Shown here one piece after another: positions 1 through 43,895 of a DNA stretch of 43,895 bases; positions within the stretch are counted from its first letter, which is position 1, and every line of letters starts with the position of its first letter. The position numbers were made by a program, and so were the translations under genes. The notes below the pieces were generated by a model. It saw only the letters and a program-made list of their open reading frames with translations, searched no databases and had not been told where the DNA came from. The stretch lies in sequence record SRR2962707_648; one strand, written 5' to 3'.

Positions 1-339
1 TGATGCTCCCCCAGTAATACCAATAATGTCAGGAGAGGCTAACGGATTGCGGATCATGGATTGCAACACCAGCCCTGAAGATGCCAACGCAGCGCCGACC
101 ATAGCCGCCATCAAGACCCTTGGTAAACGCAAGGTCTCGACAATAAAATGAGCACCTTGATCTTCGTTTCCAAGAAGCACAGCAATGACTCTAAAAGGAG
201 ATATCGACTCGTCCCCTAAGCATAACGACAGCAAAATAATCGCTAAAAAAACACCCATAGCGATGAAACATGCGCCAATGGAACGCCTAGGCACAGAAAA
301 CGAGAAGAGTCGATTACGAACTGAAAAAGAATTATCCAC
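1..339 (-). CDS. FecCD/FhuB-family iron-siderophore ABC permease (FecD-like), 3' part outside the window
   Basis: Not in the ORF track; translated by hand from GTG at 339, which overlaps the stop of the upstream permease. Reads [10 protein letters not shown]...[49 protein letters not shown], containing the RLPR and RNPLASP FecCD motifs. Confidence 0.92.
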
Positions 340-1345
340 GTTGACTCCCCTTTCGAGCCAAATAAACAAAGAATGGCACACCTAATATGGCCGTTGTCAC
401 ACCAATGGGAACTTCTTCGGGCATGATCACAAAACGACTGATTAAATCCGCGCAAAGCAGAAGAACCGCGCCCCATAATGCACTTATTGGAATCAACCAT
501 TTATGATCACGGCCAACAACAAATCGCGTCATATGCGGAACAATCAAACCAATAAAACCAATGTTGCCAGCCAAGGCCACCGAACCACCCGCCAGCCCGA
601 TAATCAATACACTTAACAGAACTTTGATAATGACCGTGTTTTGACCTAAGCCTTTAGCAACATCATCCCCTGACAGTAGAATATTAATGTGTGGTGCTGC
701 CAAAATAGCCACTACAATAGCCACTGAAAAATAAGGTATCAGGGGTATAACCATGTCTAAAGAGCGTCCTGAAACAGACCCAGCCACCCAGAATAAAACA
801 CTGTCTAATCCTTCTTGTCCAACGACTAACATGCCTTGAGTAAAAGCCATAAAAAGAGCAGATATCGCTGCACCTGATAACACTATGCGTACCGGTGAAA
901 GCCCATCGCGCCCCAAACTCCCCAAGCCATAAACCAGCCCCCCCGCTATTGCTGCGCCTAAAAAAGCCAAGCAAAGCAAAGCGTTTAACGACGCAACAGA
1001 AAAGAAAGTTGAAAACAGCACAATAAAAAAGACAGCCCCAGCATTGACCCCAAAAATCGAAGGTGATGCCAACGAGTTCCGAGTCAGTGCTTGCATCAAT
1101 ACGCCAGATACCGCTAATGCAGAGCCCACTAAACAAGCAAGAATGGCTCGCGATAAACGCGTAGTCCTAATGATTACGTGATCAATAGATTGGGGGTCGA
1201 ACATCCAAAAAGCCGACCAGACGTGCTTAAGAGGAATGGCATACAACCCAAAGGCAATACTGGCCATAAACGCCATAAGCAAACAAATCAAAGACAGGGC
1301 AAGGACACCCCATCGAAACGGCACATTACTAGAAAAAGATGTCAT
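332..1345 (-). CDS. FecCD-family iron-siderophore ABC permease (FecC-like)
   Basis: Multi-TM protein with [36 protein letters not shown] and [16 protein letters not shown] motifs; lies between the binding protein and a second permease. Confidence 0.95.
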
Positions 1346-2277
1346 CGAATGGGCTTAGCATCAGAAATAGGTAAATGATAAATGCGATACAATTGATCCA
1401 ACATGAGGTTCGCCCCCATAATGCCACCTGAAAGCAACCAAGCGACATGATCGACTTCGTACACTTGCTTGTGCTTAGGCGCCTTCAGCATTTTCCACAG
1501 TGGATGGGATTGCCAAGCACGATAATTTTGCCTCACCGTCGCTTCGTCAGATTGCAGAATGATAAAAAACACATCGGCATTCACACTTGGCAGGGCTTCT
1601 TTGCTTTTTAGTTTGATCCCCCACCCTGTTTTATTCGGCATTGGAAAGCTAAAACCAATTTCTTTTAATATCTTTCCAGGAAAGCTTTGCGGTAAATACA
1701 AACGTAAATGATCGGCGCGTACATTCAAAATAGAGACTGTCTGCGGCCATTGCTCAGCGTATTTACTAATGCCATTTCGCAGATCTTTGATGCGCTTTTG
1801 AAAAGCCAACCATATTCTCTTCCCCTTATTAACTTCACCAAGGGCTTTAGCACTGAGAGCCAATGTCGCCTTAAAGTCATCAACATTCTCTGCCATGATC
1901 GTTGGTGCAATCTTGGACAACTGACTATAAATTCTTTCATGGCGAGGCTTGGCGGCAATAATCAAATCTGGTTTTAACGCTAAAATGCTTTCTATATTTG
2001 GTTGCGTCTCTAGCCCCACGTGCGCCACACCTTTTAACGCATGCCGTAAATAACCATAAGTGGGCTGTTGCGCCCATGAATCCACTACGCCAACGGGCGT
2101 CACACCCAATGCCACGACAGAATCCGTTGCCCCTTGAAACAAGGTAACGACGCGTATTGAAGAGCTCTTGTCATGACCAGCCGTTGCTTCACCAGCGACT
2201 GCGCTCTGAGCCGACAATAAAAGCAGCGCCAACACCGACAAAACCAAAGATAATGAACTTAATCGACCGATCGACAT
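1342..2277 (-). CDS. Periplasmic iron-siderophore binding protein (FecB/FhuD family)
   Basis: Signal peptide; RVVTL, ALGVTPVG, VGLETQPNIESILALKPDLII and LSKIAPT motifs. Start taken as ATG at 2277 rather than the ORF-track start at 2346, which lies inside the Fur box. Confidence 0.92.
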   Translation of the reverse strand: MSIGRLSSLSLVLSVLALLLLSAQSAVAGEATAGHDKSSSIRVVTLFQGATDSVVALGVTPVGVVDSWAQQPTYGYLRHALKGVAHVGLETQPNIESILALKPDLIIAAKPRHERIYSQLSKIAPTIMAENVDDFKATLALSAKALGEVNKGKRIWLAFQKRIKDLRNGISKYAEQWPQTVSILNVRADHLRLYLPQSFPGKILKEIGFSFPMPNKTGWGIKLKSKEALPSVNADVFFIILQSDEATVRQNYRAWQSHPLWKMLKAPKHKQVYEVDHVAWLLSGGIMGANLMLDQLYRIYHLPISDAKPIR

Positions 2278-2341
2278 CCTAAACAACACCCTTAAACCCA
2301 CAACATGTCTCTGTATTTTAAATAACAGCGTTGCGATCATA

Positions 2342-2363
2342 CACAATAATGATTCTCATTTCT
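2342..2363. promoter_or_regulatory. Fur box upstream of the iron ABC operon
   Basis: CACAATAATGATTCTCATT (2342-2360) fits AATGANAATNATTNTCATT at 16 of 19 positions; about 65 nt upstream of an iron-uptake gene. Confidence 0.8.
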
Positions 2364-2653
2364 TTGTGTATTAAGAAATCTTAGTAAATCAAGCTTAAAA
2401 ACTCACAGTATATATGGGTCAACCGGCTGCGCAGACGTGACTTTAATAGCGCGACGACAGGAAGTCGTCCTGTTAAAACCTGATTTGCCATACTCAAAAT
2501 TCCAATCGCTTTTGCATCCTGCTGACCCGCCAAAAATGTGGAAGCATGTGATCCAGCCGAGCGCCTTAATAGCTTGAAAAGCTCAATGAGAGCAAACCAT
2601 GACGTGTGCCGGTATAGGGGCGTTCGCATGAAGAGAGCAAGATGACCTTATGA

Positions 2654-2905
2654 AGCAATGTTTATAAGGTCATTAAAGCACCCACTTTATTGATTATTGG
2701 TACGCGAGATAGAACCGCGATAGGAAAACCATTAGTGTCTGCTGAAGTCAGAAAAACAATGGGACGCTATGACAAATTGGGCAAATTAACTCAGCAAACT
2801 ATCCCAAACAGTACCTTAGTTGAAATACCGAATGTTGGTCATTTACCGCACATTGAAGCTTTCAATCAATTTATAACCCCTTTAGAAGCATTTTTAGCAA
2901 AATAA
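2654..2905 (+). pseudogene. C-terminal remnant of an alpha/beta-fold hydrolase
   Basis: The frame reads IKAPTLLIIGTRDRTAIG...IPNSTLVEIPNVGHLPHIEAFNQF, covering the acid and His regions of the catalytic triad. There is an in-frame TGA at 2651-2653 and no GxSxG nucleophile region upstream. Confidence 0.8.
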
Positions 2906-2927
2906 AGGCAAGAAGTACAAACTAAAC

Positions 2928-2960
2928 GCAACCTCTCTGCCTTAGGGGCTAAGAGGTTGC
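2928..2960 (+). terminator. Stem-loop after the hydrolase remnant, possible terminator
   Basis: GCAACCTCT...AGAGGTTGC 9-bp inverted repeat; no U-tract. Confidence 0.4.
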
Positions 2961-3196
2961 ATAATCAACCTACTCCATCACGCTAAAGCGACACAGCCCC
3001 TCTTTTTGGATGGCTCTGTGTGCTCGCTCCCCCTACCGTGCCTCTCTCGCTTCGCTTTATTGACCAATATCAAGTGATATCGCATACAAAACGACATCTA
3101 TCATGGAAGCGCGCCCACCCGATAGACGCCACCTCCCAGACTACGTACTATTAATAACAAACCATTACAATTCGCAATGAGCAGAAGGCAAGCCTC

Positions 3197-4021
3197 ATGA
3201 CCAGTTTCTCCGCGCCGAGCGTCCAACTTTGTTATTTCTCACGACTGAATGATTCAGAGTGTGAAGCGGTAACATTGGTTGAAGAAGCGCCTCTTGCCAT
3301 CAGCATTAATGACATTACTCATGCCATTATGATGGTCACGCCGACGGCGCTGGATGCGTTTGCTATTGGTTTTGCTTTCAGTGAAGGTTTGATTGAAAGT
3401 GCACAAGATATTCGCGACATTAGTATAGAGAGAACCCCTACCCAACACGCTGGCATTGACGGATTTGCGATCAACCTGGTTATCAGTCAACGCCGCTTTA
3501 ACGAGTTTAAAAAAGGTCGCGTTGCTCGCTTAGGAGCAACAGGGTGCGGTCTGTGTGGGGTAGAATCGTTAGACTATGCATTGCCTCAACTGACCTCTCT
3601 CATGCCAAGCGACATACTGTCAGATGATATTTTACGCACCTTAAAAGACCGCCTCTTTGAACACCAGGTCATCGGCAAAGAAACTGGCGCCATCCATGCT
3701 GCGCTCTTGATCACGCCACAAGGTGAGGCTCTCATCGCGATGGAAGACATTGGCCGCCATAATGCGCTCGATAAAGTCCTTGGCTATGCCCTCAAACACG
3801 GCATTGATCTCCACAATCACAGCGTTGTGATGTCGAGTCGATGCAGCACAGAACTGATACAAAAAGCCGTTCGTTCAGGCTTATCTTGTTTGATTCATCT
3901 CGCCTCGCCAAGCACCCTAGCGGTGGCACTGGCGCGACAATATGGTTTGACCCTTATTCATTTACCCAAGAAAGACGCTCCGAGAATTTTTGCGCCGTCT
4001 TCTCAACTTAAAGGCAACTAA
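3197..4021 (+). CDS. fdhD: Formate dehydrogenase accessory sulfurtransferase FdhD
   Basis: EEAPLAI, MMVTP, GFAFSEGLI, GCGLCGVESL, TGAIHAA and EDIGRHNALDKVLG motifs. Confidence 0.96.
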   Translation: MTSFSAPSVQLCYFSRLNDSECEAVTLVEEAPLAISINDITHAIMMVTPTALDAFAIGFAFSEGLIESAQDIRDISIERTPTQHAGIDGFAINLVISQRRFNEFKKGRVARLGATGCGLCGVESLDYALPQLTSLMPSDILSDDILRTLKDRLFEHQVIGKETGAIHAALLITPQGEALIAMEDIGRHNALDKVLGYALKHGIDLHNHSVVMSSRCSTELIQKAVRSGLSCLIHLASPSTLAVALARQYGLTLIHLPKKDAPRIFAPSSQLKGN

Positions 4022-4024
4022 ATC

Positions 4025-6349
4025 ATGTCTAAAAACAATTTCTTTACCCCTTATAAAGGTCCAGCTGGCGGCTGGGGAGCACTACAAAGTACAACCAAAC
4101 ACTGGCTAAAAAGCGACAACGTTGTACGTAACGTGTTTACCATGCTCAAAACAAACCAACCGAATGGTTTTGACTGCCCAGGCTGTGCTTGGGGTGAAAA
4201 ACACGACCCAGCTAAAATTCGCTTTTGTGAAAATGGCGCCAAAGCCGTCAACTGGGAAGCCACCTCTCGCCGTGTTGATGCCGATTTTTTCAAACAACAC
4301 AGTGTGAGCTGGCTAAACACACAAAGTGATTACTTTCTAGAATACCAAGGTCGCCTCACTGAACCGATGCGTTATAATGCAGAAACAGACCATTATGAAC
4401 CTATCTCATGGGATCAGGCTTTCACTCAAATAGCCGAGTCTTTAAAAGCTCAAGAAGACCCAAATCAAGTGGCTTTCTACACTTCTGGTCGAGCCAGTAA
4501 CGAAGCGGCTTTTATCTATCAGTTATTTGCCCGCGCTTATGGCACCAATAATTTCCCAGACTGCTCAAACATGTGTCATGAAGCCAGTGGTTATGCCCTA
4601 ATCAGTAGTTTAGGCATAGGCAAAGGCTCAGTGGAAATCGACGATTTTGACCGCGCTGACGCCGTCTTTGTATTTGGCCAAAACCCTGGCACTAACCACC
4701 CACGTATGCTTGAAACATTGCGAGAAGTGGTTTCTCGTGGCGCACAACTGCTTACTTTCAATACCCTGCGTGAGCGTGGACTTGAGCGTTTTCAAAACCC
4801 TCAAAACCCAATTGAAATGCTTACCAATGGTTCCAAGCCAACCAATACAAACTATTATTGCCCTAAAATTGGCGGCGATATGGCGACGGTTCGAGGCATA
4901 GTCAAAGTCTTAATCGAGATGAAAAGTGCCGCGCAAAAAGAAGGCAAAGCCGTTTTTGATCATGAGTTTATTCAACAACACACACAAGGTATGGATGATT
5001 ACCTAGCAGAAGTTGAAAAAACGCCATGGGACGCTATTTTGACTCAATCTGGCTTAAGCAAAGAAGAGATTTATCATTGCGCTGAAGTCTATGCAAAGGC
5101 CAACAGCGTCATCTGCACATGGGCAATGGGCATCACACAACATCACCACTCTGTCGCGATTATCCACGAAATCGTAAACTTGCTCGCGTTACGAGGCAAT
5201 ATCGGCAAACCAGGCGCTGGCACCTGCCCAGTACGTGGCCACAGTAATGTTCAGGGTGATCGCACCATGGGCATTAATGAAGCCCCATCCAAAGCCTTCT
5301 TAGATTCAATGGAAAAACATTTTGGTTTTCCTCAGCCACAAGAACATGGCTTAAACGTGGTGCAAACCATCCAAGCCATTCAAGCGAAAAAAGTACGTGT
5401 CTTTATCGCTCTTGGTGGTAATTTCGCGGCTGCGACACCTGACACAGAAGCCACTAAAGAAGCTCTCAGAAGCTGTGAGCTAATCGTTCAGATCAGTACC
5501 AAGCTCAACCGCTCTCACCTGACCATTGGTGAAAATGCGTTGATCTTGCCGTGTTTCGGTCGTACTGACATTGACCATCAAGCCACTGGCGTACAACGCG
5601 TCACCGTGGAAGATTCATTCAGCATGGTGCACGCCTCTGGTGGCGTAATGGAACCACTTAGCCCAGAGCAACGCTCAGAGCCTGCTATTATCGCGGGTAT
5701 GGCACAAGCGACATTAGGGGACTTTCCGCTAAATTGGGAAGAATTGGCTGGCGATTACTCTCTCATTCGCCAACATATTGAAGCGGTGATTCCAGGGTTC
5801 GACAATTTCAATCAGCGCATAGAACAAGAAGGTGGGTTTTATTTAGGCAACAGTGCCAGAGAGCGTAACTGGAAAACCCCAGCAGGCAAAGCCATTATGC
5901 ACACTCATGCTCTACCGGAATCTATATTGCCTAAAAACGCACAGGACTTAGCGTCTGATACGACCTTAGTATTGCAAACGCTTCGTTCACACGATCAATA
6001 CAATACGACCATTTATGGCATGGATGACCGTTACCGAGGCATCAAGGGCGAGCGTCAGGTGCTGTTTATTAACCCTGCAGACATCAAGCGTCTTGGCTAC
6101 CAAGAAGGCGACAGCGTGACATTACGCTCTTTGTGGGACGATGGTGTAGAACGTAAAGTCAGCGGCTTTAAACTGGTTCCTTACAGCATCCCTGCTGGCA
6201 ATATTGCCGCGTATTACCCAGAGACCAACCCTCTGGTACCACTGAACAGCCATGGTGAGTTTAGTTACACGCCTACCTCGAAGAGCATAGCGATCGAGCT
6301 TGAGCCGTACCAAGAACCCACCAGCAAAATAGCCTCTGTTTCGAACTAA
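4025..6349 (+). CDS. ydeP: FdhF/YdeP-family molybdopterin oxidoreductase (Fdh4-type formate dehydrogenase alpha subunit)
   Basis: GFDCPGCAW, FCENGAKA, YTSGRASNE, NNFPDCSNMCHE, RGHSNVQGDRTMG, TLRSHDQYNTTIYG and AAYYPETN motifs; 3 nt after fdhD. Confidence 0.93.
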   Translation: MSKNNFFTPYKGPAGGWGALQSTTKHWLKSDNVVRNVFTMLKTNQPNGFDCPGCAWGEKHDPAKIRFCENGAKAVNWEATSRRVDADFFKQHSVSWLNTQSDYFLEYQGRLTEPMRYNAETDHYEPISWDQAFTQIAESLKAQEDPNQVAFYTSGRASNEAAFIYQLFARAYGTNNFPDCSNMCHEASGYALISSLGIGKGSVEIDDFDRADAVFVFGQNPGTNHPRMLETLREVVSRGAQLLTFNTLRERGLERFQNPQNPIEMLTNGSKPTNTNYYCPKIGGDMATVRGIVKVLIEMKSAAQKEGKAVFDHEFIQQHTQGMDDYLAEVEKTPWDAILTQSGLSKEEIYHCAEVYAKANSVICTWAMGITQHHHSVAIIHEIVNLLALRGNIGKPGAGTCPVRGHSNVQGDRTMGINEAPSKAFLDSMEKHFGFPQPQEHGLNVVQTIQAIQAKKVRVFIALGGNFAAATPDTEATKEALRSCELIVQISTKLNRSHLTIGENALILPCFGRTDIDHQATGVQRVTVEDSFSMVHASGGVMEPLSPEQRSEPAIIAGMAQATLGDFPLNWEELAGDYSLIRQHIEAVIPGFDNFNQRIEQEGGFYLGNSARERNWKTPAGKAIMHTHALPESILPKNAQDLASDTTLVLQTLRSHDQYNTTIYGMDDRYRGIKGERQVLFINPADIKRLGYQEGDSVTLRSLWDDGVERKVSGFKLVPYSIPAGNIAAYYPETNPLVPLNSHGEFSYTPTSKSIAIELEPYQEPTSKIASVSN

Positions 6350-6370
6350 CAATAATATAATGCCGCAATA

Positions 6371-6411
6371 AAAAAGCCTCCTGCCAGATTAAATCTGGCA
6401 GGAGGCTTTTT
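6371..6411. terminator. Bidirectional intrinsic terminator
   Basis: Perfect 20-bp inverted repeat AAAAAGCCTCCTGCCAGATT-A-AATCTGGCAGGAGGCTTTTT between convergent genes. Confidence 0.9.
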
Positions 6412-6464
6412 AATAAAAGGGAGTGAATACAATTGATTTTAAAGAGTTTTCATAAAAAACGCTA

Positions 6465-6881
6465 TTAAGCATTGGTTTCGCTGTTAGCTGAACACTCTTC
6501 TTTTTTGTGTAATATGACAGTTGTATTGCTATCATATTTCCACATATCACCAGTTGCCCAATCGATGCCAAAACCATATATATTCAGGATATTAGCCCAG
6601 TAAGATGGGGTTACACGTTTTTTTACAGTCGTTACAGTTCTGTCATAGCATTTGTCTGTTACAGTAACTTTAACACCTTCATTTGAAGGGGAAGCAACGA
6701 CTGTTGCTGGAAGTCTTGTAGGATACACTCCATCGCTAGATTGGACTTCAACTTTGACGCCTTCTTGGCTATCAGACCCTCTTACCATCATAGTCTGACT
6801 GCCATTATTAAACATAGTAGAACAACCAGAAAGTAATACTATTGATGAAAGTAGCGCCAGTTTGGTTTTCACTTTTGACAT
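6465..6881 (-). CDS. Hypothetical lipoprotein (138 aa)
   Basis: MSKVKTKLALLSSIVLLSGC lipobox; C-terminal WANILNIYGFGIDWATGDMWKY segment; start at ATG 6881. Confidence 0.8.
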   Translation of the reverse strand: MSKVKTKLALLSSIVLLSGCSTMFNNGSQTMMVRGSDSQEGVKVEVQSSDGVYPTRLPATVVASPSNEGVKVTVTDKCYDRTVTTVKKRVTPSYWANILNIYGFGIDWATGDMWKYDSNTTVILHKKEECSANSETNA

Positions 6882-7085
6882 TTTATATATCCCTAAACAA
6901 TCCATATTAAAAAAACGACCACATTAAAAGTAAATCAATCACAACAATTATTAAAAAAACAGCCTACTAAACCATACTCCCTTATTATTAATGCCTGTGC
7001 TATTTTATAGCGATCAATGCAATTTATAAAATTCAATTTTTTGGCATTATCTTTCTCTTAGCTACAAGCTAACGAATGAACAATA

Positions 7086-8549
7086 CTAATGACGCCAAAG
7101 GACGGGGAAGAACAGTACCAGCACGGTAAAGTACTCCAAGCGCCCTAGGATCATCGCAAAGCTCATCATCCATGTTCCTGTATCGGTAAGAGGCGCGAAA
7201 CTACTGCCAAGCTCTGCAAAGCCAGGCCCCAGTACATTCAAGCACGCTGCGGTTGCACTGAGCGCAGCCACAAAGCTCAACCCTGTCGTCATCAATAAAA
7301 CCGTAAAGACCATGGTGGTCAGAGCAGCCAGACACATAAAGCCCATCACCGAATGGCGCACATCCGCGCCAATCGTGCGTCCTTGAAACTTCATCGCAAA
7401 CACGCCATTAGGGTGTACCAGCCGCTTCAGCTCCAAGCCGACAGACTTCAAGGAAATAATATTCCGAATGACTTTATTCCCTCCTGCCGTTGACCCAGCG
7501 CACCCCCCAATATAACCAACAAAAATCAATACCACAGCCGTCACAGCAGGCCATGCACTTAAATCGGTTGCTGCAAATCCGGTACTGGTGATGAATGAAA
7601 TAATATGGAAAAAGGATTCCGTGAAAGCGCCGCTAAAGGTCGCATTAGCGCCTTTTTGGTAAAGATAAAAAGCCAGCAAACAAGAAATCACAAAGACGAT
7701 CATTAAAAAGGCTTTCATTTCTTCATCACGCCAGTAAAGCTTGATGTTCTTCGCTAAATAAACACGGTAGTGTAATGCAAAGTTAGTGGCCCCAAGCAGC
7801 ATAAAGACGTTGCAAATCCACAACAATAAACTGCTATGAAAATACCCCATACTGGCATCATGGGTAGAGAAGCCTCCCGTTGATACGGTCGAAAAGCTAT
7901 GACCTATAGCGTCAAAAACCGACATCCCTGCTAGGTAATAACAGATGGCGCACAAGGCGGTAATGGTCAGATAGACAAGCCAAAGATAATGCGTTGTACT
8001 GGCGACCCTAGGTGACAGTTTTTCGTCTTTAATCGGCCCAGGTGTTTCTGCTTTTAACAGTCGCATGCCGCCAATGTTAAGCATTGGCAGAATCGCCACC
8101 ACAAAAATAACCACACCTAAGCCACCCATCCATTGTAAAAACTGCCGGTACATCAAAAAAGTACGCGGCATGTCATCAAGACCAGACAGCACTGTGGCGC
8201 CTGTTGTCGTCAACGCACTAATGGATTCAAACACCCCATCGGTAAAGGTGACGTGGGCAATCGTAACAATGGGAATGGCACCCAGCACGCCGACAGCCAA
8301 CCAGGTTAAGCTGGCAAACAGCATGGCTTCGCGGGTTGAAACAGAGGGCAACTGGTATTTTTTGAAGGCGATCAACAACACCAAAGAAACGCCTAAAGTA
8401 ATAGACGCAGGCATGGCAAAGTTACTTGCTACATTGTCTTTAAACAGCATAAAAGACAACTCACCAAACACTAACTGCACCAAACCCATCCATAAACAAG
8501 GCATAGTCAATAATCTAAGGACTAATAGAGGCCGAATCATGTGCGGCAA
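7086..8549 (-). CDS. trkH: Trk-type potassium uptake membrane protein
   Basis: Pore-loop motifs FESISALTTTGAT, STVSTGGFS, ITSTGF and LNVLGPG, plus QWMGGLG, GGCAGSTAGG and ILGRLE. The start may be ATG at 8540. Confidence 0.95.
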   Translation of the reverse strand: MPHMIRPLLVLRLLTMPCLWMGLVQLVFGELSFMLFKDNVASNFAMPASITLGVSLVLLIAFKKYQLPSVSTREAMLFASLTWLAVGVLGAIPIVTIAHVTFTDGVFESISALTTTGATVLSGLDDMPRTFLMYRQFLQWMGGLGVVIFVVAILPMLNIGGMRLLKAETPGPIKDEKLSPRVASTTHYLWLVYLTITALCAICYYLAGMSVFDAIGHSFSTVSTGGFSTHDASMGYFHSSLLLWICNVFMLLGATNFALHYRVYLAKNIKLYWRDEEMKAFLMIVFVISCLLAFYLYQKGANATFSGAFTESFFHIISFITSTGFAATDLSAWPAVTAVVLIFVGYIGGCAGSTAGGNKVIRNIISLKSVGLELKRLVHPNGVFAMKFQGRTIGADVRHSVMGFMCLAALTTMVFTVLLMTTGLSFVAALSATAACLNVLGPGFAELGSSFAPLTDTGTWMMSFAMILGRLEYFTVLVLFFPVLWRH

Positions 8550-8751
8550 ACACTCCTATTAAAACGTAGGCATATTTTATGGAAACGTATTGTTGGAACA
8601 CATTCTGTCATTATTGAGTGAAGGGGCCAGCGCACGACATGGCCAATAATGACAGTCAAATCTCAACCAAGTGGCGAGGCTCGGTATAGTACGCCATAAG
8701 TTTGCTATATAGAAGATTGAACACAAAGGTTAAGCTTATTCAGTGAATTAA

Positions 8752-8779
8752 AAAGCCCAGTAATTGCTTACTGGGCTTT
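8752..8779 (-). terminator. Intrinsic terminator of the puuA-potF transcript
   Basis: AAAGCCCAGTAA-TTGC-TTACTGGGCTTT hairpin with a U-run on the minus strand. Confidence 0.8.
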
Positions 8780-8830
8780 CGTTATGATCACCTACTCGCT
8801 TCAGTGCAAGTCGTGGTGTCTTGCTGATAT

Positions 8831-9955
8831 CTATTGGCCGGTTTTTACATGCATCCAGATGCGGGTCATAAGACGATCAATTTTAGGTCCTCGCAGTTTC
8901 TGGGTGAACAAACGCTTTTTCACCTCTGCAGAAGGATAAATACTCGGATTATTAGAGATGTCTTGATCCTGCAAAGCAGTCGCCTTCATGTTCGGATTCG
9001 CATAAGCCACATAGTTAGTCACTTCTGCAATCACTTCTGGCTCCATTAGATAGTTAATGAATGCCAACGCCGCATCCATATTTTTAGCGCCTTTTGGAAT
9101 GCCTAACATATCAAACCAAATTTGCGTGCCTTCTTTGGGAATGCTGTAACTAACCTCAACCCCATTGTCCGCTTCAGCGGCACGGTCTTGTGCTTGGATC
9201 ACATCGCCAGACCAACCAATCGCCACACAGATATCACCGTTTGCTAGAGCACTAATATAAGCAGAAGAGTGGAATTGGCTAACGTAAGGGCGAACCGAAT
9301 CAAGTAACTTCACTGGCGCGCTGTCTAGGGCGTAGTCTTTCGGGTTACGAGAATTCGGGTCCATGCCTAGGTAGTTCAGCGCAAGCGGGTAAAGCTCATC
9401 TGGTGAATCTAAGAACATGACGCCACACTGCTGAAGTTTCTTCATGTTTTCTGGTTTGAACACCAGATCCCAACTGTCTACAGGCGCGTCCTTACCGAGA
9501 ACTTCTTCGACTTTTTTCTTGTTGTAACCAATGCCAGTAGTGCCCCATAAATACGGCACGCCATATTGGTTGCCCGGATCGGCATTTTGCAAATAAGACA
9601 GTAGCTCTGGATCGATGTTTTTCAAATTAGGCAATTTAGACTTGTCTAGCTTTTGAAATGCACCGGCTTGAATCTGACGCCCCATAAAGGACGCCGTTGG
9701 CACGACCACATCATAGCCAGAGCTGCCTGCTAGCAATTTAGCTTCCAGCACTTCGTTGCTATCAAACACATCCGCCACCACATTGATGCCAGTTTGCTTC
9801 TCAAAGTTCTCAATCGTATGTTCGCCAATGTAATCAGACCAGTTGAAAAACTTAAGTTCTTCTTCAGCCAAACCTGTTATTGGTGTTGCCACCGCCGCCA
9901 TAACGGCCAGTGGTGATATCATACGTTTAAACGAATGGGATAAAGCGCTTTTCAT
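8831..9955 (-). CDS. potF: Putrescine/polyamine ABC periplasmic binding protein (PotF/SpuD)
   Basis: NWSDYI, DVFDSNEVLEAKLLAGSSGYDVVVP, PYLWGTTGIGYN, GWSGDVIQA and IPKEG motifs; start at ATG 9955 behind a GAGG. Confidence 0.92.
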   Translation of the reverse strand: MKSALSHSFKRMISPLAVMAAVATPITGLAEEELKFFNWSDYIGEHTIENFEKQTGINVVADVFDSNEVLEAKLLAGSSGYDVVVPTASFMGRQIQAGAFQKLDKSKLPNLKNIDPELLSYLQNADPGNQYGVPYLWGTTGIGYNKKKVEEVLGKDAPVDSWDLVFKPENMKKLQQCGVMFLDSPDELYPLALNYLGMDPNSRNPKDYALDSAPVKLLDSVRPYVSQFHSSAYISALANGDICVAIGWSGDVIQAQDRAAEADNGVEVSYSIPKEGTQIWFDMLGIPKGAKNMDAALAFINYLMEPEVIAEVTNYVAYANPNMKATALQDQDISNNPSIYPSAEVKKRLFTQKLRGPKIDRLMTRIWMHVKTGQ

Positions 9956-10059
9956 ACCTATGTGCCTCACTTAGTGGTGGTAGATTTATTTGTCTTTTCT
10001 CTCACATGCTTGTGGTGTTTGCATTAATAGCAAAGCACTAATGCAACCCTAAATGACAA

Positions 10060-11400
10060 TTACACATTCAATAGTAAATGCTCTCGTTCCCAAGAGCTGA
10101 TCACTTTATTGAAGGTTTCAAACTCAGTACGTTTCACCCCTATGTAGGCATCAACGAATTGCTGTCCCATGATGTTACAAATTTCAGGGCAATCCTCTAA
10201 TAGACGCAAGGCCTCTTCTAGGGTTCGTGCCAACTCAATTTCTTCGATTTCGATGGCCGCCTCTTCACCAGACGGTTCTGTCGGACGAAGCTTTTCTTTT
10301 ATTCCTAAATAACCACACGCCAAACTCGTCGCAATGGCTAAGTAAGGGTTGCAATCTGAGCCCGGGAAACGGTTTTCTATGCGGAACGCCTCTGGCGACG
10401 ATACCGGTATACGCAAGCCTGCGGTTCTATCATCAACTCCCCATTTCATATTCACAGGAGCGGCCATTTCTGGTGCAAAACGACGATATGAATTGACATT
10501 GGGAGCAAAAAAGCTAATCGCATTTGGCGTGTATTTTTGCAATCCGCCTAAGTAGTTATAGAAGGATTCGCTGTATTTACCATTGTCATTAAAGATATTT
10601 TTACCGGTTTTAATATCAATAAGACTTTGGTGAATGTGCATGGCGCTACCAGGCTCATTTTGCATTGGCTTCGCCATAAAGGTGGCGTGTATATCATGTT
10701 TAATCGCCGTCTCACGCATTGTCCGCTTGAAGACAAAAACCTGATCCGCTAGATCCAGCGGGTCACCGTGAAGAAAGTTGATTTCCATCTGTGCCGCGCC
10801 GGATTCATGAATCAAGGTATCCACATCAAGATTCTGTGCTTCACAGTAGGCATATAAGGTATCGATAACAGGATTGAACTCATTCGCGGCATCGATGCTG
10901 TAAGAGCGACGCGCTGTTTCTCGACGACCAGAACGACCAGCAGCCGGTTTTAGTTCATAATCAGGATCGTTGTTTTTCTGGATCAGATAAAATTCCATTT
11001 CTGGCGCAATAACAGGTCGTAAGCCTTCTTTTTCAAATAAGGCCAATACGTGTCGTAAAATAGTTCGGCTCGCCAATGGGTGAGGGTTGCCCTCTGTATC
11101 AAAACAGTCATTAATTACTTGAGCCGTCGGTTCATCGGCCCAAGGAACAATCCGTAAGGTATTTGTATCGGGGATCAGTATCATGTCTCGGTCACGGGCA
11201 TCGACAATATCATAGTGGTTAGACGCCCAATCTCCCGTCACACTTTGCACGAGAACCGTTTCAGGCAAACGCCCTTCTTCTTCAGATAAAAACTTACGCG
11301 TTGGGTAAAACTTGCCACGAGCATTGCCCGTCATATCCGGCAGCGTAGACTCTATTTCTGTAATGGAATTTGCTTTAAGGAAATCCTCTAGGACACCCAT
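10060..11400 (-). CDS. puuA: Glutamine-synthetase-like gamma-glutamyl-polyamine ligase (PuuA/PauA/SpuB type)
   Basis: PDMTGNARGK, APEMEFYL, HESGAAQMEINF, TFMAKP, PGSAMHIHQS, NSYRRF and RIENRFPG motifs; next to potF and puuB. Confidence 0.88.
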   Translation of the reverse strand: MGVLEDFLKANSITEIESTLPDMTGNARGKFYPTRKFLSEEEGRLPETVLVQSVTGDWASNHYDIVDARDRDMILIPDTNTLRIVPWADEPTAQVINDCFDTEGNPHPLASRTILRHVLALFEKEGLRPVIAPEMEFYLIQKNNDPDYELKPAAGRSGRRETARRSYSIDAANEFNPVIDTLYAYCEAQNLDVDTLIHESGAAQMEINFLHGDPLDLADQVFVFKRTMRETAIKHDIHATFMAKPMQNEPGSAMHIHQSLIDIKTGKNIFNDNGKYSESFYNYLGGLQKYTPNAISFFAPNVNSYRRFAPEMAAPVNMKWGVDDRTAGLRIPVSSPEAFRIENRFPGSDCNPYLAIATSLACGYLGIKEKLRPTEPSGEEAAIEIEEIELARTLEEALRLLEDCPEICNIMGQQFVDAYIGVKRTEFETFNKVISSWEREHLLLNV

Positions 11401-11537
11401 ACATCACCTTTTGTAAAAATTAACTGTGAAATTTCCAATAAAAAAACTCTGTACGCCCTTCTCTATGTGCTTAGCGATCACAACCCAAAAGGTCGTCAGA
11501 GTCTTTCTTTCCTTTATATGATCAATTCATAAACCAA

Positions 11538-11559
11538 AAACCGAATCATCACTCGGTTT
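11538..11559. promoter_or_regulatory. Palindromic operator 1 in the puuA/puuB divergent region (candidate TetR site)
   Basis: AAACCGA-ATCATCAC-TCGGTTT, with perfect 7-bp arms. Confidence 0.6.
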
Positions 11560-11636
11560 AAACCCTATTTAATGATCACTTAAAAATCAACAAAAATTTA
11601 ATAAAAAGTCTATATACTCCTAAATATGGTTTTTTT

Positions 11637-11658
11637 TAATTGAATTATTATTCGGTTT
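11637..11658. promoter_or_regulatory. Degenerate operator 2 upstream of puuB
   Basis: TAATTGAATTATTATTCGGTTT, identical to operator 1 at 16 of 22 positions. Confidence 0.5.
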
Positions 11659-11732
11659 TAATTAGATTCCTCTGCATGTCATTTTATTTAACAAATTAAG
11701 ACAACTACTGTTACCAGTATTAAGGATAGGTT

Positions 11733-13016
11733 ATGAAAAACCACGGTTTTGAAGCGTCATATTACGCTAACACAGCGAATCAAACCCTGAGTTTTCCATC
11801 ATTAGGCGGCGATACTGACACCGATGTTTGTATCATAGGTGGTGGCTACACAGGATTGTCGGCCGCCCTTCACCTATCCGAAAAAGGCTTTCGTGTTACC
11901 TTACTAGAAGCGCATGTGATCGGCTCTGGGGCATCAGGCCGAAATGGCGGTCAAATTTGCCAAGGCCATAATATGAGCCATGCCGAGTTGAAAAAGAAAG
12001 CCGGTCAAGACACGGCGGACATATTGTGGCATTTGTCCGTTGAGTCGGTCGACTTAGTAAAGTCGCTGATCAAAGAGCACGATATAGATTGTGACTATAA
12101 ATCGGGGGTTTTACACGTGGCGTCCAAAGCCTCCCATGTAAAAGACATTAAAGACGCCGTCGACTACAAAAGAAACGTATTGGGTTACGATAAAATTGAC
12201 TATTTAGATGCCCAGTCCGTCGCCGAAAAACTGGGAACGACCCATTTCCACGGTGGTGAGTATTATCAAGACGGTGGCCACCTCCACCCTTTAAATTACG
12301 CGCTAGGTCTGGCCAAAGCCGCTAAAAGCAAAGGGGCGAATCTCTACGAAAGAACCAAGGTTATTGACTACCAAGCGGGGGATAATCCCTCTGTGCGCAC
12401 CGCAAAAGGCACGGTAAGAGCAAAATACCTTTTATTTGCCTGCAATGGTTATCTTGGCAATCTAAACCCAAATGCAGCCAAAAAGATGATGCCAATCAAT
12501 AACTTCATCCTAGCTACCGAGCCTTTACCTGAAGAAGTCTATAACCGAATTAACCCACAAGACGTGGCCGTCGCCGATTCAAAGTTTGTGATTAATTACT
12601 TCCGACTTTCTGCCGACAAACGCATGCTATGGGGCGGTGGTGAGAACTACAGCGCTCGCTTTCCAAAAGACATAGGGGCGTTTGTGCAAAAACACATGAT
12701 CGAGATTTATCCCGAGCTAAAAAAAGCCAATATCGACTTTAGTTGGGGAGGGACGCTCGCGATCACACTCAATCGCATGCCTTACTTTGGTCACCAAGAA
12801 AAAAATGTATTTTTAGCCCAGGGATATTCAGGTCATGGCGTCGCACTGGCGACATTAGGCGGCAAACTCATGGCCGAAGCCGTCAGTGGCACCGCCGAAC
12901 GATTTGATGTTTTCTCACAAATTCCAAGCGCTAATTTCCCTGGTGGTACCTTGTTGCGCTGGCCTGGGCTTGTCGCAGGCATGTTGTATTACTCATTACG
13001 AGACCGCTTATCCTAA
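11733..13016 (+). CDS. puuB: FAD-dependent gamma-glutamylputrescine oxidase (PuuB/PauB family)
   Basis: SYYA, DVCIIGGGYTGLSAAL, GASGRNGGQ, HLHPLNYALGLA, YFRLSADKRMLWGG, QGYSGHGVA and FPGG motifs. Confidence 0.88.
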   Translation: MKNHGFEASYYANTANQTLSFPSLGGDTDTDVCIIGGGYTGLSAALHLSEKGFRVTLLEAHVIGSGASGRNGGQICQGHNMSHAELKKKAGQDTADILWHLSVESVDLVKSLIKEHDIDCDYKSGVLHVASKASHVKDIKDAVDYKRNVLGYDKIDYLDAQSVAEKLGTTHFHGGEYYQDGGHLHPLNYALGLAKAAKSKGANLYERTKVIDYQAGDNPSVRTAKGTVRAKYLLFACNGYLGNLNPNAAKKMMPINNFILATEPLPEEVYNRINPQDVAVADSKFVINYFRLSADKRMLWGGGENYSARFPKDIGAFVQKHMIEIYPELKKANIDFSWGGTLAITLNRMPYFGHQEKNVFLAQGYSGHGVALATLGGKLMAEAVSGTAERFDVFSQIPSANFPGGTLLRWPGLVAGMLYYSLRDRLS

Positions 13017-13067
13017 CCTTATGACTAAGGTACAATAGCGCCGCCCTGCACCCATAAAGGTCTAACA

Positions 13068-13733
13068 ATGCCGAACAAAAGCAAAACACCAAAAGTGACT
13101 CTAGAAGACAGCCAAAAGCAAGATCTAGCGCCACGCAATGAGCCAGTACAAAGCCGTTCTATTCGTCGCTCAAAACAGATTATTGATGTGACCGGCGAAC
13201 TATTAGAGCGAGTCGGCTTAGATGACCTCAATACCATTATCATTGCCAAAGAAGTGGGCATTTCTATTGGCTCTTTGTACCACTATTTCCCCAACAAATA
13301 CGCCATCTTGTACGCTATGGGCAGCCGTTGGTTAGAAAGCATAGATACCGTGTTTAATGAGGTACAGAAATGGCCCCTAGAAGAATTAGAAGTCGATGAC
13401 TTAATCGATAAAATTTTGGCTATTCATCTAAAAACCTATAAAAAACAAAAAGCTATTTTAACGCTAGTGCAAGCCATGTTTTCCGTTAAGGAGCTGCGTG
13501 AGCTGGATGAAAAGCACGACGAGCTTGTTATTAACCAGATGTCTGAAGTTTTCAAGCGCATTGGTCTACAACGCCATATTCGTGAAAGAGAGCGTATTGC
13601 CCGCCTCTACCTTGAAGTGACACACAGTACTTTTCTCGTGGTTGTTAACCAAAATGAAAACCGCGCAAAGCGCACTCTCAATGATCTAAAAAGAATGATT
13701 GAAAGCCTTTTAGCCCACCATCTTAGCAACTAG
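13068..13733 (+). CDS. TetR/AcrR-family transcriptional regulator
   Basis: PVQSRS N-terminus and HTH IAKEVGISIGSLYHYFPNKYAIL. Confidence 0.93.
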   Translation: MPNKSKTPKVTLEDSQKQDLAPRNEPVQSRSIRRSKQIIDVTGELLERVGLDDLNTIIIAKEVGISIGSLYHYFPNKYAILYAMGSRWLESIDTVFNEVQKWPLEELEVDDLIDKILAIHLKTYKKQKAILTLVQAMFSVKELRELDEKHDELVINQMSEVFKRIGLQRHIRERERIARLYLEVTHSTFLVVVNQNENRAKRTLNDLKRMIESLLAHHLSN

Positions 13734-13921
13734 CAAGAGCGCTAAGATGGCCGTTTTTCTGCGTTAAAAAACAGGTGTTTGTTTTATATACAATACATTC
13801 TATATTTTTTCTTATTCTTATTTCTGCCATATTTCTATTTTTTAACCATAAAATAGCTTTTAAACCAATTACTTATCGCAAAAAATAAGGAATAAAGAGA
13901 CAAAAAGAATTGTCCTATTTG

Positions 13922-13938
13922 TGAGATTTTGAATCTCA
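13922..13938. promoter_or_regulatory. Inverted repeat upstream of the efflux operon (candidate LysR site)
   Basis: TGAGATT-TTG-AATCTCA, about 90 nt before the emrA-like start. Confidence 0.4.
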
Positions 13939-14026
13939 TTTTTCGAGATTGCCCTCCCCAACCAATCCTTTTACTCTAGGCGCCCTTACCCTCTTCTAGA
14001 CTATATTCCACGAGCACAAAGAGCGC

Positions 14027-15169
14027 ATGACCAAGATCGAAAAACACACCCTTAAAAAGAAAAATACACTCGTTCTATTATCCTTTTTGAGCATAATAAG
14101 CGGTGTCGGGCTATATTTTTGGTGGTCATTACTAGGCCAATTTCACGAAACAACAGAAGATGCTTATGTTGCTGGAGATATCGTTAGCGTGATGTCTCAA
14201 GTATCCGGGACTGTCACAGATATCATGGCGGACAATACCCGCCAAGTACATCAAGCCGACACCCTAGTCCAGATCAATCCACTGGATGCCCAATTAACGC
14301 TGCAGCAGTCGCAAGCAAATCTTGCCAGCACCATCCGTATGGTGCGTAATGAATTTGCCACATTAGAAGAAGAAAAAGCCAATGTCGATGTTGCTTATGA
14401 AGCCTTGGACAAGGCTAAACATGATTACCAGCGCCGCATTCAACTGCGCAAAGACAATCTTATTTCTGCCGAAGATTTAAGCCACTATAAAAGCACCTTT
14501 ACCAGTGCTAAAGCCTCCTATCACGCTGCGCTAAAAGCGTATGATGCAGGCAAAACACAAGTAGACAACACCACGGTACTCACTCACCCTGATGTATTAA
14601 AGGCGGAGTCTGCATTACGTACCGCATGGCTTACCTTACACAGAACAAAAATCCTCGCACCAGTAGAGGGTTATATCGCACAACGTAGCGTGCAAGTTGG
14701 TCAGTACGTTAGCGCAGGTAGCAATTTAATGTCGGTCATCCCGCTCAAAGGCGTTTGGGTTACCGCGAACTTCAAAGAAACTCAAATTGGGAATATTCAC
14801 GCAGGTCAAGATGTCATTCTACAGTCGGATGTCTATGGTTCCCATGTTGTCTACCATGGAAAAGTACTGGGCATTGAGCCCGGAACGGGGAGCGCCTTTT
14901 CCTTACTGCCATCATCTAATGCAACGGGAAATTGGATAAAGGTTGTACAGCGCGTTCCTGTCAGAATCGTATTAAACGAAACAGAGCTTGAACAACACCC
15001 ACTTCGGCCTGGGCTTTCAATGCATGTGGACGTCAATACAGAAAATGCTGGTAAGCCAGCATTAGGTACGCTTTCTGGTAACCCCCAACCATGGCGTACG
15101 AATATCTTTGATCATAACGATAAGGAAGTCGACGCTATTATCCAAAAGATCATTAAAGACAACGTTTAA
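14027..15169 (+). CDS. emrA: EmrA/HlyD-family efflux periplasmic adaptor
   Basis: N-terminal TM; ETTEDAYVAG, WVTANFKETQI and GTGSAFSLLPSSNATGNWIKVVQRVPVRI motifs. Confidence 0.93.
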   Translation: MTKIEKHTLKKKNTLVLLSFLSIISGVGLYFWWSLLGQFHETTEDAYVAGDIVSVMSQVSGTVTDIMADNTRQVHQADTLVQINPLDAQLTLQQSQANLASTIRMVRNEFATLEEEKANVDVAYEALDKAKHDYQRRIQLRKDNLISAEDLSHYKSTFTSAKASYHAALKAYDAGKTQVDNTTVLTHPDVLKAESALRTAWLTLHRTKILAPVEGYIAQRSVQVGQYVSAGSNLMSVIPLKGVWVTANFKETQIGNIHAGQDVILQSDVYGSHVVYHGKVLGIEPGTGSAFSLLPSSNATGNWIKVVQRVPVRIVLNETELEQHPLRPGLSMHVDVNTENAGKPALGTLSGNPQPWRTNIFDHNDKEVDAIIQKIIKDNV

Positions 15170-15171
15170 CC

Positions 15172-16737
15172 ATGATTAGACGCATTGCTCAGCACAGATA
15201 CGTGCCCGATTTGTCCCATGAGTGGTTAATGGTTACGACTATTTTTCTGCTTATGATCATTAACTTCTTGCAAGTGGGAATGATCGCCTTTGCGGCATCT
15301 CCTCTGATGGGAGAGTTAGGGGTATCACCTCAAGAGTACAGTCTAACGTCTGCAGCTTATGCTGCGGTGGCGATTGTGACTATTTCCAAACAACGCTGGT
15401 TAGTTGAGAGAATGGGATGGAAGCGTTACATATTAACTTCAATCCTCATCTTTTTTCTGGGTTGTAGCGTCTGCTTTAGTAGCCGAAATTTTAGTCAGTT
15501 CTTGATTGGACATATCATTATGGGAATTGGGGGTGCGGCCTTTATGAGTGGCGCTCGCACTATGATCACTCTGTTTCCTGCAGGCCCTTTACGCTTTAAA
15601 GGCTTAAAAGGCTATGTCTATGGCTTAACCATTGGGATGGCGCTGTCGCCTTTTCTGTCAGCCTGTTTGTTTATTTACGCTTCTTGGAATTATCTGTTTC
15701 TTGTTCTAATGGGGCTCTGTATTTTAGCGGCTGCGAGTGCATCATTTTGCCTTCCTGGCATTCCCCCTAAAGAAGCACTGCGTAGCCAATCTCACCCTTA
15801 TTTTTTGATGGCACTTGCCACTGGCTCATTTTTAACCCTCTACGCATTAGACTCAGGAAGCTATGAGTTTTACAGCAACACCATCCTAGTCAGCGTCATT
15901 TTACTCTTGGGGTTAACCAGTATTTATTATTTTTTTCGTAGCATGATACGCCACCAGCATGCAGCACCGCTGCTTTCTATGAAGCCGCTACTGGATAATA
16001 AGAGATTTCGTTCTGGCATATTAGTATTTTTTCTTTGCTACTTAATCATGGGATCTAATAGCTATTTTTTGCCTCAGGTATTGGAAAAAGGATTAGGCTT
16101 TGGTTGGGGCACTGTTGGCACTTGGTATAGCCTAGGGTTAACATCCATGGTGATTGGCGCCTGGGTTCAGTTAAAATGCCTTCCTAAAAGCCCCAATGGC
16201 AAAAAGTACTTCCTCATTGGTTTTTCCTGTATCTGTGCATACGGCTACCTGATGTCACGCCTATCTTCTAGCACAGACATTCAAACCTATATCCTGCCAT
16301 GTATTGTGCTATACGGTGTGTTCGGCATTTTTCTGCAAGCAACTGCCGCTGCGAAAACATTTGGCGAATTAGAAAACAATGAAGTGATGTTTTCACACGG
16401 CCAACAATTTAAAAATATGATCTCCCAAATCGGCCAATCTATGGGGGTTGCGCTGGCCAGTATTGGGTTACAATGGCGCACCACCGTTCATTATGATTTG
16501 CTCAATGATCGCGTTACCAGCCACAACCCCATTTACCAAAAAACCTTAGCGCAAGTCGCTGACCAATATGCCAAGCACACGGATTCAGCGGTGGCGCAAA
16601 AAATGGCCTTTAGCTGGATCGAAAGTTTACTCAATGAACAATCTATATTGTTAGCTGGGATTGATTATTTCACTTTGCTGTTTTTTGTTGGCATCATTGG
16701 TTTTGTGATTATGCTCATTCAAAAACGACTTAATTAA
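15172..16737 (+). CDS. Divergent DHA2/EmrB-like MFS efflux transporter
   Basis: 521 aa, highly hydrophobic; WLVERMGWKR motif-A-like loop; large periplasmic loop before the last TM as in EmrB; 2 nt after emrA. Confidence 0.85.
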   Translation: MIRRIAQHRYVPDLSHEWLMVTTIFLLMIINFLQVGMIAFAASPLMGELGVSPQEYSLTSAAYAAVAIVTISKQRWLVERMGWKRYILTSILIFFLGCSVCFSSRNFSQFLIGHIIMGIGGAAFMSGARTMITLFPAGPLRFKGLKGYVYGLTIGMALSPFLSACLFIYASWNYLFLVLMGLCILAAASASFCLPGIPPKEALRSQSHPYFLMALATGSFLTLYALDSGSYEFYSNTILVSVILLLGLTSIYYFFRSMIRHQHAAPLLSMKPLLDNKRFRSGILVFFLCYLIMGSNSYFLPQVLEKGLGFGWGTVGTWYSLGLTSMVIGAWVQLKCLPKSPNGKKYFLIGFSCICAYGYLMSRLSSSTDIQTYILPCIVLYGVFGIFLQATAAAKTFGELENNEVMFSHGQQFKNMISQIGQSMGVALASIGLQWRTTVHYDLLNDRVTSHNPIYQKTLAQVADQYAKHTDSAVAQKMAFSWIESLLNEQSILLAGIDYFTLLFFVGIIGFVIMLIQKRLN

Positions 16738-16759
16738 CTTCTTTTTTATCAGGTAAAAC

Positions 16760-17695
16760 ATGGATTTTAATGACATCTACTACTTTTACCTTACCGCAGA
16801 AAACCGTGGTTTCACCGCAGCAGAACGCGCTTCAGGTATTACTAAATCACTGCTAAGTCGACGTGTGGCTCAGCTTGAAGAAAAAGTCGGTGTGCAATTA
16901 ATTCAACGTAATAGCCGTCAATTTTCCCTCACTGAAGCGGGTCGACAGTTATACGAAGGTGCCATTAACATGGTGTCAGAAGGCAAGTCTGCGTATGACT
17001 CTGTGGCGCTTTTACGCTCCGAGCCATCGGGTATAGTAAAGGTCAGTTGCCCCACCGTTTTAGCACAACATCATTTATCTCTATTGCTGCCTGATTTTAT
17101 GCGGCAATATCCTAAAATCTGCGTGTCTCTTGACGCCACAGATCGACACGTTCAAGTGATTGAAGAAGGGATCGATATTGCACTACGCTCAACAAAATCA
17201 ATTGATAACGAGCCTGGTTTAATCACAAGAGCATTAGCTACGACCAAAATGATTCTGGTTGCTAGTCCTAGTTTTATCGAGCAATACGGCACTCCGACTC
17301 ACCCTAATCAATTGGTACGAATGCCAACTCTCTGCAACGAGATAGAGCGGCGAGAAAGTGAATATAAGTGGGAATTATTCGGTCCTGAAGGCAGTCATTG
17401 TATTATCAAGCATCATCCTAGACTGTTCTGCTTTAATCGCTGGGTGCAATTAGAATCCGCCGTTCAAGGCATTGGTTTAGGCTTGCTGCCAAACCCAGTG
17501 GCCGCGCACAGTTTAGAAAACGGGAAGCTGCTCCATGTACTGCCTGAGTGGACAACGAAAGCTCAAGTTATCTACGCTGTGTTTTCAAAAAGAAAAGGCA
17601 TGAACCCTGCTTCACGTGCCTTCTTAGATTACCTTATTTTGCATTTGCCTGAAATTTTAACCGCGCCATCCTTTGATAATAATTTTTTCACATAA
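16760..17695 (+). CDS. LysR-family regulator (CrgA/DmlR-like)
   Basis: GFTAAERASGITKSLLSRRVAQLEEKVGVQLIQRNSR HTH; EEGIDIALR. Confidence 0.94.
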   Translation: MDFNDIYYFYLTAENRGFTAAERASGITKSLLSRRVAQLEEKVGVQLIQRNSRQFSLTEAGRQLYEGAINMVSEGKSAYDSVALLRSEPSGIVKVSCPTVLAQHHLSLLLPDFMRQYPKICVSLDATDRHVQVIEEGIDIALRSTKSIDNEPGLITRALATTKMILVASPSFIEQYGTPTHPNQLVRMPTLCNEIERRESEYKWELFGPEGSHCIIKHHPRLFCFNRWVQLESAVQGIGLGLLPNPVAAHSLENGKLLHVLPEWTTKAQVIYAVFSKRKGMNPASRAFLDYLILHLPEILTAPSFDNNFFT

Positions 17696-17810
17696 GCTTG
17701 GTTACACTGTGTGTTCTATATGTGTGTTTGTGTAAAAAATGTGGATTTCGATCAATCCTCATGGTTTAGTGTCTCTCAGCACTCGAACACCACTTTCAAG
17801 GAGAACAGCG

Positions 17811-17930
17811 ATGGAAAACTTTATTTTAGACGATGCGCTTAACTTAGCCGCGCTGGCTATCATGCTAGGTAGCTTTGCCGTTCTGGCGGTAACAAACGTA
17901 GTCCATGTGATTAAAAACCGCGTCGCTTAA
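17811..17930 (+). CDS. Small 39-aa single-pass membrane protein, unknown function
   Basis: AAGGAG Shine-Dalgarno 7 nt before ATG 17811; MENFILDDALNLAALAIMLGSFAVLAVTNVVHVIKNRVA; followed by a terminator. Confidence 0.7.
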   Translation: MENFILDDALNLAALAIMLGSFAVLAVTNVVHVIKNRVA

Positions 17931-17942
17931 TAACGAATCTAT

Positions 17943-17972
17943 AAGCTCTTTCGTCACACTGCGAAAGAGCTT
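17943..17972 (+). terminator. Intrinsic terminator between the small ORF and the kinase gene
   Basis: AAGCTCTTTCG-N8-CGAAAGAGCTT followed by T-rich sequence. Confidence 0.75.
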
Positions 17973-17994
17973 TGATTCTTTTCTTATTCCCCAC

Positions 17995-20900
17995 CTATAC
18001 CGTCACACCCAATTCTAACAATACACTTTCTAAGTCCTTTTTTACTTGCTCTAAATAAAGCGTCAGATCCCATTCCAAGCGAATACTGTCTACCACATTG
18101 TCATCTTTGGCGCTCTTCAACAAAGCTTCAATATCAGACATTGTGTTTGAACAAGCACTAAGCCCCATTGTGCCAGTTGACCCCTTCAGAGAATGCGCCG
18201 TTTTCAATAATACTTGTCTATCGTGCTGTGCCATGGCTTGCTCAAGGTTTTCTAGTAAGACGCCTGTTTCTTGCAAAAAGTTTTCTTTTAAGCTGGCATA
18301 AAGCGCTTTGTTATTCGCAAACCGAGCCATGATTGATGCCACCTCTTCCGTTCTTCTGTTCTCTATCATGCCCTGACTCACATGAGCATCTGACTCAATA
18401 CATGCACTAGGCTCTACATCGGCTTTTCTAAAACGCCCTACATGCTGACAGATCACACAAATCATCAGATCAATATCGAGTGGCTTACCTAGGTGATCAT
18501 TCATTCCTGCATGCAGACAGGCTTCTTGATCAGACTTAGACACATTCGCGGTCATGGCGACAATCGGCAGCTGAGTAAACCGCGGGTCTCGACGTATTCT
18601 TCTGGTTGCCTCTAAACCGTCTACATTCGGCATTTGCATGTCCATCAACACTAAGTCAAACGCCGAAAGGTCAGACTCTAATACCGCAGCGACGCCTTCT
18701 TCGCCCCCTTCGGCTAGCGTCACTTCAGCACCTTCTGCCTGCAGCAGTTCCTCTGCGACTTGACGGTTAAACGCGTTATCTTCCACCACTAAAAGTCGAA
18801 GCCCTTGCAAGCGATTCGTACTGGAGAGAGAGGCGGCTGCAGCAAGGCGCTCTGTAATAACAGCAACTTCCTGCTCATCAACCACAGGTAACACCAACGA
18901 GAAATAGAAATGACTGCCTTCACCCAATACACTTTCGACCATCAATTCTCCCCCCATCAAACGCACTAGACGACGAGAAATAACGAGGCCCAAGCCAGAA
19001 CCACCAAAACGTCGAGCGGTGGAAGATTCCGCCTGAGAAAACACCTCAAAAATATTTTCCTTCTGACGCATGTCGATCCCTATTCCTGTGTCTTTTACAC
19101 TGAATTTAAGGTGTGAAACCTCAGGGCGACTGAAGACCTGTTTAATCGAAATTTCCACCGTCCCTTCCAAGGTGAACTTCAAGGCATTACTGGATAAATT
19201 GGTCAGAACTTGCAATAAACGCAGATGATCTCCCTCTAAAAACGCGGGTATATTGCTATCAATGTCGTAACTGAGTTTAACCTTGGTATTCATAGCAAGC
19301 CCTGAGAGAAGCGTATCCAACTCTGAAACTAGCTGTGTTAACGAGAATGGTGCATGCTCAATTTCGAGCTTGCCGGCGTCGACTTTCGAGTAATCCAAAA
19401 TGTCATTGATTAATCCCAATAACGACTTCGCAGCGACATGCGCCTTGGCAATATAATCTGCTTGTTTTACATCCAGGGCGGTTCGCTGAACCAATTGCAA
19501 CATGCCGAGCACCGCATTCATTGGGGTACGAATTTCATGGCTCATGTTAGCTAAGAACTCTGACTTAGCTAAACTAGCGGCATCCGCTTCTTCTTTGGCT
19601 CGTCGTAACCAAGTTTCTAACTCATACTCTTGTGTAATGTCTCGGTTAATGCCTGTAACACTGGTCACATTGCCTTGCCTATCTAGCTCTATATGCGCTC
19701 GCGCTTGGATATATCGAACACTTTCATCTGGCAAAACAATACGATACATCTGATCGGAGGCCTCACCATCCTGCAAGGTTCTTTGCAACGCTTGTTCAAA
19801 GTCAGCTTTGTCTTCCAGATGAAGGCGTTCCATCCAATGTTGGTAAGTCACCCCTTCTCGCTTAAGGGTGATTGGCTGCTGATAGATTTGAAACATCATG
19901 TCATTCCAATCTAGCTCATCGGTTTGTACATTCCATGTCCAAATCCCCAGTTGCGCCACATTGGCGGCCATCAATAATTGATCTCGCATCGAGATGATTT
20001 TGGCGTTTGACTTTTTCTGCTTGGTTATATCGATTGCCATGTTTAAGAAACCGATGACCACTCCCTTGTCATCATGCATTGGAGTAATGACCACAGAAAC
20101 ATCAAGGTGTTTGCCTTGTTTGTCTATATAGGTCCACTCCCGACTGTCTGATTTTTTATGTATAGCATGGTAAAACAAGGTCGCCAGTTCTGACTCTATT
20201 GGCGCCTTTGTGTCGTTTTCTAATGATTTTTTTAACGCTAGAATTTCGTCTTTAAAATGGAAACTTAATGGTGTTAACTGACCAATCACTTCTTCACTAG
20301 AATATTTCAGCATTCGTTGAGCACCAGAGTTAAACAAGGTAATCATGCCATCCAAATCCGTAGCAACAATGGCAATTTCAGACGATGCATTAAGAACATC
20401 ATTTAGGATAAGGTTTAACTTTTGAAGCGCCGCCGTTCGCTCTTTCACTTGATTTTCGAGGCTATTGTTTAACTCCCGAATTTTCGCTTCAGCGGACTTT
20501 TGTAATGAGATATCACGTACGGATTTAGACGCACCAATCACATAACCACTGGCGCCATAAATGGGAGAAATCGCCACAGAAACAGGTATTTCATTGCCAC
20601 TCTTGGTTTTCCTTACCGTATCAAAATGGCTAACGTCTTCTCCCTTCTTAATGCTCTCAAATATCTGTCTCTCCTGTTCACTACGATCATCAGGAATCAA
20701 TAATTGATAGACAGAATCCCCTAAAACATCGCTTTTTTTGTAGCCAAATATCTTCTCAGCGCCTTTATTCCAACTGGTAATAATACCGTCTAACGTTGTG
20801 CCAACTATGCCATCTGAAGAGCTTTCAACAATGGCTGCAATCTTTGCTTGCTGTGAAATAATTTCTTGACGATGCTGTCGGCTTACTCGGACAACACCTA

Positions 20901-21891
20901 ATAATGTGGCGCTTAAAAGGCTGATCAATACACCCACCCCAAAAATATCCCTAGGGTTTGGTAAGTTAAGGTTTGCAATAAACGATGGATAAACAGAAAA
21001 GCGGCTTTCCCAAATACGGCCATAAATAGGGAAACTCTTTCTTTGAGTATATAGCCCATGAGGTTGGTTATAATTACTGTCAAAAAACATCTCAGAGTTA
21101 TCGGCTTCCGTTATATCAAATAGTTCAAGATGCACGTTCTTAGTGTTCAAGCCTAAATCAGCCATTACTTCTTGCATCAACAACGGGGCATAACTCCAAC
21201 CATACGCCCTGTCTTGGCGGGCTTTTAAGGTCTTAGGTGCAGCACCACTATTATAAATAGGCATAAGGATCAAAAAAGATTGCAGTGGGTTGCCCGTTGC
21301 CTGCACTAAGGTAATCGGGCCGGTTAAATGCACTTTACCCGTATCTATGGCCGCTTTGGCTGCTGTTCTACGGTTTTTCTCGGAAGCGATATCCAAGCCA
21401 ACAGCCTGAACATTTCGTACCACAGGTTCAATATATTGAATCACATAGCGCTCACCAGAATGGGGCGATAATTCTTTAATGTGAAAATCTAACCAGCCAT
21501 CTTGCTGCGCTCTTTGCACGAAACGCTCAACGTCAGAAGGCTGAACTCGTCGAATAAAACCAAACCCTCGTGCACCAGGAAACTCTTGGTCTATGTCGCG
21601 ACTCAAGCTATAGCGCATAAAAAGACGGCGAGAAAGACCATATTCCCCTGCGGTTAAAATCGCCCCACGAGCGCCTCTAAGCCCGTATTGATAGAGTCTA
21701 ATACGTTCATTGACGGTTTTGATGGCTTGATCAGAAGCGACTTGAACAGCTTTGGTAATTCGATGTTGATTATTGGATTTGATGTGCTCAGTGATTAGCG
21801 CCGTGAGGCACAACCCCACCAGCAATGTCGCCAACACCCACTTATTACTGATCGAATCTGCGAATTTCCATTTCTTCATTCTAATCATCAC
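17995..21891 (-). CDS. Hybrid sensor histidine kinase: TM-CHASE-TM-PAS-PAS-PAS-HisKA-HATPase-REC-Hpt
   Basis: CHASE (EFPGARGFGFI, YIEP, AVGLD, GPITLVQ, GWSYAPL); three PAS domains; H-box FLANMSHEIRTPMN; DTGIGI and FGGSGLGL; REC (VEDN, DLVLMDMQMP, KP); Hpt (AHSLKG). Confidence 0.95.
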   Translation of the reverse strand: MMIRMKKWKFADSISNKWVLATLLVGLCLTALITEHIKSNNQHRITKAVQVASDQAIKTVNERIRLYQYGLRGARGAILTAGEYGLSRRLFMRYSLSRDIDQEFPGARGFGFIRRVQPSDVERFVQRAQQDGWLDFHIKELSPHSGERYVIQYIEPVVRNVQAVGLDIASEKNRRTAAKAAIDTGKVHLTGPITLVQATGNPLQSFLILMPIYNSGAAPKTLKARQDRAYGWSYAPLLMQEVMADLGLNTKNVHLELFDITEADNSEMFFDSNYNQPHGLYTQRKSFPIYGRIWESRFSVYPSFIANLNLPNPRDIFGVGVLISLLSATLLGVVRVSRQHRQEIISQQAKIAAIVESSSDGIVGTTLDGIITSWNKGAEKIFGYKKSDVLGDSVYQLLIPDDRSEQERQIFESIKKGEDVSHFDTVRKTKSGNEIPVSVAISPIYGASGYVIGASKSVRDISLQKSAEAKIRELNNSLENQVKERTAALQKLNLILNDVLNASSEIAIVATDLDGMITLFNSGAQRMLKYSSEEVIGQLTPLSFHFKDEILALKKSLENDTKAPIESELATLFYHAIHKKSDSREWTYIDKQGKHLDVSVVITPMHDDKGVVIGFLNMAIDITKQKKSNAKIISMRDQLLMAANVAQLGIWTWNVQTDELDWNDMMFQIYQQPITLKREGVTYQHWMERLHLEDKADFEQALQRTLQDGEASDQMYRIVLPDESVRYIQARAHIELDRQGNVTSVTGINRDITQEYELETWLRRAKEEADAASLAKSEFLANMSHEIRTPMNAVLGMLQLVQRTALDVKQADYIAKAHVAAKSLLGLINDILDYSKVDAGKLEIEHAPFSLTQLVSELDTLLSGLAMNTKVKLSYDIDSNIPAFLEGDHLRLLQVLTNLSSNALKFTLEGTVEISIKQVFSRPEVSHLKFSVKDTGIGIDMRQKENIFEVFSQAESSTARRFGGSGLGLVISRRLVRLMGGELMVESVLGEGSHFYFSLVLPVVDEQEVAVITERLAAAASLSSTNRLQGLRLLVVEDNAFNRQVAEELLQAEGAEVTLAEGGEEGVAAVLESDLSAFDLVLMDMQMPNVDGLEATRRIRRDPRFTQLPIVAMTANVSKSDQEACLHAGMNDHLGKPLDIDLMICVICQHVGRFRKADVEPSACIESDAHVSQGMIENRRTEEVASIMARFANNKALYASLKENFLQETGVLLENLEQAMAQHDRQVLLKTAHSLKGSTGTMGLSACSNTMSDIEALLKSAKDDNVVDSIRLEWDLTLYLEQVKKDLESVLLELGVTV

Positions 21892-22149
21892 CCTATCGCC
21901 TTAAATAATGAGGCGGCTTGTGAAAAAAACCTTCGTCTAGAAAAAAGAAGGTGCTCACTCGACAGACAAAAGAGCACACAGGCCCTGTGTAAGTCTTAGC
22001 TAACTATAGTAGAAAAAGCATTCCATAAATCACATATAAACCATCTAGTTACAATATTAAACATTTGCGACTTCCCCCCTTAAATCAACAGAAACACAGC
22101 CCAGGTGATATGGCATAATGCACTCAACTCGATTCAATCTGGAGATAGT

Positions 22150-22476
22150 ATGCGCGTGATATTGACGCTTCTCATAGCAACCCTAATAAGCAGCTGTAGC
22201 TTAATTAATCAGAAGGCCCTTTCATTACAAGTCGGCATGGGAAAAGCGGAAGTGAGTAAGATTATGGGGACGCCTAACCGACGCTCTTTTAATGGCACAA
22301 CCGAAGCTTGGCAATACGCTGATTTCGTTAGCAAGGATCAATGTAGCTACATTACAGCCTGGTTTAAAGGTGAAAGCTTAGCCGCCCTGACGTCTCGAGA
22401 AGAGACCCGTATGAAGGATTGCAGCAAGGGTATTTTAGACATTGATTGGTCACAAATCCCAATGGGAGTAAATTAG
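22150..22476 (+). CDS. Small lipoprotein with a SmpA/OmlA (BamE-like) domain
   Basis: GGAG then ATG 22150; lipobox LISSC; LQVGMGKAEVSKIMGTP...EAWQY pattern. Confidence 0.8.
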   Translation: MRVILTLLIATLISSCSLINQKALSLQVGMGKAEVSKIMGTPNRRSFNGTTEAWQYADFVSKDQCSYITAWFKGESLAALTSREETRMKDCSKGILDIDWSQIPMGVN

Positions 22477-22602
22477 ATAAAAGTGTGTAAATGAGTACCA
22501 TTATTGTCGCTTTTGGTTTCTTTTTATCCAGCAATAAGCCTATTCTGTCGATGGATGCACAAGCATGTAGTTCCTAATAACAATAAACACAGGATGTCCG
22601 AC

Positions 22603-23796
22603 ATGAATAACCATGCAAACCGTGGCGTTGTCTATCAAGGCAATGGCACAGTCAAAGTAGAAGCAATCCCTTTTCCCGAACTCGCTATTGGCAAACGTCG
22701 TTGCGACCACGGCGTTATCCTCAAAGTCGTCACGACAAATATTTGCGGCAGTGACCAACACATGGTGCGTGGCCGCACGACCGCGCCCAATGGTCTAGTT
22801 CTAGGCCATGAAATTACCGGTGAAGTCATTGAATGCGGCCGAGATGTTGAGTTCATCCACGTGGGGGATCTGGTGTCTGTTCCATTCAACATTGCCTGTG
22901 GCCGCTGCCGCCATTGCAAAGAAGGCAAAACGGGGATTTGTTTGAATGTGAACCCAGCGCGTCCGGGCGCGGCTTATGGCTATGTAGACATGGGCGGCTG
23001 GGTTGGTGGGCAAGCCGATTACGTCATGGTGCCTTACGCTGATTTCAACTTATTAAAGTTCCCTAACGCAGACCAAGCCCGCGAAAAAATCCAAGATCTA
23101 ACACTCTTATCTGATATTTTCCCAACCGGATTCCATGGCTGTATCACCGCAGGTGTTGGCCCTGGTTCGACTGTCTACATTGCAGGAGCTGGCCCTGTAG
23201 GATTGGCCGCTGCCGCCTCTGCAAAACTGCTGGGTGCCGCCTGTATTATCGTTGGCGATATGGTAGAAGACAGGTTAAACCAAGCGCGCTCTTTTGGCTG
23301 CGAAACCATCGATCTAAAACAAGAAGGCGATATGCAAGACAAGATTGAAGCCATTCTTGGCGAACGCGAAGTGGATGCGTTTGTCGATTGTGTCGGCTTT
23401 GAAGCCCACGCTTGTGGTTGCAACCATCACCAAGAATCGCCCGCCGTAGTGCTCAACTCTGCAATGCAAATTACCCGCGCAGGGGGGCAAATTGGCATAC
23501 CTGGCTTGTATGTCACAGAAGATCCGGGGGCGGCCGACGCGGCGGCACAACAAGGCAGCCTGAGCATGCGCTTCGGCCTTGGCTGGGCCAAATCTCACTC
23601 TCTTCACACCGGCCAATGCCCTGTGATGAAATACCACCGCCAGCTAATGCAAGCCATCTTATTCGACAAGGTTGAGATCGCTAAAGCCGTCAACGTGCAA
23701 ATGATCTCCTTAGATCAAGCACCACAAGGCTACGCTGATTTTGATGGCGGAGCGGCTAAAAAATTCGTTATCGATCCTCATAGAATGGTGAGCTAA
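22603..23796 (+). CDS. fdhA: Glutathione-independent formaldehyde dehydrogenase
   Basis: NRGVVY, NICGSDQHMVRGRT, GHEITGE, Zn motif CGRCRHCKEGKTGIC, GAGPVG, GLGWAKSHS and KKFVIDPH motifs, as in Pseudomonas putida FdhA. Start at ATG 22603 behind AGGA. Confidence 0.95.
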   Translation: MNNHANRGVVYQGNGTVKVEAIPFPELAIGKRRCDHGVILKVVTTNICGSDQHMVRGRTTAPNGLVLGHEITGEVIECGRDVEFIHVGDLVSVPFNIACGRCRHCKEGKTGICLNVNPARPGAAYGYVDMGGWVGGQADYVMVPYADFNLLKFPNADQAREKIQDLTLLSDIFPTGFHGCITAGVGPGSTVYIAGAGPVGLAAAASAKLLGAACIIVGDMVEDRLNQARSFGCETIDLKQEGDMQDKIEAILGEREVDAFVDCVGFEAHACGCNHHQESPAVVLNSAMQITRAGGQIGIPGLYVTEDPGAADAAAQQGSLSMRFGLGWAKSHSLHTGQCPVMKYHRQLMQAILFDKVEIAKAVNVQMISLDQAPQGYADFDGGAAKKFVIDPHRMVS

Positions 23797-23844
23797 GCGT
23801 TTTTACTCCCAGAACAACGCCAACGTCAGCCTCACTGACACTAG

Positions 23845-23880
23845 AAAAGCGCTTTCCTTAGGGTAAGCGCTTTTTATTTT
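23845..23880 (+). terminator. Intrinsic terminator after fdhA
   Basis: AAAAGCGCTT-N10-AAGCGCTTTT followed by TATTTT. Confidence 0.85.
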
Positions 23881-23939
23881 TTGCCCCCTCTTCCCCATCA
23901 TTCGCTCACCAGCATTATTCAGCGCACGACCTCAGCATG

Positions 23940-23973
23940 GAAAATCAATAACGGAACGAAGAAATTTCGTAAT
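23940..23973 (+). promoter_or_regulatory. XylR binding site (direct repeat) upstream of xylA
   Basis: GAAAATCAATAAC and GAAATTTCGTAAT starting 21 nt apart, matching the architecture of E. coli-type XylR sites. Confidence 0.7.
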
Positions 23974-24040
23974 TGCTGGCTTTTTAAAAAACATCAAAGA
24001 TAAAGGCATCATTAAAACAATAACAAGTTAGGAGTAAACC

Positions 24041-25360
24041 ATGAGCCAGCATTTTGAAAATATCCCTGCAATTAAATATGAAGGGAAAGACTCTTCTAAC
24101 CCGTTCGCCTTCAAACATTATGATGCCAACAAGGTGCTCATGGGAAAAACCATGGCAGAACATTTGCGCATGTCTGCGTGTTATTGGCATAACTTCTGCT
24201 GGCAAGGCAGCGACGTATTTGGTGCCAACACCTTTGATCGGGCTTGGTACAAACCGACAAACGAAATGGAGGCCGCTAAAATGAAAGCCGATGCGGCTTT
24301 TGAGTTTTTCACTAAACTGGGCATCCCTTACTATAGCTTTCATGATGTGGATGTCAGCCCTGAAGGGCGCTCCGTTAAAGAGTACATACGTAACTTCTCT
24401 GAAATGGTCGATGTACTAGAAGCAAAGCAAGAAGAAACAGGAGTCAAGCTCCTGTGGGGAACCGCCAATGCGTTCTCAAATCCACGTTATATGTCTGGCG
24501 CCGCATCAAACCCCAACCCTGAAATATTTACCTACGCTGCCACCCAAGTGTTTCACGCAATGAACGCCACCAAAAAACTAAAAGGCGAAAATTACGTTCT
24601 TTGGGGCGGTCGTGAAGGCTATGAAACCCTACTGAATACCGATCTAAAACGCGAACGCGCACAGCTTGGTCGTTTCATGCAGATGGTGGTTGAACACAAA
24701 CACAAAATTGGCTTTACAGGCACTCTCTTAATTGAACCAAAACCTGCTGAACCTACTAAACACCAATACGACTATGACACTGCCACTGTCTATGGTTTCT
24801 TAAAAGAATTTGGTTTAGAGAATGAGATCAAGGTAAACATCGAAGCCAATCATGCCACCTTAGCAGGTCACAGCTTTCATCATGAAATTGCCACCGCCTG
24901 CTCGCTAGGCATATTAGGCTCTGTTGACGCCAACCAAGGGGACGCGCAATTAGGTTGGGATACGGACCAGTTCCCAAGCAGTGTTGAAGAGTACGCACTT
25001 GTAACGTACGAGATCCTAAAAGCCGGCGGCTTTAAAACCGGCGGCTATATGTTTGACACCAAACTGCGCCGCCAATCCATTGATCTTGAAGACATGTTCC
25101 ATGCCCATATTGGCGCCATGGACACACTCGCATTATCGCTAGAACGTGCCGTTAAAATGATCGAAGACGCCACTCTAGCGACTCTGGTAGAGCAAAGGTA
25201 CGCACAATGGAATGACACTCTAGGTTTGGATATTTTAGCGGGCAAACACTCACTTCAAGATTTAGCAGAGTACGCCTTGCGTAACAATCTGAACCCAACT
25301 CCGACGTCAGGCCGACAAGAGAGATTAGAAAATATCGTTAACGGCTACATTTACCGTTAA
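24041..25360 (+). CDS. xylA: Xylose isomerase (class II)
   Basis: [53 protein letters not shown] and GWDTDQFP motifs. Confidence 0.98.
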
Positions 25361-25406
25361 TCCCCATTCTTCATGCCTCTTACGCGCGAAAGCGGTTAGG
25401 CATCTT

Positions 25407-25445
25407 GACATTAAAAAAGCGCCTAATTGGCGCTTTTTTAATGTC
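25407..25445. terminator. Bidirectional terminator between xylA and xylR
   Basis: Perfect 17-bp arms GACATTAAAAAAGCGCC-TAATT-GGCGCTTTTTTAATGTC. Confidence 0.9.
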
Positions 25446-25497
25446 TCTTAAGGGAGTACAACAGATCACGCCTTTAGCTAAAGGCACGCTATTGTGT

Positions 25498-26691
25498 TTA
25501 AAACTCGCCGCCCTGTTCCTTACCAAGACGCGACGAAATACGATATTCCCTTGGGGTCATACCGACATTTTTACGCATCACTGTGTACATATACTGAACC
25601 GATGGATAGCCGCAAGTACGGGCTATTTCATCAAAGGCAAGATTGGTGGACGTAACTAATTCACAGGCTCGATAAAATTTCGTCATGTGCAATTGCTCGT
25701 GCATTGAGCAACCGATTTCTTCAACAAATCGCGTTTCTAAGTTGGTACGAGATAAGCCCACATAATCAACGACTTGGGCAACCTTCACCCCTCGACACGC
25801 ATTATGGCGAATAAAGTGCATCGCCTGAATAACATAGGGGTCATTTAATGCTCGGTAATCAGAAGACTGCCTAGCCTCAACACCCACAGGGTCGACAACA
25901 ACCAAAGCGTCTTCCACGGAATAGCCAAGTAACATTCGATGCAGCATTTTAGCGGCGGCGTATCCCATCTCTTTACTGCCCTGTTCCACCGAGGAAAGCG
26001 CCGTTCGATTCAAATAACGAGCCATGCTTTCGTTATCAATGCCGATAATCGCAATTTCTTCTGGCACCATAATATTAAGATGATCACAGGCCTGTAATAG
26101 ATGCCTTGCCCGTGAATCCGTTACCGCAACAATACCGATGGGTTTAGGCAAACTATTTAACCAGGTTTCTAAATCATGTTGCGCGGTTTGCCACGACGCT
26201 GCACTGGTCGGTAAGCCAAGATTCACATAAGGATGATAACCATCGGAACGGACTTGCTCGACAAAGGCGCTTTCTCTTTCGCCAGCCCAACGGCTATAGC
26301 GGGTACTTGGCACCCCATAAAAAGCAAATTCTGTCAGGCCTTTTTGTTTGAGATGATCATAGGCAAGTTTGACTAAGGCGGCGTTATCGGTGGCGACATA
26401 AGGCAGTCTTGGATAATCCGTTTTGTGTGCATAAGAGCCACCAACAGCCACGGTCGGAATCGTCGAGTCTTTCAGAATCGCTTCCACATCTGGGTTATCA
26501 AAGTCGGCAATGATACCGTCACCTTCCCAGTGAGTAAGCCCTTCTACTCGGGAGCGAAAATCGTCCTCCAAATAGACATCCCAATCACATTGTGCCGCTT
26601 GTAAATATTCACCAATGCCTTCAACCACTTGACGGTCATAGACTTTATTGGCGTTGAAGACGAGATTAAGCCGATAACGTTTTTCAAACAT
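25498..26691 (-). CDS. xylR: Xylose operon activator (PBP-fold sensor plus AraC HTH)
   Basis: FNANKVYDRQVVEGIGEYLQ, DGIIADFD, VGGSY, ATDN and CGYPSVQY motifs; start at 26691 or 26697. Confidence 0.96.
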   Translation of the reverse strand: MFEKRYRLNLVFNANKVYDRQVVEGIGEYLQAAQCDWDVYLEDDFRSRVEGLTHWEGDGIIADFDNPDVEAILKDSTIPTVAVGGSYAHKTDYPRLPYVATDNAALVKLAYDHLKQKGLTEFAFYGVPSTRYSRWAGERESAFVEQVRSDGYHPYVNLGLPTSAASWQTAQHDLETWLNSLPKPIGIVAVTDSRARHLLQACDHLNIMVPEEIAIIGIDNESMARYLNRTALSSVEQGSKEMGYAAAKMLHRMLLGYSVEDALVVVDPVGVEARQSSDYRALNDPYVIQAMHFIRHNACRGVKVAQVVDYVGLSRTNLETRFVEEIGCSMHEQLHMTKFYRACELVTSTNLAFDEIARTCGYPSVQYMYTVMRKNVGMTPREYRISSRLGKEQGGEF

Positions 26692-26849
26692 ACACATTCA
26701 TCTCTTATTATTATAGGTATCAGTGATAGATATTTATCATACACTGGTATTTTATTGAGATAATGCCAGATCGAAAAAAAAGAAAAATCACGGTGAAAAT
26801 TCATAATCAGCAGCCGCAAAGTCAGCACCAATAACAGGGTGTCTCACTC

Positions 26850-28325
26850 TCAAGAAAACGACGATAACCCCTTCACGCCTTGATACAAGGACTGATATTG
26901 TTGACGTTTTTGCTGATAGTACTCTCGATCGTTCATTATCGGTTCAAATCGAGCGATCCTATTAGGTTTACAGCAAATCCCCTGTAATGCGCCCTGCCCA
27001 TGTATCGCAAGTGCAGCAAGGCGCGCAGCGCCCAATGCCGGCCCCACGTCTCCGCCTTCTCGATAATCCATAGGAACCCCCAAAATAGTCGCAAGCAACT
27101 GCAACCAATAATGACTGCGCGCACCGCCACCAATCACATCGATACTCGCCTCTATTTGCTGCACGGATTGCACCGCATCAAGCCCATCCTGCAAGGCGAA
27201 CGAAACGCCTTCTAACACGGCTTCTAGCAAATCAATCGCTTGTGTTTCATGAGACAAACCATAAAACACCCCTTTGGCATTAGGGTCATTATGGGGCGTT
27301 CTTTCGCCGCTTAGATAAGGCAAAAAAACCACCCCTGGATTCGATGACAATTTTCGCTGTATCGGCCGATTCTCCAGCGCTTGGAAAGCCGCTTTTACGC
27401 TACCAAATTGCGTTAATTGCACCACCCAATCGACACAACTGGCAGCACTTAAAATCACCGACATGGTATGCCAAGTATTGGGCAAGGCGTGACCAAAGCT
27501 GTGTAAGGCAACGTCTGGATTGGCAGTAAAACCATCGCTCACCGAAAAAATCACCCCTGATGTTCCCAGCGATAACATGGTTTGTCCTTTATGTATCACG
27601 CCCATACCCACTGCGCCCGCCGCATTGTCACCTCCCCCAGCGACAACCGGCACACAAGGCAAAGACCAGCGCTGTGCAACCTCAAGGCTGAGCGTGCCGG
27701 TTATCTCGCAGCCCTCATAAACCTTTGGCATCTGTGCCATGGTTAGCCCTGTTGCGTGCAACATGCGCTCGCTCCAGACTCGCTCTTCCATGTCGAGCCA
27801 TAAGGTGCCTGACGCATCTGAGACATCCGTGGCAAATTCATTCGTCATGCGTAATCTGAGAAAATCCTTGGGTAATAATACTTTCGCTATGCGCCGAAAG
27901 ACCTCAGGCTCATGCTCCCGTAGCCACACTAATTTGGGGGCCGTAAAACCAGGCATTACCAAGTTTCCCGTAATCGCTTGCACTTCAGGGCACTGCCTCT
28001 GTAATTGCTGGCAAGCGTCAAAAGAGCGCCCGTCATTCCATAAAATAGCCGGCCTTAATACACGATTTTTCGCATCCAATAAGGTCGCTCCGTGCATTTG
28101 CCCAGACAAACCTATCGCCTTAACCCTGCCTAAATCGTGCGCCAGAGCAAGCGCTAACATAGCCTTATCAGTGGCTTGCCACCAATGTTCTGGGTCTTGT
28201 TCAGACCACAATGGATGCGGTCTTGAAACACTCAAAGGCGATGTTTGACTGGCGATCACTTGCCCTTCTTCGGACATTAAAATAACTTTTACACCAGATG
28301 TGCCCAGATCGATTCCTAAATACAT
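26850..28325 (-). CDS. xylB: Xylulokinase
   Basis: MYLGIDLGTSGVK, SGQMHG, ILWNDGR, PGFTAPKL, GGGDNAAGA and FLPYLSGERTPHND motifs. Confidence 0.97.
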   Translation of the reverse strand: MYLGIDLGTSGVKVILMSEEGQVIASQTSPLSVSRPHPLWSEQDPEHWWQATDKAMLALALAHDLGRVKAIGLSGQMHGATLLDAKNRVLRPAILWNDGRSFDACQQLQRQCPEVQAITGNLVMPGFTAPKLVWLREHEPEVFRRIAKVLLPKDFLRLRMTNEFATDVSDASGTLWLDMEERVWSERMLHATGLTMAQMPKVYEGCEITGTLSLEVAQRWSLPCVPVVAGGGDNAAGAVGMGVIHKGQTMLSLGTSGVIFSVSDGFTANPDVALHSFGHALPNTWHTMSVILSAASCVDWVVQLTQFGSVKAAFQALENRPIQRKLSSNPGVVFLPYLSGERTPHNDPNAKGVFYGLSHETQAIDLLEAVLEGVSFALQDGLDAVQSVQQIEASIDVIGGGARSHYWLQLLATILGVPMDYREGGDVGPALGAARLAALAIHGQGALQGICCKPNRIARFEPIMNDREYYQQKRQQYQSLYQGVKGLSSFS

Positions 28326-28395
28326 ACGATTTCCTTCTGATGAAGCACGAATTGACGCCACAATTCACCGACAAATGGCTCGGTAAAGGCGCGCA

Positions 28396-29526
28396 TTACT
28401 GAGCTTTTTTGGTTTTTACATCCAACCAAACCGCCAACAGCAAGATGCCTCCTTTGACGATCAACTGCCAAAACGTCGGCACATCCAACATGCTCATACC
28501 ATTGTCTAGGCTCGACATAATCAAGGCCCCCATGATGGCACCAAAAACAGTACCGACACCGCCCGCTAAGCTAGTCCCACCGATAACACACGCGGCAATC
28601 GCGTCCAGCTCAGCCATATTACCGGCGGCAGGCGACCCAGCGCCCAAGCGAGAAGTTAAAATTAACGCGGCGACGGCCACCATCACGCCATTGAACCCAA
28701 ACACAAACATCTTGTTTTTTTCCACGTTGACGCCAGACATCCTAGTGGCTTCGATGTTGCCACCAATGGCGTACACACGGCGCCCAAAGGCGGTTCTTTT
28801 GGCCACATAAGTCGCTACCAAAATCAGCGCTCCCATGATCAAAATTGGGGTCGGAATGCCTCGATAGCCTTCCAGTATCGCCAATAAAATCAACAGCACA
28901 GCCACCGATATAACAGCATTTAAGTATTCAAATTTGGCCGAACTGTTACTCACACCATGCTTATGTTGTGCTTGGCGACGGCGATACACCTTAGCAATCA
29001 CCCCCAGACACAAGAGCAACACCAAACTCACGCCCCAACCGGTTGGAACATAACTCTGACCAATGACACCTAATGCACCAGAGGTAGGCGCCACCGTAGC
29101 GCCATCGGTCAATCCCACCAAAATGCCACGAAACGCCAGCATCCCCGCCAAGGTCACGATAAAAGAAGGGACTTTTTGATACGCCACCCACCAGCCATTA
29201 AACAGCCCTAACAATAAGCCTGCTCCCATGGTGATCAAGACGGTCAACATAATAGGAAAGTGAAGCCAAACATCTAGAATCGCCGCAATGCCACCAAGCA
29301 AGCCCATCATAGAACCAACAGAAAGGTCGATTTCTGCACTGATTATGACAAACACCATGCCGATCGCTAGCACCCCTACAATGGCGGTTTGACGAAATAA
29401 GTTGGACACATTACGAGGTGAAATAAACGCGCCATCGGTGGCAAAAGAAAAGAACACCACGATCAAAAACATCGCAGCCAACATGGCTAACAGCTGCAAT
29501 TGATTGGTTTTTATTGTTTTTAACAT
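28396..29526 (-). CDS. xylH: D-xylose ABC permease
   Basis: [44 protein letters not shown] and SLDNGMSM motifs. Confidence 0.95.
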
Positions 29527-29539
29527 TTTCGATATTTCC

Positions 29540-31066
29540 TTAAGCAAGTGCGGTGTCGTTAATGGCGCAGTTCATGATTTTTTCTTGCGTTAGCCCCTGA
29601 TAGCCAAATTCTCCTTTTAATTGGCCTTCATGCATCACCAATACTCGATCACTAATACCAATCACTTCTGGTAATTCGGAGGACACCATAATGATGGAAA
29701 CGCCTTCTTTCACGAGGGCAAACATCAACTTATAAATTTCGTATTTGGCGCCCACATCAATGCCTCGGGTCGGTTCATCCAAGATCAATATTTTGGGATT
29801 GGTTGAGAGAAAACGCGCAATAATGGCCTTTTGTTGATTACCACCACTGAGGTTTTTAATGGCCAGCTCTGAGGTGGCGGTTTTGACTTTAAGACGGGCT
29901 ATCGAGTCATGGACATCATGGGATTCTTTGTCTTCATCAATCGCCCCCCAAAGGGAGGTATAACGATCCAGAATCGACAAGGTAATATTGCGCCCCACGC
30001 CCATAATGGGCACTATGCCATGACGCTTTCGGTCTTCTGGCACCATGGCGATCCCGGCCTTTAATGCCGCCCGCTGGGAGCGTATCTGCAATGGCTTTCC
30101 TGCTAGCTCAAGCGTGGCCCGATATTGCCCCGCGTAACAACCATATATGCACTGCATAAGCTCAGTTCGACCGGAACCAATAAGACCAGCAATGCCTAGA
30201 ATTTCCCCTTTGCGAAGGGCAAAACTCACATCATCCACTTGCGGGCGAGACGCCCCTGCTTGAATGGCGTGTGCGTGATTGACTTGTAAAATTACCTCAC
30301 CAATCTGGTGGAATTCTCTAGGAAAAAGCTCGTCCAATTGACGCCCGACCATCATGCTAATGATGTCATTTTGAGTCAGCGTTGCCGCGGCTTTGGTGGC
30401 GATATGGTTACCATCTCGAATCACCGCGACCCAATCTGATAACGCCAGCACCTCGTCCAATTTGTGCGAGATATACACGCAGGCAATGCCCTGCTCTTTC
30501 AACCCATTGACAATGCCCAGTAAAATATCAATTTCATTATTGGTCAAAGACGAAGTCGGCTCATCAAGAATCAAAAGCTTCACATTTTTGTTCAGCGCTT
30601 TCGCAATCTCGACCAGTTGCTGCTGCCCCACACCCAACTCTCGAACCAAGGTATCGGGAGAAATATTAAGCTTTACTTGCGCTAATAACTCACGGGATCG
30701 ACTGTGCATCATGGCGTCATTTAAGCCCGCAAAAGAACCTAATTCGTTGCCTAAGAAAATATTCTCCATGACAGACAGTTCTTTCACGAGCGCCAATTCT
30801 TGATGAATAATGACAATGCCTAAGGTTTCTGTGTCTCGAATTCCGCTCGCCTTAACTTGCTGACCTTGAAAGTAAATCTCACCGTCATAGGACCCATAAG
30901 GCCATACGCCACTTAGCACCTTCATCAAGGTCGATTTACCTGAACCATTCTCACCGCACAGTGACAACACCTCGCCGTCACCCAAGGTAATACTGACTCC
31001 GTTTAACGCACGCACACCGGAAAAACTTTTCACGATATTGCGCATATCCAATAAGGGTTGTTTCAT
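29540..31066 (-). CDS. xylG: D-xylose ABC ATP-binding protein
   Basis: Double ABC domain: [42 protein letters not shown]. Start at ATG 31066 behind GAGG. Confidence 0.95.
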
Positions 31067-31121
31067 ACCGCCACCTCTATGAAAAGCAAAAGCGCTCTTG
31101 CGAGCGCCTACCGTGAATAAT

Positions 31122-32117
31122 TTAAGGGTTGTATATCTCTTTATGGGTATGGAAGCCATCCGCAATAATGGTGCTATCAATGTTGTCTTTAGACACAGCA
31201 ATCGGTGTTAGCAATACCGCAGGGACTTCTTTTTTGGCGTTGTTTACCGTGCTGTTCGTGCTGATTTTTTCACCGCGCGCCAACTTCACCGCCAGTTCGG
31301 CACTGGTGGTGGCCAATTTAGAAATGGGTTTGTACACCGTCATCGTTTGGCTGCCTGCGACAATGCGTCGAATCGCCGCCAAATCAGCGTCCTGCCCAGA
31401 AATAGCCACTTTACCCGCCAAGCCTTGAGCATTCAGCGCTTGAATTGCACCACCTGCGGTCGAGTCATTGGACGCCACCACGGCATCAATTTTATTCTGG
31501 TTTGCCGTCAGTCCATTTTCCATAATGTTCAGTGCGGCTTCGGCTGACCAGCCGGTGGCCCATTGGTCGCCCACGACCTTGATATCACCGCGTTCAATGG
31601 CTGGATTCAAAACATTCATCTGCCCTTCACGGAACATTTTGGCGTTATTGTCCGTTGGTGCTCCGCCTAGTAAAAAGTAGTTACCTTTTGGCACTCGCTT
31701 CATCAAGGCTTCGGCCTGCATTTCTCCGACTCGCACATTGTCGAATGACACATACAAGTCAATGTCTGCAAATTTAATCAAGCGGTCATAGGCCAGTACT
31801 TTAATGCCTTCTGCTTTTGCTTCTGACAGCACATTGCCCAGCACTTCACCGTTTTCTGCGACGATAACCAACACATCCACACCACGGGAAATCATGTTTT
31901 CGATTTGAGAAATCTGCGTGCTCGCATCCCCATTAGCGGATTGGGTATACACTTTTGCCCCCAAGGCTTGGGCCGCATGAGTAAAGAGGTCACTGTCTTT
32001 TTGCCAGCGTTCAAGACGTAAGTCAGACATCAACAAGCCAATTTTTTCACCGGCTGCCATCACTGGGCTAGCGGAGCAGATGACCGCCAATAGCCCAAGG
32101 GAAATGAGTTTCTTCAT
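31122..32117 (-). CDS. xylF: D-xylose ABC periplasmic binding protein
   Basis: DLRLERWQKD, QISQIENMISRGVDVL, AYDRLI, PTDNNAK, SGQDAD and TVYKPI motifs. Confidence 0.96.
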   Translation of the reverse strand: MKKLISLGLLAVICSASPVMAAGEKIGLLMSDLRLERWQKDSDLFTHAAQALGAKVYTQSANGDASTQISQIENMISRGVDVLVIVAENGEVLGNVLSEAKAEGIKVLAYDRLIKFADIDLYVSFDNVRVGEMQAEALMKRVPKGNYFLLGGAPTDNNAKMFREGQMNVLNPAIERGDIKVVGDQWATGWSAEAALNIMENGLTANQNKIDAVVASNDSTAGGAIQALNAQGLAGKVAISGQDADLAAIRRIVAGSQTMTVYKPISKLATTSAELAVKLARGEKISTNSTVNNAKKEVPAVLLTPIAVSKDNIDSTIIADGFHTHKEIYNP

Positions 32118-32237
32118 GTTACATTCCTTTTGTTTTTATTAAGTGAACGTTCTCCTGAAGGAGTTATTAAAAGGTAAGTAAATGAGCGAGATAGGGACAT
32201 TATCTTTTTTTGTTTGTGTGTAGCGTTTTTTATAAAA

Positions 32238-32278
32238 CAAAAAAAGCCACTTCCCGATATCGCTATCAAGAAGTGGCT
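32238..32278 (-). terminator. Terminator downstream of atoE
   Basis: AGCCACTTC...GAAGTGGCT stem (32245-32278) with a U-run on the minus strand. Confidence 0.7.
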
Positions 32279-32466
32279 CAAGCATTACCATTTTATAGAC
32301 GGTCAGAAGACCAGCTTAAGCAAGAACACAACCTCTTGCTTACAGCTCAGTAACAGCAGACACTCTTTCTAATACGGGGAAGCGACTTCTCTGGTCACCA
32401 TTAAAAAGAAGGCGTCTGCTGATTTCTTGTGGCAACCATTGTTGGCTGCCATGGTGTGCTGTGTCC

Positions 32467-33840
32467 TTAAAAAATTAAGAAGCCCAAGGAAATAATCACA
32501 CCAGAACCCAGTAATGCCATGATGCAATAACCCATTACGTCTTTCGCACCCAGACCGGCAATCGCTAACGCTGGTAATGCCCAGAAAGGCTGAATCATGT
32601 TTGTCCAAGCATCCCCCCAAGCAATCGCCATGGCGGTTTTCGCGGCATCCACTCCTAAAGCTGCACCGGCAGGCATCATCACAGGCGCTTGAACCGCCCA
32701 CTGACCGCCACCAGAAGGTACAAAGAAATTCACAATACCCGCGCTTAAGAAGGTAAAGAGAGGAAAGGTGGTTTCATTGGAAATCGACACAAACCATTGA
32801 GAAATGACGCCCGCCAATGACGCTCCGCCATCGCCGGTTGCTGTCATCATCCCCATAATGCCCGCATAGAAAGGGAACTGAAGCAGAATCCCAGAACAGT
32901 TACGCGCGCCTTGAGAAACCGAATTCAACAAGCTTTTTGGGGTTCCGTGAAGCAAGATCGCGGTGAACAAAAAGGTAAAGTTAACGATGTTTAAATTCAG
33001 CGCAAAGCCTTTAGTAACAAAGTAATAAATGATGTAAGCAAAGCCCATAGCGCCCAATAACAATGACAGTGTACGGCTGTTTTCCATCCGCTCTGCTGGT
33101 GTCATCTTGCCGGTTTTAGGCGCTTCAACTTTTTCTTCTTCAAGCAAGGACGCATCGATCGTGATGGTGTCTTGAGGCGCAGGGTGCATGAGTCGATTCA
33201 ACAAAGGAATCGCCACGAGCATCACCGCCAAAATGGTTAAGTTCATGGGTGAGAAAATCGTTTCTGAGGTAGGAATCGCCGACGTCACGGCGCCATTGGT
33301 CACCGTACTGATGTTGGCGCCACCCGCAATTGCCAACGGAATTGAGCCGGACAAGCCCGCATGCCAAAACAAGAAACCACTGTACGCAGAAGCGATCAAC
33401 AAACGGTAATCTACGCCTTTCACTTTTGCCGCTAATTCGCGGGCAAAAATCGCCCCAACAACCAAACCAAAGCCCCAGTTAACCCAACAAGCAAGGGCAC
33501 TGATTACCGTAACAAGAAGAATCGCTTGGCCCGGCGTTTTGGCCACGCCTGCCAACATTGCCAATTTGCGTTTAAACGCTGGTGCACTGGCCATCGCATG
33601 ACCGGTAACCACCACCATGGCCATCTGCATGGAGAAACTCAACAGTTTCCAAAAGCCCCCTGCCCATGCATTAACCACTTCCATCGGCCCTTGGTTAGTG
33701 CTTGGCATAACCAAGACAAACACCACCAGAGTAAGCACAATGGCGAAGATAAATGGGTCCGGTAGGTAACGTTGAAGAAGCGTAACGAAAAATTTACTCA
33801 AGCGCTGCAAAGCAGTCTGTTTTACTGCGTTATTAGTCAT
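32467..33840 (-). CDS. atoE: Short-chain fatty acid/acetoacetate transporter
   Basis: RYLPDPFIFA, FSMQMA, NWGFGLV, HAGLSGSIPL, QFPFYAGIMG, FVPSGGGQWAVQ and WGDAWTNMIQPFWALP motifs. Confidence 0.95.
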   Translation of the reverse strand: MTNNAVKQTALQRLSKFFVTLLQRYLPDPFIFAIVLTLVVFVLVMPSTNQGPMEVVNAWAGGFWKLLSFSMQMAMVVVTGHAMASAPAFKRKLAMLAGVAKTPGQAILLVTVISALACWVNWGFGLVVGAIFARELAAKVKGVDYRLLIASAYSGFLFWHAGLSGSIPLAIAGGANISTVTNGAVTSAIPTSETIFSPMNLTILAVMLVAIPLLNRLMHPAPQDTITIDASLLEEEKVEAPKTGKMTPAERMENSRTLSLLLGAMGFAYIIYYFVTKGFALNLNIVNFTFLFTAILLHGTPKSLLNSVSQGARNCSGILLQFPFYAGIMGMMTATGDGGASLAGVISQWFVSISNETTFPLFTFLSAGIVNFFVPSGGGQWAVQAPVMMPAGAALGVDAAKTAMAIAWGDAWTNMIQPFWALPALAIAGLGAKDVMGYCIMALLGSGVIISLGFLIF

Positions 33841-33952
33841 TGGGTTTCCCTAATATTATAGTTATTTTAGGTGAAAGCCAGAACGCTTGATAAGCGACCT
33901 GGCTTGGTTTTATATGGTTATATTTTTTATTTTCTGGCCTTCCTGACCCTTT

Positions 33953-35128
33953 CTAACGTGACACCAACATGGCAATCCCCATGCCTCCGCCAATGCAAAG
34001 CGTTGCCAATCCTTTATGGCGCTCTTGACGTTTCATTTCATGCAATAAGGTAATCAATATTCGACAGCCAGACGCCCCAATGGGATGACCCAAAGCAACG
34101 GCACCGCCATTTACATTGACCTTACTGGCATCCAAAGCAAGCTCTTGATTGACACACAATGCCTGTACGGCAAAGGCTTCATTGGCCTCAATCAAATCCA
34201 AATCTGCGATTGACCAATCGGCCTTCTCTAACACTTTTTTCGTCGCTGCAATCGGCCCTGTGCCCATGATTTCAGGAGCAACCCCGGCGCTGCTGACCGC
34301 TTCAATCACCGCCAATACTGGCAAGCCTAAACGTGCCGCTTCTTCATCTGAGGTCACTATCACCATGGCTGCACCATCGTTCAACGTGGAAGCATTGCCG
34401 GCTGTCACTGACCCTCCGCGGCTAAAGGCAGGTCGTAACTTAGCCAAGGCTTCTTCAGTTGCATTGGATCGAATTTGCTCATCCTGAGCAAAAATAACCG
34501 GCTCACCTTTGCGCTGTGGGATCACCACAGGAATAATCTCTTCCACAAAATGACCTGCCGCCTGCGCTCGAGCGGCTTTTTGTTGTGACTGTACGGCAAA
34601 GGCATCTTGCTCTTCACGGCTAATGTTCCATCGTGAGGCGATGTTTTCTGCGGTTTGTCCCATGTGATAATCGTTAAAGGCATCCCATAGGCCATCCGTC
34701 ACCATGGTATCCAGCATTTCCCAATTGCCCATTTTCTTACCAGAGCGGCTATTCGGCAGTACATGGGCCGCTTGGCTCATGCTTTCTTGACCACCGGCCA
34801 CCACCATTTTTGCGTCACCGTTTAATACCGCCTGTGCTGCGAGCTGAACCGCTTTTAAGCCAGAGCCACAGACTTTATTAATGGTCATAGCGGAAACTTG
34901 TTTGGTAAGACCGGCATGTATTGCCGTTTGACGGGCTGGGTTTTGACCACAGCCTGCGGCCAACACCTGGCCTAAAATCACTTCATCAATGTGTTCTTTC
35001 AGAACAGGTTCTTTGGCTAATAATCCACTGAGTAATTGAGTACCTATCTCAACGGCGCTTAAGGAAGACAAGGCACCATTAAAGGCACCAATCGGGGTTC
35101 TTCCAGCGGCAACAATGACTGCTTTCAT
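33953..35128 (-). CDS. atoB: Acetyl-CoA C-acetyltransferase (thiolase II)
   Basis: GQNPARQ, NKVCGSG, EANEAFA, GHPIGASG and TLCIGGGMG motifs; start at ATG 35128. Confidence 0.95.
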   Translation of the reverse strand: MKAVIVAAGRTPIGAFNGALSSLSAVEIGTQLLSGLLAKEPVLKEHIDEVILGQVLAAGCGQNPARQTAIHAGLTKQVSAMTINKVCGSGLKAVQLAAQAVLNGDAKMVVAGGQESMSQAAHVLPNSRSGKKMGNWEMLDTMVTDGLWDAFNDYHMGQTAENIASRWNISREEQDAFAVQSQQKAARAQAAGHFVEEIIPVVIPQRKGEPVIFAQDEQIRSNATEEALAKLRPAFSRGGSVTAGNASTLNDGAAMVIVTSDEEAARLGLPVLAVIEAVSSAGVAPEIMGTGPIAATKKVLEKADWSIADLDLIEANEAFAVQALCVNQELALDASKVNVNGGAVALGHPIGASGCRILITLLHEMKRQERHKGLATLCIGGGMGIAMLVSR

Positions 35129-35157
35129 GATTCTATTCTCCATTAACATAAGTCGGA

Positions 35158-35817
35158 TTAAGCAAACACCATTTCTGGTACATGATCAGGAACGATCAAT
35201 TTACCCTGTGTTTTTTCTTGGATTTCCTCTATAGAAACACCCGGTGCGCGTTCTTTCAAAATAAAAGCACCGTCTTCGATTTCCAACCAAGCCAAATCCG
35301 TTAAGACCTTCTTAATACACCCTTTTCCCGTTAATGGTAAGGCACACTCGCTCAATAATTTTGACTCACCTGATTTAGAGGCGTGCGTCATGGTGACGAT
35401 AATATTGTCAGCACCGGCGACCAAATCCATTGCGCCCCCCATGCCTTTAATCAATTTATTAGGAATCATCCAAGAGGCAATGTTGCCATTCACATCCACT
35501 TCAAACGCCCCCAAGACGGTAAGATCCACATGACCACCACGGATCATCGCGAACGACTCAGCAGACGAAAAGATAGACGCGCCTTTCACCGCGGTTACCG
35601 TTTGTTTGCCCGCATTGATCATGTCCGCATCAATCGTCTCTTCGCTCGGAAACTCGCCCATACCGAGCAAGCCATTTTCCGATTGCAGCATCACCTCCAT
35701 GCCTTCTGGAATAAAGTTCGCCACCAAGGTCGGAATACCAATGCCTAGGTTCACGTAAAAACCATCTTGTAACTCTCTAGCAACACGCTGTGCCATTTGT
35801 TCTCTAGTAAGTGCCAT
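35158..35817 (-). CDS. scoB: 3-oxoacid CoA-transferase subunit B (ScoB/AtoA/DhcB)
   Basis: VNLGIGIPT, catalytic QSENG, MIRGGH and KGMGGAMDL motifs. Confidence 0.94.
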   Translation of the reverse strand: MALTREQMAQRVARELQDGFYVNLGIGIPTLVANFIPEGMEVMLQSENGLLGMGEFPSEETIDADMINAGKQTVTAVKGASIFSSAESFAMIRGGHVDLTVLGAFEVDVNGNIASWMIPNKLIKGMGGAMDLVAGADNIIVTMTHASKSGESKLLSECALPLTGKGCIKKVLTDLAWLEIEDGAFILKERAPGVSIEEIQEKTQGKLIVPDHVPEMVFA

Positions 35818-35869
35818 CTTTGCGCCTCTTATTATTCGTCTATTTTATTCGTCAATATGACAGGGCATT

Positions 35870-36574
35870 TTAGTCTGCTGATCGGACAGTGCGTTTCTCG
35901 ATACGCTTTTCAAACGAACCTTGAATAATGCGATCAACGTAAATACCAGGCGTGTGAATTTGAGCGGGATCCAGTTCACCGACGTCGACGATCTCTTCCA
36001 CTTCAACCACTGTGATTTTTCCAGCCGTTGCCGCGAGAGGATTAAAGTTTTGCGCAGTATGGCGATAAATAACATTGCCGTAACGGTCTGCTTTCCAGCC
36101 TTTTACAATGGCAAAATCACCGGTAATGGCTTCTTCCATTAGGTATTCACGACCATTAAAGACTCGCGTCTCTTTGCCTTCACCAACAGGGGTACCAACA
36201 CCTGTCGCGGTAAAAAAGGCAGGAATACCCGCGCCGCCAGCGCGCATTTTTTCGGCAAGGGTGCCTTGAGGTGTGAGCTCGACTTCTAACTCACCTTGGA
36301 GGAGTTGCTTTTCAAAAAGGGCATTTTCACCCACATAAGAAGAAATCATTTTGCGAACTTGCTTATCTTCCAGCAAAACGCCTAAACCAAAACCATCCAC
36401 ACCACAGTTATTAGACACTATGGTGAGGTCACGGGTTTGTCGTCGTTTGATTTCTTGAATAAGATTTTCAGGAATACCACATAGACCGAAACCACCAGCC
36501 AGTACGGTCATGCCGTCTTCTAGCCCAGCCATGGCGTCTTCATAGGACGTGACTACTTTGTCAAAACCCGCCAT
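35870..36574 (-). CDS. scoA: 3-oxoacid CoA-transferase subunit A (ScoA/AtoD/DhcA)
   Basis: [31 protein letters not shown] and IHTPGIYV motifs. Confidence 0.94.
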
Positions 36575-36687
36575 TACTTTCTCCTAATTATTATTGTGTA
36601 AGAGTATTTTTATATTTTAAAAAAGTATCTGTTTTAAAAAGTATTGCGTAAACCTTCGAGTAACTTCAGTTTGACTCAGGACGATAA

Positions 36688-36702
36688 ATAAATTAATTTT
36701 AT
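36688..36702. promoter_or_regulatory. Candidate LysR T-N11-A box between scoA and the LysR gene
   Basis: ATAAA-TTAAT-TTTAT palindrome. The AT-rich context lowers its significance. Confidence 0.4.
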
Positions 36703-36734
36703 TTTTTATATTTATTAATAAGAATTACAAATAA

Positions 36735-37667
36735 ATGAATTTAAAACAGATACGCGCCTTTCTCGCCGTCGCCGACGCCATGAGTTTTGCCAGCGCAGCT
36801 AACCAGTTGCATCTATCACAACCGGCGCTCAGCTTATCGGTCAAAAGTCTTGAAGAGAGTCTCGGTGGCAAGCTGCTAACACGCACCACACGAACCCTTT
36901 CTCTCACCCCTGAGGGAGAAGCATTAGTGCCGATTGCTCGACGTATCTTGGCTCAATGGGAAAACGCCGAAGACGAGATGAAGCAACGTTTTGCGCTTCA
37001 ACTAGGCAAAATCTCCATCGCCTCTATGCCCTCTTTCGCGGCTTCACTGCTGCCCAAAGCCATCCATAACTACCACCAATGCTACCCCCATATTCAAGTC
37101 GCTATTGACGATGTATTGTCTGATATTGTCGTCGACATGGTGGGCAATAATCAGGTGGAGTTAGGCATTTGTTTTGAACCAACCAGCCTCTTGGATTTGG
37201 CGTTTTACCCGCTTTATGAAGATAACTTTATCGCCATCTTTCCAGAGCATCATCCGCTCAACGCAGAAGCGAAAATCACTTGGAAGGCGCTACTAGAATA
37301 CGACTTTATTACCTTACAGCGCCCTTCTAGTGTGCGTGCCATGATCGAAAATTCATTGCAAGACGCGGGCATGGAGCTCAAGGTCGCGTTCGATGCTCAT
37401 CAGTTAACCACTGTGGTCAGAATGGTCAGCGAAGGCATGGGGGTTGCGGTTGTCCCTGTTATTTGTCGCCAACAAGCCTACGAACAACACCTTAATTGCC
37501 GACCGATTGGTGAGCCAGAAATTGGCCGTCGTGTTGGCGTGGTTTGCAAACCCAGATCCAACCTTTCTATTGCGGCGGCGGCCATGCTGGACGTACTCAT
37601 TGATACTTATGCGACCATTGACGATGTCATGCCAACAAAAGATCGCAACGAAGCCCAGTCAATATAA
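36735..37667 (+). CDS. LysR-family regulator divergent from scoAB (DhcR-like)
   Basis: MNLKQIRAF...LHLSQPALS...RTTR HTH; position equivalent to P. aeruginosa dhcR. Confidence 0.92.
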   Translation: MNLKQIRAFLAVADAMSFASAANQLHLSQPALSLSVKSLEESLGGKLLTRTTRTLSLTPEGEALVPIARRILAQWENAEDEMKQRFALQLGKISIASMPSFAASLLPKAIHNYHQCYPHIQVAIDDVLSDIVVDMVGNNQVELGICFEPTSLLDLAFYPLYEDNFIAIFPEHHPLNAEAKITWKALLEYDFITLQRPSSVRAMIENSLQDAGMELKVAFDAHQLTTVVRMVSEGMGVAVVPVICRQQAYEQHLNCRPIGEPEIGRRVGVVCKPRSNLSIAAAAMLDVLIDTYATIDDVMPTKDRNEAQSI

Positions 37668-37791
37668 TATTGGTGTCACAAGCAACCTTGGCGCTTGCTG
37701 TTCATTGAACAAAAACGTTACGCTTTTAAGCAGTACAAAGGCGCGAGAAAAATAATAATTCATCCGGTTTGGTCATTGCACGGAGTCGACA

Positions 37792-39210
37792 ATGCCATTG
37801 AAAAAAACAGAAAAGCTCACACAAGCGGCGAACACCTATAAGTCGATTTTAAACGCCATGGAAGAATGGGTTGTGATCGTCGATCATCAGTCCAAAATCT
37901 TCTTTATCAATCGGCCATACGCGCGTTTTTTAGGAGTGAAAGCCGAAGACGTCAAAGGCAAAAAAGTCACCGACGTCATTGAGAACACCCGCATGCACAT
38001 CACAGTGCAAACCGGGAAAGCAGAACGCTTGTCACTGCAAAAAATCCTTGGCAGTAACATGATCGCTAATCGCTTCCCTATTATCGAACAAGGAGAAGTC
38101 ATTGGTGCCATTGGCACTGTGATTTTTCATGATACGCACGAATGGAAACAGATTAACACCCACATAAAAGCGCTATTAGCAGAACAGGACTTTCGTCGCC
38201 AAAAGCAGCTAACGTCGGATAAAACTCTTTCTGGAGCCAGCTTTCATCTTAATGATGTCATTGGCGACAGCCAGATCATGAAGGCCTTAAGCGCTAAAGT
38301 GAAGCAAGTCTCTTCTGGCGATGTGACTGTGTTAATTCGTGGCGAATCCGGTACTGGCAAGGAACTCTACGCCCACGCGATTCATCAATTGTCAGACCGT
38401 GCAGAGTTTCCTTTTATCAAGGTGAATTGTGCCGCCATTCCTGAAAACTTATTGGAAAGCGAACTATTCGGTTACGAAGAAGGCGCCTTTACTGGAGCCA
38501 AACGAGGCGGTAAAGCCGGTAAATTTCAACTCGCGAACGGTGGCACATTATTTCTTGATGAAATAGGAGATTTACCCTTACCCATGCAAGCCAAACTGCT
38601 GCGTGTCTTGCAAGACAGAGAGGTCGAATCCGTGGGCGGCACCCACGCCACCCCACTCAACATTCGCTTAATTACCGCGACACATCGCCCTCTAGAAAGC
38701 TTGATCGCATCAGGGGATTTTCGTGAAGACCTTTATTATCGTATTAATGTCGTGTCTATTGCCCTTCCGCCGTTACGAGAACGTCGTGAGGACATTGCCA
38801 AACTGGCCGATTTTTTCCTCCAAAAACTGTCACGTAGAACCGGCAGACGCGCCCCCAAACTTACGGTTCAAGCGCTTACCGCCATGCTGGCTTATGATTG
38901 GCCGGGCAATATTCGTGAGCTAGAAAACGTTATGGAAGCCGCTTTTTACACCAGCCATGACAGAAAAATCCCCTTGTCACTGCTGCCTGTTCAGTTAGCA
39001 AAAACGCCTCCTGTTGCAACGCCCACCCCAGCGGACTTGAGCGCTCGCCAAGCGTCGGGGAGTTTAAAGGAGCAACTGAATACAGCGGAAAGAAACATTA
39101 TCAAGGCAGCGCTCATCGAATGTGGCGACAACCGCACCAAGGCGGCCAAAAAGCTGGGTATAAGTAAGTCCACTTTCTATGAAAAAATCGACAAATATGG
39201 AATCAGCTGA
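37792..39210 (+). CDS. PAS-domain sigma54 enhancer-binding protein (HbcR-like)
   Basis: N-terminal PAS; GESGTGKE, ESELFGYEEGAFTGA, FLDEIG, WPGNIRELEN; Fis-type HTH AAKKLGISKSTFY. No receiver domain. Confidence 0.95.
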   Translation: MPLKKTEKLTQAANTYKSILNAMEEWVVIVDHQSKIFFINRPYARFLGVKAEDVKGKKVTDVIENTRMHITVQTGKAERLSLQKILGSNMIANRFPIIEQGEVIGAIGTVIFHDTHEWKQINTHIKALLAEQDFRRQKQLTSDKTLSGASFHLNDVIGDSQIMKALSAKVKQVSSGDVTVLIRGESGTGKELYAHAIHQLSDRAEFPFIKVNCAAIPENLLESELFGYEEGAFTGAKRGGKAGKFQLANGGTLFLDEIGDLPLPMQAKLLRVLQDREVESVGGTHATPLNIRLITATHRPLESLIASGDFREDLYYRINVVSIALPPLRERREDIAKLADFFLQKLSRRTGRRAPKLTVQALTAMLAYDWPGNIRELENVMEAAFYTSHDRKIPLSLLPVQLAKTPPVATPTPADLSARQASGSLKEQLNTAERNIIKAALIECGDNRTKAAKKLGISKSTFYEKIDKYGIS

Positions 39211-39250
39211 ACAACTTCTTTACGAAAAATCAACAAATACACCAAAAACC

Positions 39251-39338
39251 GTCCGAAAAATCGGTCTAACTCCGAATATTCGGACTGTTTTTTATAAAAA
39301 ATATCATTAATGTATCAAAATCGTCCGATTTTCCGGAA
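39251..39338. promoter_or_regulatory. Three GTCCG-N6-CGGAC-type upstream activator sequences
   Basis: GTCCGAAAAATCGGTC (39251-39266), CTCCGAATATTCGGAC (39270-39285) and GTCCGATTTTCCGGAA (39323-39338), all within an otherwise very AT-rich spacer. Confidence 0.75.
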
Positions 39339-39411
39339 AAAATATAGAATATTTCTTTCATGGAAAAACCAAAACCAAATAAACCATTGAAAAATAAAGA
39401 AAATAAAATTG

Positions 39412-39427
39412 TGGCATTCTTTTTGAA
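39412..39427 (+). promoter_or_regulatory. Sigma54 -24/-12 promoter for dctPQM-bdhA
   Basis: TGGCATTCTTTTTGAA versus the consensus TGGCACG-N4-TTGCW: correct GG-N10 spacing, with GA instead of GC at -12. Confidence 0.7.
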
Positions 39428-39529
39428 AGCAAATAAAAAGCACAAAAGACGCTTCAGTTTATTCCACTAGAGCGTTTGCAAAACCTGCAGAACAAAAAAA
39501 TAGACAATAAGAATAATAGGATAACACTC

Positions 39530-40588
39530 ATGAAAAAAGCTCTGATAACAGCCACCTGTCTGACTGGATTAACATTCGCCGCCTCCTCCCATGCCGACTT
39601 CAATAAAATTCGTTGGCAAGTTCCTATGGCATTTTCCTCTTCTCTGATTGCACTTGGCGACACCATGCCTGAAGTGTCAAAAATGCTAAAAGAAAGCAGT
39701 GGCGGTAAAGTCAATCTGCAAGTATTCGAACCCGGTACCTTGATTCCAGCCCTGAGTATTTTTGACAATGTTAGCTCTGGCAACTTGTCTGCAGGCTACT
39801 CTTGGATGGGGTATGAGTGGGGACAAATTCCAGCAGCGGCTTTATTCGGAGCAACGCCATTCGGCCTTGAATCTAATGAGTTTACTGCTTGGATGTATTT
39901 CCATGGCGGCGATAAGATGCTGAAAAAGCTGTTTAAGCCTTATGATGTTTATCCTATTCTTTGCGGCACTATCAGCCCAGAAGCCGCAGGTTGGTTCCGT
40001 AAAGAAATCAAATCTGTCGACGATCTAAACGGTCTTAAATTCCGTGCTGCCGGTCTTGGCGGTGAAATCATGTCGGAATTTGGTATGTCGATCAACGTCT
40101 TCCCTGGCGGCGAGCTATATCAAGCATTGGAAACGGGCGTCTTAGACGGCACGGAATTCTCTATCCCTACGGTCGATGAACAACTTGGGTTCTATCAGGT
40201 AGCAAAACATTATTACCTTCCTGGTTGGCATCAGCCTTCCACAAACCAGTTCCTTTACATCAATACCAATGATTGGGAAAAACTGAACAAACAAACTCAG
40301 TCTTTAATTGAAACCAGCTGTATGGCCGCCAATACTCTCGCCATTTCAAAATCCGAAGCCTTACAAGGCGGCGTGCTAGCGAAATTCGAAGAAAAAGGCG
40401 TCAATTTACACCAGTACTCTCCTGAAATTCTGAAAGCCTTTGAAGTGGCAACCGACAAAGTCATGGCAAAACACTCTCAAGAAGACCCTCAATTTGCCGA
40501 GATCTACGCGTCCATGAAAGCCTTCCAGAAAGAGCATCGTCCATGGAAAAAATTGGGCTACTTACCTCGTGATTGGGACACTAAATAA
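39530..40588 (+). CDS. dctP: TRAP substrate-binding protein (DctP, TakP/monocarboxylate-like subfamily)
   Basis: Signal peptide; AAGWFRKEIKSVDDLNGLKFRAAG (carboxylate-binding Arg), GGELYQALETGVLDGTEF and YYLPGWHQP motifs. Start at ATG 39530. Confidence 0.92.
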   Translation: MKKALITATCLTGLTFAASSHADFNKIRWQVPMAFSSSLIALGDTMPEVSKMLKESSGGKVNLQVFEPGTLIPALSIFDNVSSGNLSAGYSWMGYEWGQIPAAALFGATPFGLESNEFTAWMYFHGGDKMLKKLFKPYDVYPILCGTISPEAAGWFRKEIKSVDDLNGLKFRAAGLGGEIMSEFGMSINVFPGGELYQALETGVLDGTEFSIPTVDEQLGFYQVAKHYYLPGWHQPSTNQFLYINTNDWEKLNKQTQSLIETSCMAANTLAISKSEALQGGVLAKFEEKGVNLHQYSPEILKAFEVATDKVMAKHSQEDPQFAEIYASMKAFQKEHRPWKKLGYLPRDWDTK

Positions 40589-40613
40589 CTCTATTTGACA
40601 CTCTGTTTAGTGA

Positions 40614-40648
40614 GTCGGCATGTGGTTTCAACCCATGCCGACGTTTTT
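40614..40648 (+). terminator. Intra-operonic stem-loop after dctP
   Basis: GTCGGCATG-N11-CATGCCGAC followed by GTTTTT; typical of elements that raise binding-protein mRNA relative to permease mRNA. Confidence 0.55.
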
Positions 40649-40685
40649 CACTGGGTGCACGCATCCGGAATCAAAGGAGAATGGT

Positions 40686-41288
40686 ATGTCTGATCATACT
40701 AACGAGCTGGATTTGGCGAAAATTGAGGCCAGCTTATCAAACTCAAATCTAAACCAGCTACCACACACAAAATTATCCAAATGCATTGAGTCTGCTATTG
40801 AAAAAGTTGGCCAATATTCCTCCTGGTTGTGGCTGATATTAATGCTGCTGATCGTCGGCAACGCTTTAATGCGATATTGCTTTAACACCACATTTGTCGC
40901 CTTAGAAGAGCTGCAATGGCATTTGTACGCGGTAGGCTTCATGCTTGGCCTATCCTATTGTTTTATTCATGATGGCCACGTTCGTGTGGATGCACTGGCT
41001 GAACACTGGTCACTGCGCAAACGGGCTTGGATCGAAATATTCGGTCTCACCTTTTTACTGCTTCCTTTTTGCATTGTGATGTTCAGTTACGCGTTGCCTT
41101 TTGTCGAACGCGCGTACCGAATGAACGAGGTTTCCCCATCTTTCGACGGGCTTCCTATGCGCTGGGTTATTAAATCTTTCATCCTAATCGCCTTAGCTTT
41201 ACTGATGGTCGCCGCTACTTCCCGCTGGCTTCGCTGTGTCTCTTTTTTAACCAATACGCCTAGCAACGATAACCACGCATCGCGCTAA
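40686..41288 (+). CDS. dctQ: TRAP small permease
   Basis: 4 TM; EELQWHLY and DGHVRVD motifs; AAGGAG before ATG 40686. Confidence 0.92.
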   Translation: MSDHTNELDLAKIEASLSNSNLNQLPHTKLSKCIESAIEKVGQYSSWLWLILMLLIVGNALMRYCFNTTFVALEELQWHLYAVGFMLGLSYCFIHDGHVRVDALAEHWSLRKRAWIEIFGLTFLLLPFCIVMFSYALPFVERAYRMNEVSPSFDGLPMRWVIKSFILIALALLMVAATSRWLRCVSFLTNTPSNDNHASR

Positions 41289-41305
41289 TCATTAGGGGAT
41301 TTACT

Positions 41306-42667
41306 GTGTTCGAAACATACGAGTTTTTAGTCATTGCCATGCTTGGCAGCTTTATTTTACTGATTTTCTCAGGCTTTCCCGTCGCTTGGGTATTGGCAGG
41401 TCTTGCCATCGTATTTAGTGTGGTGGGAGTTTTGTCATCTCAGTATCTAGACTGGGACACTTACTACATGACCGATTGGCGAATTTACGGCACCATAATA
41501 CAAAGAATCTACGCGCAAATGAGCAACTGGGTGTTGGTCGCCCTGCCCATGTTTATTTTTATGGGCCTGATGCTAGAACGCTCTGGCGTCGCTGAACGCT
41601 TAATGGTCAACTTCGTTAACTTATTTGGTCGCTTTCGCGGTGGACTTGGCGTTGCGGTTATTCTAATAGGCATCTTATTTGCTGCCTCTACCGGCATTGT
41701 CGGCGCTTCCGTGGTACTGCTTGCGATGTTGTCTATGCCCGTCATGCTTGAGCAAAAGTACTCCCCTTCTTTTGCCAGCGGCATTGTCGCATCATCAGGC
41801 ACTTTGGGTATTTTGATTCCACCAAGCATCATGCTGATCATCATGGCAGACCAGCTCTCTTTGTCGGTTGGTAACCTCTTTATGGGGGCGTTAATGCCTG
41901 GCCTTTTATTAGGCTCTTTGTACATTATCTATGTGATTTTGACGGCGATTTTTAACCCTAAAGTGTGCCATCCGCCGTTGGATTTACCGCCTATTAGCAA
42001 AGAACTGATCTGGTCAACTGTCAAAGCGGTATTTCCGCCCCTAGCGCTGATTTTATCCGTCTTAGGCTCTATCTTTATGGGCATTGTCTCTCCTACGGAA
42101 GCTGCAGGTGTCGGGGCATTTGGCGCGACGCTATTGGCAATTCTAAATAAACGCTTCAACCTCAGTATGTTGGCCGAAGTATGCCGTAAAACCACCATTA
42201 CGACGTCTTTTGTCTTTGGTATTTTCTTAGGCGCCACCGCCTTTGCCGTGGTATTAAGAACATTAGGCGGCGATGAGTTTATTAGCAGTCTTTTGCAAGG
42301 CATTCCTCTGTCACCATCTGGCATCATCATTGTTATTCTGTTGATTGCTTTCGTGGCGGGCTTCTTTTTAGATTGGCTCGAAATCAGTCTAATTCTGTTG
42401 CCATTGGTTGGGCCGGTTGTGGTCGCTCTTGACTTCAATTTGGTGTGGTTTGTGGTGCTTTTTGCCTTGGCGTTGCAAACGTCCTTTTTGACACCGCCCG
42501 TCGGTTTTTCGCTTTTCTATTTAAAAGGTGTCGCCCCTCCAGGTGTCACCACCATGCACATCTACAAAGGCGTTATCCCATTCATTTTATTGCAATTATT
42601 GGCCGTGCTTCTGGTGTTTTTCTTCCCAGATCTGGTGCTTTGGTTGCCTAAAGTCATCTACGGCTAA
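41306..42667 (+). CDS. dctM: TRAP large permease
   Basis: ALPMFIFMG, AASTGIVGAS, GTLGILIPPS, SPTEAAGVG and QTSFLTPPVGFSLFYLKGVAP motifs; GTG start. Confidence 0.94.
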   Translation: MFETYEFLVIAMLGSFILLIFSGFPVAWVLAGLAIVFSVVGVLSSQYLDWDTYYMTDWRIYGTIIQRIYAQMSNWVLVALPMFIFMGLMLERSGVAERLMVNFVNLFGRFRGGLGVAVILIGILFAASTGIVGASVVLLAMLSMPVMLEQKYSPSFASGIVASSGTLGILIPPSIMLIIMADQLSLSVGNLFMGALMPGLLLGSLYIIYVILTAIFNPKVCHPPLDLPPISKELIWSTVKAVFPPLALILSVLGSIFMGIVSPTEAAGVGAFGATLLAILNKRFNLSMLAEVCRKTTITTSFVFGIFLGATAFAVVLRTLGGDEFISSLLQGIPLSPSGIIIVILLIAFVAGFFLDWLEISLILLPLVGPVVVALDFNLVWFVVLFALALQTSFLTPPVGFSLFYLKGVAPPGVTTMHIYKGVIPFILLQLLAVLLVFFFPDLVLWLPKVIYG

Positions 42668-42726
42668 CGTTAACGACCGCCTTGTTCGAAGGGCGCTTGC
42701 TTAGCGCCCTTGTTTGGAGAATAACA

Positions 42727-43500
42727 ATGAATAATAAAACCGTTCTAATTACTGGTGCAGCAAGCGGTATAGGGCTAGAAATTGCTCAGGCTTTTCTAAC
42801 CGCTGGCATGCAAGTAGCGATCTTAGACTTTAGCAAAGAAGCCATCGAAGCGGCGCAAGCGCGCGTCTCTGAATTCAACAAGCAATGTGCTTTTTTTGTC
42901 TGCGATGTCACCAATGAGACACAGTTTTTGAGCGCCATTGACGAGGCCATAATGCAATTCGGCCACATCGATATTTTGATCAATAACGCCGGCGTACAGT
43001 ACATAGCTCCGATTGAAGAGTTTCCTTCGGACACGTACCGAAAACTCATCGACATCATGCTGATTGCGCCATTTATAGCAATCAAAAAGATACTTCCACT
43101 GATGAAGGAAAAAGGGGATGGCCGCATCATCAATATGGCCTCCATCAATGGTTTAATCGGCTTTGCTGGCAAGGCTGGTTACAACTCGGCAAAACACGGT
43201 GTGATAGGCTTAACTAAGGTATCCGCTCTGGAAGCCGCCCCCTTTGGCGTCACCGTTAATGCACTTTGTCCTGGTTATGTGGACACCCCATTGGTTAGAA
43301 ACCAACTGGAGGAGCTGGCAAGAACGAGAAATGTGCCACTCGATGACGTTCTTGAAGAAGTGATATGGCCATTAGTGCCACAGAAACGCCTACTCAGCGT
43401 GAAAGAAATTTCCGACTACTGTTTATTTCTCACCAGTCCATCCGCTAAAGGCGTAACCGGACAAGCCATTGTCATCGATGGTGGGTATACCGCTCAGTAG
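42727..43500 (+). CDS. bdhA: D-3-hydroxybutyrate dehydrogenase (SDR)
   Basis: TGAASGIG, NNAGVQYIAPIEEFP, ASINGL, KAGYNSAKHGVIGLTK, CPGYVDTPLVRNQ and DGGYTAQ motifs, including the HBDH substrate-pocket Gln/Lys/Gln residues. Context is a ketone-body cluster. Confidence 0.9.
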   Translation: MNNKTVLITGAASGIGLEIAQAFLTAGMQVAILDFSKEAIEAAQARVSEFNKQCAFFVCDVTNETQFLSAIDEAIMQFGHIDILINNAGVQYIAPIEEFPSDTYRKLIDIMLIAPFIAIKKILPLMKEKGDGRIINMASINGLIGFAGKAGYNSAKHGVIGLTKVSALEAAPFGVTVNALCPGYVDTPLVRNQLEELARTRNVPLDDVLEEVIWPLVPQKRLLSVKEISDYCLFLTSPSAKGVTGQAIVIDGGYTAQ

Positions 43501-43531
43501 ACTGGCAGTTGAAACAAACAACAGAAATAAT

Positions 43532-43564
43532 AAAGGCCTTAATAGAATATTAAGGCCTTTTTTT
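43532..43564. terminator. Intrinsic terminator after bdhA
   Basis: AAAGGCCTTAATA-GAA-TATTAAGGCCTTT followed by TTTT. Confidence 0.9.
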
Positions 43565-43657
43565 AGCGACAATTACGGCACGCCTAACTCACCATATACG
43601 ATCAATCGAGCTTGAAGCGACCCGATTGAACGTAGCAAGTAAGTTTCAATCAGCGCG

Positions 43658-43895
43658 TTATATCTTAAATTTAGCTAATGCTTTTGCCTGCTCAATAGTG
43701 ATCTCTACCATGTCATCAGACAAGGTAGATTGGTTTTTAGCGGCATCAGAAACAGACTGACTAATGTCACGAATATTACTGGTATTGCGGTTAATTTCAT
43801 TGGAAGTAGCGCTTTGCTCTTCCGCTGCGGCCGCAATTTGTACCGTCATGTCATTAATATCGTTAATCCTTGCGCGGATTTCAGCCAACGACTGT
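43658..43895 (-). CDS. Methyl-accepting chemotaxis protein, C-terminal end (5' part outside the window)
   Basis: INDMTVQIAAAAEEQSATSNEINRN...AKFKI methylation helix. Confidence 0.9.
   Translation of the reverse strand, partial: QSLAEIRARINDINDMTVQIAAAAEEQSATSNEINRNTSNIRDISQSVSDAAKNQSTLSDDMVEITIEQAKALAKFKI

Follow-up and report, generated by a model that had tools for sequence, protein, structure and literature searches.

A predicted sigma54-dependent dctPQM-bdhA operon of a Marinomonas, probably importing (R)-3-hydroxybutyrate

Gene content of the locus

Which acid is taken up by a three-component TRAP transporter whose genes are joined to a gene for (R)-3-hydroxybutyrate dehydrogenase? The question is raised by the unit at 37792–43567 of the window, i.e., the whole stretch of 43,895 nucleotides analyzed here (sequence record SRR2962707_648), which comprises a PAS-sigma54 activator, three operator palindromes, a −24/−12 element, dctP, dctQ, dctM, bdhA and a terminator. 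Pfam and NCBIfam profile matches placed all genes named in the preliminary description where they had been located. As judged from the sequence, dctPQM-bdhA is likely a sigma54-dependent catabolic operon of a Marinomonas that imports (R)-3-hydroxybutyrate, and probably acetoacetate too. The features of the unit are:

37792–39210, plus strand: PAS-domain sigma54 enhancer-binding activator, 472 aa (PF00158, 236 bits; AAA_lid_14, HTH_8, PAS/PAS_9)
39252–39265, 39271–39284 and 39324–39337, plus strand: three palindromes TCCGA-N4-TCGGA, conserved and enriched; candidate activator sites (UAS)
39412–39426, plus strand: sigma54-type −24/−12 element TGGCAT-N5-TTGA; the ATG of dctP lies ~104 nt downstream
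39530–40588, plus strand: dctP, 352-aa periplasmic binding protein, a TakP-family member of the E/Q subfamily (PF03480, 152.5 bits)
40614–40651, plus strand: hairpin (40614–40642) with a U-run in the dctP-dctQ gap, which may act as an attenuator or stabilize the mRNA
40686–41288, plus strand: dctQ, small membrane subunit, 200 aa (PF04290, 71.9 bits)
41306–42667, plus strand: dctM, large membrane subunit, 453 aa (PF06808, 257.8 bits; TIGR00786, 318.8 bits, cut-off 268.45)
42689–42711, plus strand: predicted 9-bp GC-rich hairpin in the dctM-bdhA gap, without a proper U-tract
42727–43500, plus strand: bdhA, (R)-3-hydroxybutyrate dehydrogenase, 257 aa (NF009093, 362.6 bits, cut-off 258; TIGR01963, 339.8 bits, cut-off 307.05)
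43532–43567, plus strand: intrinsic terminator, 13-bp stem (43532–43560) followed by U7 (z = −5.13; 0 of 200 shuffles as stable)

Reading of the sequence led to corrected starts for dctP (ATG 39530, with a signal-peptide-like N-terminus), dctQ (ATG 40686, RBS AAGGAG; orthologous ORFs of 198–203 aa) and bdhA (ATG 42727, RBS GGAG). In the nearest genome (G001), the operon's BdhA was the only one of 21 SDR matches to score above the cut-off. The combination of TRAP genes, this sole BdhA and a sigma54 switch makes import of 3-hydroxybutyrate from seawater, perhaps along with acetoacetate, the most likely function. Neither a class I PHA synthase (TIGR01838) nor an Esterase_PHB domain was found in the two genomes searched (G001 and G459), which fits the use of an external supply. 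The earlier proposals of high-affinity uptake, of coupling to Na+ and of a substrate derived from PHB would follow from knowledge of the family.

The unit adjoins a second set of genes:

36735–37667, plus strand: LysR-family regulator, divergent from scoA (PF00126, PF03466)
35870–36574, minus strand: scoA
35158–35817, minus strand: scoB
33953–35149, minus strand: thiolase
32467–33840, minus strand: atoE-type short-chain fatty acid transporter (PF02667, 589 bits)
32467–36574, minus strand: the scoA-scoB-thiolase-atoE module as a whole (TIGR02429, 251.8 bits; TIGR02428, 327.4 bits; TIGR01930, 474 bits; PF02667, 589 bits)

This module is predicted to activate acetoacetate, to carry out thiolysis and to transport short-chain fatty acids, and the atoE operon is probably under LysR control. 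The LysR gene stood beside the dctPQM-bdhA operon in 7 of 80 orthologous loci, and scoAB-thiolase-atoE was adjacent in only 7 of the 80.

Transcriptional control and transcript

The activator reached none of the NCBIfam equivalog cut-offs; activators 66–100% identical to it were found beside dctP in 16 loci. Allowing at most one mismatch, the palindrome occurred four times in the whole window, where 0.71 matches were expected, and three of these lay at 39252–39337. Exact copies were found only upstream of dctP, in 11 Marinomonas/L039 loci. In a footprint over 12 loci, the three palindromes, TGGCA-N6-TTG and the RBS/ATG stood out as conserved islands from a spacer of 56% mean identity, with TGGCA and TTG invariant in all 12 aligned loci. 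The −12 part reads TTGA or TTGT where the consensus is TTGC, a point against the assignment. Given the activator, the conserved element upstream of dctP and an rpoN gene found in the nearest genome (G001), the sigma54 activation suggested in the preliminary description is upheld as a prediction. The PAS-domain activator would sense the substrate or a close metabolite, bind the three palindromes 75–160 nt upstream of the −24/−12 promoter and switch the operon on.

A single strong terminator had been described for the unit. The final terminator is real, but a further stable hairpin with a U-run follows dctP and a weaker one follows dctM. Folding of the dctP-dctQ gap yielded −35.7 kcal/mol (z = −3.79; 0 of 200 shuffles as stable), and the centroid of the dctM-bdhA hairpin −16.8 kcal/mol (z = −2.04; 6 of 200). 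Near-identical contigs from RNA-labeled metatranscriptomes of two studies cover dctP (weak support), one RNA-library contig (X2 record 9) bridges dctP-dctQ and thus reads through the post-dctP hairpin, and none of the metatranscriptome matches bridges dctM-bdhA. With hairpins after dctP and dctM and no dctM-bdhA contig, a single transcript is only putative.

Orthologous loci and the case for acetoacetate

The expected linkage of DctP orthologues to bdhA was borne out in part: a BdhA-family gene lay directly beside the TRAP genes in 33 of the 80 loci, but in 46 (Saccharospirillum, Rhodocyclaceae, Alphaproteobacteria) the fetched flank contained neither a BdhA-like gene nor an activator nor CoA enzymes, several contigs being short and one more locus too short to judge. 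The order activator-dctPQM-bdhA was kept in 15 loci (14 Marinomonas and L039) and also in genome G459. In 18 loci of Marinobacterium and Nitrincola, a DctP 69–75% identical to that of the window is encoded directly behind a bdhA of a second lineage, whose product is 36–40% identical to the window's BdhA (TIGR01963, 311 bits, cut-off 307). This bdhA is preceded in 15 of the 18 by an acetoacetate-CoA ligase gene (1001.6 bits, cut-off 639), and the unit is under a divergent sigma54 activator with a TGGCAA-N5-CTGC element. The linkage of orthologous DctP to an independent bdhA lineage and to acetoacetate-CoA ligase supports a C4 ketone body as substrate.

Such a substrate could also be acetoacetate in the main, with 3-hydroxybutyrate entering otherwise (e.g., through AtoE) or bdhA serving another purpose, which we consider unlikely. 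In its favor, acetoacetate-CoA ligase is the first operon gene in the 15 loci above, and a fused CoA-transferase follows dctM in another locus (L094). Moreover, among 11 genomes with the window's TRAP lineage and no adjacent bdhA, 7 encoded a BdhA above the cut-off, one a BdhA just below it (289 vs. 307 bits) and three none, as judged at E ≤ 1e-60. Two of these three, both Saccharospirillum with a 73–75%-identical DctP, have acetoacetate-CoA ligase (829 and 826 bits, cut-off 521) plus ScoB; since transporter and acetoacetate enzymes occur there without BdhA, the substrate may be or include acetoacetate. Against this, the TRAP genes of the window are joined to bdhA and not to scoAB, and direct adjacency to a BdhA-family gene recurs in the 33 loci. 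The scoAB-thiolase module has a transporter gene of its own, atoE, which suggests a division of labor, and the same slot in P. putida is occupied by a permease annotated for D-beta-hydroxybutyrate. The proposal of a 3-hydroxybutyrate TRAP is therefore strengthened by the linkage to bdhA and acetoacetate enzymes and weakened by the 46 loci lacking bdhA, with acetoacetate a live alternative.

The idea of a transporter slot beside bdhA, likewise put forward earlier, held up, since the slot is filled by the window's TRAP (lineage A), by a non-orthologous TRAP (lineage B) or by a GntP-like permease. In genus g280, an orthologous, 66%-identical activator and the same set of palindromes, together with TGGCAC-N5-TTGA as promoter element, stand upstream of a lineage-B TRAP (DctP 32% identical), followed by bdhA (68–69% identical), acetoacetate-CoA ligase (1001.9 bits) and thiolase. 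In the g280 locus L084, which has this activator homologue and promoter element, the palindromes upstream of dctP carry one mismatch. The GntP-like permease, a single-component one, is encoded directly upstream of bdhA in L086.

Binding site of DctP

The closest solved relatives of DctP were 7ug8 (E = 1.4e-62) and TakP (2hzk; E = 4.4e-61). Residues Y95, R172 and E209 match Y100, R177 and E214 of TakP and are thus kept, but Q156 and E240 of TakP are replaced by E151 and Q235, both invariant in 18 orthologues. Accordingly placed residues would bind the carboxylate (Arg172 and Tyr95, conserved in the family) and a cation (side chains of Glu151, Glu209 and Gln235 with the backbone of Phe210). The TakP (Q...E) type was found in each of the six solved relatives examined; E151/Q235 marks a subfamily without a solved structure. 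In a tree, the two types formed separate groups (SH-aLRT support 100%). No E/Q member with characterized binding or transport was found in the literature. Lineage-B DctP has the same binding-site residues as the window's. Systems linked to bdhA are not alone in having this signature, which was present in 13 of 13 class-sample matches at at least 36% identity, with 3-hydroxybutyrate-type neighbors at four loci (L090, L091, L094 and L096), and in 16 of 16 matches of the Yoonia-locus family, with no such neighbors save one weak SDR.

That DctP binds another monocarboxylate, be it a 2-oxo or 2-hydroxy acid as TakP does or a longer 3-hydroxy acid, bdhA then encoding a broader SDR or being merely co-regulated, appears highly improbable. 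The solved relatives are all named or described as binders of 2-oxo acids or lactate, the neighbors of most E/Q-type systems are uninformative, and one orthologue bears the SEED-style name "unknown substrate 6". However, both swapped cation ligands contact, in TakP, the partner ion of the 2-oxo group, the genome keeps a separate TakP-like paralogue with the Q/E residues, and all informative neighborhoods concern C4 ketone bodies (two bdhA lineages, acetoacetate-CoA ligase, thiolase, CoA-transferase). With 3-hydroxybutyrate as the preferred substrate, periplasmic DctP would capture the (R)-form, and probably acetoacetate as well, and DctQM would move the acid across the membrane, most likely with Na+ as in the family. 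BdhA would then oxidize 3-hydroxybutyrate to acetoacetate, which the adjoining ScoAB and thiolase could convert to two acetyl-CoA.

Comparison with known systems

In P. putida, a sigma54 regulator (PP_3075), a D-beta-hydroxybutyrate permease (PP_3074) and a dehydrogenase (PP_3073) form one unit with fitness phenotypes. As in the window, the genes for a sigma54 activator, a transporter and BdhA lie together, and an acetoacetate CoA-transferase/thiolase step comes next; in contrast, the permease there is single-component, whereas the window has a three-component TRAP, and the activators are likened by type, not by sequence. P. aeruginosa has dhcR, dhcAB and PA2004, with PA2005 as the sigma54 regulator. 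A 2015 study by Harris et al. reportedly concerns this Pseudomonas 3-hydroxybutyrate unit. Within the window's locus, AtoE (SCFA_trans, PF02667) could admit these or related C4 acids, but it is a secondary carrier of one component that uses no binding protein, and it is encoded in a separate operon.

TakP (SmoM) of Rhodobacter sphaeroides is a TRAP receptor for 2-oxo acids (PDB 2HZK/2HZL), for which the ligand tests covered 2-oxo acids only (Gonin et al., 2007). The window's DctP belongs to the same family (residues 18–343 aligned) and shares the carboxylate Tyr and Arg, Glu214 and the C-terminal extension, but has Glu151/Gln235 in place of the cation ligands Gln156/Glu240.

A precedent in function is hbtABC (SPO2571-2573) of Ruegeria pomeroyi DSS-3, like the window's genes a multi-gene system of a marine bacterium, whose 3-hydroxybutyrate uptake was verified by growth, drawdown and pooled RB-TnSeq and which was called a novel, previously unpredicted annotation (Schroer et al., 2023; PMC10130141). 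The main text and preprint, as available, do not give its transporter class, and the article portion at hand does not mention linkage to bdhA, a difference from the window. The preliminary description had named no characterized 3-hydroxybutyrate TRAP, and this verified uptake weakens the novelty it claimed. That the window's TRAP is an orthologue of HbtABC, and hence nothing new, is very doubtful. In its favor, the three genes of the verified system suit a TRAP, as they do a TTT or ABC system. Against it, Ruegeria and classic roseobacter isolates were absent from the best 120 matches (Paracoccaceae or Yoonia query; all at least 70% identical) and from the best 80 named loci; and lineage A occurred in only 4 of 151 sampled Paracoccaceae genomes, whereas hbtABC is described as well conserved throughout Roseobacter genomes. 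These distributions suggest, indirectly, that the two are not orthologous. Set beside the known systems, the window's operon is a well-supported annotation, as read from its sequence, and not a new kind of system.

Organisation of the operon and its surroundings

All genes named in the preliminary description were recovered in the list of open reading frames (ORFs) and in Pfam and NCBIfam scans. Together they are best explained as a sigma54-controlled TRAP importer feeding BdhA, a reading that we hold with good though not full confidence. The starts of dctP, dctQ and bdhA were moved after reading the sequence, and the unit is as follows.

37792-39210, plus strand: PAS-sigma54 activator with PAS, Sigma54_activat (PF00158), AAA_lid_14 and HTH_8 domains
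39530 (ATG) to 40588, plus strand: dctP, DctP-family binding protein (PF03480, 152.5 bits); N-terminus signal-peptide-like
40686 (ATG) to 41288, plus strand: dctQ, TRAP small subunit (PF04290, 71.9 bits); AAGGAG ahead of the start
41306-42667, plus strand: dctM, TRAP large subunit (PF06808, 257.8 bits; TIGR00786, 318.8 bits, cut-off 268.45)
42727 (ATG) to 43500, plus strand: bdhA, 3-hydroxybutyrate dehydrogenase; GGAG ahead of the start

BdhA scored above both curated cut-offs (NF009093, 362.6 bits, cut-off 258; TIGR01963, 339.8 bits, cut-off 307.05), and the activator reached no NCBIfam equivalog cut-off in the NCBIfam scan. The genes dctP, dctQ and dctM are contiguous on a single strand, as in TRAP transporters of the DctPQM type (TC 2.A.56), and by analogy with this family uptake would be binding-protein-dependent and coupled to Na+ (or H+). 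A LysR regulator gene precedes the activator, and further upstream are the divergent genes scoA and scoB with those for an acetyl-CoA acetyltransferase and an AtoE-type short-chain fatty acid transporter. The organism is a Marinomonas; at 100% identity, its DctP matches those of M. arenicola JCM 15737 (L004) and of the nearest genome (G001).

Elsewhere in the window, a xylose-type cluster with a sugar ABC ATPase and permease occupies 24041-32117 and includes a XylR-like AraC regulator (25498-26697), an FGGY kinase (26850-28361) and a sugar ABC binding protein (31122-32117). Its 439-aa ORF at 24041-25360, perhaps a xylose isomerase, had no Pfam match at 1e-8. Positions 17995-21891 of the minus strand encode a hybrid histidine kinase of 1298 aa, in which CHASE, HisKA/HATPase, receiver and Hpt domains occur together with several PAS domains.

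Promoter, operators and transcripts

The 320-nt spacer between the activator and dctP carries TGGCAT-N5-TTGA at 39412-39426 and three copies of the palindrome TCCGA-N4-TCGGA, at 39252, 39271 and 39324. Allowing at most one mismatch, the palindrome was matched four times in the window, against a whole-window expectation of 0.71, and three of these matches fell inside the 86 nt of the spacer copies. When the spacers of 12 loci (11 Marinomonas and L039, discussed below) were aligned, mean column identity was 56% and the conserved islands were the palindromes, invariant TGGCA and TTG, and the ribosome-binding site with the ATG. All 12 loci depart from the consensus TTGC in the -12 element, which reads TTGA or TTGT. 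Exact palindromes were confined to this position and occurred in 11 of the 83 loci examined. The nearest genome encodes rpoN (497.9 bits, cut-off 277.35). The unit shares two features with a sigma54 3-hydroxybutyrate regulon of the PP_3075/PA2005 type: an EBP with AAA+ and HTH domains beside a transporter and bdhA, and a -24/-12 promoter.

The single strong terminator previously proposed for the unit is real, consisting of a 13-bp stem followed by U7 at 43532-43567 (z = -5.1). The proposal was incomplete because further hairpins follow dctP (stable, with a U-run, 40614-40651; z = -3.8 for the gap) and dctM (weaker, z = -2.0). Directly past the final terminator, a minus-strand open frame (43680-43895) exits the 3' end of the window.

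RNA evidence came from contigs, at least 99% alike, of RNA-labelled metatranscriptomes of two studies; DNA may be present in such libraries, and contigs give neither starts nor levels. The best-covered gene was dctP, and one contig spanned dctP-dctQ (40279-40806); among the contigs of these two studies, none spanned the dctM-bdhA junction. The activator-dctP spacer and much of dctM had no contig cover, which, as these are contigs, is silent on transcription or its absence. Contig ends at about 39457 and 39486 in one study and 39545 in the other did not coincide, and therefore no start site was drawn from them. It is the 59-nt gap and the conserved gene order that suggest co-transcription of bdhA with dctPQM. 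At the post-dctP hairpin, the contig of one run stopped at 40609 and another passed through. This hairpin could explain a binding protein expressed above its membrane subunits, a pattern noted for ABC and TRAP systems (Digital Microbe paper).

Transporters in the slot beside bdhA

A BdhA search of 251 genomes of the order returned at least five matches at E <= 1e-75, which is a floor because ten SDR candidates were scored per genome. Two of these five genomes were Marinomonas with the same operon. Two more, of genus g280, encode an activator 66% identical to that of the window, followed by a different TRAP system (lineage B) whose DctP, DctQ and DctM are 32, 31 and 46% identical to those of the window, and then by bdhA (68-69% identity; 367 bits against a cut-off of 258), a gene for an acetoacetate-CoA ligase (1001.9 bits) and one for a thiolase. 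These units read as follows.

L084:10068-14821, genus g280: lineage B TRAP between the orthologous PAS-sigma54 activator and bdhA-aacS-thiolase
L085:6487-10220, genus g280: the same arrangement

Upstream of the lineage B dctP, two one-mismatch palindromes and TGGCAC-N5-TTGA were found. Lineage B in g280 is thus a non-orthologous transporter displacement within one regulon. The fifth genome carries a 473-aa GntP-like permease immediately upstream of bdhA (PF02447, 25.1 bits, cut-off 22.5; no NCBIfam match at 1e-40), with scoAB and a LysR regulator approximately 6 kb away. The idea of a transporter slot was therefore borne out, since lineage A (the orthologues of the window's DctP), lineage B and a single-component permease each stand beside bdhA. 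The best reason to think that the window TRAP carries the substrate of BdhA is this filling of a single slot, under a shared regulatory design, by three different transporters.

Relatives of the binding protein and their neighbourhoods

Relatives of DctP at 60-97% identity were found in Marinomonas, Marinobacterium, Nitrincola, Saccharospirillum, Rhodocyclaceae/Azoarcus, Paracoccaceae, Salinarimonas and others, and one source labels an orthologue 'unknown substrate 6'. The distribution was patchy: in an even draw of 300 genomes from the class, 81 matched at E <= 1e-60 and identity exceeded 43% in G001 only. The activator search across the same class, with five candidates scored per genome, matched at least 1 of 300 genomes at E <= 1e-110. 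A scan of named species with an 18-sequence alignment gave 337 relatives, of which the best 80, all at least 61% identical, were kept. Their 10-kb flanks were searched with the window proteins, ORFs were clustered and representatives annotated.

Gene neighbourhoods of dctP among the best 80 of 337 loci
Group a, 15/80 loci (14 Marinomonas and L039): activator-dctPQM-bdhA, in window order
Group b, 18/80 loci (Marinobacterium, Nitrincola): BdhA of another lineage immediately upstream of dctP
Group c, 46/80 loci (Saccharospirillum, Rhodocyclaceae, Alphaproteobacteria): none of these genes in the fetched flank, several contigs being short

The contig of one further Marinomonas locus (L008) stops short of bdhA, and it was left outside the 15 of group a. 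The position of the activator was conserved in 16 of these 80 loci, and the scoAB-thiolase-atoE-LysR module adjoined only seven loci of group a. The BdhA of group b is 36-40% identical to that of the window (TIGR01963, 311 bits, cut-off 307.05; NF009093, 306 bits, cut-off 258). It is preceded by an acetoacetate-CoA ligase in 15 of the 18 loci (1001.6 bits, cut-off 639); upstream are a divergent sigma54 activator, 35-41% identical and lacking a PAS match, and a TGGCAA-N5-CTGC element. Neighbours in group c included LysR, RimO, GlnE, an aminotransferase and, in seven loci, a GMC oxidoreductase. The co-occurrence of bdhA with DctP homologues raised in the preliminary description thus held for groups a and b and failed in the flanks of the 46 loci of group c.

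The record that contains L039 bears the title Rhodanobacter aciditrophus JCM 30774; by its operon, palindromes and DctP the locus falls within the Marinomonas clade, and in the tree it stands beside a Marinomonas MAG. Either a transfer of the locus or a record name that misfits the DNA would account for this. Several ORFs lacking a Pfam family in high-GC loci were treated as spurious products of naive ORF calling rather than novel genes.

3-Hydroxybutyrate or acetoacetate as the probable substrate

For the window TRAP, the TRAP-bdhA fusion and the position of atoE within the scoAB operon favour 3-hydroxybutyrate. If this acid is imported, lineage A genomes without an adjacent bdhA should hold BdhA elsewhere. 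Among 11 such genomes, seven had a BdhA above the cut-off and one had a match at 289 bits (cut-off 307); no BdhA was found at E <= 1e-60 in three, namely two Saccharospirillum isolates and one Azoarcus MAG. Both Saccharospirillum genomes (G550 and G555; loci L038 and L048) kept DctPQM at 73-75% identity and carry an acetoacetate-CoA ligase, with 829 and 826 bits against a cut-off of 521, as well as ScoB (257 bits, cut-off 243.55), which makes them a natural case for telling specificity for one acid from specificity for the other; in the Azoarcus MAG neither enzyme was found. Because these Saccharospirillum genomes combine the absence of BdhA with enzymes for acetoacetate, acetoacetate is a real candidate substrate of lineage A, alone or alongside 3-hydroxybutyrate. 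For the window TRAP, acetoacetate may act as a co-substrate or as an alternative, 3-hydroxybutyrate still being the favoured substrate.

Class I PHA synthase (TIGR01838) and Esterase_PHB, the only two models searched, each matched 0 of 2 genomes (G001 and G459, which shares the gene order). This is compatible with supply of the substrate from outside; other synthase classes are possible. 3-Hydroxybutyrate has been reported among diatom endometabolites, and Schroer et al. (2023) describe it as a likely abundant bloom substrate.

The binding site of DctP

The closest solved proteins were 7ug8 ('ketoacid-binding protein', 1.4e-62), TakP (2hzk/2hzl, 4.4e-61), 4pet, 4yzz/4yic and 5cm6. The alignment of the window DctP with 2hzk takes in the long C-terminal helix extension and reaches residue 348 of the 365-residue chain, and by sequence similarity the protein belongs to the TakP subfamily, known for 2-oxo acid receptors that form helix-swapped dimers. 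Arg177 and Tyr100 of TakP hold pyruvate, and Gln156, Glu214, the Trp215 carbonyl and Glu240 ligate Na+ (Gonin et al., 2007); the ligands tried, as described there, were 2-oxo acids only. Residues were mapped from the printed alignment with an offset of +5.

TakP residues and their counterparts in the window DctP
Tyr100: Tyr95, kept
Arg177: Arg172, kept
Glu214: Glu209, kept
Trp215 (backbone): Phe210 (backbone), position kept
Gln156: Glu151, swapped (codon 39980-39982)
Glu240: Gln235, swapped (codon 40232-40234)

All six mapped residues were invariant across 18 orthologues, and Arg172, the carboxylate-pairing arginine, also in a six-sequence alignment including lineage B and the paralogue. The cation site of TakP (Gln156, Glu214, Trp215 carbonyl, Glu240) is not reproduced in the window DctP, and the swapped site may still bind a cation, though in an arrangement that differs from TakP. 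Lineage B has Glu151 and His234-Gln235 as in the window, and the TakP-like paralogue of the genome (L002, 30% identical) has Gln and His-Glu. The Gln...Glu type was seen in 6/6 solved relatives examined, so that the Glu...Gln (E/Q) type is without a structure. Among the 20 best matches of the class sample, the 13 at 36% identity or more were all Glu...His-Gln and the seven weaker ones all Gln...Glu; in the family of the Yoonia locus, 16/16 matches at 37-43% identity were Glu...His-Gln. In a quick maximum-likelihood tree of 105 rows with SH-aLRT support, built without the duplicate of the window region (L001), a distant paralogue (L003) and L086, which has no DctP, the two types split with 100% support and lineage A formed a clade of 82 rows, also with 100% support. 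The E/Q branch spans Gamma-, Beta- and Alphaproteobacteria.

Linkage to bdhA appeared at four places in the tree: Marinomonas, Marinobacterium/Nitrincola, L091 and lineage B. Suggestive neighbours among the 13 class-sample E/Q loci were found only at L091 (a BdhA-like SDR 52% identical to the Marinobacterium/Nitrincola BdhA, an EBP2-like activator and a Cache chemoreceptor), L090 and L094 (EBP2-like activators, with a fused CoA-transferase at L094) and L096 (an alpha/beta hydrolase and a thiolase beside the TRAP). The 16 E/Q loci of the Yoonia-locus family had no suggestive neighbours save one weak SDR. That the E/Q signature alone predicts a bdhA neighbourhood was rejected, as it fails at most E/Q loci. 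Cache-domain methyl-accepting chemotaxis proteins adjoin E/Q-type TRAPs at L091:7652-9295 and L097:11202-13271, and a further methyl-accepting chemotaxis protein adjoins the activator at L084:15119-16978; genes for uptake of an acid and for chemotaxis toward it may thus lie together.

It is conceivable, though we consider it improbable, that the E/Q branch comprises unrecognised TRAP receptors that take short monocarboxylates oxygenated at position 3 (3-hydroxybutyrate, acetoacetate and relatives), in which the swap would shift Na+-bridged recognition away from 2-oxo and towards 3-oxy acids, and which would form a major high-affinity route for ketone-body-type carbon in marine and soda-lake bacteria, recruited beside bdhA at least four separate times.

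Significance and comparison with known systems

A recent proposal sees 3-hydroxybutyrate as an under-appreciated currency in the flux of marine carbon, and during a bloom the transporter for this acid ranked third in expression among those of Ruegeria pomeroyi, according to Schroer et al. (2023). A candidate in Marinomonas, Marinobacterium and Nitrincola would make metatranscriptomes of Gammaproteobacteria readable for this compound, and would give a name to a TRAP family still called 'unknown substrate 6' in one source. The main by-products of the analysis are the Glu/Gln-swapped receptor subfamily and the three-way transporter displacement under one regulator. The swapped cation ligands offer TRAP biochemists a simple specificity hypothesis in a subfamily without a solved structure; three transporters under one regulator design make a clean case of non-orthologous displacement in a catabolic operon.

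Only one bacterial 3-hydroxybutyrate uptake system is called confirmed, HbtABC of R. pomeroyi DSS-3 (SPO2571-2573; Schroer et al., 2023, PMC10130141). The class of this transporter is not named in the main text of the paper or in the preprint, and 'TRAP', 'tripartite', 'permease' and 'binding protein' have zero occurrences each in the paper. Ruegeria and classic roseobacter isolates were absent from the best 120 matches of the Paracoccaceae and Yoonia queries and from the named DctP loci (best 80 of 337). Of 151 genomes sampled from that family, 4 carried lineage A and 33 had any match at E <= 1e-70. These indirect comparisons speak against close orthology of the window TRAP to HbtABC.

The novelty suggested earlier is weakened by HbtABC. 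No report of a characterised 3-hydroxybutyrate TRAP was found in the literature searched, a question on which Vetting et al. (2015) may bear. The operon belongs to known kinds, the TRAP family and the sigma54 3-hydroxybutyrate regulon, and is not a new system. The available description of Pseudomonas putida places the sigma54 regulator PP_3075, PP_3074 (a 'D-beta-hydroxybutyrate permease' in the same operon) and the dehydrogenase PP_3073 together, with fitness defects on 1,3-butanediol, which is degraded via 3-hydroxybutyrate. The P. putida unit thus combines a sigma54 regulator, a transporter and a dehydrogenase as the window does, but has a permease where the window has a three-component TRAP.
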